From an uncultured Thiotrichales bacterium (GTDB lineage Bacteria; Pseudomonadota; Gammaproteobacteria; UWMA-0217): a DNA stretch of 64,000 nucleotides. The stretch lies in contig CAZUJU010000012.1 in the NCBI GenBank assembly GCA_964620675.1, positions 2,251 to 66,250 on the forward strand, written 5' to 3'. Positions 1 to 64,000 of the stretch are shown here, piece after piece. Numbering within the stretch: the stretch's first letter is position 1; each line of letters starts with the position of its first letter. The position numbers and the translations under genes were made by a program. Below the pieces are notes generated by a model, which worked only from the letters and a program-made list of their open reading frames with translations, did not search any database and was not told where the DNA came from.

Positions 1-1327
1 GTTCGAGATGACCATTGGCCTGCATCAGGTCGAGCCAGCCATCGAGGTCATAATCGAAAAACAACACGCCGAAGGTCAGCGCCAGCCGCGAAGCCGGGCC
101 GATCCCCTCCAGCATCGCCTCGTCGACGAACGGACCACGACCGCTGGAAGTCACATACAGCGAGGTCATCTCGTTGGCGAAATTGCCAATGGCCACGCCG
201 AGATCCGTGTCATTGCGGTACCACGCCGCGTCGATCCCCATCCCGCTGGTGGATTTGCCATCACGATCGTAGGCGATGCCCTCGAATGCACCGATCTCTT
301 CGAAGCGGCCATCGCCGAGGTTGCGGTAAAGAAAATTGCGCACGGTATCGTTGGCGACGATCAAATCGGTCCAACCGTCGCTGTCGAAGTCCACCGCCAC
401 CACGCCGAGCCCCTTACCCACTGCTTGGCCCGATTGCGGATCGACCACTTCAATGCCGGATTCGCGCGAAACATTCGTGAAGCGCCCATTGCCGTCGTTG
501 CGATAGAGCTGGTTCTGGGTGCCGACGAAATGCGTCGGCGCGCCGTAGGCCCGGCCCAGACCGGTCAGGCGAAAGTTGATTTCGAGGTCGATCTCGCGCG
601 ACCACTTCACGTAGTTGACGACCACGAGATCGAGATCGCCGTCGTTGTCGTAATCGACGAAGGTCGCCGCCGTGCTCCAATCGACCTCGCGCCCGGCGAC
701 CCCCGCGTCACGGGTCACGTCAACGAACCGGCCTTGGTCGTTGCGCAACAGCACATTCGACCCGAGCGCAGTGATGAAAAGATCGTCCCAGCCATCGTTA
801 TCGAAGTCGCCAACGGCCACGCCCATTCCGTAGAGCGATAGATCAATCCCGGCCGCGCGACTGACGTCGGCGAAGCGCCCATCGCCGAGGTTGCGGTACA
901 GCGCGAGCCGGGGTTCGCCGGGGCCGGCATGCCCGTCCCAATAGCGCGAGTTGACCAGCAGGATATCCGGGCGTCCGTCGTGATCGTAGTCGATGAACGC
1001 CGCGCCGGCGCCGATGGTCTCCGGCATCAGTCGCTCGCCGTAAGCCCCGTTGACATGCACAAAATCGATCCCGGCGGCGGCGGTTATATCGGTAAAGTGC
1101 ACCTGCGGTACCTCGTGGCGCGGCGCAGCCGGGAGCGGCTCCGGCGCCAGGTTGGTCAGCACCACATCGGGAATGTCCGGTGTCGCCACTTCCTGGTTGA
1201 ACCGCCACCAGATCGCCGCGGCGAGCATGAATAGCACCGCCAGCACCAGCAGTGAGCCGGCAAGGGCGCGACGGATGCGCGCCTCACCGGCGCGGACTCT
1301 GGAACGATCAGCCTCTGGTTGCTTCAC
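1..1327 (-). CDS. FG-GAP / ASPIC-UnbV (CRTAC1-like) repeat protein with N-terminal signal-anchor; C-terminus lies beyond window start
   Basis: Minus-strand frame (codon boundary 841|842) translates to ...FIDYDHDGRPDILLVNS...LYRNLGDGRFADVSRAAGIDLSLYGMGVAVGDFDNDGWDDLF..., which are classic FG-GAP beta-propeller blades. An upstream hydrophobic helix LAGSLLVLAVLFMLAAAIWW follows an Arg-rich stretch. The gene is absent from the ORF track because it runs off the window edge. Start is uncertain (GTG ending at 1327 or ATG ending at 1228). Confidence 0.65.
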   Translation of the reverse strand, partial: MKQPEADRSRVRAGEARIRRALAGSLLVLAVLFMLAAAIWWRFNQEVATPDIPDVVLTNLAPEPLPAAPRHEVPQVHFTDITAAAGIDFVHVNGAYGERLMPETIGAGAAFIDYDHDGRPDILLVNSRYWDGHAGPGEPRLALYRNLGDGRFADVSRAAGIDLSLYGMGVAVGDFDNDGWDDLFITALGSNVLLRNDQGRFVDVTRDAGVAGREVDWSTAATFVDYDNDGDLDLVVVNYVKWSREIDLEINFRLTGLGRAYGAPTHFVGTQNQLYRNDGNGRFTNVSRESGIEVVDPQSGQAVGKGLGVVAVDFDSDGWTDLIVANDTVRNFLYRNLGDGRFEEIGAFEGIAYDRDGKSTSGMGIDAAWYRNDTDLGVAIGNFANEMTSLYVTSSGRGPFVDEAMLEGIGPASRLALTFGVLFFDYDLDGWLDLMQANGHLE

Positions 1328-1373
1328 GGTTTTCGGTTCTGTCACTGGGGGTGCCGCGGTCGGCGCACCCGGT

Positions 1374-4154
1374 CTACTCGGTTGGTTCGGTTTGTAATGC
1401 CAGCTCCGCCGCGCGGACCGTGGGCAGTCCGAGCGCGTAGATCGCGAGCGGCGAAGCGGCGTGATCGGCAACGGGATCACGGCTACGCGCCAACCGCACC
1501 GCGCGGGCCACGGCCAAGTCGTCGGAGCGGTAGGTTTGATGCAGCGCCCGATGCCGCGCGGCCGCGTCGGAATCGCCCTGCTCGGTATGCGCCAGGGCGA
1601 GATTATAATGCGCCGCGGCATGCTCCGGGTCGATCTCCAACGCGCGCCGCAACCAGATTTCGGCGCGCGCCAGCAGTTCGGCGCGTTCGTCACGGCGCGC
1701 CTCGCCGCGGGCTTGCCGCGCCCGCTCCAGCAGGGTGCGACCCAACTGATTGAGCAGGTTGGTATCGTAGCCGAAGTCGAACCCGCGCGCCCGGGCCTCG
1801 GCGAACCCGGTTTGCGCAAGTGCTTCGAAGGTTTCGATCGCGGCGTCGAGACGGCCGTTCTGGGCATCGACCAACGCGCTCAGCCAAGCGATGGTCCAAG
1901 GTGCTGGGCGCGGTTCGAAATCGGCGGCGCGTTGCAACGCGGCCGCGGCCTCGCGCAGGCGGCCCTCCTGAAAATAGACCCGCGCCAGATTGAGCGGTCC
2001 GTCGCCACGCCCGAGCCGTTCCACCTCGGTAAAGGCGACCTCGGCCTGGCGCATCTGGCCGGTGGCGGCGCCGCCACCGCGTTCGCGCAGAAGCCCGATA
2101 CCGTAATCGTTCCAGCGCTCCCAAGCCGCGACCGGGAACACCTGTGACGGCGCCAATCCATCGCCGACGGGCAGCGTTACCCGGTCGCTGGCGAGTGTGA
2201 TGATCGGCAGATCATTGGTCGCGGCCGGGTCATCGCGCATAAAACGCACGAACGCCAGATCGAACTTGCGATATTGCACCCGCGCTTCGATCTCCAGCGG
2301 ACCCACCACATCGGCCGGCACCTCAAGCGCGTAATGGACGACGCTCGCCGCCCCCGGCGGAATCTGGTGGTCATAGAGCGGGACGAAGATATCCTGGGCG
2401 TTGCGCCGCTGGATACGGTTGCCGTCCTGATCCAGCACATACGCGTTCAGGAAATACGCCGTCGGATCGACCCCGCCGTCACGGTCGCGCGCACCACTGT
2501 GAGCCAGCAGCCGATCGCCCGCGCGCACCGTGACCTCCAGCCACAGTTCGTTGGAGTCGGACGTCCCCTGCGTCAGATGATGTCCAACCCGCAACGTGCG
2601 CACCACGGTTTCGAGGAGGTAATGCCGGCCCGGTTCGAGCACCGGCAGTGCCGGACGCAACGGCGCGTGCAGCCTGCCCTCGATCGTTCCGCCGTCGCGT
2701 AATCCAAACAAGTCGACCCGCACACTGCCTTCGAGCATCGCGCGGCGCGCCGCGTTACCGTCGTCGTCGAGCCCGACCCACTGCGGCACGGCGGTATTGG
2801 CCGCGGCGAATCCGTGATGATGCACACTCAGGCGGCCGGAACCGTCAAAGTCCCGCGCGGCCGGGTCGGAGGACGGCGTCAGCGCCATGTGACATTCGCT
2901 GCACCGACCAACCGCCTGCGCAGGGTAGTAAAAACTGTCGACTCGATGCCCCGAGACCCCGCTCTGCAGAAAGCTGTCGTAATGGTTCTGCCCCCGCAGC
3001 CAGCGATAGTGATTGAGCTCGATCGGGAGGTGGACCTTGTGGCAGGCGGAGCAGAATTCCGCGCTGCGATGGACCGGTTTGAGATAGGTGGCCTTGTGCA
3101 ATTCGGGCTTGGCCTTGATCAGCTGACGGTTGAGGTAGCGCAGCGCCGGCTGCGTGCTGAACGCAAACGGGTAGTTGATTGGATCCGCGAGGGTGTAGTC
3201 GCCGTTACCGCGCGGTGAGTTGACCTGCGTGATCGCGTGGCAAGCGACGCAAGTCAAACCGGCGTGGGCGGTCGGATCCTGATCGGGATCAAAATCCGCC
3301 CGCAGAAAGCGACCGTCGAACAGCGGCGCCGGGTCATGGCAGGCGGCGCACAAGGCACTGGCTTGCAGGTTGCCGTCGCGTCGCTGTGCCACCCGCCGCG
3401 TCTCCTCGACACTCGCGCGGTAAGCCGGGTTATTGAATGAACTCAAGCGGTGCATGCTCTGTTCGGCTTGACGCGCAATCTCACCGTGGCACTCGGCGCA
3501 GGTCTGGTCGGTCATCAAGCGCTCGGCCGGAATCCGCGTCTGGCCGCCCGCCAGCGTGGTCAGCGCCGGGTAGAACGGACGCGCGTCGGCCGTCGCGGGT
3601 GGGGGGGGTTCAATGAATCGCAGCGCGAGCATGCCAACGGCGAAACTGAGCGCGACTGCGCCCCACACCAAGCCCACGCCCCAATGAAGCGGCGGCCCAG
3701 CCAGGCGATGCAGGACAAACAGCCAGACGACGACAAACGGCAGCAGCACGTGGATCCAGTAGGCGGCACGACGCACCTCGGGATGGTTCACTTCAAACAC
3801 CCCGAAGCGCGTTAGCAGCAAGCCCGACAGCACCAGCAATGTGCCGCTGGCAAACAGCGCCAACCCCGCACGCGCCGCATAGCGGTTGGGACGCCGCCAC
3901 GCCCGCCGCAGATGGCGGATCGCGAACACCCCGAACGGTACACTCAGAATCAATCCGAGTAGCAGATGTAGCAGGAACATACCGAGGTAAAAGGCATCCT
4001 GCAGCGAACGCTGTTGCATCTGCTCGCCGACAGTGATCGCGGCAAGATAAGCCGAGTTCACCACGAGTAGCGCAAACAACAGCAATACGACGCCGAGCCA
4101 AGGCCTCAGCGCGCGCCCCACCGCCGAATGGCGCGGACGCTTGGGTTCGTTCAT
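1374..4154 (-). CDS. Membrane-anchored pentaheme cytochrome c with C-terminal TPR-like domain (about 927 aa)
   Basis: ORF 1374..4346. The likely start is the internal Met MNEPKRPRH..., whose ATG ends at 4154 and has GGAGGG 6 nt upstream. Five N-terminal TM helices are followed by five CxxCH motifs (CAECH, CAACH, CVACH, CSACH, CSECH). C-terminal TPR-like repeats are present (e.g. AAAHYNLALAHTEQGD). Confidence 0.75.
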   Translation of the reverse strand: MNEPKRPRHSAVGRALRPWLGVVLLLFALLVVNSAYLAAITVGEQMQQRSLQDAFYLGMFLLHLLLGLILSVPFGVFAIRHLRRAWRRPNRYAARAGLALFASGTLLVLSGLLLTRFGVFEVNHPEVRRAAYWIHVLLPFVVVWLFVLHRLAGPPLHWGVGLVWGAVALSFAVGMLALRFIEPPPPATADARPFYPALTTLAGGQTRIPAERLMTDQTCAECHGEIARQAEQSMHRLSSFNNPAYRASVEETRRVAQRRDGNLQASALCAACHDPAPLFDGRFLRADFDPDQDPTAHAGLTCVACHAITQVNSPRGNGDYTLADPINYPFAFSTQPALRYLNRQLIKAKPELHKATYLKPVHRSAEFCSACHKVHLPIELNHYRWLRGQNHYDSFLQSGVSGHRVDSFYYPAQAVGRCSECHMALTPSSDPAARDFDGSGRLSVHHHGFAAANTAVPQWVGLDDDGNAARRAMLEGSVRVDLFGLRDGGTIEGRLHAPLRPALPVLEPGRHYLLETVVRTLRVGHHLTQGTSDSNELWLEVTVRAGDRLLAHSGARDRDGGVDPTAYFLNAYVLDQDGNRIQRRNAQDIFVPLYDHQIPPGAASVVHYALEVPADVVGPLEIEARVQYRKFDLAFVRFMRDDPAATNDLPIITLASDRVTLPVGDGLAPSQVFPVAAWERWNDYGIGLLRERGGGAATGQMRQAEVAFTEVERLGRGDGPLNLARVYFQEGRLREAAAALQRAADFEPRPAPWTIAWLSALVDAQNGRLDAAIETFEALAQTGFAEARARGFDFGYDTNLLNQLGRTLLERARQARGEARRDERAELLARAEIWLRRALEIDPEHAAAHYNLALAHTEQGDSDAAARHRALHQTYRSDDLAVARAVRLARSRDPVADHAASPLAIYALGLPTVRAAELALQTEPTE

Positions 4155-4364
4155 ACGTCCCTCCGGGCGGCGCTCAAGAGTATCGGATTCCACCGTTGAT
4201 TTTAACGCCGCAGGACCGCCAGACGCTTGATTTTGATCATCACCTTTGGCCAGAACTATTCTCGGTTCAGCGGCGCATACAAAACGCCGTTCACATTTTT
4301 GTGTTGGTGTACAATCATAGCGCCGAAGAAATTCACATCCACACAAACAAAGGAGACCTATAAG

Positions 4365-4760
4365 ATGGCCGAACTATTTTCCGCGGACTGGATGCAAAGC
4401 TTTATGAATGCATGGAACGCCGAACCCGAGCTGTCGGACGCATTGGCGAAGATCAGCTTTAATTCGGTGATCGGATATGGCTACCCGGATGATTCCCAGC
4501 CGCGCGGCGTGCTCGACGTGCAAAACGGCAAAGCGGTGTCGGCCGGTGCCTACACCGGGCAGGAGCTGAACTGGGATCTGCGCGCAAAGCCCGAACAGTG
4601 GGAAAAATGGATGAAAAGCCCGCCGGGCATGACCGGGCTCGGGCTGGCCTTCACCACCGGCAAGATCAAATTCAAGGTCGGCGATTACGGCGCCATGCTG
4701 AAGGATCCGCGGATGGCCGGACCTTTCATCAAGAGCTTTTCGGTGATGGGCCGCGCCTGA
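4365..4760 (+). CDS. SCP2 sterol-binding domain protein (131 aa)
   Basis: Internal Met of ORF 4227..4760 is preceded by AAAGGAGA. The sequence ...LAFTTGKIKFKVGDYGAMLKDPRMAGPFIKSF is a typical SCP-2 C-terminus. The upstream region 4200-4360 is AT-rich and likely a promoter region. Confidence 0.8.
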   Translation: MAELFSADWMQSFMNAWNAEPELSDALAKISFNSVIGYGYPDDSQPRGVLDVQNGKAVSAGAYTGQELNWDLRAKPEQWEKWMKSPPGMTGLGLAFTTGKIKFKVGDYGAMLKDPRMAGPFIKSFSVMGRA

Positions 4761-4782
4761 TTATACACCGGGGTTGCTTGCG

Positions 4783-4809
4783 GGGGCAGGTCGTTGCACG
4801 ACTTGCCCC
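4783..4809. terminator. GC-rich 12-bp-stem hairpin between convergent SCP2 gene and rimI (putative bidirectional terminator; no U-tract)
   Basis: ggggcaggtcgt-tgc-acgacttgcccc forms a perfect stem including one G.U pair. It lies 23 nt after the SCP2 stop and 10 nt after the rimI stop. Confidence 0.3.
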
Positions 4810-4818
4810 TAACCTTCG

Positions 4819-5304
4819 TTACAGAAACTGCGCGTCGAGATCGAGTTGTTTCGCCATCACCAACGCATCCTCGCGACCCTTTGCCGCCGGATAGTAATTC
4901 CGTCGCCGCCCGATCTCGTTGAAGCCGTAACGCAGGTACAACCGTTGCGCCGCGCGGTTTGATGGGCGCACCTCAAGAAACAACATCTGCGCGCCCAACA
5001 CTTGGGCATGCACCAGCACATGCTCCAGCAACATCGCCCCCAGCCCGCCACGCTGCTGGGACGGATGCACGCAAAGATTGAGCAAATGCGACTCGCCAGC
5101 CCCGACCGACATCAGGGCGTAGCCAACGATACCGCGCCCGCTTTCGCACACCCAGCTCGGATAGCCGACCCGTAAGCAGTCGTCAAAGATACTCTGCGTC
5201 CACGGGAACGCGTAAGCCGCCCGCTCGATCGCGGCGACGGTCGCGACATCGTCCTGTCCCATCAGCCGGATACTGACCGGATCGTCCTTAAGCACCGCCG
5301 CCAT
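4819..5304 (-). CDS. rimI: Ribosomal-protein-alanine N-acetyltransferase (GNAT)
   Basis: 161 aa with a GNAT fold. Motifs include ...QQRGGLGAMLLEHVL... and ...RLYLRYGFNEIGRRRNYY..., as in RimI. It is adjacent to a family-4 UDG, as in many proteobacteria. Confidence 0.85.
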   Translation of the reverse strand: MAAVLKDDPVSIRLMGQDDVATVAAIERAAYAFPWTQSIFDDCLRVGYPSWVCESGRGIVGYALMSVGAGESHLLNLCVHPSQQRGGLGAMLLEHVLVHAQVLGAQMLFLEVRPSNRAAQRLYLRYGFNEIGRRRNYYPAAKGREDALVMAKQLDLDAQFL

Positions 5305-6223
5305 GGCGCAACACCTCCAGCGCGAGTTTCAGATCGTCCCAGGCTTTGCGTTTTTCGTCCGGGCGCCGCAACAGATAGGCTGGATGGTAGGTGACCACCA
5401 GCGGAAGGTCGAAACCGGGCAGCCGATGCACCTTACCGCGCAAACGGCCAATCGGCGTATCGGTCTGTAATAGATGCTGCGCGGCGATGCGCCCGACCGA
5501 CAGCAGCAAACCGGGGCGAATCAGCGCAATCTGGCGAAACAGAAAATCCTGACACGCAATCGCTTCCTCCGGCCGCGGATCGCGATTGCCGGGCGGCCGG
5601 CATTTGAGAATATTCGCGATGTAAACCGCCTCACGCGGATATCCAATCGCAAGCAGCATGTTATTCAGGAGCAACCCGGCGCGACCGACAAATGGCTCAC
5701 CCTGAAGATCCTCCTGTTCGCCCGGCGCCTCGCCGATCACCAGGCAACGCGCGGCGCGATTCCCGACGCCGAAAACGGTCTGGGTCCGGGATTGGCTGAG
5801 TTCACACTGGTGGCAGGCCTTGACCGCAGCCTCCAGGCCGCTCCAGTCGAGCTCCGCCGTGGGCATATTCGATGCTTGCGATGCTGCCGCAGTCGGGCCT
5901 GCATCAGCAGTCGCGATTAGTTCCGGGCGCGGCGATTCGACGACTACGGCGGCGGCGCAGGGTGCCGTGTCCAACGCCACCGCGGGCACCTCCGCCGCCG
6001 ATTCGGCCGGAGCGCCGCCACGGCGCAATACCCACTCGGTGATTCCAAGTGCGTCGAGGTAGGCGGATCGAGCGTCGTAAGCGGCAGACATGCCCCGAAT
6101 GTAGAGGGTCGCGCCGATTCTGACAATCTCACCGGTCTTGATTGCGCGCATGGCCGTTCGCCTCGGCGCATGGTAGCGTAGCCCGTCACCCACGACCGCC
6201 CGCAAGCCCCGCGTCGACGCCAT
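5288..6223 (-). CDS. Uracil-DNA glycosylase family 4 (UdgA-type)
   Basis: GEAPGEQEDLQGEPFVGRAGLLLNNML matches the family-4 UDG motif GE(A/G)PGxxEDxxGxPFVGxAGxLL. The start is uncertain (ATG at 6223 or the internal Met MRAIKTGEIV whose ATG ends at 6151). It overlaps rimI by 17 nt. Confidence 0.8.
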   Translation of the reverse strand: MASTRGLRAVVGDGLRYHAPRRTAMRAIKTGEIVRIGATLYIRGMSAAYDARSAYLDALGITEWVLRRGGAPAESAAEVPAVALDTAPCAAAVVVESPRPELIATADAGPTAAASQASNMPTAELDWSGLEAAVKACHQCELSQSRTQTVFGVGNRAARCLVIGEAPGEQEDLQGEPFVGRAGLLLNNMLLAIGYPREAVYIANILKCRPPGNRDPRPEEAIACQDFLFRQIALIRPGLLLSVGRIAAQHLLQTDTPIGRLRGKVHRLPGFDLPLVVTYHPAYLLRRPDEKRKAWDDLKLALEVLRHGGGA

Positions 6224-6614
6224 GCCCCGCAGCCCATCCCCGCACGTTCACTCGTCGGCGCGACAGCGTTGGATGATCGTGGGGCTGCGCACCCTGCATA
6301 TCGTCGCCGTGATCGGACTCGGCGCTCACCTCCTCGGCGCCCCGGCACCGCCGCTTTGGCCCGCAACCGGGTTCGCCGGCATCGTGCTCGCCAGCGGCGC
6401 GGCAATGTTCGCGCTCGACTTACGCAATGATCCGTCGCACCTGCGCCGAGTCGCCGGGATCGCCGTCGTGCTCAAACTCGTACTCACCGCTGCCATCGCA
6501 CTCACCCCGGATTTCGCCCTGACGCTATTCTGGATCTTGGTCACACTCTCCGCAGTGATCTCCCACGCGCCGAAACGCTTTCGCCACCACATCGTCCTCG
6601 CCAACGACACATAG
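6222..6614 (+). CDS. Hypothetical small integral membrane protein (3-4 TM helices)
   Basis: Hydrophobic segments IVAVIGLGAHLLGA, FAGIVLASGAAMFAL, IAVVLKLVLTAAIAL and FALTLFWILVTLSAVI are present. The TAG stop at 6612-6614 abuts the heptamer repeat. The start may be the internal Met (MIVGLRT...). Confidence 0.5.
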   Translation: MPRSPSPHVHSSARQRWMIVGLRTLHIVAVIGLGAHLLGAPAPPLWPATGFAGIVLASGAAMFALDLRNDPSHLRRVAGIAVVLKLVLTAAIALTPDFALTLFWILVTLSAVISHAPKRFRHHIVLANDT

Positions 6615-6726
<112 letters not shown>

Positions 6727-6776
6727 CAACAAATGTAAACTTTGTTGACACGCGTGGCTGCGGATCACGCCTATCA
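6727..6776 (+). promoter_or_regulatory. Putative promoter region for 6874..7275: 7-bp inverted repeat caacaaa-N7-tttgttg overlapping a perfect -35 TTGACA (6744-6749); -10 not convincing
   Basis: caacaaa (6727-6733) and tttgttg (6741-6747) are reverse complements. TTGACA is at 6744-6749. No good TATAAT lies at 16-18 bp spacing (cgccta / tatcag only). Confidence 0.25.
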
Positions 6777-6873
6777 GCAACGAGCGATACCGCCCTGCTA
6801 GACTCCCAGCCGAAAGCCAGGCGCCGCGATTGCGCCTATCACCGCTCAAACCATCGAGAGGAGCCGCTAAGCC

Positions 6874-7275
6874 ATGAGATCCCTGCTTCCCGCCGCACTG
6901 GCGCTGCTCGTCGCGTTGACTGCGACGTCGACGTTAGCGAACGCACCAAGCGTCGACACTATCCGCTGGACCGACAAGGACAACCGCGTCAATCTTTACT
7001 TCTACACCAGCGCGAGCTGCCCGCATTGCGCCAGAGCGACGGCATTTCTGAAGCGCGAGGAAGGGCGTAATCCGTGGCTGCGGGTGCGCTATCTGGAGAT
7101 CGACGGCAATCAGAAAAATCGCGAGGAATTCTCGCGGATGGCGGCGGCAATGGGAGAACGGCCGAGCGAAGTTCCAGCGTTTTTCATGTGCCGCGAGATG
7201 TACATGGGCTATGGCGACGACGCCACCACCGGGCGCTGGCTAATCGACACCGCCGCAGCCTGCCGCAAGAAGTAA
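6874..7275 (+). CDS. Secreted glutaredoxin/thioredoxin-fold protein with CPHC active site
   Basis: N-terminal signal peptide MRSLLPAALALLVALTATSTLANA, then YFYTSASCPHCARATAFL and ...VPAFFMCREMYMGYGDD (glutaredoxin-like). The RBS GAGAGGAG lies 12 nt upstream. Confidence 0.65.
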   Translation: MRSLLPAALALLVALTATSTLANAPSVDTIRWTDKDNRVNLYFYTSASCPHCARATAFLKREEGRNPWLRVRYLEIDGNQKNREEFSRMAAAMGERPSEVPAFFMCREMYMGYGDDATTGRWLIDTAAACRKK

Positions 7276-7297
7276 CGCCCGCCGCGCGCCGGCGGAT

Positions 7298-7918
7298 TCA
7301 ACGCCCGGCGCGTTCGATCACCCGGTGTACCAAGCCCTGCACCAGACGCGCGGTAACGCCCCACACCTGCTCGCCGGCGTAGGGACGAAAAAACAGCACC
7401 GGAATTTCGCGATCGCATTCCGGTAGGCGGCGCAATCGTTGCTCCTGATTTGCGGGATCGGCGAACCACCCGAGCGGAATCGAAAATACACGCTCGACCT
7501 CGCTCGGCTCGGGCACCGGCTCGAAATCACGGCGAACCTGCCCCACCACCGGTGTCACGCGAAAATTACTCGCGGTGCGATAGGCGCCAAACCGACCCAG
7601 CACCCTGACGTTTTCCGGGGCCAGACCAATCTCCTCGGCCGCCTCGCGCAAGGCCGCGGCCTCGTGGCTACGATCGATCGGATCCACCCGCCCGCCGGGA
7701 AACGCCACCTCGCCGCTGTGGCGGTCATTCACGTTACAGGTTCGGCGGATAAACACCAAATGCCAGCCATCATCCCGCCGCAACAGCGGCATCAATACCG
7801 CCGCCTCGCGCGGCGGTGTCGCAAAAAACTCGGGTGGAAAAGGCTCGCCATCCAGCTCCGGCGCCGGATTGCGCAAGCAGTCCCGGACATGATGCGGAAA
7901 ATCCTCGCGTTCGAACAT
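7298..7918 (-). CDS. nudL: NUDIX hydrolase, CoA pyrophosphatase (NudL family)
   Basis: WHLVFIRRTCNVNDRHSGEVAFPGGRVDP...EAAALREAAEEIGL matches the CoA-pyrophosphatase Nudix motif (UPF0035/NudL signature upstream of the Nudix box). Confidence 0.75.
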   Translation of the reverse strand: MFEREDFPHHVRDCLRNPAPELDGEPFPPEFFATPPREAAVLMPLLRRDDGWHLVFIRRTCNVNDRHSGEVAFPGGRVDPIDRSHEAAALREAAEEIGLAPENVRVLGRFGAYRTASNFRVTPVVGQVRRDFEPVPEPSEVERVFSIPLGWFADPANQEQRLRRLPECDREIPVLFFRPYAGEQVWGVTARLVQGLVHRVIERAGR

Positions 7919-8154
7919 GAGAACAGACCGTCTGTAATTGATTCCGTTATCGCCCGATCAGCCGATCGCCGGAAACAGCCCCACGCCAGCCACCGGATCG
8001 CGTACGTTTACGCGGCATACCGACCAGCGCCAAAATCGAAGCGCCAATCGGGCGAGAGAATTCAACATAGGTTAACCTGCTTAAACTGTATCCAGACGCC
8101 CGATTGACGGATTAAAAATCCCTAAGAATAGGATAAACCATGGAAGGACTTTGC

Positions 8155-8292
8155 ATGCTTAAACGCGATTCCGCACCACCGGGCAAGACCAAACACACCC
8201 GTTCCCGATGGAATCGCACGCTACGTTGGGGCATCGCGATCGCGCTCTGGGGTGTCGGCTTTCTCACCGCCGCCGCGCTACACCAAACCTGA
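8155..8292 (+). CDS. Candidate small membrane protein (45 aa), not in ORF track
   Basis: atg at 8155 is preceded by GGAAGGA (atggaaggactttgcATG). It encodes MLKRDSAPPGKTKHTRSRWNRTLRWGIAIALWGVGFLTAAALHQT, a basic N-terminus followed by one TM helix. Third codon positions are GC-rich, like host genes. Confidence 0.35.
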   Translation: MLKRDSAPPGKTKHTRSRWNRTLRWGIAIALWGVGFLTAAALHQT

Positions 8293-8321
8293 TATTTCGG
8301 TAATGCGGCGATGTTCGCACC

Positions 8322-8729
8322 TCAACTCGACGAATATCCGCTCGCTTTCAACGTCGCCAGAATGACCTCCAGCAGGCCCTCTTCCTTGTCCTCATTGCCA
8401 GTATCACAGTTATACGTCATGAACAGCAGCAGGTGGCCGCGCTTCAAGTACCACTCGCGCCAAAACCGACCCTCGGCGTCGTCGTAGCTCAGCTCGAATC
8501 CGTCAAACTCGCCGACGCGCGCAGGTTCGGTCGTGGCACCGGCTTCCAGATGCTCGGAACCGATAGCCCGAAGATCGTCGTCAGAAACGAGCGTATCCTG
8601 CGGCGCTGCGCTGATCTCCAGCATTCCGACCCCGTCGGGGTGATAGAGGGCGACACAACCGTCCTCGTCTTCGACGATCCAGTCGTCAGGAAGCGTGATC
8701 TGCCAGTGGTGATCGTTATGTTGCTTCAT
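8322..8729 (-). CDS. Hypothetical acidic cytoplasmic protein (135 aa)
   Basis: Internal Met of ORF 8322..8813 (MKQHNDHHWQITLPDDWIVEDEDGCVALYHPDG...). The composition is protein-like. There is no recognizable family assignment from sequence alone. Confidence 0.5.
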   Translation of the reverse strand: MKQHNDHHWQITLPDDWIVEDEDGCVALYHPDGVGMLEISAAPQDTLVSDDDLRAIGSEHLEAGATTEPARVGEFDGFELSYDDAEGRFWREWYLKRGHLLLFMTYNCDTGNEDKEEGLLEVILATLKASGYSSS

Positions 8730-8898
8730 TGCGGTTTCTTCTTGCCAAGCTCGGTGCGGACCTACGCCGCACAGTATAGCCGAAGGCGACCGCCCCAATC
8801 GAAGCGCACCCATCGCATCCGCCGCCGATCACCGCGATAATGCAGCTCAGCTTAAAAGCCGCAGTCAAATCATCCAACCAAGGCAATAAATACGCGCG

Positions 8899-9699
8899 AT
8901 GTCGATCGAATGGGTCGCCGCCTACCTGTTACTAGGCGGCTTTGCGGGCTTTTTTGCCGGGCTGCTCGGGATAGGCGGCGGCGGCGTCATGGTGCCGATG
9001 CTGACCACGATTTTCGCCGCGCAGGCGTTTCCGCAGTCGCATCTGGTTCACCTCGCGCTCGGCACCTCAATGGCGGCGATCGTGATCACCGCCATTGCGA
9101 GCTTACGCGCACACCACGCCCACCGCGCCGTGTCGTGGTGGATCGTGAAACGAATTACCCCGGGCGTGTTGCTCGGTACCTTCGGCGGAACCTTTATTGC
9201 CGCCGCTGCCTCAACTGGCGCGCTGGCGATCTTTTTCGCCGCCTTCATGGGATACGTCGCGGTGCAGATGCTTCTCGATATCAAACCGAAGCCCGCGCGC
9301 GAGTTACCCGGGACACTCGGCATGAACGCGGTCGGGCTCGGTATCGGTGGCATCTCGGCCCTGGTCGCGATCGGCGGCGGGACACTGTCGGTGCCGTTCA
9401 TGACCTGGTGCAACGTCGGGTTGCGCCAGGCAATCGGTACTTCGGCGGCGATCGGGCTGCCTATCGCGCTGGCTGGCGCGTTCGGCTACGTGATCAACGG
9501 CTGGGGCGCGCGCGACTTGCCACCGTGGACGATAGGCTATGTCTATCTGCCCGCGCTGGTGCTGCTCGTAGCCACCAGCAGCCTGACCGCGCCGCTCGGC
9601 GCACGCATGGCCCACCGCCTCCCGGTTCGCACCTTGAAACGCGTGTTCGCCGGTGTGCTGGCGTTACTGTCGCTCAAAATGCTGCTGACGGTGTTGTAA
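8899..9699 (+). CDS. TauE/SafE family sulfite/anion exporter (DUF81) membrane protein
   Basis: MSIEWVAAYLLLGGFAGFFAGLLGIGGGGVMVPML... has the glycine-rich TM1 signature of the TauE/SafE family. There are 7-8 predicted TM helices, with an internal repeat (GLGIGGISALVAIGGGTLSVPFM). Confidence 0.85.
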   Translation: MSIEWVAAYLLLGGFAGFFAGLLGIGGGGVMVPMLTTIFAAQAFPQSHLVHLALGTSMAAIVITAIASLRAHHAHRAVSWWIVKRITPGVLLGTFGGTFIAAAASTGALAIFFAAFMGYVAVQMLLDIKPKPARELPGTLGMNAVGLGIGGISALVAIGGGTLSVPFMTWCNVGLRQAIGTSAAIGLPIALAGAFGYVINGWGARDLPPWTIGYVYLPALVLLVATSSLTAPLGARMAHRLPVRTLKRVFAGVLALLSLKMLLTVL

Positions 9700-9701
9700 G
9701 T

Positions 9702-10391
9702 TCAATGCGGGTCATCCACGCGTGCCAAGTACGCATCGGACCCGCTGCCGTTCGGTTTTCGGCCGTAGCGATTGATCAACATCCACACCAGGGTGATGAA
9801 TTCGGATTGATTGAGACGCGGCTCGCCAAGCACCGCCAGCAAGAACCGTCGCGCGCCGATGAACAGGGGCCAGACTGCGATCCGGCTGGAGCCGAAGGCA
9901 TCGAGCGCACCCCAGCCTTGCGTGGGTAGCTTGAGACAGTGTTTGAGGCGCGCCGCGTGGCGGAGTTGAACCGCCGCGAGGTCCGCGCTCAACGCCGACA
10001 AGGCGTCGACGGTCGCATCATCGAGCCCGATGCGCGCCAGCGGAAAGCCGTTTTCGTCGACCAGCAAGGCCTTGCCGATCGAACTCAGCCGGTGTAGCGG
10101 ATCCTGCAAATGGCGACCGAAACCCGCCTCGATGATACTGCGCGGGGCGCGAAAACCCTGCACCCACGCCAGAGTCTGGGCCTGGTGCAACAGTTGCAGC
10201 GCGTGCTGCTCATCCGCGACATGGAGCCAATGACTCAAGCGCGGCAGGTCGACTTGCGGCGTTTCGGCCTCGCCCAACAACGCCAGCAACAAGCGCCGCA
10301 ACGGTTCCGACTCGCAGCCGGTCACGGCGTAAAACGCCCCGGCGCTGGTTGGCTGCAAATAGAAGTGATCGATGAGTTTATAAGCGGACAT
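9702..10391 (-). CDS. Hypothetical protein, last gene of protoglobin/Roadblock operon (possible degenerate Roadblock-like segment)
   Basis: 229 aa with balanced composition. The segment ...KALLVDENGFPLARIGLDDATVDALSALSADLAAV is reminiscent of Roadblock/LC7 cores. It lies 6 nt downstream of the previous gene. Confidence 0.5.
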   Translation of the reverse strand: MSAYKLIDHFYLQPTSAGAFYAVTGCESEPLRRLLLALLGEAETPQVDLPRLSHWLHVADEQHALQLLHQAQTLAWVQGFRAPRSIIEAGFGRHLQDPLHRLSSIGKALLVDENGFPLARIGLDDATVDALSALSADLAAVQLRHAARLKHCLKLPTQGWGALDAFGSSRIAVWPLFIGARRFLLAVLGEPRLNQSEFITLVWMLINRYGRKPNGSGSDAYLARVDDPH

Positions 10392-10397
10392 CGCGGC

Positions 10398-11168
10398 TTA
10401 AACGAGTGCCGAAGTCCGGAGTCGAAACCTCGCACTCAGCTTGTCCCAAAGCTCGGGCAGCGCCAGCCTTCGGCCCGACAGGCGCGTGTAGGTCGCGGTA
10501 AAGGCATCCCCAAGGTCGTGACGTCGATACAGGGCGAGCAACTCCATGCTGGCGATCGGGTCACCAGGGTCGTCATCAAGCGTGCGCTCCAGCAACATCC
10601 GTGCATCGTCGATCCGGCCCTGTTCGATCCAGGCCCAGACCTGCTTGATCGCGGTACCCTGATCGGTATCGGCCGCGCCATCTCGTGCGTCGAGGGCGAC
10701 GATCGCGGTGACCCCTGCCACGCTACGCGACAGCAGCACACCCTGCATGTCTGGCGCAACTTCATCCGGCGCCACGCCACTGTCGAGTCGCCGCAGCAGC
10801 CATTCGAACTGGTCCTTGGGCAGCAAACTCAAGGTCTGCTCGAGCAGATTGACGCGCAGCGCACGGCCTTGGCGACCCAAAGCGATATTGAGATCCACCA
10901 GCGCGTGGAAACAACGCGCGGCGTCGGCTCGCGCCAAATGGAGCGAAACACGCTGAGCATGACTTAACAGGTCGCGCGGATTGCGGCAAATACGGCGCTC
11001 CAGCAGATCCGCGTGACGCACCCACGAGCCGATGTGCTCGGGATCCGGCAGCAGTTCCCGGGCCACCGGCAACAGTGCCGGTTCGACCCAAAAATTCCGC
11101 ACCGCCTCGAGCGAGCCCGCCGCGCCGGCGTCACTGCTCACGATTTCGAACACCGCATCCGCATCCAT
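10398..11168 (-). CDS. Hypothetical protein (256 aa), helical/TPR-like C-terminus
   Basis: There is no recognizable catalytic motif. The C-terminal part (...AWIEQGRIDDARMLLERTLDDDPGDPIASMELLALYRRHDLGDAF...) is TPR-like. It lies 12 nt downstream of the protoglobin gene. Confidence 0.5.
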   Translation of the reverse strand: MDADAVFEIVSSDAGAAGSLEAVRNFWVEPALLPVARELLPDPEHIGSWVRHADLLERRICRNPRDLLSHAQRVSLHLARADAARCFHALVDLNIALGRQGRALRVNLLEQTLSLLPKDQFEWLLRRLDSGVAPDEVAPDMQGVLLSRSVAGVTAIVALDARDGAADTDQGTAIKQVWAWIEQGRIDDARMLLERTLDDDPGDPIASMELLALYRRHDLGDAFTATYTRLSGRRLALPELWDKLSARFRLRTSALV

Positions 11169-11180
11169 CCGCGCTACCGA

Positions 11181-11750
11181 TTACCGCGCCGCCGACAGCA
11201 TGCTGTCGATCTCCAGGCTCACCAGGCGATACAGCAAGGTTTCGTTGAGCCCCGCGGCTTTATCGACCGCGGTGAACATATTGCGCTGGTAGCTTTCGGC
11301 GATCAGCGCCAGCACCACGGCCTGCAACGCATGGACGGCCTTGATCAGTTTCAGCGCCTCATCGGCCGGAAACGTGGCCAAGGCACGCTGGCCGAGGTAG
11401 GTCAGAATCCAGCCCCACATCCCCGCGACCATCGCGTTGTTGACGCGGCGTTTGATATGCACCAGCCCGACGTAGGTTTGCCATTCCCAATAGGGCAGAT
11501 CGAACGGGCCGGACAGGGTGCGCCGGTACCAGTCGCGCAAGGTCTGCTCGCGTTGCGGCCGCTCGTCATCGGTGAAGACCTTGCGCGTGGTCGGATGCTG
11601 GAACAGATGGTCGTAAAAGCCCTGTACCAGCCCATCCTCCCAGGTCAGCAGCACCTCTTTGTGACGAATGATCACATCGGCGTCGTCCTGGCCGAAACGC
11701 ACGGAATCCGGAATCTGATCGAGAATCTCCGCGGTTAAATTGTCGGTCAT
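11181..11750 (-). CDS. Stand-alone protoglobin / sensor-globin domain protein (189 aa)
   Basis: ...HKEVLLTWEDGLVQGFYDHLFQHPTTRKVF...LRDWYRRTLSGPFDLPYWEWQTYVGLVHIKRRV... matches the sensor-globin (Pfam Protoglobin) pattern: FYD.L...P.....F, W..L..G.YD, G..H.+.RV. The proximal His is likely in GLVHIKRRV. No output domain is present. Confidence 0.75.
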   Translation of the reverse strand: MTDNLTAEILDQIPDSVRFGQDDADVIIRHKEVLLTWEDGLVQGFYDHLFQHPTTRKVFTDDERPQREQTLRDWYRRTLSGPFDLPYWEWQTYVGLVHIKRRVNNAMVAGMWGWILTYLGQRALATFPADEALKLIKAVHALQAVVLALIAESYQRNMFTAVDKAAGLNETLLYRLVSLEIDSMLSAAR

Positions 11751-11771
11751 GCGATTTTTCCTCCGCCGGGG

Positions 11772-12140
11772 TTACATATTGAGGATGCGCGTGACTTCAG
11801 CGGCGGCCGCACTGGCCTCCAGCCGGACCAGGCCGAGATTGCCGCGCGCCGACGCGCGTACCGCGAGCACGCCACGCGGCCCCGCGAGGTAGATCAATAT
11901 CAAGCCGTCGCGTCCTTTTACCATGACTTCCTGGGTTTCACCGAGCGCGGCATTCGATGCAATGCGTCCGCCAAGACCCGAGGCGGCGGCGCTGACCGCG
12001 GCCACCCGCACGGCCTCCTCCTCGGGGAAATCGGTGGAAATCGAGAGTCCTTCATTGCTCGCGATCATCACCCCGGAGATATCGGGTACGTTTTCGCGCA
12101 ACTCGGTGTGGATCCGTTTCAATTCGTCGTTCTTGCTCAT
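11772..12140 (-). CDS. Roadblock/LC7 (MglB-like) domain protein
   Basis: 122 aa. ...ISGVMIASNEGLSISTDFPEEEAVRVAAVSAAASGLGGRIASNAALGETQEVMVKGRDGLILIYLAGPRGVLAVRA... is a typical Roadblock/LC7 alpha-beta-beta-alpha-beta core. Confidence 0.75.
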   Translation of the reverse strand: MSKNDELKRIHTELRENVPDISGVMIASNEGLSISTDFPEEEAVRVAAVSAAASGLGGRIASNAALGETQEVMVKGRDGLILIYLAGPRGVLAVRASARGNLGLVRLEASAAAAEVTRILNM

Positions 12141-12194
12141 GGCTTCATCCTGTGGGTGAGGTTTGGTGGTGGGTCGGTGGAAACGTTGTGGTGG

Positions 12195-13961
12195 TCAATC
12201 CGGGCCGTGGTGGGTGGGAACCAGCCGCTGCAAAGTCGCGCGCAAACGTTCGAAAAATCCGGTGCGCTTTGGCTGCGCGCGGTGACATGCGCCATACGGG
12301 CAATAATCGGGGGCATCGGGCGCCAGACGGGCCGCGCCGGGATTGGCGAGCTGGATCGATTGCAGCTCGCAACAGGCGTTATGGAAGCTGATCAGGGTTG
12401 CGTAGTCGACCCCGGTTTCGCGCGCGATGGTCGCGAAGTCCGCCGCTTGCGTCGTCATGAACGCCGCCAGCTGCAGATGCTGTGGGGTATGCGGAACCAC
12501 AGTGAAATCCGGGGCCTCGCGCAGTCGAATTTGCCCTTCCGGGTCGGCAAACTGGCACAGGCGACCGCGTGAGCCGTACAACGCCGCGCAATAGAACAAT
12601 TGCCAGAGCGGACGCGGTTTGACGCCCGGCAGCAGCTGCCCCGCGGTCACATCGCGGGTCTGAAATCGCCAGACCGGCACGGTATAAAGATCGGGAAACG
12701 CGTCCAATGCGGCCGGGAAAAGAAACGTCCCGGTAATCGGCAAGATCTGGAGCGGCGGATAATCCTCCGCAATCACCTCGGTGGCATGCCCCTGTGTCGT
12801 CAGCGCACGCACCAGTCCGAGCAGCCGAACCTGAGGGCGAAACAGGCGCGATGGGCGCGCGAGTTCGCGAATCGGGTGCGGTGACGACATCGGCAGCAAT
12901 CCCTGAAGCGACGGCTCCGCGTCCGGCGCATCCGCACCGATTGGCAACGACGCGTTGGAACGCGCGGTGCGGCCACCGATCGAAACCACGCTCGACACCA
13001 CGACAACCGGCGGCTCGCCGCGCGGCGCCGCCGGCACCGGGGTCGCCAACGCGACATCGATCACCGCTTCGTCATTGGCGAGCACCGCGGCTGGTGGCGC
13101 CTCCGGCGGCGACCGTTCCGGCGGCGAAAACGCCTCTGCGGCGACGCTCGCGCCGGTCGCAGCCCAGTGCGTCGACGTTCCGTCGCCCGCGCCGTCGCTT
13201 GCGGGGGAAACGCGACCCGCGACGGCGGTCAAGGGCGCAGCCGGCCAGCGCGGTTTGCCGCGACGAGGCGGCGGCGCCAACACGCGGCGCTCAGGGTTCG
13301 GACGGTAAAAGTCACTAATCAGCTGGGCGATGATTTCACCGGTGGGACTCGGATCGAGCACCCGCAGCGCCGCTGGCGATCCAACGCTCAGGCTGACGTT
13401 CTGCTCACTGGTGACGGTACTCGATGCGGCTCCGTCCCCTACACTGAACGGCTCCGTCAGCGGGGCCTGCGGCGATTCCATCGGCGCCAAGTCCCGATCT
13501 GCCGCGATCTCCGGCACCGGGACCACGGCGATCGCCGAGGTGGCCACCGGCGGCAGGGCCTCGCCCAGACGACCGGATTCGGCAAACCGTCGCGGTTGGC
13601 CTTGGCGGTATGCCAGCCGCAGCGAGCGCTCGATGGATTTCAGCGCCCCGACCAGTGCCGGGTAGGTCGCTGGTAGCGCGATCCGCGGTACCGGAAAGGC
13701 GGCGACACCGGTGTCCCGCGCCAACAGAACCACCGGCAAATCCGGGTCGGCAGTTGACGCAAGTGGCAACCAAAACGCGGCACCCGCCGTACTCTCGATA
13801 TCGATCAGCACCGCATCGGCCTCGGCCGCCGATGCGACGGTCCGCCAAGCGGACAGTTCGATCCCGCAGGCCAAATCCAGCACCGCCTGTTGCAGCGTAA
13901 GCGTCGCGGCGTCCAGCCCAATTGTCGCCAATGCGTAAGAATTCATGAATCGAGTATTCAA
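12195..13961 (-). CDS. Large protein with degenerate receiver (REC)-like N-terminus, approx. 200-aa Pro/Ala-rich linker and conserved C-terminal domain of unknown function (588 aa)
   Basis: The N-terminus (...AVLIDIESTAGAAFWLPLASTADPDLPVVLLARDTG...) resembles a CheY-like fold. The linker is Pro-rich (PPPRRGKPRWPAAPL...SPPERSPPEAPPAAV...). The C-terminal approx. 230 aa form a globular domain (..WRFQTRDVTAGQLLPGVKPRPLWQLFYCAALYG...). It is the first gene of the operon. Confidence 0.6.
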   Translation of the reverse strand: MNTRFMNSYALATIGLDAATLTLQQAVLDLACGIELSAWRTVASAAEADAVLIDIESTAGAAFWLPLASTADPDLPVVLLARDTGVAAFPVPRIALPATYPALVGALKSIERSLRLAYRQGQPRRFAESGRLGEALPPVATSAIAVVPVPEIAADRDLAPMESPQAPLTEPFSVGDGAASSTVTSEQNVSLSVGSPAALRVLDPSPTGEIIAQLISDFYRPNPERRVLAPPPRRGKPRWPAAPLTAVAGRVSPASDGAGDGTSTHWAATGASVAAEAFSPPERSPPEAPPAAVLANDEAVIDVALATPVPAAPRGEPPVVVVSSVVSIGGRTARSNASLPIGADAPDAEPSLQGLLPMSSPHPIRELARPSRLFRPQVRLLGLVRALTTQGHATEVIAEDYPPLQILPITGTFLFPAALDAFPDLYTVPVWRFQTRDVTAGQLLPGVKPRPLWQLFYCAALYGSRGRLCQFADPEGQIRLREAPDFTVVPHTPQHLQLAAFMTTQAADFATIARETGVDYATLISFHNACCELQSIQLANPGAARLAPDAPDYCPYGACHRAQPKRTGFFERLRATLQRLVPTHHGPD

Positions 13962-14457
13962 GCCAGCCGTCGGATCGGTGCAGGGCGCGGCGGATCACGG
14001 TAAGACACCGCTCCGTTCTCTGGACATTCTAGGAAATCCCCCGAGGCGGAAGTGTGAGCGAGAACGCATTTATCCCGCTGGAGGGTCTGAAATTCCCGAC
14101 GAATTTGACTTATGTCATGCGCGGCCAACTGCACAAGCATCGCGATTGCCCGGACTTTGCTCGGCGAAGTGCATCCACTCGGCGCTGCGCTGGCACTCGA
14201 CGTGAAGTACCCGATTACCACGAGGCGGCATGCCAGGTTGGGTAGGCGGCAACTCGACCACAGGGATGCGGTCGACGAGTCCCCAGGGGCGAGTTTTTGG
14301 CGTCTCCCGCTAACCCAGCCCGAGGCGGCTTTTATCCTCCGGGAAACGTCCTCGCAATGAAAGTCATCCCGATTCGCGGCTCGTGACTTACGGAAAATTG
14401 CCGCAAGTTTCGTGACCTCTGCTAGGCTTTGTGCCGTCCATCTTCAGGAACGTTTGC

Positions 14458-15438
14458 ATGCACCCGAGTCGATCGATTCCGCTCCCGTGGCAAGCTTTAT
14501 GGCTGCTGGCTTGGGCCGCCACGGTCGCAGCCGAACCGGTACCGGTGACAGTCAAACCGGTCGACGCGTTGACCTTCCTGCCCGAGACCTCGGCACCGGC
14601 CACGGTCACGAGCCTGAACCGCAGCACGCTGAGCGCGCAAATCACCGCGTCGATCGAGTCAATCGCGGTGCAGGTTGGGGACTCGGTCAAGGCAGGGCAG
14701 GTCCTGGTTCGCCTTGACTGTCGCGACCACGAACTCGCCGCGCAGAGCGCCTCGGTTCGCGCCACGCTGGCCGAAAAAGAGTCGCGGCGAGCGCAGTCGC
14801 TGAAGCAAAGCAGCAATATCGCCGAGCAGGCGGTTAATCAGGCTGAGGCGGAACTGGCGCAGGCTCGGGTGGCGCAACAACAGGCGCGATTGCAAGTTGA
14901 GCGGTGCGTGGTCAAGGCCCCATACAGCGGGGCGGTGCAAGCCCGGCTGGCGGGCGAAGGCCAGCTCGCCACGCCGGGCACGCCGTTGCTGGAACTGGTC
15001 GACACCCAGCACCTCGAAGTTTCGGCCCAAGCCCCGTCACTTCAGGCGGAGGCGCTCGCCACTGCCCGCGCCATTCATTTCGAGTCCCTGGGAAACCCGC
15101 TACCGGTCACCGTTCGCAGCGTTGCCCCATGGATCGATCCCGGCGCTCGCACGCGCGAAATCCGGCTGCGATTCACCGCCGGCACGACCGCGCCCGGCAC
15201 CGCGGGGCGTGTTGTGTGGCGCACCTCAGAGCCGCACTTGCCGTCCGACTTCTTGTCCCAACGCGCCGGTGCGATCGGAGTTCTGATCGTCGAACCCGGC
15301 GACCTCACCCGTTTCGTCCCCCTACCCGGTGCCGAACTCGGCCACCCTGCCCCGGTCGGCGAACTGCCGGCGGACGCGCGGATCATTATCGACAATCGTT
15401 TTGGTTTGCAGGACGGCGATCCGGTCAAAGTCCAGTAA
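14458..15438 (+). CDS. RND efflux membrane fusion protein (periplasmic adaptor subunit, HlyD family)
   Basis: Signal/anchor (MHPSRSIPLPWQALWLLAWAATVAA), then the lipoyl-like motifs VQVGDSVKAGQVLVRLD and CVVKAPYSGAV, with coiled-coil between them. It immediately precedes the RND pump. The ATG at 14458 is the internal Met of ORF 14431..15438. Confidence 0.85.
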   Translation: MHPSRSIPLPWQALWLLAWAATVAAEPVPVTVKPVDALTFLPETSAPATVTSLNRSTLSAQITASIESIAVQVGDSVKAGQVLVRLDCRDHELAAQSASVRATLAEKESRRAQSLKQSSNIAEQAVNQAEAELAQARVAQQQARLQVERCVVKAPYSGAVQARLAGEGQLATPGTPLLELVDTQHLEVSAQAPSLQAEALATARAIHFESLGNPLPVTVRSVAPWIDPGARTREIRLRFTAGTTAPGTAGRVVWRTSEPHLPSDFLSQRAGAIGVLIVEPGDLTRFVPLPGAELGHPAPVGELPADARIIIDNRFGLQDGDPVKVQ

Positions 15439-15490
15439 CGCCCTCGACCCACCAAGCGCCCATCGCCACCTGCCGGATGAACTCTGAACC

Positions 15491-18400
15491 ATGCTGAAAC
15501 GGCTGTTCGAAAACCACGTCCTCGCAAACCTGACCTTTGTGCTGGTGCTGTTAATCGGGGCGTTGTCGTATTGGCAATTGCCGCGCGAGCAGGATCCGAC
15601 GATCAATTTCAACTGGATCGATATCTCGACCATCGTGCCCGGCATGGCCGCCGAAGACATGGAAAAGCGCGTGACCGACGTGCTCGAAGATGCGATCCGC
15701 GGCGTTTCCGACATCAAATTCGTCTCCTCGACCAGCCGCGAGAGCATCTCCACCATCCTGGTGCGCTTCAACGACATTTCGGAGCGGGTCTTCGACAAAC
15801 GCGTGAATGACCTGCGGCGCGAAATCCAGAACAAGGAACGCGAGCTGCCGGCGGGAGCGGAGTCGCCTTTTATCTTCGAAGTCACCACCGCGAACGCATT
15901 CCCGACCGCGACGATCGTGGTCGCCGGCCCGGCCGACGATGAAAATCTGCGCAAGCAGGCCGAGCTGATCGAAAAAGACCTGGGACGGATCAAGGGTGTC
16001 GACCGGATCCTCGGCACCGCCGTGCACAACCCCGAGTTGCAGGTGAACTTCGACCCCGCGGCGCTGGAGCAACTGGGCCTGTCGCCAACGGCGCTCGCCG
16101 ACACCGTCGCGCTGTACTATCGCGATCTCTCGGCTGGCACGACCGAGGTGGGCGCGGTTAACTGGGTCGTCCGCGTCGCCGGGAGCCAACCGGACCCGAT
16201 CTATCTCGCGGACCTGCCGGTCATCGGCGCTGAGGGTGAGATTCGCCTCGGCGACGTGGCTCAGGTCATTCGCTCGCGTGCGCGGCCGCAGCAGCTGGTG
16301 CACTTCGAAGGGCAACCGGCGGTGATGCTCGCGGTCACTAAACAGGCCTCGTCGAACACCCTGAAGCTGGTCGAAAACCTGCAACGCTACGTCGATGAAC
16401 GCAACCAGTTTCGCGCCGGCACCGGGGTTCGGCTGGTGGTGGCGGATGACCAGACTGAGATCACCCGCAACGCGCTGCGGATTATGCAGACCAACGCGTT
16501 GTACGGGCTGTTGTTGGTCCTGCTGGTGACCTGGGCGTTTCTCGGTTTCCGGATGGCGGCGCTGGTATCGATCGGCATCCCGTTCATCCTCGCCGGTACC
16601 TTCTGGGTACTGGATACGCTGGGGCAGACACTGAACGTCTCGGTGCTGCTCGGGGTGGTGATCAGCCTCGGAATGCTGGTGGATGACACGGTTGTGATCG
16701 CCGAGGGCATGTTCTATCGCCTCCAGCGCGGCTGGGAAAGGATGCAGGCGGCACTCGACACCCTGCACGAAATTGCCTCGCCGGTGACCGCATCCGTGCT
16801 GACGACGATGGCGGCGTTCCTGCCGCTGATGCTGCTGCCCGGCATTCTCGGCAAGTTCATGCTGGTCATCCCGCTGGTGGTGACCATCGCGCTGGCGATC
16901 AGCCTGATCGAGGCCTTCTGGATGCTACCGATCCACGTCGTTTCGGCGCGGGTCGGATTCGACCGACCGTCGCGGATTCACCGGCTACGCACGCGCTGGC
17001 TGCATCTGCTGCGGGTGCGTTACACCCGGCTGCTGATTCGGGCGATGCGTTGGCCGCGGCTATTGCTCGGCGGGTTCTTCATGTTGTTTGCGTTCGCGCT
17101 GGCCTCCGCGGTGGCCGGCCAGGTCAATCCCGCGCTGTTCAACGACCCGGTCTTCAAACGCCTGCTGGTCAAGACCGATTTCTTCGCCAGCGATCCGCTC
17201 CGGCTCTATTACGTCAACCTGGAGATGCCGAACGGCACCCCGCTCGAAGCCACGCTCGCGAAGGCGGTTGAAATCGAGGCCGTGGTGCGGCGCCACCTCG
17301 AACCCGGCGAGTTGCGCAGCATCGTGACCTACTCCGGGCAGATGTTCACCGAAGCGGCACGCTTTCAAGGCAGCCACTACGGCCAATTGCTGGTTGCGCT
17401 GAACCCACGTCACGACGAAATGCGCGAGGTGGACGCGGTGATCGACTCGATGCGCGCGGACGTCACCGCCGTGCTCGGTCCAGCCAAAACCTGGTTTCTT
17501 CGCATCGCAGGCGGCCCGCCGACGTCCAAACCCATCAATATCAAGGTGCGCGGCAGCGAACTCGACGAGATCCGCGCCGCCACCGCCGCGCTCAAGACGC
17601 TGCTCGCGGACAGCGGCTGGGCCAGCGACGTCAGCGACGACGACAGTCCCGGCCTCAACGAAATGGTGCTGCAACTCGATAGCGACGCGGTGCGGCGCGC
17701 GGGCTTGAATCCGCAGGGAGTGCTGCGATCGATCCAGCTCTGGGTGGATGGCGAGATCATCACCGCCGTGCAACACGAGGGCGAAAAAATCGAGGTGAGG
17801 GTTCGGGCACGACCCGAGCGCCACACCGGGGTCGGCGATCTGCTCGGGCGCCGGGTACCGCTCGCCGGCGGCGGCAGCGTCCCGCTCGGCGAACTCGTGC
17901 GCGCCACCAATCAGCCCGGTCTCGGCAATGTGCGCCACTACAACTTCCGCCGCGCGATCACGGTGGAGGCCGACATCGACAAGGCGCAAACCGATACGGT
18001 CACCGCCAACCGGTTCATCCAGAAGCAATGGCAAGCACTCGGCACCCGCTTTCCGAACGTGCAACTCGACTTCTCCGGCGAACTCGACGACATCAACGAA
18101 AGCCTCGGCGCGATCGGCAAACTGATGCTGTTCGGCGTGCTGCTGATGTACGCCATCGTTGGCACCCAATTTCGCAGCTACGTCCAGCCGCTGATGATCC
18201 TGATTACGGTGCCGATGGCCTTCACCGGGGTCGTGATCGGCCTGCTCGTCACCGCCAACCCGTTGTCGCTGTTCACGCTGTACGGCGTGGTCGCGCTCAC
18301 CGGGATCGCCGTCAACGCCGCCATCGTTTTGATTCACTCCGCCAACAGCCGGCTCGGCACCGGCATGTCGGTGTTGCACGCCATCCTCTACGCCGCGCGA

Positions 18401-18670
18401 CGGCGCGTCATTCCGATCCTGATCACCGCCACCACCACCATCGCCGGGCTGTTTGCACTCGCGACCGGGCTCGGCGGAAAATCGCTGCTGTGGGGGCCCG
18501 TCGCCACCGCGATTGTCTGGGGGCTCGCAGTCTCGACCGTGCTGACCCTGTTCATCGTGCCGATCCTGTATCGCCTGTTCATGCCCCGCAGCTACCTGAA
18601 CCCGCGCCGCCCCCCGCGCCGCGCGTGGCGGAAGCGGGCCGCACCCGACCTAACCACGGCGCAACCCTGA
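15491..18670 (+). CDS. RND efflux transporter permease (AcrB/AcrD/CzcA superfamily), 1059 aa
   Basis: MLKRLFENHVLANLTFVLVLLIGALSYWQLPREQDP... shows 12-TM RND topology with two large periplasmic loops and a duplicated architecture. Confidence 0.9.
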   Translation: MLKRLFENHVLANLTFVLVLLIGALSYWQLPREQDPTINFNWIDISTIVPGMAAEDMEKRVTDVLEDAIRGVSDIKFVSSTSRESISTILVRFNDISERVFDKRVNDLRREIQNKERELPAGAESPFIFEVTTANAFPTATIVVAGPADDENLRKQAELIEKDLGRIKGVDRILGTAVHNPELQVNFDPAALEQLGLSPTALADTVALYYRDLSAGTTEVGAVNWVVRVAGSQPDPIYLADLPVIGAEGEIRLGDVAQVIRSRARPQQLVHFEGQPAVMLAVTKQASSNTLKLVENLQRYVDERNQFRAGTGVRLVVADDQTEITRNALRIMQTNALYGLLLVLLVTWAFLGFRMAALVSIGIPFILAGTFWVLDTLGQTLNVSVLLGVVISLGMLVDDTVVIAEGMFYRLQRGWERMQAALDTLHEIASPVTASVLTTMAAFLPLMLLPGILGKFMLVIPLVVTIALAISLIEAFWMLPIHVVSARVGFDRPSRIHRLRTRWLHLLRVRYTRLLIRAMRWPRLLLGGFFMLFAFALASAVAGQVNPALFNDPVFKRLLVKTDFFASDPLRLYYVNLEMPNGTPLEATLAKAVEIEAVVRRHLEPGELRSIVTYSGQMFTEAARFQGSHYGQLLVALNPRHDEMREVDAVIDSMRADVTAVLGPAKTWFLRIAGGPPTSKPINIKVRGSELDEIRAATAALKTLLADSGWASDVSDDDSPGLNEMVLQLDSDAVRRAGLNPQGVLRSIQLWVDGEIITAVQHEGEKIEVRVRARPERHTGVGDLLGRRVPLAGGGSVPLGELVRATNQPGLGNVRHYNFRRAITVEADIDKAQTDTVTANRFIQKQWQALGTRFPNVQLDFSGELDDINESLGAIGKLMLFGVLLMYAIVGTQFRSYVQPLMILITVPMAFTGVVIGLLVTANPLSLFTLYGVVALTGIAVNAAIVLIHSANSRLGTGMSVLHAILYAARRRVIPILITATTTIAGLFALATGLGGKSLLWGPVATAIVWGLAVSTVLTLFIVPILYRLFMPRSYLNPRRPPRRAWRKRAAPDLTTAQP

Positions 18671-18676
18671 GAGCCT

Positions 18677-19615
18677 GTGAAAATATCCCGCAATCTACTG
18701 CGGACGCCCCTGAACCTCACCGCACCCCGCGATCCGGCGACGTACATCGGTCGTTTTGCCCCGTCGCCCACTGGCCCGCTGCACCTCGGCTCCCTGGTCG
18801 CCGCGCTGGGCAGCTACCTTGACGCCCGCGCACACGACGGCCTTTGGCACCTACGCATCGAAGACCTCGACCCACCACGCGAAATACCTGGCGCCGCGGA
18901 TTCGATCCGGCGCACCCTCGAACGCCACGGGCTCTTTTGGGACGGCCCCGTGTGCTACCAAAGCACCCACACCGAGGCCTATCTCGACGCGCTTGAGCAC
19001 TTGCATCGTAATGGCCTGCTCTACCCCTGCGCCTGCACCCGAAAAACGCTCGAACATACCGCCCAACCCGGCGCGATGGGACCGATCTACCCCGGCACCT
19101 GCCGCACCCGCCGCATCGACCCGACCCACGGCGCCCACGCACTGCGCGTACAAACCGACGACACCCCCATCGCCTTTGTCGACCGCCGGTGCGGGCAGGT
19201 CGTTCAGCGCCTCGCGCGCGAACTCGGCGACTTCGTCCTGCGTCGCGCCGACGGCCTGTTCGCATACCAACTCGCCGTCGTTGTCGACGACGCCGCGCTC
19301 GCCATCACCGACATCGTCCGCGGCGCCGACCTGCTCGACAACACCCCGCGCCAGATCTACCTACAACGCCTGCTCGGCCACCCCACCCCGCGCTACGCCC
19401 ACCTCCCAATCGTCACCCACGCCAACGGCGAAAAGCTCAGCAAACAAACCCACGCCCCCGCGCTCGACGACCGCTGCGCCACCGCAAACCTCCTCGACGC
19501 ACTCGCGTTTCTCGGCTTCGAGCCGCCCGCCGAACTGAGTCAGGAATCCTGCGAAGGGGTATTGAACTGGGCGCTCTCGTGCGACTGGCGCGCGGAGGCT
19601 TTCCAAGGTGCCTAG
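18677..19615 (+). CDS. gluQ: Glutamyl-Q tRNA(Asp) synthetase
   Basis: YIGRFAPSPTGPLHLGSLVAAL (HIGH-like), ...CACTR...PGTCR (zinc cysteines) and ...HLPIVTHANGEKLSKQ (KMSKS-like) are present. A GluRS catalytic-domain paralog of about 300 aa. Confidence 0.85.
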   Translation: MKISRNLLRTPLNLTAPRDPATYIGRFAPSPTGPLHLGSLVAALGSYLDARAHDGLWHLRIEDLDPPREIPGAADSIRRTLERHGLFWDGPVCYQSTHTEAYLDALEHLHRNGLLYPCACTRKTLEHTAQPGAMGPIYPGTCRTRRIDPTHGAHALRVQTDDTPIAFVDRRCGQVVQRLARELGDFVLRRADGLFAYQLAVVVDDAALAITDIVRGADLLDNTPRQIYLQRLLGHPTPRYAHLPIVTHANGEKLSKQTHAPALDDRCATANLLDALAFLGFEPPAELSQESCEGVLNWALSCDWRAEAFQGA

Positions 19616-19727
19616 CCTCATTTCACGCCATCTTGCGATTGCGGTCAGTTGAGGTTTTGCGGATTGGCTCGAAAATCGAGGTGAAACAGGGTGCTGGGCT
19701 CGGGGCAACAGGGAGTGTATGACCTTG

Positions 19728-19910
19728 CGTGCTGGGTTCCGGCATTCCTCATCGCACCTCACTGTGCACTGGGTTCCGGCATTCCTCATTGCACATCCCT
19801 GTGCACTGGGTTCCGGCATTCCTCATTGCACATCCCTGTGCACTGGGTTCCGGCATTGTGCATGTACATCCCTGTACACTGGGTTCCGGCATTCCCTGCC
19901 GGAATGACGG
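19728..19910. repeat. Tandem array of about five copies of a 37-nt direct repeat (core gtgcactgggttccggcattcctcattgcacatccct), non-coding
   Basis: Copies at approx. 19728-19763 (degenerate), 19764-19800, 19801-19837 (identical to the previous), 19838-19873 (1-nt deletion, variant), and 19874-19910 (partial, ends in the inverted repeat cattccctgccggaatg). The unit is not a multiple of 3. No unique spacers are present. Confidence 0.85.
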
Positions 19911-20465
19911 ACGGACGGGGCTTTTGGTTAGCTCATGCGCCGCTTACCACCGTCACCCCGGCAGGGATTGCCGGGGCCCAGTGTCCACGGACGGGCGGGT
20001 TGCTTGTTGCAACCAGGCCGGGTACCTCGTTGCATGAACCTTGCAACCAGGGTCAGTTGAGGATTCAGCCAACTGAAACGGATTGTCCCGCAAATCTGGG
20101 TGAAATGACGTACGAGGCCCAGTTAACGTAAAGAACCCGATTCCAACGGGTGCCGCTCCGGGTTGGCCAGGCGGGAGCGTCGGCCGCAGGGAAGCGGCTG
20201 CCGAGCCCCCAGGAATGGGTTCACGGCGTCTCCCGCCGGGCCGGCCCGGCGCAGCTTCATTCTCCGGCGTGGTGACCTCGCCATATAAGTTAACAACCAA
20301 TACCGATCAAGGAGAGAACACGACGACTAGCCGACCCGTAGCGGATCGAACTGCCGCGGCTGATTCCGAGTGCGAAGCGCGGGACGTTAGGCGCGGCACG
20401 CGCGGTCTCCTGGCAGCGTCAGTGGCCAGTCGAGTCGGATTGTTACCGGCGCGTAGTGGTACTTT

Positions 20466-20503
20466 TCGACACCGCAAAACCAGAAAGGGGCGCTCCGCGC
20501 CCC
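20466..20503 (-). terminator. Rho-independent terminator of ggt
   Basis: On the minus strand: GGGGCGC-gga-GCGCCCC hairpin (20487-20503) followed by UUUCUGGUUUUGCGG. It lies 24 nt downstream of the ggt stop (20530). Confidence 0.7.
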
Positions 20504-20529
20504 TTCCCCGAATGGTCCCGACGCCCGCG

Positions 20530-22269
20530 CTAACGCCGCAGACCGGTGCTCTCGCCAACGCGCAACGGCGTACCCACCGACACCACGGCCTTGCCGATTC
20601 CGCGCGGGTCAGACGCGGCTTCGAGTTGGCCGGAGACGCGGTCCCAGATCACGACCTGCATATCGCCGTAACGCTCACGTACCGGCGACAAGGCGTGACC
20701 GTATTGGTGCAACATCGCCTGATTCTCGGGGGTGAGCGCATCGGGTTCGAATTCGATCTGGTCTGGCAGATATTGGTGATGCAGGCGCGGCAGGCCGACC
20801 ATCGTGGCGGCATCGGCGCCGTTGGCGAACGCCAGCGTGCTCATCAGGACCATGCTGATGATCCGGCTGCCGCCGGGCGTACCGAGCACCGCGACCCGGT
20901 CATGCGCGTCGAGGAAGGTCGGCGTCATGCTCGATAGCGGCCGCTTCCAGGGCTGGATCGCATTCGCCTCGGCGCCGACCAGTCCGTAAAGGTTGGGCGT
21001 CCCGGGCTTGACCGAGAAATCGTCCATTTCATTGTTCAACAGCACGCCGGTGCCCGCGGGCATGAAGCCCGAGCCGAAGGGATAGTTGATCGTCAGCGTC
21101 GCGGCGACGCGGTTGCCCTCGCCGTCGATGATCGAGAAGTGCGAGGTGTGCTGACCGGAGTCCTCGGGCGTGAAGGTGGGCGCGAGTTCGCTGCTCGGCG
21201 TGGCGCGGTCCATTCGGATCGATTGATTCAATCCGGCCGCGTAATCCTTACTTTGCAGCATCGCCCGCGGCACATCGACGAAATCGGCATCCCCGAGGTA
21301 CTCGGCCCGATCACGGTAAGCTCGGCGCATGATCTCGGCCAGCAGGTGTACCAGGCGCGGATTTTCGAACTTGGCGAGATCGTGCTCTTCGAGTTGATTC
21401 AGCATCTGCGCCAGCAGCAAACCGCCGGACGACGGCGGTGGCGCGCTGGTGATACGTATGCCCTTGTATTTGGAGATGATCGGCCGACGTTCGGCGATCC
21501 GGTAATCCTGCAGGTCTTTGATTGACCAGATGCCGCCGGCGTCACGCACGCCTGCGACGAGGCGTTCGGCGATCTCGCCTGCATAGAATCCGTTGCGCCC
21601 GTTCTCGGCGATCGCACGCAAGGTCAGCGCGAGATCGGGTTGCTTGAGCAGTTCGCCCGGCCCGAGCGGTTGACCGTCTTTGAGAAACAGTTTGGCCGCG
21701 TCCTGCCCTTTGCTCAACGCGGCGAGGCGCATCTGCGCCAGCTTCGGAAACACCGGCCCGACCGAAACGCCCTCTTCGGCCAGGTAGATCGCCGGCGCCA
21801 GACTTTCCTGTAACGCCAGGCGACCGAAGCGCCGCGCGATGTGGTCAAGCCCTTCCGGCAATCCGGGAATGGCGGCGGCGAGCGGTCCGTCCACCGAGCC
21901 ACCGGGGATCACGTTGCCGTCCGCGTCGAGATACATATCGCGGCTGGCAGCCAACGGTGCCCGCTCACGCCCGTCGATCATCACCTCGAAGCCGTCCGAG
22001 GCGCGGTGTAGCAGCCAGAATCCCCCGCCGCCGAGACCCGATGACTGCGGTTCGACCACCGCCAGCGTGGCACTTACCGCCACCGCCGCGTCGAACGCAT
22101 TGCCGCCACGCCGCAGAATCTCCTCGCCGGCCGCGGTGGCCAAGGGATGCGCGGTCGCCACCGCCGATTGCATCGGGCGTGCCGACAAGGCGTTCGCCTG
22201 CGCGCCAACGCAGACGTTCGCAATCAATAAAAAAGCCCCGAGCAGGGGCTTTGAGAATAGTCCTTGCAT
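20530..22269 (-). CDS. ggt: Gamma-glutamyltransferase (periplasmic, signal peptide)
   Basis: 579 aa. ...TAHPLATAAGEEILRRGGNAFDAAVAVSATLAVVEPQSSGLGGGGF... and ...TTHFSIIDGEGN-like (TSHFSIIDGEGNRVA) autoprocessing Thr region. Confidence 0.9.
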   Translation of the reverse strand: MQGLFSKPLLGAFLLIANVCVGAQANALSARPMQSAVATAHPLATAAGEEILRRGGNAFDAAVAVSATLAVVEPQSSGLGGGGFWLLHRASDGFEVMIDGRERAPLAASRDMYLDADGNVIPGGSVDGPLAAAIPGLPEGLDHIARRFGRLALQESLAPAIYLAEEGVSVGPVFPKLAQMRLAALSKGQDAAKLFLKDGQPLGPGELLKQPDLALTLRAIAENGRNGFYAGEIAERLVAGVRDAGGIWSIKDLQDYRIAERRPIISKYKGIRITSAPPPSSGGLLLAQMLNQLEEHDLAKFENPRLVHLLAEIMRRAYRDRAEYLGDADFVDVPRAMLQSKDYAAGLNQSIRMDRATPSSELAPTFTPEDSGQHTSHFSIIDGEGNRVAATLTINYPFGSGFMPAGTGVLLNNEMDDFSVKPGTPNLYGLVGAEANAIQPWKRPLSSMTPTFLDAHDRVAVLGTPGGSRIISMVLMSTLAFANGADAATMVGLPRLHHQYLPDQIEFEPDALTPENQAMLHQYGHALSPVRERYGDMQVVIWDRVSGQLEAASDPRGIGKAVVSVGTPLRVGESTGLRR

Positions 22270-22282
22270 GAATTCGACCCCT

Positions 22283-22549
<267 letters not shown>

Positions 22550-22557
22550 TCACTCGG

Positions 22558-23052
22558 TCAACAAGCCCGGTTGCCTGGTTGCCGCATGATCTCGTTGATC
22601 GCCTGCACCACCAGCGGCGAAACGAAATGTGCCACGTCACCGCCCATACGGGCAATTTCCCGTACTACGGTGGACGAAACATAGGCGTATTGCTCGGAGG
22701 GAGTGAGAAACAGGGTTTCGATTTCGGGGTCGAGATTGCGATTCATACTCGCCATCTGAAACTCGTACTCGAAATCGGAAACCGCGCGCAGGCCGCGCAG
22801 AATGGCATGCGCGCCGCAACTGCGGGCGAAATCGACGGTGAGACCCCGGAATGCGCGCACCTCCACGTTGCCCATCGGCTCGACCACCTCGCGCGCCATC
22901 GCAACCCGCTGGTCGAGCGTGAAACAGGGATCCTTGCGCCGGCTCTCGGCCACGCCAACGATGACGCGTTCACTCACACGCGAGGCGCGCCGAATCAGGT
23001 CGGTATGCCCGTGGGTGATGGGATCAAATGTGCCCGGATAGACAACAATCAT
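22558..23052 (-). CDS. coaD: Phosphopantetheine adenylyltransferase
   Basis: [23 protein letters not shown]... (T/HxGH motif). 164 aa. Confidence 0.9.
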
Positions 23053-23177
23053 CCGATTACACTAAACCATGTGCCGAAGGCTCACAAGTGCTGCATTGCA
23101 CAATCCGAGGTCCGTCCGACTTCGTCCAACATCCGCGGCCGGTGGTCGGTGGTTGCCGGACAAGCGCGTAACCGGAA

Positions 23178-24308
23178 TTACCGCTCCGCAATATGCTGCC
23201 TAAGTTGGTGGCTGCGCATGGTCCAGCTATCGGCCGCGACGGCGGCCCGCCGCGCCAGTCGCCGCGCCTCGTTGTCCGTGGCGAACTCACATTCCATCCA
23301 GGCGACGATCGCAGCGGGATCGGATTCGATCAGGAGATCGCCGCCTTGCGCGAGTTCGCGAACCTCCGGCAGGGGTACGCTTTGTGTCGGGAGTCCAGCG
23401 GCAAGGTACTCGCGTGCCTTCAAGGGATTGACCGCCTCGGTCAGCGGATTGACCACCATCGGAATCCAGGCGCAACTCCAATCGCGAATCGCGTTCGGGA
23501 GCTCTCGATAGGAAACGGCTGGTTTCCAGCGGACGTTGGAAAGTTCTCGCAAGGTCGGCGGCAGATAGCGCACCGGCCCGACAAATTCTAGCGTCCAGTG
23601 TGGCGCCGCTTCGGCGACGGCGCGGATCAGATCGAAGTCGATCCATTCCGCAATCAAACCGAAAAACCCAAGAATCCGTTGCCGTGAGGGCTTGAGCGGT
23701 ACTTGTCCGAAGTGCTCGGTGTCGACGCCCTGCGGCAGATAGAGGGCGCGCTCAGGCGTGGATCCCTCCGGCAAAAGCGCACGCGCGGTCGCAACGACGA
23801 GGTCGGCGGACGCCAGCATTGGGCTCTCGGTCGCGGCGATCAGCGCCGGATCGACCCCGTTCAGGCGTCCATAGTCATCGAGCCGAAGATAAACGAGGCG
23901 ACTATGTGCGATGGATTCGCGATAAAGTTCAACCGCCGGATTTACCGAGACCAATACTGGGTGGTCAAGGCCCAACCGTCGGGCGCCATCGCCGATGGTC
24001 CGCGCGAGCGAGACCCGGTTATACCGTTGCGCGAAACGCTGGAGGTGAAACGGCACGACCCGCGGTGCCAGAACCTCGACCGCGCGGGATTCGGCGCTCG
24101 CCGATGGCGCCGAATCGCTGGATTGGCCGCGCTGGGTGAACTTGGCGACTATCCGGCGCAGATCACGGGTATTCAGCGCCGGTGAACGCATCCCGATTGA
24201 ATTGATCCACAGAACCTTGTCCTCGGGCGGAAGCGTCCGAATCAAGTGCTGGGTCGTTGAAACATGCCCACCCCAATCGTCGCCGAATACGATCCAATCC
24301 ACGCGCAC
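23178..24308 (-). CDS. Glycosyltransferase (GT-B fold, GT1/GT4-like), possibly LPS-core or EPS related
   Basis: 376 aa. A C-terminal GT-B signature region (...FVGPVRYLPPTLRELSNVRWKPAVSYRELPNAIRDWSCAWIPMVVNPLTEAVNPLKAREYLAAGLP...) is present. It follows coaD. Confidence 0.65.
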   Translation of the reverse strand: MRVDWIVFGDDWGGHVSTTQHLIRTLPPEDKVLWINSIGMRSPALNTRDLRRIVAKFTQRGQSSDSAPSASAESRAVEVLAPRVVPFHLQRFAQRYNRVSLARTIGDGARRLGLDHPVLVSVNPAVELYRESIAHSRLVYLRLDDYGRLNGVDPALIAATESPMLASADLVVATARALLPEGSTPERALYLPQGVDTEHFGQVPLKPSRQRILGFFGLIAEWIDFDLIRAVAEAAPHWTLEFVGPVRYLPPTLRELSNVRWKPAVSYRELPNAIRDWSCAWIPMVVNPLTEAVNPLKAREYLAAGLPTQSVPLPEVRELAQGGDLLIESDPAAIVAWMECEFATDNEARRLARRAAVAADSWTMRSHQLRQHIAER

Positions 24309-24532
24309 TCACTCATTGCTAGCCTAGGTGCTTAATGGACCGGAATTTCGCCGGTAGGTTGCGCGAATTACACTGAAACGCGAACGCTGCCCAGGTCACA
24401 CTGGGAACACCCGCGGCTAAGTCGAGGTCAAAGGGCTTCAACCAACACGATACTCGCAGCAGGCGTCTAATGCCCCATACCGTTCTGGCGGTTCGCCGCA
24501 GCCTCAACCCTGCCTCACGCGTCCCGCGCGTG

Positions 24533-25636
24533 ATGACGATCATCGACACCATGAACATCGGTGGCGCCGGTAAGGTCGTGCTGCAGTTTCTTCAGCATGC
24601 CGACCGGTCTCGGTTCGAGCACACGCTGTGCAACTTCCGCTACCGCAATCCGCATAGCACGGAGTTCAATGACACAGCTCAGCGACTCGGATTCGCGCCG
24701 CATCTGTTTTCGCAATCCTCAAATATCGATCCGAGCCCGATTGTGCAGGCACTGCGGCTTGCCCGCGCCGGCCAGTTCGGCATCGTCGAGACACACGGAT
24801 ACAAGGCGAACCTGATCGGCTATTGCCTACACCGTTTGTTCGGGTTGCGATGGGTGGTTTATCTACATGGCTGGACCGACGAAAGTCGCCGCATGCGTTA
24901 TTACCGCAGGCTCGATCACTTCTGCATTCGCCGCGCCGATCGCGTGATCGGGGTATCCCCGGCGCTGATCGAAACCGCCGCCACATTGCGCGACGACCGA
25001 AGCGGTACCCACCTGCTGCTTAACGGCATCGACCCAGCCAACATACCTGGATCCAGTGCGACTCGTGCAACCGTTCGCGAACGGCTTGGCGTGGCGGGCG
25101 ACGATTTCCTGATCGGCTGCTTTGGACGTTTGAGCCCGGAGAAAGGCCAAAGCATTCTGCTCCACGCCATCAAGACGTTGGCTAATCGACGGATCAAGGT
25201 CTTGTTTCTCGGCGACGGCCCCGACGCAAAGTTGCTCCGCGAACTCACCGAGCGCGAAAACCTCGTCGATAACGTCTTCTTCGTGTCGCATTCCGCCACG
25301 ACTCGAGAATACTACGATGCGATCGACCTCTTGGCGATTCCATCGCTAAGCGAGGGACTCCCTTTTGTCCTGTTAGAGTCCATGGCCCTCTTCAAACCCG
25401 TCATCGCGAGCGCAGTTGGCGCCATTCCCGAAGTCATCGGCGACGGCGTCAACGGCTGGCTGTTTCCGCCCGGCGATATCGCGGTCTTGGCGAATCGCCT
25501 GCACCACGTGATCGACCATCCAGAAACCGTGCCCGCACTCACCCGCGCCGCGAACGAAACCGTTTCAGCCCGATTCTCGGCTCGCCACCATGCCGAGCAA
25601 CTCGTTTCAATCTATGAGGCGCTCGCCGACGCGTGA
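24533..25636 (+). CDS. Glycosyltransferase family 4 (GT1 group)
   Basis: The internal Met (MTIIDTMNIGGAGKV) of ORF 24470..25636 is the likely start. ...LSEGLPFVLLESMALFKPVIASAVGAIPEVIGDGVNGWL is the classical E(x7)E GT4 C-terminal motif. Confidence 0.75.
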   Translation: MTIIDTMNIGGAGKVVLQFLQHADRSRFEHTLCNFRYRNPHSTEFNDTAQRLGFAPHLFSQSSNIDPSPIVQALRLARAGQFGIVETHGYKANLIGYCLHRLFGLRWVVYLHGWTDESRRMRYYRRLDHFCIRRADRVIGVSPALIETAATLRDDRSGTHLLLNGIDPANIPGSSATRATVRERLGVAGDDFLIGCFGRLSPEKGQSILLHAIKTLANRRIKVLFLGDGPDAKLLRELTERENLVDNVFFVSHSATTREYYDAIDLLAIPSLSEGLPFVLLESMALFKPVIASAVGAIPEVIGDGVNGWLFPPGDIAVLANRLHHVIDHPETVPALTRAANETVSARFSARHHAEQLVSIYEALADA

Positions 25637-25750
25637 TCGAAACGCCATCGGAGGTAGGTTGCAACGACCGCGCCTTTCGTCGCCAACTGCGCGTCCGGCC
25701 CGGGTACCGGACAGATTAGACCTCCCCTCCCGGGCGCGCGGGCTACGTGC

Positions 25751-27262
25751 CTAACGACCGCCCAAGCCAAGACCACCGCGAACCAATCCGACCATGTAGG
25801 CGAGAATCTCACGGTCGGTCTCGCGCGCCTGACCCGAGACAAAGTACATACCCACAAATACCAATAAATACAACGCACCGCCAAAGAAGACCACCACGGC
25901 GTCTGGCGCGCCAGAAAATACATAAAACACCGGGATCGCAGCCACTGCCGCGATCATGAAAACCTTCAAGTAATACATCCACTCAAGCCGTGTCCCCAAA
26001 AAGGACGATGCAAACCAGGTATTCACCGTGGCCACTAGCAGCTTCGTCACCGCAAAGGCGATCAATGCCCCGGTCAAGCCCAAACTCGGAATCAGTAAGA
26101 ACGCGAGCAAGACATCAATCAAGGCCCCAAGCGCAAGACTTACCAGTAGCACCTGCTGCTTGTCACGCGTCAATAACACGCTGCTGGCGGACCACGATGC
26201 AATGGCAATTCCGGAAACAAACACGATCACCTGAAACGAAAACACCGAACCCGAATAATGCTCGCCGAACACCAGCTCGACGATCTCACGCGCGAAGACC
26301 ACACCGAAACCTACCAGGGGCGCCGCCAGCAGCACCAGATAGCGGGCAATCTCGCGATATTTCTGCGCTTGGGCCTCATCGCTCTCGAATCGCGCCCGCG
26401 CCATCAGCGGGATGATCAATCCGTTAAACACCCCGGGTACCAGGCTTACAGCGCTCACCGCCAGCACAAACGCCGCGTTGAAAAGCCCTGCTTCAGCCGC
26501 AAGCCCGTAGTAATTCAGGACAAAGACCTCGAGTTGTTTATCGACAATGAAATCCAGTATGAAGATCACCGACAGAAACTTGATCGAGCGCGTCATACCC
26601 CGTCGATACGCATCGTCAAGCCTCGCAGGCGGCGGCATCAGTTCAGCATTTAACGCCCGCCTGACCCACCACCACGAAACGAGCCCATAGATTGTCGCGA
26701 CGACCATGTACGCGAATACGAATCCCGCAACATCACCCCGCCACAAACCCACTCCGATCACCAACAACAAGTTGATTGGGTTGACGACGAGATTGATCAG
26801 CAGCTGAACTCTAAACGCTTCAAGCCCCTTGGCAACGCTGACATAGAACACATTGAGCGCTTTCGGAATGAACGCAATTGAAACCGCGAGCACCAACATC
26901 CAGAACTCGATCTCGTGCGCCTGGGAATCCAATGTGGTGATCCCGAGCCACAGTACCGTCAAGGCGACGGGAATCGCCGCAAACAACACCCTGATATGAA
27001 AACCGATGGCGTCCCGCACGCCGCCACCACAGCCACGGGCTCTGAGTTCCGCAACATAGCGAATGATGGAGGTATTCACGCCACCCGACACGAGGGCAAC
27101 CCCTAGCGCGGAAAGCCAAATAAACGAGCTATATACGCCATATTGCTCAGCCCCCAGAGCACGGGCAATTACGATCGTTATAATAAGCCCGATAAAATAT
27201 TCAAGATAAGACGCAGACGCATAAAGAAAGGTATTGTTCAGAACCGTCGATTTACCAGACAT
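25751..27262 (-). CDS. Polysaccharide/O-unit flippase (Wzx-like, MOP/PST family)
   Basis: About 12-14 TM helices. The start is probably the internal Met MSGKSTVLNNTFLYASASYLEYFIGLII... (ATG ending at 27262). Confidence 0.75.
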   Translation of the reverse strand: MSGKSTVLNNTFLYASASYLEYFIGLIITIVIARALGAEQYGVYSSFIWLSALGVALVSGGVNTSIIRYVAELRARGCGGGVRDAIGFHIRVLFAAIPVALTVLWLGITTLDSQAHEIEFWMLVLAVSIAFIPKALNVFYVSVAKGLEAFRVQLLINLVVNPINLLLVIGVGLWRGDVAGFVFAYMVVATIYGLVSWWWVRRALNAELMPPPARLDDAYRRGMTRSIKFLSVIFILDFIVDKQLEVFVLNYYGLAAEAGLFNAAFVLAVSAVSLVPGVFNGLIIPLMARARFESDEAQAQKYREIARYLVLLAAPLVGFGVVFAREIVELVFGEHYSGSVFSFQVIVFVSGIAIASWSASSVLLTRDKQQVLLVSLALGALIDVLLAFLLIPSLGLTGALIAFAVTKLLVATVNTWFASSFLGTRLEWMYYLKVFMIAAVAAIPVFYVFSGAPDAVVVFFGGALYLLVFVGMYFVSGQARETDREILAYMVGLVRGGLGLGGR

Positions 27263-27391
27263 GGTTACCCGAGGTGCAATAGAGTCAGACTCCGATGCGG
27301 GCGTCATACAGTTACGGACTTCCGTCTTAATTTATCACAAGATTCGGCCCATGATTGGCCCGACGATATGCCGAACGCGCTCAACACCTGA

Positions 27392-28564
27392 CTACCCAGC
27401 CACATAACTCCCACGTTGAACAATATAGTCACGATAGGCATTGGGATCTCCCGACTTTCCGGCTTCGGCCGCTTTGATAAGATTAAACATTTCACGCGCC
27501 GATACATAATGCAGCGCATATCGCTCACCGTCATTGAAATGGGTTTCAAGATAACGCCACAGCGACTCGAAGCCACCATTGAACAGCATGTCGGAGTTTT
27601 CCTCCATCGCACCGTGCGTGTAGCACTTGACAAAGAGCCACTCCGGCCGCCCTTTCACATGAATGCCACAATCCACCCATAACTTAATCCGACTGGGAAT
27701 CGGAGGTGCCGATGCCGACAGGTCACCATTCTCGATGCGCGGGAATATTCCGTATTTGCGATGTTTCCAGTTGAGCCCCAGCGGACCCTGTATGATCATC
27801 AAATCGCCCACGGGTGCGCCCCCAACGCGCACATCGACGCCATCGTCGTGCGATTTGGGTTGCTCGGGGTTATCGGTCGCATAATATATACTGTTGATTT
27901 TACGGGTCTGGGTCTCACTCGGCGCCGATGGCAACGTAAAATCCGCGTAGCATCCCGTTTCACGTAAAACCGTTAACTCATCATTCACGCCGCAATAACG
28001 CCCGTCGCAGCGCGAATTATCCAACGCCCAGTTACCGTGAATAAACCCATACACCGGTTGACCTGTGTTTGGATCGACCGACGCCGTGCCATGATTTTCG
28101 TGAAGTGCATGCATGAAAGTCAGCAGCTTTTCTCTCAATCCTGCCGAGGTGTCGTGATCATGATGCAAATGGACTTCGACTTCGCCGAGACCCTGACGAC
28201 AGATCTCCGTTACCCCATCAAGGTGCTCACGCTCATATTCTTCCTGCGGGTAAAAAAACGTATGCACCGGGTGCCTGCCATCCGCGTCGACATGCCGCCG
28301 CGCCACCCTTGGATACAAGGCCTTCCAGGTCGCGACGCGCTTTGCCTCGACCGCCGGATCGGGTCGGCCCCATTTGGGCTCGAAATGATCACCGATGCAA
28401 AACATGACATGGGTTACACCGGGAACCTTCGACCGGCGCTGCCGCCGTATCCACGACCAAATCCACTTATCAATATTTTTCGATTTCAACTCTAGCAGCA
28501 TGAGCCAGGCAAACGTGAGCATCGCCAACACCACGCCGGCGCCCAGGATAATTTCAACGTTCAT
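27392..28564 (-). CDS. Hypothetical N-terminally membrane-anchored protein (390 aa), possible divergent polysaccharide-modifying enzyme
   Basis: TM anchor (MNVEIILGAGVVLAMLTFAWLMLLELK), then a His/Cys-rich globular domain (HLHHDHDTS..., HGNWALDNSRCDGRYCG). It lies in the AT-richer central part of the polysaccharide locus. No confident family call. Confidence 0.45.
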   Translation of the reverse strand: MNVEIILGAGVVLAMLTFAWLMLLELKSKNIDKWIWSWIRRQRRSKVPGVTHVMFCIGDHFEPKWGRPDPAVEAKRVATWKALYPRVARRHVDADGRHPVHTFFYPQEEYEREHLDGVTEICRQGLGEVEVHLHHDHDTSAGLREKLLTFMHALHENHGTASVDPNTGQPVYGFIHGNWALDNSRCDGRYCGVNDELTVLRETGCYADFTLPSAPSETQTRKINSIYYATDNPEQPKSHDDGVDVRVGGAPVGDLMIIQGPLGLNWKHRKYGIFPRIENGDLSASAPPIPSRIKLWVDCGIHVKGRPEWLFVKCYTHGAMEENSDMLFNGGFESLWRYLETHFNDGERYALHYVSAREMFNLIKAAEAGKSGDPNAYRDYIVQRGSYVAG

Positions 28565-28732
28565 TCTTCTTTTCGTCCGTCACTAAAGTGGACCTCGACT
28601 GAATTGAGAACCGCGCCGAGACACCGCCCCAATCCACCCTAACGTTTTACAACATACAACCGTCGTTCGTTGACTCAGCTGACACGATTCTCCCGCACCC
28701 TGTATTGCCCCCGCGAAACCACGTTACCGCAT

Positions 28733-30127
28733 TCAATTCAGGATGCGGATCAGGATCCACACCAGCATTATCAACACCACCACGCTGGCCAGTGCCGCCA
28801 GAAGTACTTTTCCGAATGCCAGGTAACACCGGCCTTGCGTGCATATCGACGTGCTCTCAATGGCAAGACCCAGACCCGCTGTTGCCAACGCCTGAATCGC
28901 GAAGACATAGATCGAATAGCTCTGACTCAGAAAAAAGGCACAGACCATCAACCCTGCAAGCGCCATGAAGGCCGTTTCGCCCAACGCCTGCGCTTGTTGC
29001 TCGTTCACCCTCGGCGAGACCCTTGTCGAGGCATCATCACCGACCGATTGCCGTCGACTGACGCCAGCGGTCACCGAAGCGTTTGACCGTGTGTTGCGCC
29101 TGCCCGGTGCCGGCGCGATCTCGACGCCGTTCGCTTCCCCACACCGCGACGCTCCAAACACGCGCGCGAGTCCATACATATTCGCCACCAATAACCCAGT
29201 CCAAAGCACGTATCCGAGAATGCCCACCTCGGCCAGGATCAAGATGAACGAGTTGTGCGCGGTCAGCCAATTAAACTCGACGAAGCGATCATAGCCGACT
29301 CCGAGCACCGGATGTGTGAAGAACATTTGAATACCCGCGTACCACGAGTCCAATCGTCCGACCGACGACGCGTCAGAACCGAACTCCTGCGTGACGCGTA
29401 CACTGATCAATGCGATCAGTACCGGCAACAAAGCGCTACCCAGAATCGCAATCTTGCGTCCGTATTGCTTGTACAAGGCCAACAAGCCGACCAGTCCGAG
29501 GCCAATCATCGCGCCTCGCGAATTCGTGAGGTAAATCGCATACACCAGCAATCCGAGTAGAACCGCATGAACCACGAACTCCAATAGGCCGGAAGAGCGC
29601 CGCCACCAAGCAATATAGACCGGCGCGATACTCACCAGGAACAGACCGAGATCGTTGGGATCACGAAAAATTCCGACGTAAATCCCGCGCTTGACTCCGT
29701 TTTCGACCAGCACCTCAATCCCGGTCCAACCGACCGTAAAGTGATAGACCTGTATCGTATGTAACACGATTGCCAAGCCGAACAGCGCGATGGCTTCCCA
29801 GTACACGCGGACATCCCTCACGGAGCGTGCGGTACTCGCGATGAGAACGAATAGCCACACGCCGGGGAAGAAGGTCTTGATGACATGGTCCAACCCAGAG
29901 AGCCCCGAATTGACCAGACTGGATAAGGCAATGACCAGACTCAGTAGCGCAACAATCAGCATTTGCGGGGTATCGAAGCGCTTGCCGCCCGTAAAAAGCC
30001 ACACCACGGTCGCGAGTGCAAGCGCCAGATTCAATACCGGCAACCCGAACAGGAATGGAACGAACTCCTGAGGTCGGACGAGGATCACGCCGAGAGCAAG
30101 CACGATCCAGGGTGTGACAGGGCTCAT
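28733..30127 (-). CDS. O-antigen ligase / Wzy-type polymerase family membrane protein
   Basis: About 12 TM helices with a large periplasmic loop and Wzy_C-like region (...HNSFILILAEVGILGYVLWTGLLVANMYGL...). The start is uncertain (ORF 28733..30208; internal Met at 30127). The region is AT-richer than the flanks. Confidence 0.65.
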   Translation of the reverse strand: MSPVTPWIVLALGVILVRPQEFVPFLFGLPVLNLALALATVVWLFTGGKRFDTPQMLIVALLSLVIALSSLVNSGLSGLDHVIKTFFPGVWLFVLIASTARSVRDVRVYWEAIALFGLAIVLHTIQVYHFTVGWTGIEVLVENGVKRGIYVGIFRDPNDLGLFLVSIAPVYIAWWRRSSGLLEFVVHAVLLGLLVYAIYLTNSRGAMIGLGLVGLLALYKQYGRKIAILGSALLPVLIALISVRVTQEFGSDASSVGRLDSWYAGIQMFFTHPVLGVGYDRFVEFNWLTAHNSFILILAEVGILGYVLWTGLLVANMYGLARVFGASRCGEANGVEIAPAPGRRNTRSNASVTAGVSRRQSVGDDASTRVSPRVNEQQAQALGETAFMALAGLMVCAFFLSQSYSIYVFAIQALATAGLGLAIESTSICTQGRCYLAFGKVLLAALASVVVLIMLVWILIRILN

Positions 30128-30208
30128 CGCTTCGCATCGAAGCGCCGCGGAGGACCGTTGCTTGACTGAGGGGCTCGAATGCGTCGCCACTGACGTTTCG
30201 GCTGGCAT

Positions 30209-31342
30209 TTAGCTGCGCTTCCAACGCACGTCGGCAGATCCGCCCAAATAGCGTACCAAACCAACGACAGACGCCAGATTGAGTGCGGCAAACGCGTAGC
30301 AAAAGCCGAGCGCTCTGTGTTCGCGTAATCGCTTAGACGTAAGACCCAACAAAGCGATCAATACAAACACCAACATGATTGCCAGCACCGTGTCGTAAAA
30401 TGCGCCTTGTAAAAGCCACGCGGAGACAAGCGTAGCGACAAAAAAATACGGCAACAACAAACGAAAAACCTTGTGTGATAAGAACTGGATCCAGATTGGA
30501 TTCTGCCGCGGATCGAACAACCACAAATTTCGGACAAATGACTGATAGTTACCGGCCAGAGTACGGATTTTTCGCTCCCGCTCGCGCGACACACCGTGGC
30601 GAACCTCGTCCACTGCCTGCGCGTTCTCGCAAAGCACGATCCGCTTTCCCTTGCGAAGCACGCGGATTGGGATCTCGAAATCGTCGAGTAGGGTGTCTTC
30701 TGGAATTGGCGCGAAATCACTTGCACGAATGGCGTATAAGGCACCACTTGCCCCCGCGGTCGAATGCACCACGGCTTCCGCCTTACGAATCCACGCCTCG
30801 TAGCGCCAATACATCCCGACATTCTCTGATTCGCCAGCCGCGCTGGTACGTTGCACCAGAGTCCCGCCAGCAACGCCGACCTCGGGCGCCAGCAAACAAC
30901 CGACGAGGGCGCTCACCGCGCCTCGATTCAGCGGTTGACGCGCGTCGGTGAAGACCAGGATTTCGGCATCGATCTGCGACGCTGCAAGATTCAATGCACT
31001 CGGTTTGCCGAACCGCTCTCGCCTGTGGAGCGCACGAACCTGCCCCGCGTAACGCGCCAATATCGAAGCAGTTTCATCGGTTGATCCGTCAGAAACCACC
31101 CATAGCGACAGCTTGTGCACAGGGTAATCTTGCGCGAGTAGCGAATCCAGCTTGCGCGCCAACGCTTGTGCTTCGTTGTAAGCTGCGATCACCACGCCGA
31201 CGCTTGGAAGCGTGTCCCGCGCGGATTCCCCTGTTCGTGGATCCCGAGTGCGTAGTCGCGCCAAGAGATTCACGAGTACGGGATAGCCAACGAGTGTATA
31301 GGCGATCAATAACGCGCTGCACCAGAATATTGTACTGATCAT
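30209..31342 (-). CDS. Glycosyltransferase family 2 with C-terminal TM helices
   Basis: VVIAAYNEAQALARKLDSLLAQDYP...LWVVSDGSTDETASIL...ILVFTDARQ contains the GT2 DxD motif. Four C-terminal TM helices are present. Confidence 0.8.
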   Translation of the reverse strand: MISTIFWCSALLIAYTLVGYPVLVNLLARLRTRDPRTGESARDTLPSVGVVIAAYNEAQALARKLDSLLAQDYPVHKLSLWVVSDGSTDETASILARYAGQVRALHRRERFGKPSALNLAASQIDAEILVFTDARQPLNRGAVSALVGCLLAPEVGVAGGTLVQRTSAAGESENVGMYWRYEAWIRKAEAVVHSTAGASGALYAIRASDFAPIPEDTLLDDFEIPIRVLRKGKRIVLCENAQAVDEVRHGVSRERERKIRTLAGNYQSFVRNLWLFDPRQNPIWIQFLSHKVFRLLLPYFFVATLVSAWLLQGAFYDTVLAIMLVFVLIALLGLTSKRLREHRALGFCYAFAALNLASVVGLVRYLGGSADVRWKRS

Positions 31343-31402
31343 TGCGCGCTGTCCCGCGCTGGTCCGCGGCTCCGCGCATCATTCATGTCGCTTGCCATGA
31401 TT

Positions 31403-32278
31403 TCAACGCGCTCGGTAATAGTCGGGTTCCGCCACCTGGGAACGGTTGAGAATGAACCCTATCGATCGATCGGAGGGAAGCTTCTCTTCAAGCCCGGCAA
31501 GACTGTCCATCATTGTTGTCCCGGCGGCACAGACGATTGCGATTTGACCTGCCAAATGCGCGAGGACGCTTGCGGAAGTGTGCTGCAACAGCGGTGGACA
31601 ATCGATCACAATCACAGTGGGGCGCTTTCCCTGCGAGAATTGGCTAATGATTTGTTTCATTCGCGAGGTTGCGATCAATTCCTCGGCGTCGTTACGCTGA
31701 CTACCGGCCGGTATCACAAACAGGGACGGCAAGGCGCGGTCAACGTAGAGCGCTTGGCGGATCGCATCGGCATCACCGGCGAGGACATCGGACAAGCCAA
31801 AGCGGCCGGCGATCCCGAACGCCTTGGAGAGCCCGCGACACTCCAAATCGCCGTCGATCAACAGCACGTTCAATTCCTTTTCGGCTGCCAGACTGAGCGC
31901 AAGGTTCGCCGCGGTGAACGTCTTTCCCTCCCCCTCGTAAGCGCTGGTGATCGCGATCACGTTGCGTGCCTTGAGGGGACTATCAGAATCAAACGCCAAC
32001 CCAAGAATCGCCCGCTTGATCCTACGGAACTGCTGCGCCAACGCGACATCCGACAACACCTTGCCCGGCCCAGCGGTTAGTCGACCTGCACCGAGGCCGA
32101 AGTCAACGAGGTTGATCGACAATGGCTCCGCGCGGGTCTGCGCAGGAATGGTCCGCGGCTTCTCCGGGGTCGCTGCACGATTCCCGGCACTCTGGCGAAC
32201 GGTTTCCAGGTAAACGACGTCGCTTTCACGCTTGGCGTGAGATCCGACCTTATCCATACCCTTGGCGAAGATACTCAT
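31403..32278 (-). CDS. Polysaccharide-biosynthesis tyrosine autokinase (BY-kinase cytoplasmic domain; split Wzc, EpsG-like)
   Basis: Walker A-like ITSAYEGEGKTFTAANLALSLA, Walker B LLIDGDL, and a Tyr-rich C-terminus (EPDYYRAR). The start is taken as the internal Met (MSIFAKGMDKV), 9 nt after the stop of the upstream chain-length determinant. Confidence 0.75.
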   Translation of the reverse strand: MSIFAKGMDKVGSHAKRESDVVYLETVRQSAGNRAATPEKPRTIPAQTRAEPLSINLVDFGLGAGRLTAGPGKVLSDVALAQQFRRIKRAILGLAFDSDSPLKARNVIAITSAYEGEGKTFTAANLALSLAAEKELNVLLIDGDLECRGLSKAFGIAGRFGLSDVLAGDADAIRQALYVDRALPSLFVIPAGSQRNDAEELIATSRMKQIISQFSQGKRPTVIVIDCPPLLQHTSASVLAHLAGQIAIVCAAGTTMMDSLAGLEEKLPSDRSIGFILNRSQVAEPDYYRAR

Positions 32279-32286
32279 AAACTGAC

Positions 32287-33801
32287 TCAGCCCCCGAAAA
32301 TCGATTGGATCAAGTGAGACCGTTGGGCCACCAGGACAAACGCAAACAGTGCGAAAAGGGTAATCCATGCCGCCGAAAGCGACAGACTCCGCGCAAGACG
32401 CGCCACATGGTCAGATTTGCGCGGCAATTCCGTGATCATACCCAGCACATTTCCGTAGCCCAACGTCCGTAAATCGGAAATATTTCGAACCACGCGCCGT
32501 AATTGGCTCAGAACGGAAACGCTCAACAAGCCCATCCCGAGCGCCGCGGCCATGACGCCCAGATTCAGAATCAGGCGGTTGGGACTCCCTGCCACAATGG
32601 GTACGTTCGGCGTTTCAATAACACGAAACTGGAGATCTTCGGCGCTATGGTCAGCTTGTCTAGCGAGCAACGCGGCCTCCCGGCGCTGAACCAGTCCCTC
32701 GTAGGTTTTTTTGACGACGTCGTAGTCCCGATCGAGTTGCGCGACCTCTGCCTCGACCCTGAGCGCGACACTGATTTTCTGGTTTAGACCCTCTACCTGC
32801 TGTTCGAAGGCGGCAACTCGCACCCGCGCCGCATCGAGTTCGCCTTGGGCTTTGCCGGTCTCGACGTCGAGATCCCGCATCGAGATCGCCTGCATCGCAT
32901 CTTCCGCACCGAACGAACCCATCCGCCCATTGGTATTGTCGTGCCCGGCCTCACGCGCTTGTGTAATACGGTCCATCAGCGCGACGACATCGGGATGACG
33001 ATCAGTGTATCGGGAACGCAATGCGTGCAGTTCCTGTTCGAGATGCTCGACAGGACCGCGCGCGAGTTTTGTGGCGCGTGTTGCGGACCGCGCCTTGAGC
33101 GCGTCAACACGCTTGACCGCTTCCGCGTACTGAATACGCGCCAAATTCAACTCGTTACTTCTCTGATTAAGCTGCGAGATATTGGTCTCCCCGGCGCCTG
33201 GAAGGAGGCCATAGTTTTCACTTTTAAACTCCTTGAGGCGCGTCTCCGCTTCGGCAAGCTTGCGTTCATAGTCGGCGATTTCCCGCTGAAGAAAATCTTG
33301 TGCCAACTGCGCATCCTTACGGGTCGCTCCCAAAGTACCTTCAATAAACAGATTGATCAGCGTCTGCACGACGTCTCGCGCGACAACGGGATCGCGGTCT
33401 CTGAATCCGAATTTAAAGATACGATTCTTGACGTCTTCTTCGATACGCAGCTGACCGATGATCTCCCGCATCAGGACTTCTTTTTCACGCTCGGAACCGA
33501 CTCTAAGCCCAAGATCCGTCGATTGGATTAAGGTCTCAAGATATGGCCGACTGGTGAGCGTGCGATGAATGATCGAGACCATCTCGTTACGCAGTTCACT
33601 TTCTGCCGCCAGCCCCTTCAGCAACGGCCCCATGACCGATTCGCCCTGCATATGCAGACGCGCGGTGGACTCGTATTTATCCGGCAGGGTATACACGACC
33701 CCCCAACCGACAATACAAGCGATCGCGGTTATCCAGAAAAGCAGCCACGGGAAACGCTTGATAGCGTAAAGAGCGTCGTTTATCGAAGCGAGGTGATTCA
33801 T
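32287..33801 (-). CDS. Polysaccharide chain-length determinant protein (Wzz/GumC-like; periplasmic half of split Wzc, EpsF-like)
   Basis: N-terminal TM (FPWLLFWITAIACIVGWGVVYTLP), a long coiled-coil periplasmic domain, and a C-terminal TM (...AAWITLFALFAFVLVAQ). Confidence 0.75.
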   Translation of the reverse strand: MNHLASINDALYAIKRFPWLLFWITAIACIVGWGVVYTLPDKYESTARLHMQGESVMGPLLKGLAAESELRNEMVSIIHRTLTSRPYLETLIQSTDLGLRVGSEREKEVLMREIIGQLRIEEDVKNRIFKFGFRDRDPVVARDVVQTLINLFIEGTLGATRKDAQLAQDFLQREIADYERKLAEAETRLKEFKSENYGLLPGAGETNISQLNQRSNELNLARIQYAEAVKRVDALKARSATRATKLARGPVEHLEQELHALRSRYTDRHPDVVALMDRITQAREAGHDNTNGRMGSFGAEDAMQAISMRDLDVETGKAQGELDAARVRVAAFEQQVEGLNQKISVALRVEAEVAQLDRDYDVVKKTYEGLVQRREAALLARQADHSAEDLQFRVIETPNVPIVAGSPNRLILNLGVMAAALGMGLLSVSVLSQLRRVVRNISDLRTLGYGNVLGMITELPRKSDHVARLARSLSLSAAWITLFALFAFVLVAQRSHLIQSIFGG

Positions 33802-33987
33802 TTCAACGTCTAACCGAGTTCAATCATTAGGTTACCGAGCGCAGAGACCGAATACCCGGGAACGCCGCTTGCGCGATCAGGATTGTGCCGCTGGCCGCAA
33901 TGTAAACGGTCCAGTTTAGGCAGAACCCTCGCGCCAAAGTTCATGCGCAACGCCCGGTCAGCCCGCATGTCCAAGAATTCGCGACCA

Positions 33988-35946
33988 CTATCGCAGTTCA
34001 TTAAACGACTTCGAGGCGCGTTGCCTGCGTCCCGCGCGCCACCGCACTGCGATCGCGAGCATCATCGCCGCAATCGCCCATGGCGGGGGCAACGAAGGCG
34101 AATGCAAAGGACGATAAATGAGCGGCTTGTCAGGCGATTCCTCAATCGAGGCAGACTGTCGCAAACCGATATCTTGTGAGGTGGCGGCGAACACAACATC
34201 GCCAAAAGTCGACCAAGGTGCGAATGTCGAATCCTGAAACTCAGATTGAGCAAATGAATGAGACGGCACAAATCCCTGCGTGACGACGCCCCAGGCGGTA
34301 AACTGGCGCCCTCGGCCGAGCCAGTCGGCGCCACCGTTCAAATCCGTTACGCCGTGTGCAAGGATATCCAGATCGTGCCCGGAGGTGGGTAAATCCGCGC
34401 GACGCAACTCCGTAAGTGCCAATCGCCTGGCGAGTGTTTCATCCAGCTGGCGAGCGCCTTCGCCGTCTCCAGACAGCGCCTTGAGCGACGCCGCCAAGGC
34501 GAGTTCCTCGGCAGTCACACCGGCGGCGTCAAGCGGAGGCAATGCGGACACCGCACCGCGCCAATCAAAATTCGCAATCGCTACCGCGACCCGCGACGAT
34601 GCGGCGCACGACGCAACCCCTGTCGAGGTCCAAGCTGGCTCGCCCGCACTGATGGCAGAGTTATTGATCAGGCGTAAGGCGAGCGCCGTGTTCAAACAGC
34701 CCTCATCGGCGCCGACGCTTTCGCCAATCGCTGCGATGTGTAGCGCCCCATCGGTCTTGGCGGCATCCCCAAGCACGTTTTGCACGAGCGCCGTGAGGCG
34801 CGCATCGGCTGCAGTAGGGCGTTGCAGACTTGATAGATAAGATGTGGCCGACCGCAGGTCGCCCTGGAGTACGTTTAACCTTGCCAGGTCACCACGAGCA
34901 GCGTGATCGTCCGGGAAACGATAAATGATACGCTGTAGAAAATGCCCCGCCTGCTCGAACCGACCGAGCTCGACGCCGATCCGTGCCAGATACCGGAGCG
35001 ATGGATGGTGACCCGGCAGGCGCCTGACGACCCTCAACAAGCGCTGTTGCGCCACATCGAATCGTTTGCGCTCGAATGCGATCACGCCACTCAGAAAATT
35101 GGCCGTGAGGTCGTCCGGATCTTGCTCGAACACGCTCTCCAGCTGTGCTTCCGCCAAATCGAAACGCCCGGCGCGACGGTTGAGCTCGACGACCCAAAGC
35201 CGGGCCAGGCGCGCACTACGCGACGCGACCGCGCCCTCGTCGGATCCAAGAATTCGGGAAAAGCTCGCCAACGCCTCGGCGTTCTCGCCCCGCACGAGGT
35301 GAATGCGCGCCGTCAGGTTTTCGAGATCGCGCGCGTCGGGATAAGCGGTGCGCGCGGTTTCGAGTACCGCCAGCGCCTCGCTTGATCGCATCTCTCGCAA
35401 CAGCGCCGACACCTCGGCGAGGTAGACCTCGAGCGCGGTCGGGTCGAGTGCTCGGGCACTCGCCAGCGCCGACTGGGCCTCCGCGATACGCCCGCTCGCC
35501 CACAATGCCTGGGCTCGAATGGCGTGCAAGTCTGACACAGCGTCAGTCGGCAACGTCGATTCACCGAAGTCCTCCTGCAACAGGCGCGCGTAATCACCCT
35601 GAACCAACATCGCCTTCGCCAGTGCCGGCGCGGCAAGACGAGGCGCCCAGCCCGCGGCCAGGGCGCGTCGCAAATCGCGCTCGGCGCCGACCGGCTCGCC
35701 GGACTCCAGCGCGTATAGGCCCAGTTGATACCTTGCCTCTGCGTGGTCAGGATCACGCGCCAGAATTTGCCGCAAGTGCTTGGCATCCGGCACGACACCG
35801 TCAAACGTTACGCGATTAGCGACCGTCGGCCCAACCTCGGAAAAGAGAACTTGCCAAACCATTCCGAGCAGCGCCAAGGCGGCGCACGCCAAGCCTCCGG
35901 CGATTAATATCCGCTGGCGGCGAGCGTGATTAGCCGGCATGACCAA
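33988..35946 (-). CDS. TPR-repeat protein with N-terminal signal-anchor (PEP-CTERM-locus PrsT-like), unusual hydrophobic/Arg-rich C-terminal tail
   Basis: 652 aa. N-terminal anchor RRQRILIAGGLACAALALLGMVWQVLF and multiple TPR-like repeats. The C-terminus reads ...LPPPWAIAAMMLAIAVRWRAGRRQRASKSFNELR. Confidence 0.7.
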   Translation of the reverse strand: MVMPANHARRQRILIAGGLACAALALLGMVWQVLFSEVGPTVANRVTFDGVVPDAKHLRQILARDPDHAEARYQLGLYALESGEPVGAERDLRRALAAGWAPRLAAPALAKAMLVQGDYARLLQEDFGESTLPTDAVSDLHAIRAQALWASGRIAEAQSALASARALDPTALEVYLAEVSALLREMRSSEALAVLETARTAYPDARDLENLTARIHLVRGENAEALASFSRILGSDEGAVASRSARLARLWVVELNRRAGRFDLAEAQLESVFEQDPDDLTANFLSGVIAFERKRFDVAQQRLLRVVRRLPGHHPSLRYLARIGVELGRFEQAGHFLQRIIYRFPDDHAARGDLARLNVLQGDLRSATSYLSSLQRPTAADARLTALVQNVLGDAAKTDGALHIAAIGESVGADEGCLNTALALRLINNSAISAGEPAWTSTGVASCAASSRVAVAIANFDWRGAVSALPPLDAAGVTAEELALAASLKALSGDGEGARQLDETLARRLALTELRRADLPTSGHDLDILAHGVTDLNGGADWLGRGRQFTAWGVVTQGFVPSHSFAQSEFQDSTFAPWSTFGDVVFAATSQDIGLRQSASIEESPDKPLIYRPLHSPSLPPPWAIAAMMLAIAVRWRAGRRQRASKSFNELR

Positions 35947-37087
35947 TCGCGGCGGTTCGGCTCACATCAGTTCCGCTCGACTCACCGATGAATGCGGCAT
36001 CGTATTCCGCCTGCATCGTATCCAGCGAGAAGTGCTTGATGACATGAGCGCGCGAAGCCGTTCCGCAGTCATCGCGCCAGCTCGGCGACACCCACGCGCC
36101 GTGCATGGCCTGCGCCAGCGCCGCGACGTTTCCGGGCGGCACCAATGCGCCTACCGTCGAATCTAATACTTCCGGAATCCCTCCGACCGCGGTCGCGATA
36201 CACGGCTTACCCGTACTCATCGCCTCCAACAGCACGAGGGGCACCCCTTCAAGACGCGAGGAGGAAACTACCACATCCAGGTTACGCAGCAGCTCGGAAA
36301 TATCGCTGCGCGCTCCCAATAAATGTACCCGGGGCTGAATTCCAAGCGCGGCACAACGTGCCTCAACTGCGGCGCGCTCGGGACCGTCTCCGATCATAAT
36401 CAGGCTATGATCGTTCTGAGTATCGCCACAGAGCCGGGCATAGGCTTCCAGCAATGTCGGCAGATCCTTGACCGGCTGCATCCTCCCCAACCATCCAAAC
36501 AGAACTTGTTGTTGCGGCATCCCCAACTCCGCTCTCAAATTCACGCCCGTCTTGCCGGGTGTAAACTTGCGCGTATCGACTCCGTTATAAATCGTGTGCA
36601 CCCGATTGCCGGGCACGCCGATCTCGTCGATGAACATCCGTCGCAGACGCTCATGAATCACGGTCACACAATCGGCCTTGCGGGCAATCCGCCGGGCCGT
36701 ATCGAGATACCCAGGGACATCGCGATACTCGTGATCCGAGTGCTCCGTCAGCACGATTCGGCGAACTCCGGCAAGGCGCGCGGGCCAATAAATCCGCTGA
36801 AACACGAACAGATGGTGCGCGTGCACAATATCGAAGCGTTCGCGCTTCAGATAGCGATACAACGCGTAATTGAATGCATATTTGGAGAAACGGTTTCGCG
36901 TTTCAAAGTTAAAGCCACGACAAGGGATGCCGAGCGCTTCTAGTTGAACGCTGATCGGGCCTTCGTCGGTGTGGGTAGCGATAACGTTAACCTGATGCCC
37001 CTCCGTCACGAAACGCTCCGCCAGGGTTGCCGCGAGTCGCTCCGATCCGCCAATTCGAAACGAGTAGATCGCCTCCAGAATCTTCAT
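35930..37087 (-). CDS. Glycosyltransferase family 4
   Basis: The start is the internal Met MKILEAIYSFRIGGSERLA (ATG ending at 37087); the upstream 67 codons of ORF 35930..37288 are Arg-rich junk. Contains ...SSRLEGVPLVLLEAMSTGKPCIATAVGGIPEVL (E(x7)E). Confidence 0.8.
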   Translation of the reverse strand: MKILEAIYSFRIGGSERLAATLAERFVTEGHQVNVIATHTDEGPISVQLEALGIPCRGFNFETRNRFSKYAFNYALYRYLKRERFDIVHAHHLFVFQRIYWPARLAGVRRIVLTEHSDHEYRDVPGYLDTARRIARKADCVTVIHERLRRMFIDEIGVPGNRVHTIYNGVDTRKFTPGKTGVNLRAELGMPQQQVLFGWLGRMQPVKDLPTLLEAYARLCGDTQNDHSLIMIGDGPERAAVEARCAALGIQPRVHLLGARSDISELLRNLDVVVSSSRLEGVPLVLLEAMSTGKPCIATAVGGIPEVLDSTVGALVPPGNVAALAQAMHGAWVSPSWRDDCGTASRAHVIKHFSLDTMQAEYDAAFIGESSGTDVSRTAAIGHAG

Positions 37088-37845
37088 GGTGCGCGCTCCC
37101 CGGTCTCGGGGCCTTCGAGTTCCGGAAAATAATGGCGGTACTGGTCCAGGCGTTTTACGACCCGCGCCGGATTTCCCGCGACCACGGTCAGAGGTTCGAC
37201 GTCGCGGGTAACCACCGAGCCGGCGCCGACGACCGCGCCTTTGCCGATCGTGACATTTTTTAAAATGATGCTGTGACTGCCGATCCATGCGTAGTCATCG
37301 ACCCGAATCGCGCCTCCGCCGCTCGCGTCCGGTGGTTCGTTATTGGCACGACGAATCGGATCGAGCGGATGTGAATCATACCCGGCGAAAAAAACCTCGT
37401 TTGCAACCAGAACATGATTACCAAACGACACCTTGTCGGAAATGAAAATACAGGTCTTGTAGCCTAGGTAGGTGTGATCGCCGATCTCAAGTGTTGGGTT
37501 GGGGTGAAGCTTGCCGCCGGCGACGACCATTTCACCTTCAAGTCCGACGTGATCGCCGATCTGGATATCCACCGGGCCGAAGACCTTCGGGATACCATCG
37601 AAGAGTCTTAGCCTTGCGCCACAGCGACTACAGTAAGTCCGAAATACCGGTTCGTTGTAGATGTAGTTCTTGAACCAACGCCAACTGAACCGACGCACGT
37701 CACGTTCCCAGCGCAAGGGGCGGTATAGCTGTGAAGGCAACGGCACATTCGCATGAAATGCGGCCTTTGCGAAACGGTAGATGCCGTCATAAAACGGCGT
37801 TTCGCGCGCCACGATTTTTCTGCGTAGTTCTGCGGTAATACCCAT
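37084..37845 (-). CDS. Hexapeptide-repeat (LbH) O-acetyltransferase
   Basis: Left-handed beta-helix repeats IGDHVGLEGEMVVAGG, IGDHTYLGYKTCIFIS, VSFGNHVLVANEV, IGSHSIILKNVTIGKGAVVGAGSVV. The start is taken at the internal Met MGITAELRRK (ATG ending at 37845). Confidence 0.75.
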   Translation of the reverse strand: MGITAELRRKIVARETPFYDGIYRFAKAAFHANVPLPSQLYRPLRWERDVRRFSWRWFKNYIYNEPVFRTYCSRCGARLRLFDGIPKVFGPVDIQIGDHVGLEGEMVVAGGKLHPNPTLEIGDHTYLGYKTCIFISDKVSFGNHVLVANEVFFAGYDSHPLDPIRRANNEPPDASGGGAIRVDDYAWIGSHSIILKNVTIGKGAVVGAGSVVTRDVEPLTVVAGNPARVVKRLDQYRHYFPELEGPETGERAP

Positions 37846-37987
37846 GCTCGCTAACCTGTCACACTGGAATTTAAGTGCGTTCGCCTCTGGCCATCGCATC
37901 CGCGCCACTCTCCCGGCGCCAGCGCCTTGACCCGGTAAGCCGGCGACCGACGCGTGTCGGCACCGCTGATCGCGATCGGTACGCCAA

Positions 37988-38896
37988 TCAGAGGATGCGG
38001 CGCGGGATGGTGCGGAGGTGATCATCTCCCCTGCCGGATCCGCGAACGTTTGTGTGGGAGGTATCGGCAGATCGCAGGGATTGCTTTAATCCGCTCCACC
38101 CCAACTCCTCCAACGCCGTCCGCACGTGACCCGCACGCACCTGATTCGAGTCGTCGACAAAGGCCGCCGTCATCGCCGCATCCCCGAGCACATTGATCAG
38201 GCGCGGAATACCCTTGGCGGATTCATTGATGACTTCGATCGCGGTGGCCTCGAACAGCCCCTCGGACGGGGCGCCCGCCAGTCGCAAACGGTGTTCGATA
38301 TAAAGCGCACTTTCCTCGCCCGAAAGCGACTCAAGCTCATACTGTAAACGGACCCGCTGTGCGAACTGGCGCAGTTCTGGCGATGCCAGACGGTGCGCCA
38401 AGCTGGGTTGTCCGAACAGGATCAGATTGAAGACCTGCTTACCCGCGACCTGAATACCCGTTAGAAAACGCAACTCCTCTAGCACGCGTGCATCGAGATG
38501 CTGCGCTTCGTCGACGAGCAGCAATACACTTCGGCCCATGGTCTGCTGCTGAAACAGGATACGATTCAACTCCGTGATCAATTGCGCCTTGCCGAACGCA
38601 AACGCGGCGATCCCGAACCGCGCCAGAATCAACTTAAGAAATTCAATCTCATCGAGTTGCGTTTGGTGTATGACCATCGCGGTGACGGCACTAGGCAGCC
38701 GGTTCAATGCCTGCCGAATCAACGTAGTCTTCCCGCTCCCGGCCTCACCCGTCACCACCGCGATTCCATCGCGGTTCCAAACCGAATAAGCGAGCAACGC
38801 CTTGGCGCGGGCATGACCGAGACTCGAATAAAAAAAGGTCTCGTCCGGACGCAATTGAAATGGCGCCCGTTTCAGATCGAAATGTTTGAGGTACAT
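37988..38896 (-). CDS. ExeA/GspA-like AAA ATPase (PEP-CTERM-locus type secretion ATPase)
   Basis: Walker A GEAGSGKTTLIRQAL, Walker B LLLVDEAQHL, and N-terminal ...FDLKRAPFQLRPDETFFYSSLGHARA, typical of the ExeA family. Confidence 0.8.
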   Translation of the reverse strand: MYLKHFDLKRAPFQLRPDETFFYSSLGHARAKALLAYSVWNRDGIAVVTGEAGSGKTTLIRQALNRLPSAVTAMVIHQTQLDEIEFLKLILARFGIAAFAFGKAQLITELNRILFQQQTMGRSVLLLVDEAQHLDARVLEELRFLTGIQVAGKQVFNLILFGQPSLAHRLASPELRQFAQRVRLQYELESLSGEESALYIEHRLRLAGAPSEGLFEATAIEVINESAKGIPRLINVLGDAAMTAAFVDDSNQVRAGHVRTALEELGWSGLKQSLRSADTSHTNVRGSGRGDDHLRTIPRRIL

Positions 38897-39228
38897 CGTA
38901 TTGAATCAATGATGAAAGCATACTCAGTAAGTTGCCACGTAAGTCATCGCGATACGCGCGGACATTGTGGGCGCCATCGGGCGCCACCCGACAAGCGAAT
39001 CGGCACTCTCACTTGGCCGACCGTTATCGATACACGTTTCACTCAGACCTTCCGTGGTGGAGACGCCTCCCTTGTTTTCCGGGCAAACCGGCGAATCCTT
39101 GATTGTGACCCGAAGCCGCAGGGTAAGTTCTCGCCACCGCACCAACGCCCATCTAACGAGCGATGTTCAACCGCGAAACCGCGAACTTGCTCTCATCGCG
39201 TTGTACTCCGCCGCGACGGTAGGTCGCA

Positions 39229-40710
39229 TCAATGCGCACCTTTACCAAATAAGACGACTTCAACGGTTTGCAGAAGTATGTATAGATCAAACATTAGACT
39301 ATGGTTTTTGGTGTAATATAGGTCATACTGGAGCTTTTCCATCGCATCGCGATCGGAGGCGCCATAGGGATAGTTGATTTGTGCCCAACCCGTAATACCT
39401 GGTTTTACACGGTGCCGCTCGTTGTAGTAGGGGATTTTCTGCGCCAGCGTTCGCACAAACTCAGGACGCTCTGGACGCGGACCCACGAAACTCATATGTC
39501 CGATCAACACATTGAGCAACTGCGGCAGTTCGTCGATGCGCAACTTGCGGATGATTTTGCCAACGCGCGTAATGCGATCGTCGTCCTTGCTCGCCCACTG
39601 CGGCGCACGGCCTTTTTCCGCGTCGACACGCATGCTGCGAAACTTGAGAATTTCGAAATCCGCGCCCGATTTGCCGACCCGGACCTGGCGGTAAAATACC
39701 GGAGCGTTCCAGCCTTCTTCAAGTTTGATTGCAACTGAGGCCAGAACCATGACCGGCCACGTCAGCAACAGCAATATCGAGCTGGCAAGAATATCGAACA
39801 CCCGCTCCAACGCATTCCCCAACCAGCTGCGCCCGAAACCCTCCTCGAAAATCAACCAGCTCGGCGTCAAAAGATCAAGCCGAACCTTGCCCTCCGTTTC
39901 CTCAAAAAACGAAGGTAATTCCAAGACATCGATGCCACTGAGCCGGCAATCCAGCAGATCATCGATGGGCAGGCCGTGACGGCGGTCATCAACTGCAATC
40001 ACGATTTCGTTGATGCCCTGACGCCGCGCATACTGCGCCAAGGGCATATCCGGGGTCACGACGTTTCCGGCATCGACCGCCTCGGGCTCCCCGGCAACCG
40101 GAACGAAGCTGACGATCGAGAAGCCGTGCTGCTCAAGCGCCGGCATGAGCGCCTCGACATTTGCCGCACGCATCCCCGATCCATACACCAGCACGCGCTT
40201 GTTCGGAATATGGTGTCGAATGAGTCGCATGTAGGTCATTCGCACCAGTAGCAACAATGCCAACGATGCAAACATCGCCATGAACAGCGCACCGCGACCA
40301 AGGAAGAACGTCGGCATCGCGTAAATCACGAGGATATACAGGACGATACCCACGATATGACTCAGCGCGACCCGTAGGTAAATGCCACCTTTTTTCAGGG
40401 CAAGGCTACGGACACTGTAGAGCCCCATCGACATGAGACTCAGCAACATTACCGAGGCGAACAAGATCGCCTTAGGCATGAGCGGGCCGGTGAGATCCTC
40501 GATATGGCTCAAATTCATAAAGCGCCAGGACTCAAATGAATCCATAAAGCGCAAAACGACGCCGAAGTAGAACGACGCCACAAGTACGAGCGATTCAAGC
40601 GCGGCCAACACAATATGTCGCCCGGGAACCTGTTCCTTAAATATCGAAACGCTTTTCACGATTGCTTTTAGAGTGTGTGTTCGGGGAGTAGGCAGCGACG
40701 ATGTAACCAA
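39229..40710 (-). CDS. Undecaprenyl-phosphate hexose-1-phosphate transferase (priming phosphoglycosyltransferase, WbaP/EpsB-like bacterial sugar transferase)
   Basis: Four or five N-terminal TM helices, then a C-terminal catalytic domain: ...KFRSMRVDAEKG...DELPQLLNVLIGHMSFVGPRPERPEF...KPGITGWAQINY (Bac_transf signature). Confidence 0.85.
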   Translation of the reverse strand: MVTSSLPTPRTHTLKAIVKSVSIFKEQVPGRHIVLAALESLVLVASFYFGVVLRFMDSFESWRFMNLSHIEDLTGPLMPKAILFASVMLLSLMSMGLYSVRSLALKKGGIYLRVALSHIVGIVLYILVIYAMPTFFLGRGALFMAMFASLALLLLVRMTYMRLIRHHIPNKRVLVYGSGMRAANVEALMPALEQHGFSIVSFVPVAGEPEAVDAGNVVTPDMPLAQYARRQGINEIVIAVDDRRHGLPIDDLLDCRLSGIDVLELPSFFEETEGKVRLDLLTPSWLIFEEGFGRSWLGNALERVFDILASSILLLLTWPVMVLASVAIKLEEGWNAPVFYRQVRVGKSGADFEILKFRSMRVDAEKGRAPQWASKDDDRITRVGKIIRKLRIDELPQLLNVLIGHMSFVGPRPERPEFVRTLAQKIPYYNERHRVKPGITGWAQINYPYGASDRDAMEKLQYDLYYTKNHSLMFDLYILLQTVEVVLFGKGAH

Positions 40711-40789
40711 GCGCTCGCGCGAAAACTGGAAGAAGTCTCGCGATCAATACTGGTCAGCACCCGCTTCGCAACGGCTCACGCGACTTACC

Positions 40790-41260
40790 CTAACGATTGA
40801 ACGGAGCGGCGACCAAACCGTCGAACTCGCGCTCTCGGTGCGCGGCTGCCACCGCAACCGAACGAGGCAACGACCCGAGACCTTTTTCGAGAAAGGTCCG
40901 CCCGTCGTCTACAAAGGTGAATCGCAATGTCGTTTGCTCGCGCGTGGCGGAATCGATAAACACCGGGAACCGCAACCGATGCGGAATATCGCCATCGGCC
41001 CCTACTGCGAATTCGACTTGCAGAAACGCACGAGCCGGCAATGTGTCGAGCAAACAGGGAATTACGACGCCATCGGCACGCACCTCAATGGCCTTGCACT
41101 CCATCAACGGAAACGAATGGCAGAGAATCTTGACTGAAACCTCGCGCATGCCGGCCAGCGCCCGGCGTTGAAAAGCCTCGCGCAAGGCTGCCGCCTCGGA
41201 CGTTTCCGAAGCCCCGCCCAATGCAATGTCTGGGATCACCCAGGAATTTATGATTGTCAT
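40790..41260 (-). CDS. Hypothetical protein (156 aa from internal Met), first gene of the polysaccharide operon direction
   Basis: Internal Met MTIINSWVIPDIALGG... of ORF 40790..41416. A weak PilZ-like RxxxR...DxS pattern (HRLRFPVFIDSATR) is unconfirmed. Confidence 0.4.
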   Translation of the reverse strand: MTIINSWVIPDIALGGASETSEAAALREAFQRRALAGMREVSVKILCHSFPLMECKAIEVRADGVVIPCLLDTLPARAFLQVEFAVGADGDIPHRLRFPVFIDSATREQTTLRFTFVDDGRTFLEKGLGSLPRSVAVAAAHREREFDGLVAAPFNR

Positions 41261-41670
41261 AGTTATCGACCGTCCGCGGAAATATGGAGTACCTTTTCGA
41301 GCGTTACCGTACGGGCTGTTGCTCGCGCCAACACCGCACCCCTCAAGTAGTGCACACGAAAAAACTCTGACATCTTGTCCCAACCGCCGCCAAACTGCCG
41401 CGCGTAAGGACGGCAACTAAGCGGTAAGCGCGATCACCATCGCGTTCACTACTTGTGAGCTTAGGCAGGGCACCATGAGAAAAGTTCAGTACCAAACCCC
41501 GATTCGCGGCTCGAAACACTTGAGCATTTAGGGCATTATGTGATAGTGACAACGAAAGTTCGGTTCCTTCGAGCAAGAGCCCACGCTCACCGCGGTTAGA
41601 ACCTCGTCTGCCACGTTCGTCCATCGCACCGGTTCTGATCGACCGTAGCCCATCCTTGAGGAGCGCCTTC

Positions 41671-42366
41671 ATGCCGATCAATATTCAAAGCTTCCTGCAA
41701 GCCGTGCTGACGTCGGAGCAACTGCGCGGGGCGGATCAGAAGCGTCGGCCGTTGTGTTCCGGATGCGTCGTCACGCTCTCGCGCGAACGCGGTACCGGTG
41801 GGGGTAAAATCGCGGCCGCCCTCGCGAAGTATCTGAATATTCCGCTTTTCGACAAGTCGCTGCTGGACGCGATAGAACTCGAAAGCGGCATTGCCGCGGA
41901 GAAGTTGAAGGCGATCGACGAACAGTTGCGCGGGATGCATACGAACTGGCTTGAACTGCTGTGGACCAACAAGCCCGAGATCCAGGCCAAATATCAGAAA
42001 AATCTCGTCAATATCATTCTCGGGGTGACCCGCACCGGGGGCGTGATTGTCGGTCGCGGCGCAAACTTTATCCTTGGCACACACGCTTTGAAGGTCCGAA
42101 TCGTCGGTTCGCGCGATCGCCGCGCGGAGTGGATAGTCGAACAGGAGGGTCTCGATCTTGAGACCGCGCGGCGACAGATCGAGCGGGTCGATGGCGATCG
42201 TGAAGGATTCTGCAAGGCCCTCTACAACCGCGACTCACGCGACCCAGTTCACTACGACCTCGTCGTCAATACCGATCGCTTCAACCAGACTCAGGCGGTG
42301 GACCTGATCGCGGAGGCGATGCATCTTGCCGCCCTCACATCGATGCATCGCGAGCCAGTGGGATAG
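41671..42366 (+). CDS. Cytidylate kinase-like family protein (P-loop NTPase)
   Basis: ...VVTLSRERGTGGGKIAAALAKYLNIPLFDKSLL... (P-loop GTGGGK) with cytidylate-kinase-2-like length and layout. The start is the internal Met (MPINIQSF). Confidence 0.6.
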   Translation: MPINIQSFLQAVLTSEQLRGADQKRRPLCSGCVVTLSRERGTGGGKIAAALAKYLNIPLFDKSLLDAIELESGIAAEKLKAIDEQLRGMHTNWLELLWTNKPEIQAKYQKNLVNIILGVTRTGGVIVGRGANFILGTHALKVRIVGSRDRRAEWIVEQEGLDLETARRQIERVDGDREGFCKALYNRDSRDPVHYDLVVNTDRFNQTQAVDLIAEAMHLAALTSMHREPVG

Positions 42367-42414
42367 CATGCCTTTCGACATTCGTGGCTCCGGCACGGTG
42401 ACGCAAGCTCGTGT

Positions 42415-42960
42415 TTAAATCCGCCGCAACAAACCAAATCCAACCTCGCCCGCGCGCAGTTGCCGCCAGTAATTTAGTTCCTCGGGGATGCACGGTGGCT
42501 GGGACGCGGGGAACTCGACGTAGCACAGGCCCGTTCGCGCCCATCCGGGCCAATCGACGAGGGGTTCAAGGCATTGCTGCAGCAGGTCGGAGGCGAACGG
42601 GGGATCGAGGAAGATCAGATCGTACGGCATCGTCGAGTTGGCGCCGTCCGCGAGGAAGTTAAGCGCCGACATTTGCCGTAGCGTCACTTGATCCGCCTGG
42701 AAGCGGGCGGCGGATTGGCGCAATTGCGCGACCGTCGCCGGATGCTGCTCAACCAGCGTCACCGCGCTGGCGCCGCGCGAAGCCGCTTCGAACCCCAGTG
42801 CGCCGCTCCCGGCGAATAAATCCAGGCAGCGAGCGCCATTGAGATGCGGCTGCAACCAATTAAATAACGTTTCTCGAATCCGATCGCCGGTTGGCCGCAG
42901 CCCGTCCGCCTCCTGAAATTCGAGGAATCGCCCACGCCACTGCCCGGCAATGATTCGAAC
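42415..42960 (-). CDS. rsmD: 16S rRNA (guanine966-N2)-methyltransferase
   Basis: VRIIAGQWRGRFLEF...DLFAGSGALGFEAASRGA...LIFLDPPF are RsmD signature motifs. A probable GTG start (VRIIAG) avoids overlap with the upstream M16 gene. Confidence 0.8.
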   Translation of the reverse strand, partial: VRIIAGQWRGRFLEFQEADGLRPTGDRIRETLFNWLQPHLNGARCLDLFAGSGALGFEAASRGASAVTLVEQHPATVAQLRQSAARFQADQVTLRQMSALNFLADGANSTMPYDLIFLDPPFASDLLQQCLEPLVDWPGWARTGLCYVEFPASQPPCIPEELNYWRQLRAGEVGFGLLRRI

Positions 42961-42988
42961 CCGGGAGGATCGTACCGGTCGCGACGAA

Positions 42989-44293
42989 CTACCCCCCGTC
43001 GCCACCGACCACAACCGTTACCAAGGTATCCGGGTTCACATGGCGCGCAAAAATCGCACCGATATCTTCACGCGTCACCGCCTCGACCCGCGCCGTGAAA
43101 GTATCGAGATAATTGAGCGGAAGATCGTAAAATCCGATCACCGCCAAATATTCAACGATGCTTGAATTACTTGCGACGCGCAGCGGAAACCCGCCGGTAA
43201 TATTCAGTTTCGAGGCCTCAATTTCGGCGTCGTCGGCGGACTTCGCAATAAACCCAGTCAGGGTTTCGCGCACGACCGCGATCGCGTCGTCGACCTGGTT
43301 GCCACGGGTTTGCAGGCCGATCTGGAACGGCCCCTTATCCGCCATCGGGCTGAAATTGCTGTAGACCGAATACGCGTACCCGCGCTTGACGCGAACTTCC
43401 TTGACCAGGCGCGAGGTAAAACCGCTTCCGCCCAGCACATGATTGCCAAGGTAAAGCGCATACCAGTCGGGATTGCCACGCTCGACCCCGGGTTGCCCGA
43501 TCAGCACGTGGGCCTGTTTAGAGGGGAACTCGACCTTGATTGTCGCCGCCTCCCGCAACGGCATCACGACGGGAACCGGCGCTGGCAGCTCGCCTTTTGG
43601 TAAACCGCCACTCAAGGTCTCCGCGAGTTGCTCCGCGACCTTGCGCTCCAGCGCGCCGGTGATCGCGATCAAACCGTTTGCCGCGCTGTAATACCGCTTA
43701 TGAAACGCGCGCAGCTGCTCGCGCGTGAGCGCCTCGACGCTCGTTGCGGTGCCCTTGGTCGGGCTCGCGTAGGGGTGATCGCCGTAAACCGCCTTGTAGT
43801 AAGCCTTGCTCGCGATCGAGCTCGGATCGGCCTCCTCGGCTTTGAGCGCAACCAGGGTCTGATTCTTCACGCGCGCCAGGTCACGTTCCGGAAAATCTGG
43901 CTGCCACAGAACCTTGGCGAAGGTTTCCAGCGCGGGCTGAATATAATCGGGATCGGTCAGCGAGCGCAGGCTCAACCACGCCATATCACGCAGCGCGCCA
44001 AGACCGAACTGCGCGCCGACGCTTTCAAACGACTCGGCGATCGCGTCGGCGCTCATGCCGCCGGCGCCTTCGTTGAGCATCCCGTTGGTCAGCACTGCGA
44101 GCCCGGCCGCCCCGGCGTCGCGCGCACTGCCGGCCGAGAAGGTGACCCGGATGTCGACCATCGGCAACTCGGGTGCGACAACAAAATACACCCGCATGCC
44201 GTTCGACGTTTGCCAATGTTCGATCTTTGGTCCGGCGTGTGTCGCCACAGTCCAGCTCAGCACCAACGCGATCGCGAATATTCTCAATATCAT
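42989..44293 (-). CDS. M16 family zinc peptidase, non-catalytic-type subunit (signal peptide)
   Basis: 434 aa with M16 N- and C-domains but no HxxEH motif. It is paired with the upstream catalytic M16, and the pair sits between rsmD and ftsY as in pseudomonads. Confidence 0.8.
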   Translation of the reverse strand: MILRIFAIALVLSWTVATHAGPKIEHWQTSNGMRVYFVVAPELPMVDIRVTFSAGSARDAGAAGLAVLTNGMLNEGAGGMSADAIAESFESVGAQFGLGALRDMAWLSLRSLTDPDYIQPALETFAKVLWQPDFPERDLARVKNQTLVALKAEEADPSSIASKAYYKAVYGDHPYASPTKGTATSVEALTREQLRAFHKRYYSAANGLIAITGALERKVAEQLAETLSGGLPKGELPAPVPVVMPLREAATIKVEFPSKQAHVLIGQPGVERGNPDWYALYLGNHVLGGSGFTSRLVKEVRVKRGYAYSVYSNFSPMADKGPFQIGLQTRGNQVDDAIAVVRETLTGFIAKSADDAEIEASKLNITGGFPLRVASNSSIVEYLAVIGFYDLPLNYLDTFTARVEAVTREDIGAIFARHVNPDTLVTVVVGGDGG

Positions 44294-44305
44294 GCTCGAC
44301 TCCTG

Positions 44306-45724
44306 TTATCCGTGACGATCGCGGCCATTGCCCTTCATGGGACGCTGTGGCGGCGCCGACTCATCGATTGGCACCGGAACCAACTCGGCGACCGTGCGAT
44401 TGTCCTCGATCAGATACTTCCGTGCGACTTCACGTACCTGTTCGGCGGTGATGGCCTTGATCCGCGCCGCGTATTCGTCGAGCAGACGCCAGCCCAGCCC
44501 GACCGATTCCAACGCGCCGATCTGGTTCGCCTGCCCCTGCACGGAGTCGAGTTGATAGGTTTCGCTTGCGATAACCTGGGCTTTGATCCGGTTCAACTCA
44601 GCGTCGGGCACCCGGTCGGTGCGTACCCGCTCGATTTGCGCGTACAGCGACTGCTCCAACGCGGCGATCTCTTGTCCTGCGGCGGGCGTGGCATCGAGCA
44701 AAAACTGACCACTGTATTTGCCCGAAACGCGGTAGCTCGCGTCCGCGCTGCTCGCGATCTCGGCGCCTCGGACCAACTCACGGGTCAGGCGCGAACTCGA
44801 TCCATCACCCAACACGCCTGCCAGGACCTTTAGCGCGAATGGCTCCCACGCCAGGTCCGGCGCCACGGTGTTCAACACCGGCACATGGTAGCCGACCAGC
44901 AAGTACGGCACTTTGGCTGGGGCCTTGACTCTGATGCGGCGTTCACCGCGTTGGTTCACCTCGATCCGCGGCTTGAGCGCAGGAATCGAATCCGCCGCCG
45001 GAATGGCGCCGAAATAGCGCTCCGCCAATTTGAATACCGCCTCCGGTTCAACGTCACCCACGACCACCAAGGTGGCGTTATTGGGCTGGTACCAGTGTTC
45101 GTACCAATGCCGCAAGTCATCGATCTCGAGATGATCAAGATCGGTCATCCAGCCGATGACTGGATGCTGGTAAGGGCTGTTAAGATAAGCGGTGGCGATA
45201 AAATGCTCGTAAGCCAGCGCCGTCGGTTCGTCGTCGGTGCGCATCAGGCGCTCCTCCTTCACCACTTCGAGCTCGCGCGCAAACTCGTCCGCGGGCAGTG
45301 CAAGATTGCGCATCCGGTCGGCCTCGAGCTTGAACGCGATCTCCAATCGGTCGCTGCCGAGAAACTGGTAATAAGCGGTGTAGTCGCGGCTGGTAAACGC
45401 GTTTTCCTGCCCCCCGTTCGCGGCGATGATCTCGGAAAAGCGCCCACCCGGGTAGGCCTCGGTCCCCTTGAACATCATGTGTTCGAGCACATGCGAGATC
45501 CCGGTGTAACCATTGGGTTCGCTGCTCGAACCGACCCGATACCAGACCTGCGAGATCGCAACTGGCGCGCGGTGATCGGTCCGCACGATTACCTTCATGC
45601 CATTGTCGAGCATGCGCTCCACGGTCGGTGCGGTCGCGATCACAACGCCGACCGGCCAAGCCAGCGACAAACCGATAGCGGTGGTCGCGACAAGTCGTCC
45701 AAAAGTGTTCATATGCCTGATCAT
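44306..45724 (-). CDS. M16 family zinc metallopeptidase (pitrilysin/insulinase-like), catalytic HxxEH
   Basis: GISHVLEHMMFKGT (HxxEH zinc site) and downstream ...EVVKEERLMR (catalytic Glu region). The start is the internal Met MIRHMNTFGRLVATTAIGLSLA (signal peptide). Confidence 0.8.
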   Translation of the reverse strand: MIRHMNTFGRLVATTAIGLSLAWPVGVVIATAPTVERMLDNGMKVIVRTDHRAPVAISQVWYRVGSSSEPNGYTGISHVLEHMMFKGTEAYPGGRFSEIIAANGGQENAFTSRDYTAYYQFLGSDRLEIAFKLEADRMRNLALPADEFARELEVVKEERLMRTDDEPTALAYEHFIATAYLNSPYQHPVIGWMTDLDHLEIDDLRHWYEHWYQPNNATLVVVGDVEPEAVFKLAERYFGAIPAADSIPALKPRIEVNQRGERRIRVKAPAKVPYLLVGYHVPVLNTVAPDLAWEPFALKVLAGVLGDGSSSRLTRELVRGAEIASSADASYRVSGKYSGQFLLDATPAAGQEIAALEQSLYAQIERVRTDRVPDAELNRIKAQVIASETYQLDSVQGQANQIGALESVGLGWRLLDEYAARIKAITAEQVREVARKYLIEDNRTVAELVPVPIDESAPPQRPMKGNGRDRHG

Positions 45725-45781
45725 CTTCCGAGATGTTAGGATTAGCGGGTTAACCCCGAGCGCCCCTAGAGTACGCGACTG

Positions 45782-46777
45782 ATGTTCGGATTCAAGAAGA
45801 CCCCGCCCACCGCACCGCAATCACCGGCTGAAGGTCAGGAGAAAAAAGGCCTGTTCGCGCGTCTGCGCGCGGGTCTCGCCAAAACGGGACACACGCTCAC
45901 CGACGGCATGAGCGAAGTCCTACTCGGGCGCAAAGCGATCGATGACGAACTGTTCGAAGAACTCGAAACCCGTCTGCTGGTCGCCGACGTCGGCATGGAC
46001 GCCACCCAACGCATCATCGATGACATCACGCAACGGGTGCGGCGCAAGGAACTCACGGAACCCGGTGCGCTTTACCGCACGCTCGGCGAAGTGATGCAGG
46101 AACGCCTCGCCCATTGCGAACACCCGCTCCAGATCGACCTGAGCCGCAAGCCGTTCGTCATTCTGGTCGTCGGCATCAACGGCGCCGGCAAGACCACCAC
46201 GATCGGCAAGCTGGCGCACCAGCTCCGGGCCGAGGGCCTGAGCGTGATGCTCGCGGCCGGCGATACCTTCCGCGCCGCCGCCGTCGAACAACTCCAGGTC
46301 TGGGGTGAGCGCAATCATATCCCGGTCATCGCCCAGGGCACCGGCGCGGACAGCGCTTCGGTGATCTTCGACGCGCTGCAGGCCGCCCAATCGCGCGGCA
46401 TCGATGTCCTGATCGCCGACACCGCCGGGCGCCTGCATACCCAGGACCACCTCATGGAAGAGCTGAAAAAGGTCAAGCGCGTGTTGACCAAACGCGACCC
46501 CTCGGCACCACATGAGACCTTGCTGGTGATCGACGGCGGAATCGGACAGAACGCGCTACGCCAAACCGAAGCTTTTCACGCCGCGATTCACCTGACCGGA
46601 CTGGCCGTCACCAAGCTTGACGGCACCGCCAAGGGCGGCATCCTGTTCGCGATCGCCGAGAAGCATAAAATCCCGATACGGTTGATCGGCGTCGGCGAAG
46701 GCATTGAGGATCTGCGCACGTTTCGTAGCGCCGAGTTTGTACAGGCGCTACTAGGATTGGAACAGGATCCCGCATGA
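45782..46777 (+). CDS. ftsY: Signal recognition particle receptor
   Basis: NG domain: ILVVGINGAGKTTTIGKLA, DTAGRLH, TKLDGTAKGG. Confidence 0.9.
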   Translation: MFGFKKTPPTAPQSPAEGQEKKGLFARLRAGLAKTGHTLTDGMSEVLLGRKAIDDELFEELETRLLVADVGMDATQRIIDDITQRVRRKELTEPGALYRTLGEVMQERLAHCEHPLQIDLSRKPFVILVVGINGAGKTTTIGKLAHQLRAEGLSVMLAAGDTFRAAAVEQLQVWGERNHIPVIAQGTGADSASVIFDALQAAQSRGIDVLIADTAGRLHTQDHLMEELKKVKRVLTKRDPSAPHETLLVIDGGIGQNALRQTEAFHAAIHLTGLAVTKLDGTAKGGILFAIAEKHKIPIRLIGVGEGIEDLRTFRSAEFVQALLGLEQDPA

Positions 46778-47439
46778 TCGAACTGCGCCACCTCGGCAAA
46801 CGCTACGCCAGCGGCCACGAGGCCCTGCTCGACATCAATCTCGACATTCACAGCGGTGAGTTCGTGTTCCTGACCGGACGCTCCGGCGCCGGCAAGAGCA
46901 CCTTGCTCAAACTGCTTGCGCTGATCGAACGGCCGACCCGCGGCAGCCTCAAGGTCAATGGGCATGAAGTCTCGAAACTGCCGGCGCTATCCGTGCCGCG
47001 GTACCGCCAAAATATCGGCATCATCTTTCAGGATCATCGCCTGCTGCCGGACCGCAGCGTGTTTGAAAACGTGGCGCTGCCCCTGCGAATCACCGGCCTC
47101 GAAACACGGGTCGTCACCAAACGCGTGCACGCCGCGCTCGAAAAGGTCGGCTTGCTTCACAAGGAACGCGCGTTGCCCATGACGCTGTCGACCGGGCAGC
47201 AGCAACGGGTCGGCGTGGCCCGCGCGATTGTGAACAAACCCGCGGTGCTGCTTGCGGACGAGCCCACCGGAAACCTCGATCCGGGTTTGTCGGAGGAGAT
47301 CATGCAGCTGTTCGTCGACTTCAATCAGGTCGGCGTGACGGTGATCATCGCCACCCATGACCCGCAACTCATCGATCGCTTCGGCGAACGCATCCTCGAA
47401 CTCGACTACGGTCGCCTGAAAACCGATCTCACGTTATGA
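46774..47439 (+). CDS. ftsE: Cell division ATP-binding protein
   Basis: ABC ATPase: GRSGAGKSTLL, LSTGQQQRVGVARAI, LLADEPTGNLD. It overlaps ftsY by 4 nt. Confidence 0.9.
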   Translation: MIELRHLGKRYASGHEALLDINLDIHSGEFVFLTGRSGAGKSTLLKLLALIERPTRGSLKVNGHEVSKLPALSVPRYRQNIGIIFQDHRLLPDRSVFENVALPLRITGLETRVVTKRVHAALEKVGLLHKERALPMTLSTGQQQRVGVARAIVNKPAVLLADEPTGNLDPGLSEEIMQLFVDFNQVGVTVIIATHDPQLIDRFGERILELDYGRLKTDLTL

Positions 47440-48383
47440 GCACCCGACTGCATCGCCGCAGCTTTAGCGCCCGCTTGCAAGCCTATCTGCGCCAACACGC
47501 GCAGGCCCTGCGCCGCGCGTTGCAAAACCTCGCGCGGGCGCCTCTGAGTAATCTGGTGACGTTGGTCGTTCTCGCGATCGCGTTGGCGTTGCCGACCGGA
47601 CTCTATATCGCAGTCACCAACCTTAAGGCGGCCTTCGAACACTGGGAAGGACGCCAACTGAGTCTCTTCGTAAAGCAGCACGTGACCGATCAACAACTCC
47701 CGACGCTCGCCGCTCGGCTGCGTGAACGGGATGACATCGCCAAAGCCGAAGTGATGACCCGTGACCAATCACTGCAGGAGTTTCGCCGCACCAGCGGGCT
47801 CGGCGACGCAATCGATCTGCTCGATGAAAATCCGCTCCCCGCGGTACTGCTGGTGATGCCGGACGCGCAGGTTCAGGCCGCGCTCGATCTGCGCGCGCTC
47901 GCTGACGATCTGCGTCAGCTCCCCGAAATCGATCAGGTCGTGCTCGATCAGGAATGGCTCGAAAAGCTGTTCGCGCTGGTGGTGACGATCGAACGCGTCA
48001 TCCTGGTGATCGCACTGTTTTTCACGGTGCTGCTCGCGCTTGTCATTACGCTGGTCTTGCGCCTGGAACTGGTCCGACACCACCAGGAGGTCGAAGTCAC
48101 CAAGCTGGTCGGGGGCAGCAATGCCTTTATTCAACGGCCGTTCCTTTATGCCGCGCTGTTGCTGGGATTCGCTGCGGCGTTGCTCGCGCTCGCCATCGCC
48201 TGGTTCACGTTCGACGCGCTGGAAGGTCCATTGTCACACTTCGTGTCGCTGTACGGCGGAGAAATCGCGCTGAAAATGCCAGCTCAGGTCGGGCTAACCT
48301 TGATTGCAGGCACCTCGCTCATCAGCCTGATCGCGGCTTGGGCCGCGATGAAGCTCCTGTTGTGGCGGATCGAGCCGAACTGA
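47436..48383 (+). CDS. ftsX: Cell division permease
   Basis: Four TM helices with a periplasmic domain. It overlaps ftsE by 4 nt. The layout is FtsX-like. Confidence 0.9.
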   Translation: MSTRLHRRSFSARLQAYLRQHAQALRRALQNLARAPLSNLVTLVVLAIALALPTGLYIAVTNLKAAFEHWEGRQLSLFVKQHVTDQQLPTLAARLRERDDIAKAEVMTRDQSLQEFRRTSGLGDAIDLLDENPLPAVLLVMPDAQVQAALDLRALADDLRQLPEIDQVVLDQEWLEKLFALVVTIERVILVIALFFTVLLALVITLVLRLELVRHHQEVEVTKLVGGSNAFIQRPFLYAALLLGFAAALLALAIAWFTFDALEGPLSHFVSLYGGEIALKMPAQVGLTLIAGTSLISLIAAWAAMKLLLWRIEPN

Positions 48384-48587
48384 CCGCGCCCCGTTCGCGC
48401 GATGTCCGCCCTCCCCGCTCAACAAAAGTTAATTATTGTGACAGATTTTCTGAAATTTCCGCGATTTTAGCGCTAAGCTCACCAAATCCATGGACGTACG
48501 CGAACTCTCACCGAGACTCGACCGTATCTGCACGGAGGCGATCTGAATCGACGGGCGGCGTTTCCGCCCTCCGCGGATGAGCCGAAC

Positions 48588-48980
48588 ATGCCCCAACGCA
48601 TTTTGATCGTCGACAGCTCCAAGATGGTTCGCCGTGTTCTGGGCCAACGCTTGGCTGGACCCGACCGGCTGGTCGTCACTGCCGGAAGCTCGAATCAGGC
48701 GCTTGCCAAGCTGATACGCGAGTCGTTTGACCTGATCAGCACGGCACTCGACCTGCCCGATGAAAGTGGACTCGCCTTCATCCTCGCGGTGAGGCGCTTG
48801 CCAGGATATGCCAGCACCCCGATCATCGTCGTATCCGGCAGCACGCTCGACATGCAGGCGTCCGTTCGCCAACTGGGCATTAGCGCGGTCATCAATAAAA
48901 AAGACGGTATTGCGGCATTGACGAACGCCTTGATGCTGCGCTGTACCCAAGAGGCGCGCACCGCGAGTCTGATGTCGTGA
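48588..48980 (+). CDS. Single-domain response regulator (CheY-like receiver)
   Basis: MPQRILIVDSSKMVRRVL...FDLISTALDLPDESGL...IIVVSGS... is a receiver-domain pattern of 130 aa. A hairpin gggcgg-cgtttc-ccgccc sits just upstream of its RBS. Confidence 0.7.
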   Translation: MPQRILIVDSSKMVRRVLGQRLAGPDRLVVTAGSSNQALAKLIRESFDLISTALDLPDESGLAFILAVRRLPGYASTPIIVVSGSTLDMQASVRQLGISAVINKKDGIAALTNALMLRCTQEARTASLMS

Positions 48981-49047
48981 AATCCATTGCGGAACGGTGC
49001 AGCCCTCGTGCCGGATCCGTCTAAACCCGAATTGTGATCCGCTTATC

Positions 49048-49075
49048 TTGCAAGTCGATTTGACCTCGCTATAGT
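49048..49075 (+). promoter_or_regulatory. Putative sigma70-type promoter for rpoH: TTGCAA-16 bp-TATAGT
   Basis: TTGCAA at 49048-49053 and TATAGT at 49070-49075, about 80 nt upstream of the rpoH ATG. Confidence 0.45.
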
Positions 49076-49154
49076 GATTAGCACTCCAGCAGCAAGACTG
49101 CTAAAATATCGTTAGTAATTCGAACATTCATCCTACGAGGTAGATCAAGAATCG

Positions 49155-50021
49155 ATGACCAAGGAACTTCAACTTCGGCCTAACACCACCGAACTGCCGG
49201 TCGTAACGGGTAACTTGCAGGGTTACATTTACGCCGCTTATCAGCTACCGGTGCTGAGCCAGGAAGAAGAACACGCACTGGCGAAGGATCTCCAGCAAAA
49301 CGAGAATATCGAGGCCGCCCGGCAGCTCATCCTGCACAACCTACGGTACGTCATAAAAGTGGCCCGTGGCTACTTGGGGTATGGTCTGCCACTGGCCGAT
49401 CTGGTCCAGGAAGGCAACATCGGTCTGATGAAGGCCGTTAAGCGCTTCGATCCCGACATGGGCGTGCGACTCGTATCGTTCGCCGTCCATTGGATTCGCG
49501 CCGAAATCCACGAATACATCCTGCGCAACTGGCGAATCGTGAAAGTGGCGACGACGAAGGCGCAACGCAAGCTCTTCTTCAATTTGCGTGGTCGCAAAAA
49601 GCGCCTCGGCTGGCTTAACCGCAATGAGATCGAGGATGTGGCGAAGGATCTGGGTGTCAAGCCCGAAGACGTCGAGGAGATGGAGCTCAGGCTGAATGGC
49701 CACGATATCGGCTTCGATCTGACGACGGATGAGGACGATGACACGCCACGGTTCTCACCGGCCGCGTATTTAACGCATGACGACTCCGATCCGGCCGAAA
49801 CCCTTGAGCAGAGCGACTGGCAGAACTACAGTCATGCGCGCCTCACAACCGCGCTGGCGAGCCTTGATCAGCGCAGTCGCGACATCCTGAATCGGCGCTG
49901 GATCAGCGAAGAGAAGGAAACGCTACAGACGCTGGCGGATGAGTACGGGGTTTCCGCCGAACGCATCCGGCAGCTCGAAAACAACGCCATGAAAAAGCTT
50001 CGTTCCGCCATGGAGGCGTAA
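49155..50021 (+). CDS. rpoH: RNA polymerase sigma-32 (heat shock sigma factor)
   Basis: RpoH box region ...[61 protein letters not shown]... It follows ftsYEX, as in E. coli. Confidence 0.9.
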
Positions 50022-50039
50022 CAAGCGCGCGGCTTACCG

Positions 50040-50073
50040 GCAAAGCAGTCGCCCTACCGGGCGGTTGCTTTGC
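50040..50073 (+). terminator. 15-bp-stem hairpin 19 nt after rpoH stop (putative terminator/RNA-stability element; no U-tract)
   Basis: gcaaagcagtcgccc-tacc-gggcggttgctttgc is perfectly paired with two G.U wobbles. Confidence 0.3.
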
Positions 50074-50361
50074 AATCACCCTACATCGGCGTGGCATCTG
50101 TTCGAGCGTTGCCCGGCGCGACCCGTCTTTAAACCGACCGCAATCACCCCCTAACGAGATCAGCACTCGCGGTGCCGAGGGTTCGCTGGCGCTGGGCGAT
50201 CGAATCACCCTGCGTTCGACGCGTCGCAACTTCACATGCTCCGCGGCGGGACTAATTGCGCAAACCCCACAACGTCCGAGCCGTGCGGCGATCGCGCACG
50301 CAATTCAGTTATGCCGCTTGCTGCGGCATAATTCCGGTTCACTTTTAACGCGGGAATCCCA

Positions 50362-51660
50362 ATGAAGGTTCTGATTATCGGCGGCGGCGGTCGCGAACAT
50401 GCCCTCGCGTGGAAGATCGCGCAATCGCCTCTCGTTGACGCAGTCATGGTTGCCCCCGGAAACGCCGGGACGGCGCGCGAAGACAAAGTGCACAACGTGC
50501 CAATCGCCGCGGAAAACGTCGCCGAGCTGGTCGAGTTCGCGCGCGCCCAAGCGATCGACCTGACCATCGTCGGTCCGGAAACGCCCTTGGTGCTCGGGAT
50601 CGTCGACCAATTCAGCGCCGCTGGCCTCAAGTGCTTTGGCCCGACCCAAACGGCCGCGCAACTCGAGGGTTCCAAATCCTTCGCCAAGGATTTCCTCGCA
50701 CGCCACCGGATACCGACCGCGGCTTATCGCAACTTCACGGACCCAACGGCGGCGGCGGACTATATCCGGGCGCAAGGCGCGCCAATCGTGGTCAAGGCCG
50801 ACGGTCTCGCGGCCGGCAAGGGTGTCATCCTTGCGTCGACCGAGGCAGAGGCGATTCGGGCAGTCGACGACATGCTCGCTGGCAATGCCTTCGGCGCAGC
50901 CGGGCATCGAGTCGTAATCGAGGAACTGTTACGCGGCGAGGAAGCAAGCTTCATCGTGATGGTTGACGGCGAACATATCCTGCCGATGGCCAGTTCGCAG
51001 GACCATAAGGCCCGTGACGACGGCGACCTAGGCCCCAACACCGGCGGCATGGGCGCCTATTCGCCAGCTCCGGTCGTTACCCCGGACATGCACCAACGCA
51101 TCCTCCGTGAAGTGATCGAACCCACCGTGACCGGCCTGCGGGCGGACGGCATCCGCTATACCGGATTCCTCTACGCTGGAATTATGATCACGCCGGATGG
51201 CAGCCCGAAGGTGCTCGAATTCAACTGCCGCTTCGGCGACCCCGAAACCCAACCGATCATGATGCGGCTCAAATCGGATCTGGTGGAACTGGTACTCGCG
51301 GCACTGGCAGGTCAGCTCGATCAGGTCGAGGCCGAGTGGGATACCCGCGCAGCGGTCGGAGTGGTGCTCGCGGCGGGGGGTTACCCAAGCGCCTATCGCC
51401 AAGGCGACCCGATTCATTGGCTCGACGCACTCGACCCGACCCAGGCCAAGCTGTTCCATGCTGGAACACGCGATCACGACGATGGCACGATCATCACCCA
51501 GGGCGGTCGCGTGCTGTGCGCGGTTGGACTCGGCGACTCCGTGACTGCAGCGCAGCAAACGGCTTATGCAGCTGCACGATCAGTCCGCTGGGAGGGCATG
51601 TTCTATCGTCACGACATTGGCTATCGTGCAATCGCGCGCGAGCGTGACAACGCCAGCTGA
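50362..51660 (+). CDS. purD: Phosphoribosylamine--glycine ligase
   Basis: MKVLIIGGGGREHALAWKIAQS...ATP-grasp...GGRVLCAVGLGDSV. 432 aa. Confidence 0.9.
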   Translation: MKVLIIGGGGREHALAWKIAQSPLVDAVMVAPGNAGTAREDKVHNVPIAAENVAELVEFARAQAIDLTIVGPETPLVLGIVDQFSAAGLKCFGPTQTAAQLEGSKSFAKDFLARHRIPTAAYRNFTDPTAAADYIRAQGAPIVVKADGLAAGKGVILASTEAEAIRAVDDMLAGNAFGAAGHRVVIEELLRGEEASFIVMVDGEHILPMASSQDHKARDDGDLGPNTGGMGAYSPAPVVTPDMHQRILREVIEPTVTGLRADGIRYTGFLYAGIMITPDGSPKVLEFNCRFGDPETQPIMMRLKSDLVELVLAALAGQLDQVEAEWDTRAAVGVVLAAGGYPSAYRQGDPIHWLDALDPTQAKLFHAGTRDHDDGTIITQGGRVLCAVGLGDSVTAAQQTAYAAARSVRWEGMFYRHDIGYRAIARERDNAS

Positions 51661-51804
51661 TGGCGCGGGCACCCAAGCGTGGCGCCGATACCGCACGTCA
51701 ACTGGCGCTGCTGGTCACCGCCAAGGCGGTGATCATCCTCGTCGTCGTGGCCATCATTCTGCTGCTGAAAGCCCTGCTGTGATCGATGACCACCTGAGCC
51801 GCGC

Positions 51805-53064
51805 TCAGCCGCGGCGCATCGAGTCAAAGAATTCGTTGTTGGTCTTGGTAGACTGAAGTTTCCCGAGCAAGAACTCCATCGAGTCGAGATCCTCCATTGG
51901 GTGCAGGAACTTGCGCAGAATCCAGAGTTTTTGCAGCTCATCACCGTCACAGAGCAATTCTTCGCGCCGCGTCCCGGACCGGGTGATATTGATGGCCGGA
52001 AATACGCGCTTCTCGCTGATCCGACGATCGAGATGAATCTCGGCGTTGCCCGTGCCTTTGAACTCCTCGTAGATCACCTCATCCATCTTCGACCCGGTAT
52101 CGATCAACGCGGTCGCAAGAATGGTCAGGCTACCCCCTTCCTCAATGTTGCGTGCCGCGCCGAAAAAACGCTTGGGCCGCTGCAGCGCGTTGGCGTCCAC
52201 ACCGCCGGTCAGCACCTTACCTGACGCTGGAACCACGGTGTTATAGGCCCGCGCCAGTCGGGTGATCGAATCGAGCAGAATCACCACATCGCGCTTATGT
52301 TCAACGAGCCGTTTCGCCTTTTCGATGACCATCTCCGCGACCTGAACGTGGCGCGTGGCGGGTTCGTCGAAGGTACTAGAAATCACCTCGCCGCGAACCA
52401 TCCGTTGCATCTCCGTGACTTCTTCCGGACGCTCGTCGATCAGCAGCACGATGAGGTAAACGTCGGGATGATTGGATGCGATGCTCTGCGCAATGTTCTG
52501 CAGCATGATCGTCTTTCCCGCCTTTGGCGGAGCGATGATCAAGCCACGCTGCCCTTTTCCAACCGGCGCCACAATATCAATGACGCGAGCCGTAATGTCC
52601 TCGGTGCTGCCATTACCGCGCTCCATCCGCATCCGCTTTTCGGGATGCAACGGCGTCAGATTTTCGAACAAAATCTTGCGCTTGGCGTTCTCCGGCGGCT
52701 CGAAGTTGATGTGATCAACCTTGAGTAGCGCGAAATAGCGCTCACCCTCTTTCGGCGGACGAATCTTGCCGGCAATGGTGTCGCCGGTGCGTAAGCTGAA
52801 ACGCCGTATCTGACTCGGTGACACGTAAATATCATCCGGGCCGGCGAGATAGGAGCTGTCAGCGGAGCGTAGGAAGCCAAACCCGTCCTGGAGGATTTCG
52901 AGCACCCCGTCGCCGAAAATATCCTCACCGTTCTTGGCACGCGATTTGAGGATTGCAAAAATCAAGTCCTGCTTGCGTTGCCGAGCGACGTCCTCGATTC
53001 CCATCTGTTGGGCGACATCGAGCAGTTCGCCCGCGGGCTTTTTCTTGAGTTCGGTTAGATTCAT
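51805..53064 (-). CDS. rho: Transcription termination factor Rho
   Basis: [24 protein letters not shown]..., Walker [13 protein letters not shown]. 419 aa, as in E. coli Rho. An approx. 197-nt leader lies between the trxA stop and the rho start. Confidence 0.95.
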
Positions 53065-53261
53065 GGCGAGCGCGAGAACAATACTAATTGGGTTTGGAAG
53101 ATTCGAAGGACAATCGGAATGCGTTCAGGGACGCCGCAGGCGCTTATCGTTCGAATGATGGAAGGTGTGCCAGAACGGCAAATCGTCGCGGGACGATAAG
53201 CAACTATAATCCGAATTGCTCGGACCGTCCAGCCTTTAAACCGGACAGTCCGACCACTTCG

Positions 53262-53585
53262 TCAGATATTTTGATCCAGAAAGGCAGTCAATTGCGACTT
53301 GGACAAAGCGCCGACCTTGACCGCTTCGACATTACCGCCTTTGAACAACATCAACGTAGGGATGCCGCGAATACCGTATTTCGGGGGCGTCTGCGGGTTT
53401 TCATCCACATTGAGTTTGACAATTTTGATCCGACCATCGTAGTCCTTCGAAATTTCTTCCAGGATCGGCGCGATCATCTTGCACGGCCCACACCATTCGG
53501 CCCAATAATCCACCAATACCGGCTCGACCGACTTCAACACATCCGCTTCGAAGCTGTCATCGCTAACTTTGAGAATACTGCTCAC
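53262..53585 (-). CDS. trxA: Thioredoxin 1
   Basis: [13 protein letters not shown] active site. 107 aa. Confidence 0.9.
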
Positions 53586-53675
53586 GTGCTCCTCTCCAGC
53601 AAGGTCAGTTCTTATCAGGGAAAAAGAGACTAGACCATCGTTCGCGTCGAGTCCATATTTGAAGCGAACTTAGGT

Positions 53676-54986
53676 ATGCTATATCGGATGAACAACGACC
53701 ACTTGACGGGAATCGCCTTCGCCGACCTACCACTCGACGAAGCCATACAACAAGGCATACGTGAAACCGGCTTCACCCACTGCACCCCAATCCAGGCGCG
53801 CACGTTACCGATTGCGTTGCACGGGCGTGACACTGCCGGCCAAGCGCAAACCGGAACCGGTAAAACTGCGGCATTCCTGGTCGCACTGATTCAGCACCTG
53901 ATCGACCATCCGGCACCGTCACAGCGCCAACCCAATCAGCCACGCGCGCTGGTGCTCGCCCCGACCCGCGAGCTCGCGATACAAATCCATGCCGATGCAG
54001 TGAAACTCAACCGCCACACCGGGTTCGTTCTCGGCCTGGTCTATGGCGGCGTCGATTACGAGAAGCAACGCCAGCAGTTACGCGACGGAATCGACATCCT
54101 GATCGGCACCCCGGGTCGCTTGATCGATTATTTCAAACAGTACGTGTTCAATCTGAAAGCGCTGCAAGTGCTCGTGATCGACGAGGCCGACCGCATGTTC
54201 GACCTCGGCTTCATCGCCGACCTGCGTTTCCTGATGCGGCGCATGCCCCCCCCCGATAAGCGGCTCAGCATGCTGTTCTCGGCGACGCTCTCGTACCGCG
54301 TGATGGAACTCGCGTACGAACACATGAACAATCCCGAGCGGGTCGAGATCGCCCCCGAGCAGGTCACGGCCGATCGCGTCGAGCAATGTATCTTCTACCC
54401 GTCCAACCAGGAAAAAATCCGGTTGTTGATCGGTCTGATCCAACGCGAACAACCGGAGCGGAGCATCGTTTTCGTCAATACCAAACGCACGGCGGAACAA
54501 GTCGAGCGCTGGCTGGAAGCCAACGATATTACCGTCGCGCTGCTTTCGGGGGACGTACCGCAACAGAAGCGTCAGCGTCTTTTGCGCGAGTTCGGCGAAG
54601 GACAATATCGAGTCCTGCTCGCGACCGACGTTGCCGCACGTGGCCTCCACATCCCCGACGTCAGTCACGTCTTTAATTTCGACCTTCCGCAAGCCGCTGA
54701 AGATTATGTTCATCGAATTGGACGCACCGCTCGGGCGGGTGCCGCAGGTAAGGCCATGAGCCTCGCCTGCGAGGATTACGCCTATTCGCTACCCGAAATC
54801 GAGACGTATATTGGTCAAAAAATCAATTACCTACCAACAGAGGCGTACCTCGCCAGCGAAATCAGGAAACCAGCCCGCCACGCCGAAACGCGCCCGCGAC
54901 AGGCACCGCAAGGCGGTGGTGGTCACGGCCAGGAACGCGGCAATACCAACGCCCGTCGTCCCCGCCCGCCACGCCGCCAAGGCTAA
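53676..54986 (+). CDS. rhlB: ATP-dependent RNA helicase RhlB (DEAD-box)
   Basis: F..FADLPL...TPIQARTLPIALHGRDTAGQAQTGTGKT (Q motif and motif I), VLVIDEADRMFDLGF (DEAD), and an Arg/Gly-rich C-tail. It is divergent from trxA, as in E. coli. Confidence 0.85.
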   Translation: MLYRMNNDHLTGIAFADLPLDEAIQQGIRETGFTHCTPIQARTLPIALHGRDTAGQAQTGTGKTAAFLVALIQHLIDHPAPSQRQPNQPRALVLAPTRELAIQIHADAVKLNRHTGFVLGLVYGGVDYEKQRQQLRDGIDILIGTPGRLIDYFKQYVFNLKALQVLVIDEADRMFDLGFIADLRFLMRRMPPPDKRLSMLFSATLSYRVMELAYEHMNNPERVEIAPEQVTADRVEQCIFYPSNQEKIRLLIGLIQREQPERSIVFVNTKRTAEQVERWLEANDITVALLSGDVPQQKRQRLLREFGEGQYRVLLATDVAARGLHIPDVSHVFNFDLPQAAEDYVHRIGRTARAGAAGKAMSLACEDYAYSLPEIETYIGQKINYLPTEAYLASEIRKPARHAETRPRQAPQGGGGHGQERGNTNARRPRPPRRQG

Positions 54987-55157
54987 GCCCCCGACCTGAC
55001 CCACCTATCTTACCGACGCCCTGACCGGGCGCCGGGACGCGCCAGCCGAATCCCTCGCTATCCATCGCCATCTGTGCCGGTCCGCCCCGCCGGCGAAACG
55101 CGAATCCTTATCCCAAATCAATCGCAAAATTCGCAAGCCTGACTATACTTTTAGGCT

Positions 55158-56138
55158 ATGACCGAATTAATCGACCCCTTTCGCCGCCGCATCGAATATA
55201 TACGCCTGTCCGTCACGGATCGGTGCGATCTTCGCTGCACCTATTGCCTACCCGAGCGGTTTCACGATTTCGAGGAACCTGACGAGTGGCTTACCTTCGA
55301 GGAGATCGAGCGCATTGTGCGAGCGTTTTCGGACCTCGGCGTCAAACGAGTTCGTCTGACCGGCGGCGAGCCTCTGACCCGCCGCGATCTTCCCGAACTG
55401 GCGGCACGTCTCGCCGCGTTGCCCGGCGTCACCGACCTCTCGCTCAGCACCAACGCGACCCGACTTGCCCGGCACGCGCAAGCCTTGCGCCAAGCCGGCG
55501 TTTCCCGCCTCAACGTCAGCCTTGATTCGCTTGACGCCGAGGTCTTCAAGTCCGTCACACACGGCAAGCTGGAAAAGGTTCTGAACGGTCTGATGGCGGC
55601 CAAAGCCGCCGGCTTCACGCCGATCAAAATCAATATGGTGGTCATGAAAGGGATCAATGATCACGAAGTCGAGGCGATGGTCGAATTTTGTCTCGAGCAC
55701 GATTTCACTCTCCGCTTTATCGAAACCATGCCGATGGGCGACACCGGACGCATCGCCAGCCAGCAATATCTGAGTCTGCAGGAGGTTCACGCGCGGCTAG
55801 GTCAGCGCTACGACCTGATCCCCACCGTCATGCAAGGCGGTGGGCCGGCCCGCTACTACAGTGTCGCCGGCACGCGCCTGCGACTCGGCTTCATCACACC
55901 GATCAGCCAGCATTTCTGCGAAACCTGTAACCGGGTGAGAATCAGCGCCGACGGCACGATATATCTCTGTCTCGGCCAGGAAGACAGTTACTCGTTGAGG
56001 CCGATTTTGCGCCGGGGGGCGTCGGACGCGGAACTCCGTGCAGCCATCCTCCATGCGATCGCGCTTAAACCCGAGCGCCACGAATTCCGCGACAACCCGC
56101 AAAAAGTCTTACGCTTCATGTCGATGACCGGGGGTTAG
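55158..56138 (+). CDS. moaA: GTP 3',8-cyclase (molybdenum cofactor biosynthesis protein A, radical SAM)
   Basis: RLSVTDRCDLRCTYCLPE (CxxxCxxC radical-SAM cluster), with C-terminal cluster Cys residues in CETCNRVRISADG. Confidence 0.9.
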   Translation: MTELIDPFRRRIEYIRLSVTDRCDLRCTYCLPERFHDFEEPDEWLTFEEIERIVRAFSDLGVKRVRLTGGEPLTRRDLPELAARLAALPGVTDLSLSTNATRLARHAQALRQAGVSRLNVSLDSLDAEVFKSVTHGKLEKVLNGLMAAKAAGFTPIKINMVVMKGINDHEVEAMVEFCLEHDFTLRFIETMPMGDTGRIASQQYLSLQEVHARLGQRYDLIPTVMQGGGPARYYSVAGTRLRLGFITPISQHFCETCNRVRISADGTIYLCLGQEDSYSLRPILRRGASDAELRAAILHAIALKPERHEFRDNPQKVLRFMSMTGG

Positions 56139-56168
56139 CGCACCACCCCAGACCTACCCTGGGGGCGG

Positions 56169-56339
56169 ATGTCGTGCATTCATCAAAAACACCTTGCATT
56201 GCGAAAAATCAAACCTAAAATAACATTGAGGGTAGAGAGGGTGATTCGCACAAGAAGTCCCGTAAATGTCTGTAGACAAAAGGGCTCTTTGTGGCAAATA
56301 GACAACAAAGTCGTTGAGAAGAAGCTGGTTTTAATATAG
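56169..56339 (+). CDS. Candidate small basic protein (56 aa) in AT-rich islet, not in ORF track
   Basis: ATG at 56169 is preceded by GGGGGCGG. It encodes MSCIHQKHLALRKIKPKITLRVERVIRTRSPVNVCRQKGSLWQIDNKVVEKKLVLI. Codon usage is AT-rich and atypical for the host. It could be a chance ORF. Confidence 0.2.
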   Translation: MSCIHQKHLALRKIKPKITLRVERVIRTRSPVNVCRQKGSLWQIDNKVVEKKLVLI

Positions 56340-56579
56340 ATAAAGCGATTCTGACGACTGACGGGTCAGGTACGGGAATACGATCTTTCGTTTTTCGACG
56401 GATCTTTGCGGCAGTTGCGCGATAATTACGTTAGAGCGTTTTTGTTTTAGCTGTAACCGCTTGATCGTGCGTCGCTTCCGCCCCACCTCTCCCTGTACGC
56501 AACCGAGGTCTTGACCAAACGCGTCGAGACTCGATTATTACAAATGCCGTTAGGCACGCAGTGCGTGTGGAGGATTTTG

Positions 56580-56741
56580 ATGGAAGGTTTTGCAGTTCTA
56601 ATGCTCTCACTGTTCTTTGTAGCCGCAATTGCCGCACTGGTGGCGACGATCCGGGCATGCCGCGCCAACAATTCCTGCGGCACACTGCTGGATCACGAGC
56701 ACAAATCCAAACACAATCAAACCGTAAGCGGACATCGCTAA
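56580..56741 (+). CDS. Candidate small single-TM membrane protein (53 aa)
   Basis: ATG at 56580 has GGAGGA 5 nt upstream. It encodes MEGFAVLMLSLFFVAAIAALVATIRACRANNSCGTLLDHEHKSKHNQTVSGHR. The ORF track lists a longer version, 56511..56741. A terminator-like hairpin plus T5 follows. Confidence 0.4.
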   Translation: MEGFAVLMLSLFFVAAIAALVATIRACRANNSCGTLLDHEHKSKHNQTVSGHR

Positions 56742-56762
56742 GCCCTCAGGAACGGGCTTTTT
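56740..56762 (+). terminator. Putative intrinsic terminator after small membrane-protein ORF
   Basis: aagccc-tcaggaac-gggctt followed by ttttt (56758-56762). The stem is short (6 bp). Confidence 0.35.
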
Positions 56763-56948
56763 GGCAGTCTGCCGGGTTCGAAGCGAACCGGCGGACCTGT
56801 TTAATCGGGTGGAATAGACGAGAGCAATTCGCTCCGAATTCGCGTTCGTTCGCCAACTGTCTGTGGTGGCGAAAGCACGGAGGGTACTGCGCACAGGGAT
56901 TGAATCGATCCCTTCCGCTCTCACGCCCGCTATAGAGCGATAATCCGC

Positions 56949-57338
56949 ATGAACACGATGAAAGCATCAACCTTGGACGAGTGGGAATCCGCGCTCCAAA
57001 ATCGGCTGAGCAGTTATGACCAGCGGGGTGGATTCATTTTTTACCTCCCCGATGCGCGCCCCGACCTCGCGCTGAAGCTTGCCAGAAAATTCGACTACGA
57101 TTTTGTCGACTACCAACAACATATTGCACTCGCGTTGGGTCGTGACGCGTACTTCCTGACCCTGAGTCGACTCGATGAAATCATAGCCAATCTCACGCTT
57201 CAGAAGGGGATCGTGCTCTACAACGTCGAAACCTTGCTGTGCTGGAAAACACCGAGTGAACGCCGCGCCTGGTTAAGTCGATTTCTGATTACGCCCTGGG
57301 CTAACCCTGTTGTACTCGCGCTCGTTCCCTGCGGGTAG
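56949..57338 (+). CDS. Hypothetical protein (129 aa)
   Basis: MNTMKASTLDEWESALQNRLSSYDQRGGFIFYLPD... with no recognizable motifs. It lies in/adjacent to the AT-rich islet downstream of moaA. Confidence 0.45.
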   Translation: MNTMKASTLDEWESALQNRLSSYDQRGGFIFYLPDARPDLALKLARKFDYDFVDYQQHIALALGRDAYFLTLSRLDEIIANLTLQKGIVLYNVETLLCWKTPSERRAWLSRFLITPWANPVVLALVPCG

Positions 57339-57433
57339 CGACTGGTGGCCGATCGGCGGTGTGCGACCGGCGGTCGTCTAAGGACTGCCGGGCTTGAGCA
57401 GTTGCCGACTGATAGACCTCCATGGACCGAGGC

Positions 57434-58153
57434 TCAAACCTTGATGTAAATCCAGCCCTGTTGCATCCGGCTCACAATCTGTCCGACTGCGGAAGGCACC
57501 ATCTGCGCCTCGGGCAGAAGCTTGACGACCGCGCCTTCGCGCTGCAAGCGCGCAACGGTTTGACCACAGGCAACGAAACTCAGGTGACTATAACGGAGTG
57601 ACAGATCGGTGACGCGCCGGGCGAATGGCGAACTTTCCTCCCGCAGGAGGTCAAGTCCGTAGCTATTTGCGACCACCTCGACCTCGGGGTCCCGACCGGC
57701 CGCGGCCGCGTCGGCCAGCAACTTCTCGACGCTATCGAGTACGATCGTGAGACGCTCCTCGTCGCCCGAATCGATATGCAAAATCACCTTGCCCGAACGG
57801 GCCGCCTGCCTGAACTGCGCCGGCGTCAGACCCTGCAGCCCCATCGCCCAACCGGACTCCGCAGGCAGCGGTTTGAGCCACCAGCCGCCGCCGAATCCGA
57901 GGGTGAATACGACGAGCACCGCTGCCGCGACCGCACCGATCTGGGCCCAATTCTTCGCCACCCGGCGTTGCTCGCGCTGAGGCGGATGCCCGTAGGCAAG
58001 CCGCGTCAACCCCTTCATACCGCGCAAGAGGCAGATTCGATTTGATAACTCGGTGTCGAGCTGCATCGCCTCGAACAGCTGCTCGGCCTCGGGCGAGTCC
58101 AGCTCGCCATCGACAAAGGCGTTTAGCATCTCATCGGAGATCTCCCGCCTCAT
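57434..58153 (-). CDS. Anti-sigma factor (N-terminal anti-sigma domain, one TM helix) with C-terminal DsrE/DsrF-like (YchN-fold) domain
   Basis: MRREISDEMLNAFVDGELD... is the typical RseA/ChrR-like anti-sigma N-terminus. TM helix WAQIGAVAAAVLVVFTLGFGGGWWL. The C-terminal approx. 130 aa read ...GKVILHIDSGDEERL...VVANSYGLDLL...FVACGQTV...QQGWIYIKV, resembling DsrE/YchN-like proteins with the conserved Cys. It overlaps the sigma-factor gene by 4 nt. Confidence 0.7.
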   Translation of the reverse strand: MRREISDEMLNAFVDGELDSPEAEQLFEAMQLDTELSNRICLLRGMKGLTRLAYGHPPQREQRRVAKNWAQIGAVAAAVLVVFTLGFGGGWWLKPLPAESGWAMGLQGLTPAQFRQAARSGKVILHIDSGDEERLTIVLDSVEKLLADAAAAGRDPEVEVVANSYGLDLLREESSPFARRVTDLSLRYSHLSFVACGQTVARLQREGAVVKLLPEAQMVPSAVGQIVSRMQQGWIYIKV

Positions 58154-58692
58154 TTCACCCTCCGCAACACCGCGGCCGCCTGATTGCTCTGGGCTCGGGC
58201 GAGGCAGGCCTTCAATGCCGCGCGCGCGCGCGACAGCCGACTCATGACCGTACCAACGGGAATGTTCAAGGTTTGCGCCACTTCGGCATAACTCATCTCC
58301 TCAAGGTCCACCAGCGTCAATACCTGCCGTTGCCCGAGTGGTAGGCGCGCAACCGCGGCGCGTACGCATTCGATCAACTGACCCCGACTACACGCCTCCT
58401 CCGGGCTCACATCGGGATTGGGCAGACTCGCGTGCAACTCGTCGATATCTTCAAAACTACCCGCGCGGCGCAAATGATCACGCCAACAGTTGTTCAGAAT
58501 TGCGACCAACCAGCCCACCAGCGCCGCTTCCTCACGCAGTTGCGCCCGTCGCGCCAACGCCTTGCTGAGCGTCTCCTGCACCAAGTCGTCAGCCAATGCG
58601 GCATCGTGGCACCAAGCGAACGCCAAGCGGTAAAGGCGCGGTCGCTGCTGTTCCAGACCTGAGTCCGGCTTGACAAACGAAATCAATCCCAT
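58150..58692 (-). CDS. ECF (sigma-70 family group IV) RNA polymerase sigma factor
   Basis: Region 2 ...RLYRLAFAWCHDAALADDLVQETLSKAL... and region 4 ...LVDLEEMSYAEVAQTLNIPVGTVMSRLSRAR...; 180 aa. Confidence 0.85.
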   Translation of the reverse strand: MGLISFVKPDSGLEQQRPRLYRLAFAWCHDAALADDLVQETLSKALARRAQLREEAALVGWLVAILNNCWRDHLRRAGSFEDIDELHASLPNPDVSPEEACSRGQLIECVRAAVARLPLGQRQVLTLVDLEEMSYAEVAQTLNIPVGTVMSRLSRARAALKACLARAQSNQAAAVLRRVK

Positions 58693-59015
58693 CGTGGTAC
58701 TGCTCTCTCGACCTACGGCGTCGCTTGCCCGGGCAACAGCCCGAAAGCGCCGACGGCAATCGCCTCGCGACTGCGGTCAATGTTGTTGGTTTAAGGTTAA
58801 GACGCGAACCACACGCCATTCATTCCGTGCCATATCGATCGCCATGACAGCGCTGGCGGACGAGCCGCCCGACGCGGAATAAAAACAGCATGCGAGACGT
58901 CCTATGAAATATGGCGCAGCCGCAGCCGCACTGCAACCTGTGTGAGGCCTCTGCCGCCCTAATCGCGCGACGCAAGCGCGGCGAGGATGCCGAAGATCGT
59001 CAATACCCCGTGTTT

Positions 59016-59039
59016 GGCCCCATTCAGGGGCCATTTTTT
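59016..59039 (+). terminator. Plus-strand intrinsic terminator (GGCCCC-attca-GGGGCC + T6) overlapping the last codons/stop of minus-strand pgl
   Basis: tgtttGGCCCCattcaGGGGCCaTTTTTTc. On the minus strand the hairpin is followed by a non-U sequence (aaacacgggg), so it is oriented for plus-strand transcripts only. No annotated plus-strand gene lies upstream. Confidence 0.5.
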
Positions 59040-59746
59040 CAGGAATCGCATGCAGTCGGGTCGCTCCAGACTTCGCGTTTCGGGGCCAGAATGCGTGCCG
59101 CTGGCAACGCATCGCCGGCGCGCCAATGTGCCACCGGTATGCGCTTATTGGCGCCTAGCACCAGAAATATCACGCGCTCTGCGGCGGCCAGGCGGGCCGC
59201 GCTCATACTCACGCGCTCGGGCGGCGGCTTGGGCGCTGCGAACACCGCAATCGCATCCGGTGCATCCGGCGCAAATCCAGCCTCGTCGCCGGGAAACAGG
59301 CTCGCGGTATGCCCGTCTTCGCCGAGCCCGAGCAACACCAGATCAAAACGACCGACTTCGGACAAGGTCTGCGCGTATGCACGCGCCGCACGCAACGCCC
59401 CTAATTCGGACGGGATGCGCTTGACCTGCCCGCGCGGTACGTCGACCGCATCAAGCCAGGCGGTATCGGCCATCGTATCGTTGCGGTTGGGATCGCCCGC
59501 TGGCAGGCATCGTTCGTCACCAAAATAGATGTACCAACGCGACCAATCCGCAGGCAACGTACGTAGCTCACGATAGAGCCGTTCGGGGGTACGGCCGCCG
59601 GCGAGCACAATTCTAAACGCTCCCCGCGCGGCGATAGCCGCTTCCGCAGTCGTGGCAATCGTATCGCGCGCCGCCGCCACGACCGCGCTTTCGTCGGCAA
59701 ACACCCGCCAGATCGGGGCCGGAAACCCGCTTGCTTCAGAGCTCAT
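59039..59746 (-). CDS. pgl: 6-phosphogluconolactonase
   Basis: The internal Met of ORF 59039..60121 at aa 126 (MSSEASGFPAPIWRVFADESAVV...FRIVLAGGRTPERLY...VLLGLGEDGHTASLFPG) is the likely start. The upstream 125 codons of that ORF overlap zwf out of frame. The ATG at 59746 overlaps the zwf stop region by 11 nt. Confidence 0.85.
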   Translation of the reverse strand: MSSEASGFPAPIWRVFADESAVVAAARDTIATTAEAAIAARGAFRIVLAGGRTPERLYRELRTLPADWSRWYIYFGDERCLPAGDPNRNDTMADTAWLDAVDVPRGQVKRIPSELGALRAARAYAQTLSEVGRFDLVLLGLGEDGHTASLFPGDEAGFAPDAPDAIAVFAAPKPPPERVSMSAARLAAAERVIFLVLGANKRIPVAHWRAGDALPAARILAPKREVWSDPTACDS

Positions 59747-61214
59747 TGCGCCACTGCTGATCCTCGGCATCGAACAAGCGTTCCGCCCCGCGCGGCCCCC
59801 AGCTACCGGCCGGATAGGTCGCGACGTAATCTTGGTCACGCGCCCACACCCGCATGATCGGATCCACCACCCGCCAGGCCCATTCCACCTCGTCGAAACG
59901 AATAAACAAACTGCGATCCCCCTCGATGACGTCGAGCAACAAGGTTTCATAGGCATCCAGACGACGTTCGTCCGGCGCGCGATAAGAGGCGTTGAGTCGC
60001 ACCACGCGGGTCTCCATACCCAAGCCCGGCTGCTTGGCGTGCAACTCCACATGCATGCATTCGTCGGGCTGGATCGACAACAACACCCAGTTCGGCGCGA
60101 TGTGCTCAACCGGGGTCTCACGGAACAGCTGTTGCGGCGGGTGCTTGAAGCGGATCGCGATCAGCGACTGATTTCGCGCCAGGCGCTTGCCGGTCCGCAG
60201 ATAGAACGGCACATGGCGCCAACGCCAGTTGTCGATGTAAAACTTCGCCGCAACGAAGGTTTCAGTGGCTGACCCTCGGGCAACCCCCGCCTCCTGGGCA
60301 TAGCCGGCAACATTGCGACCCTCGCTGTGTCCTCCGGCGTACTGCGCGCGATAGGCGTAGGCGTTGACGGACTCACGCGGTATCGCGCGTATCGATCGCA
60401 ATACCTTGACCTTTTCGTCCCGCAATGCGTCCGCTTCGAGTATGGCCGGAGGCTCCATCGCGACCGCCGTCAACAGTTGCATCAAATGGTTCTGCAGCAT
60501 ATCCCGCAGCGCGCCGGTCTGGTCGTAGTAACCGGCACGAGTACTGATGCCGTCCGATTCCGCCACGGTGATTTGTACGTGATCGATGTAGTTTCGGTTC
60601 CAGATCGGCTCGATCAAGGTGTTGGCGAAGCGAAACACCAGCAGATTCTGCACCGTTTCCTTGCCGAGGTAGTGATCGATCCGGTAGATCTGCTCTTCGT
60701 CAAAATGCTGATGCAACAGGTTATTTAACTGCCGCGCGCTGTCGAGATCCTCGCCGAACGGTTTCTCGACCACGATGCGATGCTGGCCCGCCCGACCAAG
60801 ACCGACCGCGCTCAGGCGGGTCACCACATCACCGAAGTCTCCGGGTTTGATCGAGAGATAAAATACAGTACGCCCGCCGTCGCCGCTCTCGGGCTGGCGC
60901 AACCCGGCCTTGAGCCGGACATAAGCCTCGTCGTCGCGCAAGTCGCCGCGCAAGTAGGTAAAGCGGGCCGCGAACCGCTTGAAGACGGCTTCTTCGAACC
61001 GATCTCCCACCCGCTCCGCCAACGCGCGCCGCATTTCCTCGCCCCACATTGCGTCGGTCCATTCGCGGCGGGCAAAAGCGACGAAACGCAGCCCCTCGGC
61101 AAGGCGCCCGGCCTCTTCCAGGCGATATAAAGCTGGCAACAGCTTGGTCATCATCAGATTGCCGGTGGCGCCAAAGATGACGAAATAACACGGTTCCTGC
61201 GAGTCCTGAATCAT
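59736..61214 (-). CDS. zwf: Glucose-6-phosphate 1-dehydrogenase
   Basis: FVIFGATGNLMMTKLLPALY (NADP-binding) and RIDHYLGKE (active-site motif). 492 aa. Confidence 0.9.
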   Translation of the reverse strand: MIQDSQEPCYFVIFGATGNLMMTKLLPALYRLEEAGRLAEGLRFVAFARREWTDAMWGEEMRRALAERVGDRFEEAVFKRFAARFTYLRGDLRDDEAYVRLKAGLRQPESGDGGRTVFYLSIKPGDFGDVVTRLSAVGLGRAGQHRIVVEKPFGEDLDSARQLNNLLHQHFDEEQIYRIDHYLGKETVQNLLVFRFANTLIEPIWNRNYIDHVQITVAESDGISTRAGYYDQTGALRDMLQNHLMQLLTAVAMEPPAILEADALRDEKVKVLRSIRAIPRESVNAYAYRAQYAGGHSEGRNVAGYAQEAGVARGSATETFVAAKFYIDNWRWRHVPFYLRTGKRLARNQSLIAIRFKHPPQQLFRETPVEHIAPNWVLLSIQPDECMHVELHAKQPGLGMETRVVRLNASYRAPDERRLDAYETLLLDVIEGDRSLFIRFDEVEWAWRVVDPIMRVWARDQDYVATYPAGSWGPRGAERLFDAEDQQWRNEL

Positions 61215-61221
61215 ATCCGGC

Positions 61222-62133
61222 TTACTCCTGCCCCTGGACGGCGTGGCCGCCGAAGCCCTTGCGCATCATCGCCAGCACCTTGTTGGAAAAGTCCGCCGAG
61301 CCCTGGCTGGCGAAGCGCTCCATGAGCGCCAGACTCATCACCGGCGCCGGCACCCCGAGTTCGATCGCCTCCAGCGCGGTCCAGCGCCCTTCACCAGAAT
61401 CGGCGACATACGCCTTGACGGCATCAAGGGCTTGATCCTGTTTGAGAAAATCCGCGGTCAGATCGAGCAACCAACTCCGCACCACGCTGCCGTGGCGCCA
61501 CATCTCCCCGATCGCCGCCAGATCCAACCCGAACTCGCGCTTGCTTTGCATCAGCGCGAAACCTTCCGCCAGCGCCTGCATCATCCCGTATTCGATCCCG
61601 TTGTGGACCATCTTGACGAAATGTCCGGCGCCGACCGGACCACAATGCAGCCAGCCTTGATCCGACCCGGGCGCCAGCACTTTCGCGTACGGCTCGATCT
61701 GCGCGAACGCCGCGGCAGACCCACCCACCATCAACGCGTAACCATTCTCCAGCCCCCACACGCCGCCTGAAACGCCGGCATCGGCGAATTGTAATCCGCG
61801 CGCCTCCAGCATCCGTCCGCGCCGCACGGAATCCTTGTAGTAGGAATTGGCCCCATCCACCAGAACATCGCCCGGCGCCAACAACGAGGCCGCTTCGCCA
61901 ACGTGAGCCTCGGTGATATCGCCGGCCGGCAGCATCAACCAGACCACGCGCGGCGGCGTCAACTGCGCAACCAAGTCGGTCAGCGAGGTCGCCACCGCAA
62001 CGCCAGTTTCGTCGGCCAACTGGCGCGTCACCCCCTCGCTACGGTTGAACGCGACCAGCGGCACGTCCGCACGACGCAGACGGCGAGCCATGTTCGCCCC
62101 CATGCGCCCCAGCCCTACCATGCCTAGATTCAT
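61222..62133 (-). CDS. gnd: 6-phosphogluconate dehydrogenase, decarboxylating (short approx. 300-aa form)
   Basis: MNLGMVGLGRMGANMARRL (Rossmann GxGxxG) and ...GAGHFVKMVHNGIEYGMMQ... (6PGDH signature). It is the first gene of a gnd-zwf-pgl operon. Confidence 0.85.
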   Translation of the reverse strand: MNLGMVGLGRMGANMARRLRRADVPLVAFNRSEGVTRQLADETGVAVATSLTDLVAQLTPPRVVWLMLPAGDITEAHVGEAASLLAPGDVLVDGANSYYKDSVRRGRMLEARGLQFADAGVSGGVWGLENGYALMVGGSAAAFAQIEPYAKVLAPGSDQGWLHCGPVGAGHFVKMVHNGIEYGMMQALAEGFALMQSKREFGLDLAAIGEMWRHGSVVRSWLLDLTADFLKQDQALDAVKAYVADSGEGRWTALEAIELGVPAPVMSLALMERFASQGSADFSNKVLAMMRKGFGGHAVQGQE

Positions 62134-62301
62134 CTCGACGCCTCCGTAATGATTGATGGCCCGCTCGTTTTACTCTGACGGCCCGGAATTTCCAAGGCTT
62201 CGGCGCAGCCGGGGTCGACGGCCCTTTCAGTGGTTTGCTCGCTTCGCCGATTGCAATAGACTTACGCGACTCAACCTACACCATCGCCCGCGCCTAACAC
62301 G

Positions 62302-63243
62302 ATGACCTCACACAGCGTCTGCATCCTTGGCGGCACCGGATTTGTCGGCAGCCACCTCGCCTCCCGCCTGGTCAATCGCGGCCATCACGTCAAGGTATTG
62401 ACCCGCCACCGCCACCGTCACCGCGCACTCCTTGTGCTCCCGCTGCTCGAACTGATCGAATGTGATGTGCACAACCCGGCGGAACTGACGCAGCACTTCC
62501 AGGGCTGCGACACGGTGATCAATCTGGTCGGCATTCTCAATGAATTCGGAGGCACGCGACGTTTCGCGACCGCGCACGTCGACCTCGCAAAAACCGTGGT
62601 CGAAGCGTGCCGCGATGCGGGTGTCGCACGCCTGCTGCACATGAGCGCACTGAACGCGGCACCGGATGCGCCCAGCCGTTACCTGCGCAGCAAGGGCGAA
62701 GCGGAAAATCAGGTCCACGCGGCCGGCGCGCCGTTCATGAGCGTTACCAGTTTCCGCCCATCCGTGATCTTTGGGCCGGGCGACGGTTTTCTGAATCTGT
62801 TCGCCGGATTATTACGACGCATACCGGTCGCATTACCGCTGGCCTGTCCCGGCGCGCGATTTGCGCCGGTCTATGTCGGCGACGTGGCCGACGCCCTTAT
62901 CGCCGCGCTCGACGATCCGACCCACGCCGGCAAGCGCATCGAACTGTGCGGCCCCGAGAGCTATACCCTGCGCGAACTGGTCGCCTATGCGGCAAGGATG
63001 ATCAACCGCAAGCGTTGGATCATCGGGCTGCCGGATTGGGCCTCGAAACTCCAGGCGCGCGTCATGGCGTTCGCGCCCGGAAAGCCGTTCACGCTGGATA
63101 ATTACCAATCGATGCAGGTGGATAGCGTCTGTCGCGGCGGCGGTCACTGCCCCACCCCGATGGATGCCGTGGTGCCGCATTACCTCGGCGACGCGGCGCG
63201 CGACTTGCGGATGCAACGCGATCGGGAAACCGTCCGTAGCTAA
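62302..63243 (+). CDS. NAD(P)H-binding atypical SDR (complex I NDUFA9-like / NmrA-like family)
   Basis: MTSHSVCILGGTGFVGSHLASRLVNRGHHVKVLTR (Rossmann GxxGxxG); 313 aa. Confidence 0.75.
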   Translation: MTSHSVCILGGTGFVGSHLASRLVNRGHHVKVLTRHRHRHRALLVLPLLELIECDVHNPAELTQHFQGCDTVINLVGILNEFGGTRRFATAHVDLAKTVVEACRDAGVARLLHMSALNAAPDAPSRYLRSKGEAENQVHAAGAPFMSVTSFRPSVIFGPGDGFLNLFAGLLRRIPVALPLACPGARFAPVYVGDVADALIAALDDPTHAGKRIELCGPESYTLRELVAYAARMINRKRWIIGLPDWASKLQARVMAFAPGKPFTLDNYQSMQVDSVCRGGGHCPTPMDAVVPHYLGDAARDLRMQRDRETVRS

Positions 63244-64000
63244 TCCGCGTCGGCCAACTTGGGCACCGTAAGGTCGGACGCCTCGGCACCGCCGCAGCGT
63301 TCGGGTTGCTTAAGCCGCTCGTGCCGGGCAGTTTTTTCCAGCGTCTTGAACGTCGCCATTTTGGTGTAAAAGCGCTCGAAATCGTAATCGCAACTTGCGA
63401 GCCAGCGCGTAAACTCCGGCACCAGATCGCGATAGACCGCGACCGACGCTAGGCGCGCGTTATTGACCGGCTTTTCAAACCAGCGATCGTAACCCGCAAA
63501 ACCGCCCCACCGTTGCTTGAGTTCGGCGTAGCGGGTCCGCAGGTCGATATAGATCGCGGCTTTGCTTGCACGCTTGTCTGCCTCAGGCAGGTCCGCATCG
63601 TACACCGCGCGTAGCTGGTCCGAGGTGGATTTAAGCAAGCCGATGAAATCGTCCTTATGGCGCAACCAGTCCTCGTACTTATGAAGGTCTTCGGGCGAGG
63701 ACTCGGACAGCCAGCGTCGCACCCCCTGCTCGCCGACCACCGTCGCGAAGGCCTCATTGAACTCCGTGTCGTGGGCAAAGTAGAGCCGTTGGTGCGCAAG
63801 TTCGTGAAACACGACCTCGGCCATCAAAACCTCGCCACGGTCGACCATCGAACTCAACAAAGGATCGGCGAACCAGCCCAGTGTTGAATACGCCTGAACC
63901 CCGCCAACGAATACCTCATAACCGGCTTCGCGCAGACTTGCGGCGAACGCCTCGGCCTTGGCTTCGTCGAAATAGCCGCGATAACTAACGCAGCCAACGA
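63240..64000 (-). CDS. Predicted zinc aminopeptidase (DUF2268-like, HExxH), N-terminal part beyond window end
   Basis: ORF 63240..63860 (TTG start in track) carries EVVFHELAHQ (HExxH). The same frame stays open to the window end (…VGCVSYRGYFDEAKAEAFAASLREAGYEVFVGGVQAYSTLGWFADPLLSSMVD…), so the gene is truncated by the window. Confidence 0.6.
   Translation of the reverse strand, partial: VGCVSYRGYFDEAKAEAFAASLREAGYEVFVGGVQAYSTLGWFADPLLSSMVDRGEVLMAEVVFHELAHQRLYFAHDTEFNEAFATVVGEQGVRRWLSESSPEDLHKYEDWLRHKDDFIGLLKSTSDQLRAVYDADLPEADKRASKAAIYIDLRTRYAELKQRWGGFAGYDRWFEKPVNNARLASVAVYRDLVPEFTRWLASCDYDFERFYTKMATFKTLEKTARHERLKQPERCGGAEASDLTVPKLADAD

Follow-up and report, generated by a model that had tools for sequence, protein, structure and literature searches.

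Globin-equipped Roadblock gene cluster of a Thiotrichales bacterium as a likely GTPase-less branch within the MglA Group 3 systems

The presence of a stand-alone sensor globin gene beside a Roadblock/LC7 gene raises the question of which signalling system such a gene set belongs to, and what the globin does in it. We analysed a 64-kb stretch of DNA (the window) from a Thiotrichales bacterium MAG. The first-pass annotation described five packed minus-strand genes in this window, and our analysis found these ORFs at 9702-13961 with intergenic gaps of 54, 21, 12 and 6 nt. It was also noted there that the gene combination is not a named system. This could not be maintained, as the backbone of the cluster matches the MglA Group 3 system that Wuichet & Søgaard-Andersen described in 2014 (PMC4316618). 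The five genes are most likely a derived, GTPase-less and globin-equipped branch of the MglA Group 3 cluster, which was catalogued in 2014 and is still uncharacterised. Our main reading, with a probability of about 0.6, is that this GTPase-less Group 3 branch uses the globin as a gas or redox input to its Roadblock pair.

The five genes and their products

On one side the cluster meets a convergent TauE gene, the stops of TauE and of the last gene (g5) being 2 nt apart, and on the other side it is flanked by a divergent RND-efflux pair; therefore, there is no adjacent GTPase, kinase, GGDEF or MCP gene. A tblastn search of the whole 64-kb window with the GTPase of the family gave P-loop scraps only and no GTPase. 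Together with the gene content, this agreed with the first-pass annotation that none of these outputs is encoded in the cluster. The 484 bp (13947-14430) that separate g1 from the divergent RND membrane-fusion gene are presumed from the gene layout to be the promoter region of the five-gene unit, and no sigma-70-like site, above-background terminator signal or Rfam match was found there. All five genes are under purifying selection, as the dN/dS ratios against the orthologous cluster of a sister MAG were 0.21 (g1), 0.002 (g2), 0.05 (g3), 0.12 (g4) and 0.10 (g5), values that are approximate with a dS above 1 between the window and the sister MAG.

The first gene, g1 (12195-13946, minus strand), probably starts at the ATG at 13946 and encodes 583 aa. 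A length of 588 aa had been assigned to it, and this longest ORF does exist (12195-13961, with a TTG start), but both the gene call in the database and that of the orthologue, which is 54% identical, start at the ATG. The protein consists of an N-terminal domain (residues ~1-115), a linker (~116-360) and a conserved C-terminal domain (~360-583). Over residues 116-360 the linker is rich in Pro (15.5%), Ala (16.7%) and Ser (10.6%). The N-terminus had been called REC-like. The g1 family profile agreed with this, since its top matches in the PDB are all receiver domains (8svz, E 4e-4; YycF, 3.5e-3), although the Pfam search of g1 gave no Response_reg domain; on the family-profile evidence we consider the domain receiver-like. 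In our reading of the alignment, D49 is in line with the phospho-acceptor Asp of receivers, while Ala and Leu occupy the receiver Ser/Thr and Lys positions. The AlphaFold model of g1 has a pLDDT of 31.6.

The product of g2 (11772-12140, minus strand) is an MglB-type Roadblock/LC7 protein of 122 aa with only one domain. The first Roadblock call was well supported by Pfam Robl_LC7 (E 2.3e-16, 59.7 bits with a cut-off of 23), and identity to the sister-MAG orthologue is 99.2%. The 229-aa product of g5 (9702-10391, minus strand) was listed as unknown, but the structure model and a fold search support a Roadblock fold and make it a second MglB-like protein. It has a compact, mostly helical N-terminal region (~1-80) followed by the Roadblock domain (~95-210), and it shares 38-42% identity with its GTPase-linked homologues. 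The two proteins, g2 and g5, would form a Roadblock pair. The 256-aa product of g4 (10398-11168, minus strand), also listed as unknown, is all-helical. Its Pfam matches to TPR_16, TPR_14 and TPR_19 at residues 181-229 are weak, and its profile gave only weak TPR-type matches in the PDB; the family alignment shows an invariant N-terminal motif (...RNPRDLLSH.QR...). These data suggest that g4 is a conserved partner whose C-terminus is TPR-like.

The protoglobin call for the 189-aa product of g3 (11181-11750, minus strand) was confirmed by Pfam Protoglobin over residues 10-157 (E 1.1e-19, 71.4 bits with a cut-off of 25). The closest solved structures are the Geobacter GCS globin (2w31, 3.5e-5) and the AfGcHK globin (5ohe, 6.4e-5), and alignments to both place Tyr46 at B10 (in FYD) and the proximal His98 at F8 (in VGLVHIK). 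From these two aligned residues, the protein is predicted to bind haem. Position E11 is Leu, in contrast to the His found in GsGCS and in the globins of GTPase-linked clusters. The protein is a globin domain with a C-terminal tail of ~30 residues and has no fused output or transmitter domain. Among 1.84 billion representative proteins, its nearest relatives are ~185-205 aa long and align end to end. For two of these relatives the genomic context was read; both are stand-alone globins, their settings are unrelated, and one of the two adjoins archaeal-type genes such as those of MtrH and ribosomal P0.

Relationship to the MglA Group 3 systems

We surveyed 64 non-redundant related loci, and in 49 of them a gene for a Group-3 MglA GTPase lies between the homologues of g1 and g5. 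The first-pass annotation allowed that an adjacent GTPase gene might explain the cluster, and this applies to the family in these 49 loci, not to the window. The gene neighbourhoods also showed that the core genes g1, g4, g5 and g2 are conserved; most relatives carry the GTPase, the type of sensor varies, and the gene order is rearranged in the window. The GTPases of the linked loci have the motifs GPVGAGKT and TPGQ, a G4 without NKxD (GVT[QR][MT]D; TQxD/TRxD) and the G5 EVDAR. Wuichet & Søgaard-Andersen reported the same G-motif deviations for MglA Groups 2 and 3, and the passages on Group 3 define it by a G4 departing from [NT]KxD and a G5 'DAR' (PMC4316618).

The same passages place Group 3 in beta- and gamma-proteobacteria with the order DUF > MglA > MglB (> MglB), as in MEALZ_2464, Metme_1347, NMB0476 and TERTU_4498 (PMC4316618). 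In the table of that paper, MEALZ_2464 is given as '<MglB<MglB<MglA<DUF, 178'. The Methylotuvimicrobium alcaliphilum locus of our survey (L026), a representative of the GTPase-linked (class-A) loci, encodes a 178-aa GTPase in the order g4-g1-GTPase-g5-Robl-PAS-PhnD; by organism, length and gene order, it would be the MEALZ_2464 cluster.

As described there, the Group 3 DUF begins with a receiver-like region, continues through a variable linker and ends in a conserved C-terminus, for which a wHTH-like fold was predicted by the same authors (PMC4316618). The g1 family alignment has this layout, which argues that g1 is the Group 3 "DUF". Moreover, profiles made from GTPase-linked loci alone recover three proteins of the window: g1 through its N- and C-terminal domains (42 homologues, E 1.5e-9), g4 (E 1.1e-34) and g2 (48 Roadblock proteins, E 2.9e-18). 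The window shares with MglA Group 3 the receiver-like/linker/C-terminal protein, two Roadblock/MglB proteins, where Group 3 has one or two, and a gamma-proteobacterial host; its relatives are gamma-proteobacterial as well. On the other hand, the MglA gene is absent from the cluster, the order is g1-Robl-globin-g4-g5, and a protoglobin gene is inserted. The TPR-like g4 and the sensor genes are not mentioned in the passages of PMC4316618 on Group 3.

Absence of the GTPase and the sensor slot

Twelve of the 64 loci are GTPase-less, with no GTPase found within 8-10 kb of any of them. In a neighbour-joining g5 tree with midpoint rooting and no support values, they form a single clade that includes the window and spans Thiotrichales, Thiodiazotropha and Woeseiaceae. 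According to this tree, the GTPase gene was probably lost once in the clade of the window. This GTPase-less clade appears to be undescribed. Of the 43 g5 positions conserved in GTPase-linked loci, the GTPase-less clade retains 24, among them the invariant Arg144, which could mean that it still binds the same partner. At six positions where g5 of GTPase-linked loci is 95% or more conserved, 70% or more of the clade has another residue. Five of these positions are at residues 123-152, in the beta2/alpha2 region of the g5 Roadblock domain, and the changes there include class-specific replacement of conserved acidic residues.

A stand-alone sensor gene directly adjoins the single-domain Roadblock gene (g2) in all 45 informative loci, which are those where both the sensor gene and the g2 homologue are visible. 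The sensors among the 64 loci are PAS (30 loci), PAS with globin (4), globin (5), CZB (3) and ODP (4), and the PAS sensor occurs with a PhnD-like protein. Pfam supported CZB (3.5e-13), ODP (2.9e-70), PAS_3 (3.4e-16) and Protoglobin (3.1e-22). This exchangeable sensor slot beside the Roadblock gene also appears to be undescribed. No sensor gene was seen in nine GTPase-linked loci, several of which have unrelated genes or no ORF after g2; therefore, the sensor is accessory and not part of the core. The globin of the window shares only 21-31% identity with the globins found in GTPase-linked loci, which have 45-56% identity among themselves. This and the unrelated settings of its two relatives mentioned above suggest that the globin of the window was recruited separately, and the slot has gained globins on at least two separate occasions.

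Proposed signalling route and other explanations

The globin is most likely a gas or redox input to the Roadblock pair, and the comparative data here favour the first-pass proposal that it feeds a Roadblock relay. In the proposed route, haem ligation or a change of redox state (O2, NO or CO) would alter the globin, the altered globin would act on g2 and the platform formed by the Roadblock proteins g2 and g5, and this platform would hand its state to g1 and g4 as scaffold or effector. The contact between globin and Roadblock protein is suggested by the circumstantial evidence of gene adjacency, and the direction and output of signalling are likewise presumptive. By analogy with MglC of Myxococcus, a Roadblock paralogue described as working by binding MglB and RomR and not as a GAP, we lean slightly towards a relay that would operate in this clade without a dedicated GTPase.

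It is also conceivable, at clearly lower probability, that the family and the globin input are as we propose, but the relay ends on an MglA-type GTPase elsewhere in the genome, with g2/g5 serving in trans as its GAP or GEF and only the linkage lost. Orphan MglB proteins are indeed common, as only 421 of the 749 MglB homologues in the 2014 census were coupled to MglA (PMC4316618), and in Snodgrassella an orphan MglB is functionally part of a Group 3 system (PMC11112851). The retention of the 24 g5 positions with Arg144, and the finding of both cluster types among Thiodiazotropha lineages, would also fit a GTPase in trans. However, no GTPase lies in the window or within 8-10 kb of the other GTPase-less loci, and the acidic residues in the beta2/alpha2 region of g5 are replaced in a class-specific manner. 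The scan of species-representative genomes, which targeted g5 and not GTPases and whose patterns miss some relatives, gave one locus per genome, and a complete Woeseiaceae chromosome among them has only the GTPase-less type.

We regard it as improbable that the globin has a metabolic role as a haem protein, for example in O2 buffering, NO detoxification or sulfide chemistry, and is co-transcribed with a Roadblock regulatory cluster by chance. To our knowledge, the function of single-domain protoglobins is not settled, and both the lack of an output domain in g3 and the unrelated settings of its two close stand-alone relatives would suit such a role. Against it, the slot beside g2 elsewhere holds PAS, CZB and ODP, which are unrelated folds with sensing in common and not one reaction, globins entered this slot at least twice, and a published globin-Roadblock fusion favours a direct signalling link (PMC4476040). 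A decaying, non-functional remnant of a Group 3 system after GTPase loss is very improbable. The missing GTPase gene and the loss of the conserved Ser/Thr and Lys from the g1 receiver-like domain in the lineage of the window point in that direction, but the five ORFs are intact, with dN/dS of 0.002-0.21 against the sister genome at saturated synonymous divergence. Moreover, the GTPase-less layout persists in Thiotrichales, Thiodiazotropha and Woeseiaceae lineages, and a new sensor gene was gained after the GTPase loss.

The proposed GTPase-less relay with globin input can be compared with several known systems. In Myxococcus xanthus, Roadblock proteins are described as platforms for a Ras-like GTPase, and RomR is described as having a receiver domain, like g1. 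The output region of RomR is C-terminal and a Pro-rich linker is present as well, so that g1 resembles it in domain architecture. The MglA of Myxococcus belongs to another MglA group than Group 3, and the input of its module comes through the Frz chemosensory system, with no stand-alone gas sensor known. The globin-Roadblock fusion mentioned above is HGbRL of Methylacidiphilum infernorum, a haem globin fused to a Roadblock/LC7 domain, whose authors proposed that the globin passes a conformational change on to the Roadblock domain (PMC4476040). HGbRL is reported to be restricted to one genus and co-operonic with a methyltransferase (PMC4476040). It is one polypeptide with an HGbI-type globin, whereas the window has two genes and a protoglobin in a Group 3-type cluster.

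The Streptomyces conservon (CvnA-D), which the first-pass annotation had raised as an alternative, was rejected because the CvnA kinase, the DUF742 protein (CvnC) and the CvnD GTPase are all absent; the Pfam search of the five proteins gave no HATPase, HisKA or DUF742 domain. The Roadblock component is all that the two have in common, and actinobacterial conservons are without the g1 and g4 proteins.

The globin-coupled sensors HemAT, GsGCS and AfGcHK share with g3 the sensor-globin fold family, Tyr B10 and His F8. In contrast to them, g3 has no fused transmitter (MCP, GGDEF, kinase or STAS), it has the usual length of a single-domain protoglobin, and any coupling would pass through the separately encoded Roadblock protein. 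The sensors found in the slot (PAS, CZB, di-iron ODP and protoglobin) are of kinds that are usually fused to chemoreceptors or cyclases.

The five-gene unit and its proteins

The first-pass annotation described five packed genes on the minus strand at 9702-13961, with spacers of 54, 21, 12 and 6 nt, and our re-measurement gave the same values. The unit consists of g1 (12195-13961), an ORF of 588 aa from TTG with a receiver-like N-domain, a linker and a C-domain; the single-domain Roadblock gene g2 (11772-12140, 122 aa); the protoglobin gene g3 (11181-11750, 189 aa); g4 (10398-11168, 256 aa), which encodes a TPR-like partner; and g5 (9702-10391, 229 aa), which encodes a second, MglB-like Roadblock protein. 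Because g1 is called as 583 aa in the database and its orthologue begins with MNSYALAT, the ATG at 13946 is likelier to be the true start than the TTG. A TauE gene is convergent to g5, with the two stop codons 2 nt apart, and the other border of the unit is a 484-bp divergent region followed by an RND membrane-fusion/AcrB pair. The promoter and terminator scan of the region yielded nothing exceeding the shuffled background, no Rfam match was found over 9000-15000, and none of the five proteins matched NCBIfam. PADLOC also gave no match, that is, no sign of a defence system. The MAG that holds the window was obtained from a stromatolite metagenome and is labelled Thiotrichales bacterium.

The domains proposed earlier for g2 and g3 were borne out by Pfam, with matches to Robl_LC7 (2.3e-16) and Protoglobin (1.1e-19), respectively. 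The g4 protein showed weak TPR matches at its C-terminus, g5 matched Robl_LC7 below the threshold (0.0028), and g1 matched nothing real in Pfam. The AlphaFold model of g5 was confident (pLDDT 84.7, pTM 0.81) and contained a Roadblock domain preceded by an N-terminal domain of about 80 residues, and archaeal Roadblock and MglB structures, including chains from MglA-MglB complexes, ranked first when this model was searched with Foldseek. Profile-profile comparison of the g5 N-domain with the g1 C-domain indicated no relation. AlphaFold on g1, with two input sequences, gave a pLDDT of 31.6, too low for the model to be used. The top seven matches of the g1-family profile in the PDB were receiver domains (best 8svz, E 4e-4), and D49 of the window g1 aligned with the phospho-acceptor position in the 8svz alignment. 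The N-domain of the window g1 is probably a pseudo-receiver, because Ala76 and Leu91 replace the receiver Ser/Thr and Lys, which are kept (S, KKP) in class A, the related loci with a Group 3 MglA GTPase. An RsbR/stressosome-type globin was considered for g3 from a PDB match (7o0i, E 0.037) and rejected, because STAS and partner-switch genes are lacking.

Among 5.8 billion clustered proteins, g1 had two matches only, namely itself and a 54%-identical protein that a second MAG encodes within a five-gene unit of the same arrangement. The synteny with this sister MAG runs on into the flanking genes, so that the pair alone cannot prove conservation of the operon and distant loci were needed. The dN/dS values against the sister MAG were 0.21 for g1, 0.002 for g2, 0.05 for g3, 0.12 for g4 and 0.10 for g5, and g2 was 99.2% identical between the two at saturated dS. 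At the level of codon comparison, this shows the five genes to be under selection. For g5, 89 gamma-proteobacterial homologues were found, including those of Thiodiazotropha, Chromatiales, Methylomagnum and Thiolapillus.

Relationship to the MglA Group 3 systems

Methylomagnum ishizawai and another genome encode, in this order, a 248-262-aa protein, a protein of ~420 aa, a 180-aa small GTPase, a g5 homologue, a Roadblock protein of 120 aa, a PAS protein that stands alone and a PhnD-like protein. In one Thiodiazotropha genome, genes for an ODP protein and a Roadblock protein are divergent from genes for a 451-aa, a 254-aa and a g5-like protein, without a GTPase. All-against-all BLAST identified the 248-262-aa proteins as g4 homologues and the 420- and 451-aa proteins as g1 homologues. 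With a g5 alignment of 4 sequences as the query, 14 loci from species-representative genomes and 80 from metagenomes were collected, their ORFs were sorted by phmmer, and loci with at least 90% g5 identity were merged, giving 64 groups. The conserved core comprised four proteins, g1, g4, g5 and g2.

The GTPase was present in 49 groups (class A), usually in the order g4-g1-GTPase-g5-Roadblock-sensor; these carried PAS and a PhnD-like protein (30 groups), PAS and globin (4), globin (3) or CZB (3), and no sensor was seen in nine. Thirteen groups had no GTPase (class B, the window's type) and carried ODP (4) or globin (2), the sensor being not visible on short contigs in the other 7. Two groups were too short to class. 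In the three class-A loci examined for it, the GTPase gene abuts or overlaps g5.

Wuichet and Søgaard-Andersen defined the MglA Group 3 systems in beta- and gamma-proteobacteria, and their text describes a make-up of a conserved protein whose function is unknown, MglA and one or two MglBs (PMC4316618). According to the same account, a variable linker in the unknown protein separates N- and C-terminal regions that are conserved and that Phyre2 predicted to be receiver-like and wHTH-like, and in the Group 2 and 3 GTPases G4 departs from NKxD and G5 is DAR (PMC4316618). The table entries include MEALZ_2464 ('<MglB<MglB<MglA<DUF, 178 aa'), Metme_1347, NMB0476, TERTU_4498 and Afe_2575, and the hosts named in this 2014 census include Neisseria, Xanthomonas, Stenotrophomonas, Acinetobacter, Acidithiobacillus and many methanotrophs (PMC4316618). 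The class-A GTPase bears the motifs GPVGAGKT, YGTPGQERF, GVT[QR][MT]D and EVDAR and matched ATP_bind_1 (9.6e-13) and Ras (1.9e-7) in Pfam. Because the 178-aa GTPase of Methylotuvimicrobium alcaliphilum lies in the order g4-g1-GTPase-g5-Robl-PAS-PhnD, class A is identified by gene order as the Group 3 system, with g1 as its DUF protein and g5 and g2 as its two MglBs. HMMs built from class A only also found the window g1 (1.5e-9, through its N- and C-domains), g4 (1.1e-34) and g2 (2.9e-18). A conservon reading of the cluster was considered and rejected.

Several features of the class-A loci were observed in addition. Some clusters have two tandem single-domain Roadblock copies and hence three MglB-type genes (L050, L051, L084 and L086, at ~8.7-9.6 kb in each), which recalls the three mglB genes reported in the Group 3 systems of Snodgrassella and Neisseria. 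In another locus (L082, 8938-16257), g2 precedes, in order, a PilG-like response regulator with a g1-like N-terminal extension, a PilH-like CheY, a CheW-like protein, a 1212-aa protein and a 504-aa chemoreceptor-like protein; the Pfam check covered the two response regulators, and the CheW-like and chemoreceptor-like assignments were made by eye. This is a single case of a Pil-Chp-type chemosensory cluster adjoining a class-A locus. A diversity-generating-retroelement-like set was located ~3 kb upstream of a further cluster (L010, 31-4690), with an RVT_1 reverse transcriptase, bAvd and FGE-sulfatase-domain targets, one of which has a KAP NTPase domain.

The sensor slot and its globins

A sensor gene directly adjoined the single-domain Roadblock gene in all 45 groups that showed both. 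Pfam supported the kinds of protein found in this slot, with CZB (3.5e-13 and 2e-13), ODP (2.9e-70), PAS_3 (3.4e-16) and, in class A, Protoglobin (3.1e-22), and the neighbouring PhnD-like protein (2.5e-38). The PhnD-like (Phosphonate-bd) protein, of 248-255 aa, always occurs together with the stand-alone PAS (11680-12429 in L006 and equivalents in ~34 loci), and its N-terminus shows no signal peptide by eye, as in a cytoplasmic protein. ODP is an O2/iron sensor of a chemotaxis system. CZB domains are described in the literature as redox/HOCl sensors. All these sensor kinds are otherwise wired to chemoreceptors and cyclases, and the fact that PAS, CZB, ODP and protoglobin are interchangeable beside one Roadblock gene suggests that the Group 3 input is oxygen or redox state, entering via the Roadblock protein. 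For these systems, whose input and output have not been described since the 2014 catalogue, the slot gives a concrete hypothesis for the input.

In the open full-text literature, we found no paper on Roadblock together with protoglobin, and when Roadblock/MglB was combined with CZB, ODP or sensor globins, the 15 top-ranked papers contained no mention of any of these sensors. The main CZB survey knows "CZB-only" proteins and mentions neither Roadblock nor GTPase. From the outcome of this search, which covered open papers, the backbone of the cluster is catalogued yet uncharacterised, and there appears to be no earlier account of the sensor slot, of g4 as a partner or of the clade without a GTPase. 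A natural globin-Roadblock fusion has been reported, whose authors propose globin-to-Roadblock signalling (PMC4476040).

The window g3 is 21-31% identical to the class-A globins, which are 45-56% identical among themselves, and it was recruited separately from them. Among 1.84 billion representatives, the closest to g3 are stand-alone proteins, 185-205 aa in length; the two with readable contexts are not linked to Roadblock genes, and one lies amid genes of archaeal type. The g3 protein has Tyr46 (B10), His98 (F8) and Leu at E11, whereas E11 is His in GsGCS and the class-A globins. By eye, a similar short C-terminal motif is present in the window g3 (AGLNETLLYRL) and the class-A globins (TGMSRTLFNNL). 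Its common form, G-[LM]-[NS]-x-[TA]-L-[LF]-x-x-L, lies beyond the globin fold in ~30 residues of g3 (11181-11276) and in the globins of L020, L039, L079 and L089, and this tail may be a docking helix.

Proposed signalling in the GTPase-less clade

In a neighbour-joining tree of 92 g5 sequences, midpoint-rooted and without support values, all loci verifiably without a GTPase formed one clade, including the window, its sister MAGs, Thiodiazotropha, Woeseiaceae and others, and this clade and class A were split at the midpoint root. The sole exception was L105, a 1.9-kb metagenome contig on which g5 comes straight after the g1 C-terminus (10-1391), with no room for a GTPase gene; its g5 sits inside the GTPase-containing clade, and it may represent a second, independent loss. 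Thus, on this simple tree, the GTPase gene was lost essentially once. Within the GTPase-less clade, ODP-type loci are widespread, and those of the globin type occur in the window's lineage only. In g5, class A shows at least 95% conservation at 43 positions. Class B retains 24 of them, the invariant Arg144 among these, in at least 90% of its members. At six of the 43, class B has a replacement in at least 70% of its members, and five of the six lie at residues 123-152 in the beta2/alpha2 region of the Roadblock domain. This pattern would agree with one binding partner having been lost and the function otherwise kept, and is only suggestive.

In the mechanism we propose, the globin would report O2, NO, CO or redox state to g2, g2 and g5 would form the platform, and g1 and g4 would act as scaffold or effector. 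In the literature, MglA is regulated by MglB Roadblock dimers, the Roadblock paralogue MglC binds MglB and RomR and does not act as a GAP, and RomR has a receiver domain. We give a probability of roughly 0.5-0.6, conditional on the rest of the interpretation, that the window's clade has a relay without a dedicated GTPase. That the clade uses a GTPase encoded in trans is less probable. A profile search with the GTPase, which also supplied the M. alcaliphilum GTPase, was saturated by close methanotroph relatives, with 6412 matches; the best 120 of the 6412 were all 66-95% identical, and none of these 120 named the window's MAG.

The relay without a dedicated GTPase can be put in a more specific form, which we regard as tentative and rather unlikely to hold in full. 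A sulfur-oxidising/sediment gamma-proteobacterial clade would have turned a small-GTPase module into a GTPase-free relay, in which stand-alone O2/redox sensors (protoglobin in the window; di-iron ODP in Thiodiazotropha and Woeseiaceae) bind a hetero-Roadblock pair that directly switches the receiver-like/wHTH-like protein. If true, this would be a new type of bacterial signal transduction, built from Roadblock domains and not from phosphorylation, second messengers or nucleotide switching. The GTPase-less clade is a natural experiment on Roadblock-platform signalling without a GTPase in bacteria, and such signalling bears on the evolution of the eukaryotic Ragulator- and longin-type platforms.

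Regarding the output, a mutation in an orphan MglB of the Group 3 system of Snodgrassella altered behaviour linked to type IV pili (PMC11112851). Neisseria NMB0478, probably a g5 homologue from its operon position, showed DNA binding in an overlay assay, and deleting it affected neither piliation nor competence (PMC2885667).

Two other regions of the window were also recorded. At 6615-6727, an intergenic 7-bp tandem repeat, CTCCTGC, occurs in 16 copies with 94% matches; it looks near perfect and produces odd minus-strand 'RRQETGD' repeat ORFs. At 25751-40710, a minus-strand block of polysaccharide genes shows a GC dip (0.53-0.58 vs ~0.62-0.65 elsewhere) and includes genes for a Wzx-like flippase, a Wzy_C polymerase/ligase, GT2 and GT4 glycosyltransferases, a Bac_transf priming transferase, a tyrosine-kinase-like P-loop protein, a TPR protein and an AAA_22 protein; the block may have been acquired horizontally as an EPS or O-antigen island.

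Follow-up and report, generated by a model that had tools for sequence, protein, structure and literature searches.

Among prokaryotic systems, Ras-like GTPase/Roadblock modules, such as MglA/MglB, the conservons and the Mfp system, come closest to the small-G-protein and Ragulator/Rag signalling of eukaryotes. The conservon/Mfp systems of Actinobacteria consist of a kinase-like sensor (CvnA/MfpE), a Roadblock protein (CvnB/MfpD), a DUF742 protein (CvnC/MfpC) and a GTPase (CvnD/MfpB). For the CvnD-type GTPase MfpB, the GEF is the DUF742 protein MfpC and the GAP is the Roadblock protein MfpD (PMC11343762, PMC9769811). PATAN proteins are protein-binding output modules, often encoded beside MglA/MglB homologues, and the PATAN domain is membrane-localised and acts independently of REC (bioRxiv 10.1101/2021.06.11.447907). 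RomR, a polarity scaffold of Myxococcus xanthus, is composed of a true REC domain followed by a Pro-rich linker and a C-terminal region rich in Glu; it works with MglA, MglB, MglC and RomX, and its C-terminus binds MglC, a Roadblock protein (PMC12719032). In this work, we describe a protein (protein X, encoded by gene X) found in a 64-kb stretch of DNA, the whole of which is referred to below as the window, and compare it with these systems. An affinity to the DUF4388(PATAN)- or DUF742-type adaptors of CvnD-type GTPase-Roadblock systems is better supported than an affinity to RomR.

Gene X lies at 12195..13946 on the minus strand (583 aa, stop codon included), according to the ORF list and translation. 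The minus-strand frame is open throughout 12195..13961 and offers two starts, a TTG at 13961 that gives 588 aa and an ATG at 13946 (MNSYALAT...) that gives 583 aa. Since NCBI places the start of an identical MAG protein (P0001) at the latter, and the starts of the relatives P0002, P0003 and P0004 align at the same Met, ATG 13946 is, on these sequence comparisons, most likely the start. The 588-aa ORF of an earlier, sequence-only reading of this DNA is therefore real, but it is on the minus strand and the protein is likelier to have 583 residues. That reading had also considered that the ORF might be two genes or frameshifted. Such an annotation artefact, in which two genes or a frameshifted pseudogene would be separated by a GC-rich non-coding spacer, could be suspected because long spurious ORFs arise in high-GC DNA, several overlapping ORFs are present on either strand, and the linker is of low complexity. 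However, the single ORF is kept unbroken in four relatives of differing linker length, linker indels notwithstanding (P0002/L001/L002, L003 and L004), the linker holds a conserved in-frame motif, and the N- and C-terminal domains occur together in ~90% of the aligned family members. In addition, the in-frame GC3 of three segments of the gene is 0.71, 0.79 and 0.73 (window GC 0.61), with the peak in the linker segment; being high in all three, it indicates that the linker is coding. The artefact is effectively refuted, and gene X is confirmed to be one gene, not two.

Gene X heads a minus-strand operon of five genes, as the sequence-only reading had proposed, with intergenic gaps of 54, 21, 12 and 6 nt in order. 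The next gene (11772..12140, minus strand) encodes a Roadblock/LC7 protein of 122 aa (Pfam Robl_LC7, 2.3e-16), whose PDB relatives are 7f8m, 9jue, CvnB5 (3leq) and Rv3364c; MglB is not among the matches. The third gene (11181..11750, minus strand) encodes a single-domain sensor globin of 189 aa (Pfam Protoglobin, 1.1e-19). Its Tyr46 and His98 align with the Tyr of the FYD motif and the conserved His (G-x-x-H) of the globin-coupled sensors 2w31 and 5ohe, and on this alignment are read as the distal TyrB10 and the proximal HisF8. In phmmer comparisons with Thermus operons of the order DUF4388-GTPase-Roadblock-protoglobin, the Roadblock protein scores 1e-34 and 1e-30 and the globin 6e-45 and 7e-42, so that both are clear homologues of their Thermus counterparts. 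The fourth gene (10398..11168, minus strand) encodes a helical protein of 256 aa with a weak TPR-like C-terminus (Pfam TPR_16, TPR_14 and TPR_19, all below the cut-off); it is confined to X-type operons, and its orthologues adjoin X at L001-L004, L008, L010 and L013-L015. The fifth (9702..10391, minus strand) encodes a protein of 229 aa with an N-terminal domain of ~90 aa and a Roadblock-like C-terminal half (Pfam Robl_LC7 0.0028, residues 95-142). Robl_LC7 matches of its orthologues are weak or faint, and it has no match among PDB sequences; of the four accessory proteins, it is the one that phmmer matches most strongly at distant loci (2e-78 to L010). A relationship of the 229- and 256-aa proteins to DUF742, PATAN or receiver domains was rejected, the hhalign scores being at background (11-17). 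A 484-nt intergenic region (13947..14430) separates X from a divergent RND-efflux operon in the ORF layout and is presumed to be the promoter region of the five-gene operon; it contains no match to the sigma-70 consensus and no Rfam family, and promoter, terminator and Rfam scans over the operon region gave nothing above chance.

The sequence-only reading had divided the protein into a receiver-like N-terminus, a long linker and a C-terminal domain, and this layout is confirmed by the AlphaFold2 (AF2) model, the composition and the relatives. Residues 1-118 (13593..13946, minus strand) are modelled as a receiver-like domain, whose active site is degenerate, as judged from AF2, Foldseek and the family alignment. 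The model (pLDDT ~90) has the order b1-a1-b2-b3-a3-b4-b5-a5, that is, five strands and three clear helices, with a2 and a4 absent or weak. When the full model was compared with the PDB by Foldseek, nearly all the listed matches, including the top ones, were receiver domains (E 1e-3 to 5e-2, TM(target) 0.5-0.64); the FrzS pseudo-receiver was among the matches, as were the pseudo-GTPase CENP-M and H-Ras. The earlier view of the N-terminus as receiver-like (alpha/beta) is supported at the level of a predicted structure with modest TM-scores. Profile-profile comparison with REC gave the expected register at a non-significant score (hhalign probability 1.4%, E 0.036), and receiver homology on this ground was dropped. 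Protein X has no match to Pfam Response_reg (PF00072) at E<=1; this profile matches 2 of 125 family members, and in the one inspected (P0114) the match is a separate C-terminal domain. The doubt expressed earlier about a canonical phospho-acceptor geometry was justified. In protein X, D12 and D49 are in register at acidic positions, A76 takes the place of T/S, and L91-P92 that of K-P. At the acceptor position, family members have D, N, R or G; the alignment shows no conservation of the active-site set (acidic pair after b1, acceptor Asp after b3, Thr/Ser after b4, Lys after b5), and the only invariant residues of the domain are W34 and P92.

The linker (residues 119-350; 12897..13592, minus strand) is identified as disordered and rich in Ala, Pro, Val and Ser by its composition, GC3, AF2 model and indels. 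Over residues 126-350 (~225 aa), it contains 18% Ala, 15% Pro, 10% Val and 10% Ser, and its pLDDT is mostly <50, as expected from the Pro/Ala-rich linker noted earlier. Its length differs between close relatives, with indels relative to P0002, and the long form is restricted to the clade of protein X; most family members have 320-400 aa and short linkers. Within it, the segment DPSPTGEIIAQLISDFYRPNPER (residues 198-220; 13287..13355, minus strand) is near-identical in P0002 while the surrounding linker is divergent, and AF2 places a helix at residues 202-214 inside the segment. This short helix occurs in just 14 of the 125 family members aligned and is a candidate partner-binding motif.

The C-terminal domain (~230 aa, from ~352 to 583) was described earlier as well conserved, and indeed it is 77% identical to its nearest relative and is modelled with pLDDT >95 as a folded domain that ends in an amphipathic helix. 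Leu, Ala, Pro and Arg are abundant in the last 233 aa. No usable match to the domain was found in Pfam, NCBIfam, PADLOC or PDB sequences, and Foldseek against the PDB gave no fold match; matches of protein X to PTPRCAP and DARPin were dismissed as noise. The first part is an alpha/beta sub-domain (approximately residues 351-470; 12537..12896, minus strand; AF2 pLDDT >95) of the order a-b-b-b-h-b-a, with the motifs RLLGL, P-x-I-x-P and AALxGSxGRL; it has no significant Foldseek match in the PDB and no Pfam match in 125 members. It is followed by a winged-helix-like sub-domain (approximately residues 471-535; 12342..12536, minus strand), for which the evidence consists of the AF2 secondary structure (three helices and a wing), partial Foldseek matches to winged helices, and the alignment. 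The third helix, YATLISFHNACCELQ, contains neither Lys nor Arg; the family consensus is VIDFxNACxxxGL, in which N523-A524-C525 (12372-12380, minus strand) is invariant in the family alignment. Protein X has Cys at 27, 453, 464, 525, 526, 549 and 554. Thus, the Cys-containing motifs pointed out earlier in the C-terminal domain do exist, but only C525 of the N-A-C motif is kept family-wide, and 'CPYGAC' is reduced to 'CPY' in the nearest relatives. The protein ends in an amphipathic basic helix, KRTGFFERLRATLQRLV (residues 561-577; 12216..12266, minus strand; alignment and AF2, with the modelled helix at residues 564-574), which is kept across the family behind a variable spacer (consensus GLLxRIRxLF) and aligns with 'GLLQRVLRAL' of Thermus/Deinococcus proteins. 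It is a candidate membrane- or partner-binding helix.

These Thermus/Deinococcus proteins belong to plasmid-borne operons of the type DUF4388(PATAN)-GTPase-Roadblock-(protoglobin or 159-aa protein), often with EAL or HD-GYP genes following them. For the X C-domain against the DUF4388-operon proteins, the local hhalign score was 32.05 (shuffles 12.5 +/- 2.2, max 19.8), and for the winged-helix and tail halves it was 31.4 (E 2e-5, probability 77%, 77 columns; shuffles 8.9 +/- 2.1, max 19.5), while the reversed control and unrelated proteins scored 5-17 and unrelated operon proteins 11-17. Note that the DUF4388 profile is built from 5 sequences, that the probabilities from hhalign are moderate (37-77%), and that a column-shuffled null is lenient. 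The alpha/beta half compared with the DUF4388 core gave a non-significant 14.0 (shuffles 10.4 +/- 1.7, max 14.7). The whole-domain score thus comes from the winged-helix/tail half only, and homology to the PATAN core is not claimed; PF14332 has no match in protein X at E<=1 or in 125 relatives at E<=0.01, and the possibility that X is itself a PATAN protein was dropped because its DUF4388-core comparison is at shuffle level. The profile comparisons show that protein X shares a predicted winged-helix and tail-helix module with the Deinococcota proteins, including the C-terminal 'GLLxRl' helix. There are further similarities: like WP_015065393.1 (T. thermophilus pTthSNM1-7b), an annotated but uncharacterised DUF4388 protein, X precedes a homologous Roadblock protein and protoglobin; the sizes are similar (~210-236 aa against ~230 aa for the X C-domain); and the GTPase family of these operons is also paired with X family members. 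On the other hand, a DUF4388 core is recognised by Pfam (1.2e-8) in the Deinococcota proteins, which lack the invariant NAC motif; X has in addition a pseudo-receiver at its N-terminus and a linker of ~225 aa, and its operon has no GTPase and two extra genes.

Protein X was also compared with the actinobacterial systems. Against a DUF742 profile of 3 sequences only, X scored 27.0 in hhalign (E 1.1e-3, probability 20%, 39 HTH columns), above the column-shuffled null, itself lenient (10.9 +/- 1.6, max 16.1), although neither X nor its 125 relatives match Pfam DUF742 (PF05331), and X, at 3-5 times the size of DUF742 proteins, contains domains that they lack. The operon resembles the conservons in its Roadblock protein, which has CvnB5 and Rv3364c as PDB relatives, in the ATP_bind_1/CvnD type of the GTPases of X relatives, and in its general logic (sensor, Roadblock, HTH adaptor, and GTPase where present). 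It differs in that the sensor gene encodes a soluble protein (haem globin or di-iron ODP) rather than a membrane kinase-like one, no GTPase is present in the X operon, and the host belongs to the Gammaproteobacteria rather than the Actinobacteria. PatA-type regulators (PATAN-REC; PixE, PixG and PatA) likewise combine a receiver-type domain with a protein-binding output domain and are often linked to MglA/MglB-like genes, and one X-family member (P0114/P0157) carries a true C-terminal REC, like PatA, to which X is fused. The X family shows a PATAN-like genomic association, with Roadblock in the operon and GTPase adjacent or fused in relatives, and the C-terminal amphipathic helix of X could serve a role similar to the membrane localisation of PATAN. 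However, in X the domain order is reversed, with the receiver-like domain N-terminal, the receiver is degenerate, PF14332 is not matched, and, unlike the setting of PatA-type proteins, positions 1-26 kb of the window contain no visible type IV pilus genes.

Collecting the family required an exhaustive HMMER scan. A word-indexed homologue search with full protein X was swamped by the low-complexity linker and returned 2 matches, the same search with the C-domain alone was empty and missed even protein X itself, and a scan of genome contigs yielded one close relative only. The HMMER scan found 316 representatives at E<=1e-3 (95 at E<=1e-10), and by this profile evidence the C-domain defines an unannotated family of at least 316 clusters, in which it is always C-terminal to a conserved N-domain. 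The sequence-only reading regarded the protein as unusual in a gammaproteobacterial context, but wherever the host of a family member is named, it is a gammaproteobacterial MAG (Thiotrichales, Candidatus Thiodiazotropha). Its suggestion of a Roadblock partnership holds at the genomic level, since X is linked to Roadblock genes in all those relatives whose flanking sequence is long enough to tell. Family members are in all cases linked either to a Roadblock gene with an O2-sensor gene behind it and two proteins specific to the family, or to a small GTPase of the CvnD type, which is adjacent to X or fused with it. The O2-sensor slot is swapped by lineage between protoglobin and di-iron ODP, the latter an O2 sensor (bioRxiv 10.1101/2020.03.11.986844). 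For example, L004 has all five genes in a different neighbourhood, while in L008, L010, L013, L014 and L015 Roadblock and then ODP are divergent from X followed by proteins of ~255 and ~210 aa. At L009 and L011, X is followed by an ATP_bind_1 GTPase, and X-GTPase fusions are found in P0143, P0072 and P0095; the P0097 fusion has only a P-loop with weak AAA/MMR_HSR1 matches. The GTPases beside X relatives are ~40% identical to Streptomyces conservon GTPases. No GTPase lies within 5-10 kb at any of nine loci that show the five-gene layout or its ODP form, and the 64-kb window contains no MglA-like or CvnD-like match. A hidden GTPase was also rejected: in the operon and window, only two Walker A ORFs have further GTPase motifs, and these are otherwise assigned, 45770-46774 presumably being FtsY and 46729-47436 an ABC ATPase by our assumption.

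The explanation that we favour, at somewhat better than even confidence, is that X may be the adaptor or scaffold of a cytoplasmic Roadblock-based O2-sensing module derived from conservon/PATAN-GTPase-Roadblock systems; the contacts, haem binding, sensing and output that it involves are inferred. Under this explanation, the haem globin would bind O2 (or NO/CO) and thereby alter its interaction with a Roadblock platform made of the 122-aa Roadblock protein, perhaps in a pair with the Roadblock-like protein of 229 aa. X would dock on the platform via its winged helix, in the position that the DUF742 exchange factor (MfpC/CvnC) or the DUF4388 protein takes in GTPase-containing relatives, and its pseudo-receiver, linker with embedded helix, and C-terminal amphipathic helix would recruit or localise downstream partners. 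The output might pass through a GTPase whose gene lies elsewhere, or the 256- and 229-aa proteins might transmit it directly, there being no linked GTPase in the lineage. That the GTPase on which the ancestral system centred is absent from the window and the nine loci counts against this explanation, as do the non-significant comparison with the DUF4388 core, the moderate hhalign probabilities obtained with profiles of 5 and 3 sequences, and the modest TM-scores of the predicted N-domain.

Two other roles for X itself were weighed. The sequence-only reading pointed to RomR, and protein X might accordingly be a homologue of Myxococcus RomR or its equivalent in function, a polarity scaffold that recruits an MglA/MglB-like module to the poles for motility control. 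The shared order of receiver-like domain, Pro-rich disordered linker and C-terminal region stands, Roadblock (MglB/MglC-like) genes are in the same operon, the FrzS pseudo-receiver is among the fold matches, and the C-terminus of RomR binds a Roadblock protein, MglC (PMC12719032). Partnership with Roadblock folds, functional for RomR (MglB, MglC) and at the genomic level for X, is a further similarity. However, the REC of RomR is bona fide whereas the receiver-like domain of X is degenerate and has no Response_reg match, and in place of a short, Glu-rich tail X has a large folded domain (~190 aa globular). Moreover, the window has no MglA-like GTPase, the operon genes include no RomX candidate, the Roadblock protein is nearest to conservon-type CvnB/Rv3364c-like proteins with no MglB among its PDB matches, the GTPases of the relatives are CvnD-like rather than MglA, and most family members have no long linker. 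No sequence relationship between X and RomR was detected; the resemblance is architectural, not homologous, and a RomR-type role is very unlikely. It is also improbable, though not to that degree, that X is an atypical one-component transcription factor whose winged helix binds DNA, with the pseudo-receiver and the invariant Cys as regulatory or redox elements and Roadblock and globin as co-regulators. The three helices and wing, the invariant Cys within the third helix, and a receiver-like N-terminus with a C-terminal HTH, which mimics classical response regulators, are in its favour. Yet YATLISFHNACCELQ, the putative recognition helix, lacks basic residues, the possibly homologous HTH of DUF742 is that of a GTPase exchange factor and not a DNA binder (PMC11343762), PATAN-type regulators are considered unlikely to bind DNA (bioRxiv 10.1101/2021.06.11.447907), the small-GTPase fusions and adjacency indicate protein-protein signalling, and no DNA-binding family was matched significantly.

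The remaining alternatives concern the GTPase. X might be a GEF-like regulator of a CvnD-type GTPase encoded elsewhere, in which case the system would be an ordinary split conservon-like one and not G-protein-less. Its relatives are paired with or fused to such GTPases, the Roadblock protein is conservon-like and the winged helix resembles DUF742; against this, nine independent Roadblock-sensor loci have no GTPase within 5-10 kb and two extra conserved proteins each, which, with 64 kb of the genome inspected, looks like replacement rather than dispersal. We consider the split arrangement unlikely. Conversely, the operon might be a G-protein-less descendant of a conservon/PATAN-GTPase-Roadblock system, in which the O2 sensor would be interchangeable, a haem globin in the present clade and a di-iron ODP in its sister clades, with a Roadblock heterodimer and the scaffold X as its direct targets, and the 256- and 229-aa proteins would replace the GTPase. 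This proposal is tentative and on balance doubtful. If it is true, sulfur-oxidising Gammaproteobacteria would possess a class of gas-sensing signal transduction in the cytoplasm that has not been described before.

A search of the available literature found no publication joining Roadblock with protoglobin, ODP or a sensor globin. The analysis adds a domain family that has no annotation, comprises at least 316 clusters and is without a Pfam, NCBIfam or PDB match, and the system to which it belongs looks like a new variant of conservon/PATAN-type GTPase-Roadblock signalling, without a linked GTPase at this locus. The X family ties a GTPase/Roadblock-type module, whose inputs are mostly obscure elsewhere, to defined gas sensors, and because a haem globin and a di-iron ODP replace each other at the same operon position, the input signal (O2, NO or redox) is testable. 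In some lineages, the module has apparently dispensed with the GTPase altogether. The Thermus/Deinococcus plasmid operons near EAL/HD-GYP genes offer a tractable experimental entry. The family occurs in uncultured sulfur oxidisers (Thiotrichales and symbionts of the genus Candidatus Thiodiazotropha), whose position within O2/sulfide gradients is of central importance to them.

Gene X, which heads a five-gene operon, lies in an uninterrupted open reading frame (ORF) at 12195..13961 on the minus strand, as given by the ORF listing and translation. Translation could begin as early as a TTG at 13961, which yields the 588-aa protein proposed in the sequence-only reading; the ORF stands, but we prefer a length of 583 aa, counted from an ATG at 13946 that lies five codons downstream of the TTG and begins the product with MNSYALATIGLD... 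Because the 583-aa product is identical to P0001, an NCBI protein of a Thiotrichales MAG annotated as 'hypothetical protein', and because the relatives P0002, P0003 and P0004 all start at a Met aligned with this ATG, the gene is taken as 12195..13946 (-). A single ORF, rather than two genes or a frameshift, was rightly assumed: despite indels in the linker, it is kept in P0002 (628 aa, 54% identity, from a stromatolite metagenome; loci L001/L002), in another MAG of the Thiotrichales (L003) and in P0003, which is less closely related (603 aa; L004). GC3 in the X frame is 0.71, 0.79 and 0.73 for the three segments of the gene (0.61 for the window), and since it is elevated in all three, the low-complexity middle is translated.

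X is followed by four genes on the same strand, with gaps of 54, 21, 12 and 6 nt. These encode a Roadblock/LC7 protein (122 aa, Pfam 2.3e-16), a protoglobin (189 aa, Pfam 1.1e-19), a helical protein of 256 aa with sub-threshold TPR matches, and a protein of 229 aa with weak Roadblock similarity in its C-terminal half. On the contig of P0003 all five genes recur in a wholly different neighbourhood. At five independent loci (L008, L010, L013, L014 and L015), one of them from Ca. Thiodiazotropha (L010), X is followed by a protein of about 255 aa and then one of about 210 aa, and a Roadblock gene (122 aa) followed by the gene of an oxygen-binding di-iron protein (ODP), which has the metallo-beta-lactamase fold, is divergent from X. 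Orthologues of the 256-aa and 229-aa proteins are present in all X-type loci with a Roadblock-sensor pair and nowhere else among the fetched loci. Directly 3' of the Roadblock gene there is thus, depending on the locus, either a sensor globin or a di-iron O2-binding protein. In the sister clades the ODP takes the place that the protoglobin has in the clade of the window, a swap between non-homologous O2 sensors. In Treponema denticola, ODP senses O2 in chemotaxis (bioRxiv 10.1101/2020.03.11.986844). The globin of the window can be aligned with two globins of globin-coupled sensors, 2w31 and 5ohe; its Tyr46 (in FYD) and His98 match the corresponding residues of these two structures, and we take them to be the distal TyrB10 and the proximal HisF8, respectively.

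The surroundings of the operon contain several other features. Divergent from X, and having a 484-nt intergenic region in common with it, are two plus-strand genes at 14431-18670 (335 and 1059 aa), presumably an RND efflux pair (periplasmic adaptor and inner-membrane pump); a 1059-aa ORF is also found upstream of X in L003. The ORF at 18677-19615, which we assume to be a GluQ-tRNA-synthetase-like gene, has downstream of it a 37-bp tandem repeat (19732-19895, 4.5 copies, 91% matches) within a region that lacks any convincing ORF. An intergenic tandem repeat of the heptamer CTCCTGC at 6615-6727 (16 copies, 94% matches) creates a spurious minus-strand 'RRQE(A/T)GG' ORF. The 990-aa product of the minus-strand gene at 1374-4346 has several CxxCH haem motifs, and TPR repeats at its C-terminus; it is also conserved near the operon in L001/L002 (faint NrfB-like and TPR matches).

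Three blocks are conserved between X and P0002 in a pairwise alignment (residues 1-125, 198-220 and 350-583), and the stretches between them vary in length and are poorly conserved. An AlphaFold2 model, built with a 125-sequence family alignment, predicts an N-terminal domain at residues 1-115 (pLDDT about 90, order b1-a1-b2-b3-a3-b4-b5-a5), a mostly disordered region at 125-350, a very confident domain at 355-540 (pLDDT above 95) and a terminal helix at 564-574. The only helix predicted within the disordered region, 202-214, falls in the second conserved block, whose motif in the alignment with P0002 is DPxPTGEIIAQLISDFYRPxPER. The long Pro/Ala-rich linker of the sequence-only reading is thereby borne out (Ala 18%, Pro 15%, Val 10%, Ser 10%). 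Since most members of the family are 320-400 aa, such a long linker is peculiar to the clade of the window.

The N-terminal domain had been read as a degenerate receiver, a description that is fair at the fold level, although membership in the receiver family cannot be demonstrated. When the full model was compared with PDB using Foldseek, nearly all the matches listed were receivers (DctD, RcpA, CpxR, KdpE and the FrzS pseudo-receiver; E 1e-3 to 5e-2, TM(target) 0.5-0.64), with CENP-M (a pseudo-GTPase) and H-Ras among a few weaker ones. In a Pfam search, no Response_reg match to the N-domain was found, and when the profile of the domain was compared with one of a small set of aligned receivers, the match was insignificant (probability 1.4%); the register of this same low-probability alignment sets D49 against the phospho-acceptor Asp and L91-P92 against the b5 Lys-Pro. 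Across the aligned family, W34 and P92 are the sole invariant residues. At the position of the acceptor, members have D, N, R or G; S, K or G often stands in for the acidic residue of b1; and in b5 most members have R/K but the X of the window has L. Judging from these substitutions, phosphorylation of the domain is probably not conserved. About 90% of the 125 aligned members also have an N-terminal receiver-like domain. A second protein with an X-type N-domain (hmmsearch 2.5e-16) is encoded at 3-632 (-) in L005-L007, a few kb from a gene in which X is fused to a GTPase, and thus the N-domain is present in other proteins too.

Modelled separately, the C-terminal domain (pLDDT 88.6, pTM 0.80) has two parts: an alpha/beta sub-domain (residues about 352-470, a-b-b-b-h-b-a) and a three-helix winged-helix-like sub-domain (about 471-535), which are followed by a variable spacer and a predicted amphipathic basic helix. 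The domain has no match in Pfam, NCBIfam, PADLOC or PDB sequences, and Foldseek of the model against PDB gave no fold match (best E 0.3), the sole consistent partial matches being winged helices of about 70 residues. A word-indexed homologue search with full X gave two matches only, as the low-complexity linker saturated the candidate list, and the same search with the C-domain alone gave none, missing even the identical database entry, so that its negatives are uninformative for X. The family was instead gathered with a C-domain profile, which HMMER ran exhaustively against 1.84 billion representatives; 316 proteins passed E<=1e-3, and 95 of these also passed E<=1e-10. The domain is nearly always C-terminal, in proteins of 300-600 aa; every named member is annotated as 'hypothetical protein', and the named hosts are Thiotrichales MAGs and Candidatus Thiodiazotropha MAGs. 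The C-domain defines an unannotated family. Its family-wide motifs are RLLGL, P-x-I-x-P, AALxGSEGRL, PDF and VIDFxNAC, in the last of which N523, A524 and C525 vary little or not at all; Cys525, which lies in the putative recognition helix, may serve in redox sensing or as a contact. Of the 'CPYGAC' pointed out in the sequence-only reading, CPY is kept in the nearest relatives but the rest is not. The putative recognition helix of the winged helix is without Lys or Arg, which argues against DNA binding.

Some relatives of X are linked to small GTPases of the CvnD (ATP_bind_1) type. In L009 and L011 the X-family gene is followed immediately by the gene of such a GTPase (176-197 aa), and P0143, P0072 and P0095 carry a C-terminal GTPase fusion; in the fusion P0097 there is a P-loop only, with weak matches, and in P0114/P0157 the fused domain is a genuine receiver. 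A tblastn search of plasmids with the L011 GTPase reached operons of Thermus and Deinococcus (L017, 3372-5501; L018, 2986-6282; L019-L021, 3001-5220) in the order DUF4388 (PATAN) protein, ATP/GTP-binding protein, Roadblock/LC7 protein, and protoglobin or a 159-aa protein, often with EAL, HD-GYP/HD or LuxR-type genes downstream. The T. brockianus cluster has two protoglobins. This plasmid operon, conserved and apparently uncharacterised, looks like a soluble, globin-sensing 'conservon' in culturable hosts. By phmmer, the Roadblock protein of the window matches those of the Thermus operons at 1e-34 and 1e-30 (7e-9 for an unrelated Roadblock), and its protoglobin matches theirs at 6e-45 and 7e-42; on these scores both are clear homologues. 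The Thermus GTPase shares about 40% identity with Streptomyces conservon GTPases, and the PDB relatives of the window's Roadblock include CvnB5 and Rv3364c. X therefore fills the operon slot of the Deinococcota DUF4388 protein, in turn the slot of DUF742 (CvnC/MfpC) in conservons, where a kinase-like sensor is followed by Roadblock, DUF742 and GTPase. The mycobacterial GTPase MfpB has the DUF742 protein MfpC as its exchange factor and the Roadblock protein MfpD as its GAP (PMC11343762, PMC9769811). A CvnD-type GTPase cluster without X or a DUF4388 protein is found on a Ralstonia solanacearum megaplasmid (L016, 3617-7705), in the order 124-aa protein, GTPase, 436-aa ABC-ATPase/dual-specificity-phosphatase fusion, 135-aa protein, Roadblock, 188-aa HTH protein and 126-aa protein.

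Profile comparison also relates X to these adaptors. Aligned by hhalign with five Deinococcota DUF4388-operon proteins, the C-domain profile (39 sequences) scored 32.05 in local mode (E 3.5e-4, probability 37%), and the global alignment was co-linear over 205 columns (E 4.2e-5). The controls scored far lower: 12.5 +/- 2.2 local (max 19.8) and 1.9 +/- 1.9 global (max 11.9) for 150 column shuffles, 14.9 and 5.6 for the reversed profile, and 11-17 for unrelated operon proteins. The winged-helix and tail-helix halves alone scored 31.4 (E 2e-5, probability 77%; shuffles 8.9 +/- 2.1). The alpha/beta half against the DUF4388 core reached a non-significant 14.0 (shuffles 10.4 +/- 1.7, max 14.7), and on this shuffle-level score X is not assigned to PATAN/DUF4388 itself. 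A three-sequence DUF742 profile scored 27.0 over 39 columns with the winged helix of X (null 10.9 +/- 1.6) and 28.0 with the Deinococcota proteins (null 11.2 +/- 1.7). We infer that the winged-helix/tail module is homologous in X and the DUF4388-operon adaptors, with moderate probabilities and small profiles, and that it is probably common to DUF742 as well, the latter profile comprising three sequences.

A Walker A ORF scan found no small GTPase encoded in the 64-kb window; only two Walker A ORFs have further GTPase motifs, and these are presumably FtsY and an ABC ATPase. Nor was a CvnD-like GTPase found at any of the nine loci with the Roadblock-sensor layout, whereas the same search was positive at L005-7, L009, L011 and L016-21. 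The GTPase of this branch is either dispersed or replaced, and the constant presence of the two extra proteins (256 and 229 aa) would favour replacement. RomR, the Myxococcus polarity scaffold to which X had been likened, consists of a REC domain, a Pro-rich linker and a Glu-rich C-terminal region, and its partners are MglA, MglB, MglC and RomX (PMC12719032). The first two of these elements recur in X, but merely in outline: its receiver-like domain is not a detectable REC, and its linker is clade-specific. Its C-terminal element is unlike the Glu-rich region, and its relatives are linked to another GTPase family. The likeness is one of analogy. Receiver-like domains, winged helices, Roadblock proteins, sensor globins and the conservon/PATAN-GTPase logic are already known as types; in the libraries and papers searched we found no description of the X family and its architecture, or of a five-gene module without a GTPase and with interchangeable O2 sensors.

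The best indication of the input signal is that one O2 sensor has been exchanged for another, non-homologous one at a constant place in the operon. In the mechanism that we propose, a haem (or di-iron) O2 sensor would modulate a Roadblock platform, where X would dock via its winged-helix domain, in the manner of the DUF742 and DUF4388 adaptors. X would also supply a non-phosphorylatable receiver-like interaction domain and a long flexible linker with a conserved helical motif, and its C-terminal amphipathic basic helix may target the membrane or a partner.

Follow-up and report, generated by a model that had tools for sequence, protein, structure and literature searches.

The 64-kb stretch of DNA analyzed in this study (further called the window) contains an ECF sigma factor gene followed by the gene for an anti-sigma factor that is anchored in the membrane and carries a predicted periplasmic, DsrE-like sensor domain. 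The family of such anti-sigma/DsrE fusions is large and is mostly found in sulfur-oxidizing bacteria, and the system would usually control a secreted copy of its own sensor domain, as suggested by a promoter motif shared between the sigma operon and a divergent paralog gene. We hold with moderate confidence that the complete reading applies, namely an ECF pair with a periplasmic DsrE-like sensor that has a single Cys, sulfur-triggered release of the sigma factor and induction of the paralog.

Sigma Factor Gene and Operon Layout

The operon is located on the minus strand and comprises the following features:

58150..58692 (-), ECF sigma factor gene (ORF of 180 aa)
57434..58153 (-), anti-sigma factor gene (ORF of 239 aa, overlapping the sigma gene with ATGA)
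57983..58153 (-), putative cytoplasmic anti-sigma N-domain, residues 1-57, three helices
57881..57949 (-), single TM helix, residues 69-91, predicted N-in/C-out, translation WAQIGAVAAAVLVVFTLGFGGGW
57437..57832 (-), DsrE-like sensor domain of the MTH1491/COG1416 type, residues 108-239, predicted to be periplasmic
57566..57568 (-), codon of Cys196, the proposed sensing thiol

Both ORFs are on the minus strand and match exactly the coordinates that had been given in a sequence-only reading of this DNA. The ECF sigma/anti-sigma pair proposed there is borne out by significant sigma factor profiles and by the ATGA-coupled gene for a membrane protein downstream. The sigma factor matches Pfam Sigma70_r2 (E 2.7e-12) and Sigma70_r4_2 (E 5.1e-19) as well as NCBIfam TIGR02937 (sigma70-ECF; 83.5 bits, cutoff 42.9). 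ECF (group IV) sigma factors have a size of about 180-200 aa and contain sigma-2 and sigma-4 domains only, and the 180-aa protein of the window has precisely this composition. Its best NCBIfam equivalog is PRK12511 with a score of 116.9 bits, which is below the cutoff of 185. The conserved motifs of the sigma factor are LYRLAFAWCHD and NNCWRDH, conserved cysteines are present, and its full-length identity amounts to 88% with the sigma factor of locus L007 and to 71% with that of locus L008. The stop codon of the sigma gene and the start codon of the anti-sigma gene overlap in the sequence ATGA, indicating translational coupling, and the anti-sigma gene is located directly downstream of the sigma gene in every locus examined, across distant lineages.

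The AlphaFold2 (AF2) model of the anti-sigma factor has a mean pLDDT of 84. The N-domain is modeled as three helices (residues 7-14, 20-32, and 34-55; pLDDT 84-95). Pfam zf-HC2 scores 16 bits against the window protein (E 0.013), under the cutoff of 22.2, and is detected at E ≤ 0.01 in 12 out of 36 family members (best E 1.3e-4). The family profile aligns in register but weakly with the N-domains of MucA (E 0.45) and RseA (E 0.57). We regard the N-domain as an anti-sigma domain on the basis of these weak scores combined with the gene context. The zinc motif H-x3-C-x2-C is absent, and the alignment of 36 homologs contains neither a conserved His nor a CxxC in this domain; therefore, it is not a ZAS protein. 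The sole nearly invariant Cys of the N-domain is C41.

The single TM helix of the sequence-only reading coincides with a hydrophobic stretch (residues 69-91) that AF2 models as a helix (residues 69-89), and it is followed by a disordered linker (residues 89-107). According to the positive-inside rule, 31 of the 36 sequences are oriented N-in, with K+R values of 3.25 on the N-flank vs. 1.39 on the C-flank. This prediction, together with the signal peptides of the free-standing paralogs described below, supports the extracytoplasmic location that had been claimed for the C-domain. The anti-sigma factor is predicted to be a single-pass membrane protein with a cytoplasmic N-domain and a periplasmic C-domain.

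The C-Terminal DsrE-like Domain and Its Single Cysteine

The C-domain (about 131 aa) is modeled as an alpha/beta fold at residues 111-238 with a pLDDT above 94. Its assignment as DsrE/YchN-like withstood comparison at both the sequence and the structural level, and neither homology nor Foldseek pointed to an unrelated fold. A phmmer search against the PDB retrieved MTH1491 (1l1s_A; E 4.3e-12, residues 122-238) and ST0148 (2pd2; E 1.6e-4), and the family profile retrieved the same two structures (1l1s_A, E 9.9e-15; 2pd2_A, E 1.4e-5). Foldseek ranked 1l1s first (E 2.2e-9, TM 0.88, rmsd 1.8 Å) and 2pd2 second, followed by chains of TusBCD and DsrEFH (E about 1e-2). The Pfam DsrE profile (PF02635) reaches 16.6 bits for the window protein (E 0.0088), which is under the gathering score of 22.7, and is found at E ≤ 0.01 in nine out of 36 family members. 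An equivalence of Cys196 with Cys78 of TusD/DsrE was considered but not borne out: when the family profile was compared by hhalign with E. coli TusD (Cys at position 78, as published), the probability was 0.3% and no alignment through the Cys was obtained. Because no alignment with TusD was obtained, the C-domain is placed outside the catalytic DsrE/TusD proteins; judged by its sequence, it is a member of the uncharacterized MTH1491/COG1416 branch of the DsrE-like superfamily.

Cys196 lies within the motif FVACGQTVA (residues 193-201). The conservation of this Cys, as anticipated from the single sequence, extends to all 36 homologs, down to 36% identity. The periplasmic domain has no other Cys, and the last 135 aa contain exactly one Cys in each of the 36 anti-sigma factors, which excludes a structural disulfide within the domain. 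The other invariant residues of the C-domain are H126, N163, G166, G233, W234, and Y236. In the AF2 model, H126, N163, and C196 lie at the C-terminal ends of three central parallel strands (E122-127, E157-162, and E191-196, respectively) and, judged by the fold, would line one pocket. Cys196 aligns with Cys72 of MTH1491 (PMC5495134), and a Cys at this beta3/alpha3 junction is conserved in MTH1491 and in the paralog classes P1, P2, and P3. Since the Cys is also kept in the cytoplasmic archaeal MTH1491, its conservation alone does not specify sulfur chemistry.

A Shared Promoter Motif and a Secreted Paralog

De novo motif discovery yielded GGAAT-N17-CGTC in 41 out of 42 non-redundant sigma upstream regions, compared to at most six out of 42 after shuffling, and the spacing between -35 and -10 is always N17 in the motif-bearing regions. 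The target promoter motif that had been suggested as a check was thereby identified, in front of both the sigma operon and the paralog gene. All 143 PWM hits in 1.05 Mb fall in the sigma/paralog intergenic zone, and no copy was found before any other gene within ±7 kb of the loci. In the window, the motif is located upstream of the sigma gene:

58801..58826 (-), predicted ECF-type promoter for autoregulation of the sigma operon, GGAATGAAT-N-CGTC (PWM 20.6)

The -35 element (GGAAT) occupies positions 58822-58826 and the -10 element (CGTC) positions 58801-58804, with the second best PWM score of the 64-kb window. We infer that promoters of the GGAAT-N17-CGTC type are used by the system's own sigma factor.

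A secreted, free-standing DsrE-like paralog is encoded divergently from the sigma gene in 72 out of 85 loci, and the promoter faces the paralog gene in 63 of these 72. The free paralogs belong to the DsrE family PF02635 and carry a signal peptide or a lipobox, and all 120 have exactly one Cys in their mature part. The conserved His and Cys motifs and the G-W/Y-x-Y motif at the C-terminus are common to sensor and paralogs, with the sensor domain forming a separate, old branch (23-28% identity to the paralog classes P1 and P2). Six loci contain an MFS transporter gene in place of the paralog and an intact sensor. The sensor is likewise intact in L007 and L008, which have no adjacent paralog, and a search of the 64-kb window in six frames with an HMM of 100 paralogs matched the anti-sigma gene only. 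In all of these cases, a paralog could be encoded at another place in the genome. A metagenome-wide scan for the promoter pattern gave at least 120 loci, about 17 of which are genuine sigma/paralog loci and the rest chance-like, and no new target family emerged among them.

Family Size, Hosts, and Gene Neighborhoods

The anti-sigma factor has 178 close homologs, all with a size of about 225-260 aa. At E ≤ 1e-10, 547 clusters (50% identity) were obtained, with the full fusion length in 133 of the top 150, and the fusion is present in at least 221 species genomes. Among the 80 genomes listed, nearly all belong to Thiobacillus, Hydrogenophilales, Sulfuriferula, Thiotrichales, or Arenicellales; Sulfuritalea and Rhodocyclales are also among the hosts. 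Cultured bacteria with the fusion include Thiobacillus denitrificans, T. thioparus DSM 505, and Sulfuriferula sp. GW1.

Recurrent neighbors related to sulfur or thiols are TauE, FCSD, a YeeE-type Sulf_transp gene, and a DsbC gene, the latter being part of the paralog's operon in locus L090. Genes for GST and peroxiredoxin are found near the system in L088 and L090. The pair adjoins gnd-like and zwf genes in the window and in L007, L001, L011, L078, and L087, with no terminator between the anti-sigma gene and gnd in L001 and L087. In the window, the neighboring genes are gnd, zwf, pgl, moaA, a DEAD-box helicase gene, rho, and purD; there are no sulfur-oxidation genes within about 10 kb of the pair, and the PWM detected no promoter motif upstream of gnd or zwf. 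Several genes that are conserved around the Thiobacillus loci (orn, rsgA, petA/petB, and those for a DegS/AlgW-like protease, a small cytochrome c, a porin, a CBS protein, and a pterin dehydratase) were rejected as functional partners and attributed to lineage synteny, because they are absent from the other lineages.

Comparison with Known Systems

The organization is similar to that of RseA/MucA with sigma-E/AlgU. In both cases the sigma gene precedes a translationally coupled anti-sigma gene, a single TM helix of the anti-sigma factor joins a short, helical N-domain in the cytoplasm to a C-domain in the periplasm, which receives (here: would receive) the signal, and the operon is autoregulated, as predicted here, from a promoter of the GGAA-type/CGT-type. 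The match between the N-domains is in register and not significant (E about 0.5). The systems differ in the periplasmic part, which contains an RseB-binding region in RseA/MucA and an unrelated DsrE-like domain here, and no rseB- or rseC-like genes are present.

The ECF26 sigma factors RpoE1 and RpoE4 of Sinorhizobium meliloti respond to sulfite, are paired with anti-sigma factors that have a COG5662 periplasmic domain, and target the sulfite dehydrogenase SorT (PMC3511301). Similar features are the small regulon (the own operon plus one periplasmic sulfur-handling function), promoters whose -35 element contains GAA and whose -10 element contains GT, and the dedication to an inorganic sulfur compound, which we propose for the present system. 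In contrast, the sensor domain is of the COG5662 type there and DsrE-like here, and no sorT/sorAB or other sulfite oxidase gene was found in the window or the annotated loci.

The sensor domain shares with MTH1491 (1l1s) and ST0148 (2pd2) a His that follows beta1, a Cys that follows beta3, and a GW-Y motif at the C-terminus. MTH1491 is a soluble cytoplasmic protein from archaea, whereas the present domain is predicted to be periplasmic and is joined in one protein to a TM helix and a putative anti-sigma domain. DsrEFH and TusBCD have the alpha/beta fold of DsrE in common with it, as Foldseek matched 2d1p_C and 2hy5_C (E about 1e-2; probability 0.99-1.0), the matching chains being of the B/H-type and not the catalytic E/D chains. 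They carry a persulfide on a conserved Cys, a chemistry that is only proposed for the present domain, and they are cytoplasmic heterohexamers, in contrast to the predicted periplasmic location here. No dsrF/dsrH- or tusC/tusB-like partner genes were found in any neighborhood examined.

The sox operon of Methylovirgula thiovorans HY1 has been noted to contain a gene for a periplasmic DsrE-like protein (PMC9371685). Secreted DsrE proteins of this type, which are linked to sulfur oxidation, are similar in kind to the paralogs next to the sigma genes (PF02635 plus signal peptide), and they are stand-alone proteins without a regulatory module. Our literature search retrieved no report in which secreted DsrE proteins are controlled by an ECF sigma factor or joined to an anti-sigma domain. 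The sequence-only reading had called this combination of sensing domains not well described, and in the searchable literature we indeed found no paper on an anti-sigma/DsrE combination. The text of the Casas-Pastor ECF classification paper mentions neither DsrE nor sulfur.

Proposed Mechanism and Alternative Explanations

Sensing of a reactive sulfur species by a thiol in the periplasm is the most likely mechanism. In the resting state, the sigma factor would be kept at the membrane by the anti-sigma N-domain. Cys196, which is located at the end of beta3 and beside two invariant residues that end beta1 (H126) and beta2 (N163), would be modified by a periplasmic reactive sulfur species (persulfide/polysulfide, thiosulfate, or sulfite). 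The modified domain would then alter its conformation or oligomeric state, leading to inactivation of the anti-sigma factor, probably by regulated proteolysis in analogy with RseA. The freed sigma factor would amplify its own expression and induce the periplasmic DsrE-like protein, presumably a sulfur-binding or sulfur-carrier protein. The sulfur/persulfide signal already proposed in the sequence-only reading appears strengthened by the distribution among sulfur oxidizers and by the regulon, which consists of a secreted DsrE-like paralog.

The sole local member of the regulon is a paralog of the sensor domain, and this would also fit a sensor that forms mixed oligomers with the secreted paralog, with no direct sensing of a small molecule. 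Free or unloaded paralog would then bind and stabilize the anti-sigma factor as a negative feedback, sulfur-loaded or client-engaged paralog would depart and the sigma factor would be released, and a transfer of sulfur from Cys to Cys between paralog and sensor is a possible read-out. MTH1491, the closest homolog with a solved structure, forms a stable homotrimer (PMC5495134), paralogous subunits with the DsrE fold assemble into hetero-oligomers in the next structural matches (DsrEFH and TusBCD), and the motifs common to sensor and paralogs point in the same direction. However, the sensor is an old, separate branch with low identity to P1 and P2, and it is kept without an adjacent paralog in the window, in L007 and L008, and in the six loci with an MFS gene. 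We consider such a titration rather unlikely. With similarly low confidence, we suggest that the DsrE-like domain of the anti-sigma factor could be a decoy subunit that swaps into the trimers of the carrier or takes over sulfur from Cys to Cys; the system might then be the first extracytoplasmic sensor of persulfide or reactive sulfur that makes use of sensor/effector paralogy. The cell would in that case gauge the loading state of its periplasmic sulfur-carrier pool and not a free ligand, and the conserved cytoplasmic cysteines of the sigma factor and the anti-sigma N-domain would provide a second layer.

Somewhat less probable again is a signal other than sulfur, with the His/Cys/Asn pocket binding a metal (e.g., Cu or Zn) or reporting oxidative or thiol-redox stress as part of a general envelope redox defense; the link to sulfur oxidizers would then be phylogenetic only. 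H126 and C196 are both invariant, the sigma factor has conserved cysteines of its own, and the recurrent link to gnd/zwf/pgl (NADPH supply), including the two loci without a terminator before gnd, would fit a stress response, as would DsbC in the paralog operon and the nearby GST and peroxiredoxin genes. These observations are countered by the strong skew of the hosts toward chemolithotrophic sulfur oxidizers, by a fold family that is otherwise known only from sulfur-relay proteins (Foldseek matches), and by the absence of metal-resistance genes from the conserved neighborhoods examined. The protein might finally not be an anti-sigma factor but a membrane-anchored, periplasmic DsrE-like sulfur carrier that is co-transcribed with an otherwise regulated sigma factor, given that the zf-HC2 and MucA/RseA similarities of the window protein are below significance, the canonical zinc-binding motif is absent, and a DsrE-like protein bound to the membrane has been proposed elsewhere as a sulfur transporter (PMC9371685). 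We regard this as highly improbable in view of the coupling to a sigma gene in every locus, distant lineages included, the conserved 55-residue helical N-domain with its high-confidence model, and the detection of zf-HC2 in a third of the members (12 out of 36). In addition, locus L103 contains a sister ECF system with the same promoter class, in which an anti-sigma factor with a non-DsrE periplasmic domain has a recognizably similar N-domain, and the neighborhoods examined contain no conserved gene that would be an alternative candidate for regulating the sigma factor.

Periplasmic sulfur sensing by chemolithotrophic sulfur oxidizers is poorly understood, and secreted proteins of the DsrE family (COG1416) are common in these bacteria without an assigned function. 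The system described here is a compact circuit with a defined sensor domain that contains one candidate reactive Cys, a defined promoter motif, and essentially a one-gene regulon. If the sulfur signal is true, it would represent a new class of sensor domain for ECF signaling, the first functional handle on the COG1416/MTH1491 family, and an orthogonal sulfur-responsive sigma/promoter pair for synthetic biology.

A Divergent Promoter and a Short Candidate Transcript in the Window

On the opposite strand, the window contains three further features between the sigma gene and pgl:

58876..58901 (+), second promoter of the ECF type, GGAATAAAA-N-CGTC, directed away from the sigma gene (PWM 23.0)
58908..59039 (+), candidate ECF-dependent transcript of about 130 nt, bounded by the divergent promoter and the terminator
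59015..59039 (+), intrinsic terminator-like hairpin TGGCCCCATTCAGGGGCCA with a six-T run, at the pgl stop codon

The divergent promoter has the best PWM score of the 64-kb window (the next unrelated hit scores 7.6). It occupies the position of the paralog promoter in other genomes, and equivalent divergent promoters are present in L007 and L008. In the paralog-less lineage of the window, it is a candidate for driving a short, terminated transcript. No convincing ORF was found in the approximately 130 nt; besides an ORF for a peptide of 13 aa, there is only a spurious one that runs antisense to pgl. A conserved structured sRNA was rejected for this region, which has no Rfam match, a fold z-score of -0.66, and a body that is not conserved in L007 and L008. 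The sequence has no T-run on the minus-strand side of the hairpin. The hairpin persists in the centroid fold, and an analogous hairpin with a T-run is found in L008.

The sigma and anti-sigma factors

The gene pair consists of two overlapping ORFs, found exactly where the sequence-only reading had placed them:
58150-58692, minus strand: ECF sigma factor, 180 aa
57434-58153, minus strand: predicted anti-sigma factor, a 239-aa membrane protein

The stop codon of the sigma gene overlaps with the start codon of the anti-sigma gene (ATGA). By its domain matches, the 180-aa product of the upstream gene is an ECF sigma factor, as had been claimed. It matches Pfam Sigma70_r2 (E 2.7e-12), Sigma70_r4_2 (E 5.1e-19) and NCBIfam TIGR02937 (83.5 bits versus a cutoff of 42.9), while no NCBIfam equivalog model matched it at its cutoff. 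Among 68 sigma sequences, four cysteines are conserved (C28, 99%; C69, 100%; C101, 84%; C109, 79%), along with H29 (93%). C28 and C69 are absent from the sister sigma factor of metagenome locus L103 (40% identity). Together with C41 of the anti-sigma factor, these cysteines could conceivably form a cytoplasmic thiol or metal control layer.

An AlphaFold2 model of the 239-aa protein, built on a 36-sequence alignment (mean pLDDT 84), contains the following parts:
residues 7-55: three N-terminal helices (pLDDT 84-95)
residues 69-89: a single long hydrophobic helix
residues 89-107: disordered linker
residues 111-238: alpha/beta domain (pLDDT above 94)

The hydrophobic segment reads WAQIGAVAAAVLVVFTLGFGGGW. 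In the family as a whole, the 15 residues on its N-terminal side contain on average 3.25 lysines and arginines versus 1.39 on the C-terminal side, and 31 out of 36 sequences are more basic in the N-flank than in the C-flank. From this bias we predict a cytoplasmic N-domain and a periplasmic C-domain, in line with the one transmembrane helix and extracytoplasmic C-domain proposed earlier. The anti-sigma character of the N-domain is weakly recognizable by profile: Pfam zf-HC2 matches the window protein with E 0.013 and reaches E<=0.01 in 12 of the 36 relatives (best 1.3e-4), and the family profile matches the N-domains of MucA and RseA in register (E about 0.5). The H-x3-C-x2-C zinc motif is absent from the N-domain in the family alignment, its single nearly invariant cysteine being C41 (codon 58031-58033). 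In combination with an invariant translational coupling to the sigma gene, we regard the predicted anti-sigma assignment as safe.

The C-terminal DsrE-like domain

A phmmer search against PDB sequences returned MTH1491 (1l1s_A) with E 4.3e-12 over residues 122-238, improving to 9.9e-15 with the family profile, and ST0148 (2pd2) with E 1.6e-4. Foldseek, a check proposed in the sequence-only reading, also ranked 1l1s first (E 2.2e-9, TM 0.88, rmsd 1.8 A), followed by 2pd2, by a designed ‘DsrE-like’ cage protein and, with E about 1e-2, by TusBCD and DsrEFH chains. Pfam DsrE remains sub-threshold on the anti-sigma factor (16.6 bits versus 22.7), and no alignment to E. coli TusD was obtained by profile comparison. 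Sequence and model together thus assign the C-domain to the DsrE-like superfamily as a bona fide member of the MTH1491/COG1416 branch, which upholds the claimed DsrE-like nature, whereas a catalytic DsrE/TusD identity was rejected.

Cys196 (FVACGQT; codon 57566-57568), the cysteine highlighted in the sequence-only reading, is invariant in 36/36 homologs with identities down to 36%, as are H126, N163 and the C-terminal G233-W234-x-Y236 and G166. It aligns with Cys72 of MTH1491 (numbering from PMC5495134). In all 36 anti-sigma factors, it is the sole cysteine of the periplasmic part, and the mature part of each of the 120 free-standing paralogs described below likewise contains exactly one. A structural intradomain disulfide is thereby excluded, and the single invariant cysteine points to a functional thiol. 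In the AlphaFold2 model, H126 lies at the C-terminal end of strand beta1, N163 at that of beta2 and C196 at that of beta3, a fold in which they would share one pocket.

Family size and distribution

A ‘Thiotrichales bacterium’ MAG encodes a hypothetical protein identical to the window anti-sigma protein. The close homologs of the latter number 178, with lengths of 225-260 aa in nearly all cases. Searching with the C-domain only among 1.84 billion 50%-identity representatives yielded 983 proteins with E<=1e-3 and 547 with E<=1e-10; among the best 150 matches, 133 have the fusion length with a C-terminal domain. With one genome scanned per GTDB species, relatives occur in at least 221 species genomes. 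The best 80 of these belong nearly all to Thiobacillus, Hydrogenophilales, Thiobacillaceae, Sulfuriferula, Thiotrichales and Arenicellales, including T. denitrificans, T. thioparus DSM 505 and the complete genome of Sulfuriferula sp. GW1. Sulfuritalea and Rhodocyclales members exist too. The family is found mostly in sulfur oxidizers.

Automatic annotation calls these proteins ‘hypothetical protein’ or ‘intracellular sulfur oxidation DsrE/DsrF family protein’ and, in one case, ‘transmembrane anti-sigma factor’. We found no description of the anti-sigma/DsrE-like combination in the searchable literature, which agrees with the earlier remark that it is not well described. The pair represents a large family of ECF systems with a sensor-domain class that we have not found described.

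Two Thiobacillus-like loci come from MAGs labelled Rhizobium sp. (L019) and Hyphomicrobiaceae (L061). The sigma factors of L019 and T. thioparus DSM 505 (L036) have nearly identical N-termini, and the L019 and L061 contigs may be mis-binned.

A secreted paralog and a conserved promoter pair

Clustering of the ORFs of 86 related loci and the window grouped the anti-sigma factor with genes of about 140-170 aa, located immediately upstream of the sigma gene and divergent from it. Their products are free-standing DsrE-family proteins carrying PF02635, with signal-peptide-like N-termini in 109/120 and lipoboxes in some. They have the His, Cys and C-terminal motifs in common with the sensor domain. 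The latter shares 23-28% identity with paralog classes P1 and P2, 15% with class P3 and 27% with MTH1491, and forms an old branch of its own.

The sequence-only reading had also called for a target promoter motif. An unbiased bipartite search recovered TGGAATAA...CGTC from 41 of 42 non-redundant sigma upstream regions, with a constant GGAAT-N17-CGTC geometry; in 20 shuffles, no pair reached more than 6/42. The reverse complement, directed towards the paralog, is found in about 30 of the 42 regions. When 1.05 Mb of locus DNA was scanned with a PWM, 143 matches scored 17 or higher, 57 upstream of the sigma gene and 49 upstream of the paralog; the remaining 37 lie in the same intergenic zone, where the flanking gene was missed by the crude gene caller. 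The divergent paralog is present in 72/85 loci having enough upstream sequence, 69 of which have the sigma-facing and 63 the paralog-facing motif. The local regulon therefore comprises the sigma operon and the secreted paralog. From the position and ECF-like form of the motif, we infer that the sigma factor uses it.

The divergent promoter in the window

The 64-kb window contains no free paralog. A gnd-like gene, zwf and pgl lie upstream on the same strand; a convergent 129-aa ORF, moaA and a DEAD-box helicase gene follow downstream. The pgl-sigma intergenic region (346 bp) has kept both promoters, and a hairpin follows the divergent one:
58801-58826, minus strand: sigma-facing promoter, PWM score 20.6
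58876-58901, plus strand: divergent promoter, PWM score 23.0
59015-59039, plus strand only: intrinsic terminator-like hairpin with a six-T run at the stop codon of pgl, separated from the divergent promoter by about 115 nt

Elsewhere in the 64 kb, no PWM site scores above 7.6. Divergent promoter and terminator delimit a putative transcript, about 130 nt long, within 58876-59039 (plus strand), in which no convincing ORF was found. The two closest relatives, L007 (76% identity) and L008 (56% identity), have also kept the divergent promoter and lack the paralog gene, and L008 has a hairpin with T-run as well. An sRNA reading was dropped: the transcript body is unconserved compared to L007 and L008, its fold is not unusually structured (z = -0.66) and no Rfam family matched.

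The 129-aa ORF (56949-57338, plus strand) has a homolog at the same position in L007 and no significant Pfam or NCBIfam match. The 810 nt separating it from moaA (56139-56948) have a G+C content of about 0.53 versus 0.60-0.63 nearby. The ORFs in this stretch are all short and implausible, and searches found neither a tRNA or tmRNA nor, at E<=1, any Rfam match. Sub-threshold Rfam matches to CRISPR-DR23 inside the anti-sigma CDS (58097-58129, minus strand; 26 bits versus gathering 45) and to Chloroflexi-1 (57350-57421, plus strand; 21 bits versus gathering 80) look like chance.

Gene neighborhood in related loci

Neighbors other than the paralog are recurring but lineage-specific: housekeeping synteny in Thiobacillus loci, TauE and GST genes in Sulfuritalea-type loci, and FCSD in L001. 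In six loci, an MFS transporter gene replaces the paralog and the divergent promoter is lost. In metagenome locus L090 (3837-5034 and 7588-8772), one operon holds the paralog and the gene of a DsbC-like thiol:disulfide isomerase. Also present within 6 kb are a Sulf_transp gene of the YeeE/YedE type, a DUF302 gene and a pgl-like gene accompanied by a second ECF sigma gene. In about 48 Thiobacillus-type loci (e.g., L036 9515-10705, minus strand), the anti-sigma gene is followed after 2-3 kb by the gene of a DegS/AlgW-like S1C protease with a single PDZ domain, adjoined by petA and petB. This position is probably housekeeping synteny, but the protease is a candidate site-1 protease.

A short-type 6-phosphogluconate dehydrogenase-like gene (gnd) and zwf adjoin the pair in at least six loci of different lineages, also including L011, L078 and L007:
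window, 59039-62133, minus strand: gnd and zwf, with pgl
L001, 8809-11223: gnd and zwf
L087, 9786-12228: gnd and zwf

The order is gnd-zwf-pgl before the sigma gene in the window and sigma-antisigma-gnd-zwf elsewhere. Neither a terminator nor a sigma-70-like promoter was found between the anti-sigma gene and gnd in L001 and L087. Upstream of gnd or zwf there is no ECF motif. This adjacency could link the pair to NADPH supply.

Proposed mechanism and related systems

The finding is real, and the sequence-only reading is supported as far as it is testable in silico. The pair would work like an RseA/sigma-E-type ECF system: the N-domain would sequester the sigma factor until a periplasmic reactive sulfur species modifies Cys196, upon which the anti-sigma factor would be inactivated, probably by proteolysis. 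The induced paralog would then act as a periplasmic sulfur-binding or sulfur-carrier protein. The circuit is unusually clean and testable.

The main rival to this hypothetical sulfur-sensing chemistry of Cys196 is titration, in which sensor domain and paralog form mixed oligomers; MTH1491 forms a homotrimer (PMC5495134), and in DsrEFH and TusBCD paralogous subunits assemble into hetero-oligomers. The signal may also be a non-sulfur one, redox or metal, which the recurrent gnd/zwf adjacency and the conserved sigma cysteines would fit. Thematically, the system resembles the ECF26 factors RpoE1 and RpoE4, which respond to sulfite (PMC3511301), but it has a different sensor domain and no linked sulfite dehydrogenase gene.

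A sister ECF system was found in metagenome loci L103 (2205-4222) and L153. Its sigma factor (40% identical to that of the window) is directly preceded by a promoter of the same class (TGGAATAA-N-CGTCTT), and its divergent upstream neighbor is a cytochrome c' gene. Its 263-aa anti-sigma factor combines a similar N-domain with an unrelated periplasmic domain, which hints at an exchange of sensor domains between systems of a single ECF clade.
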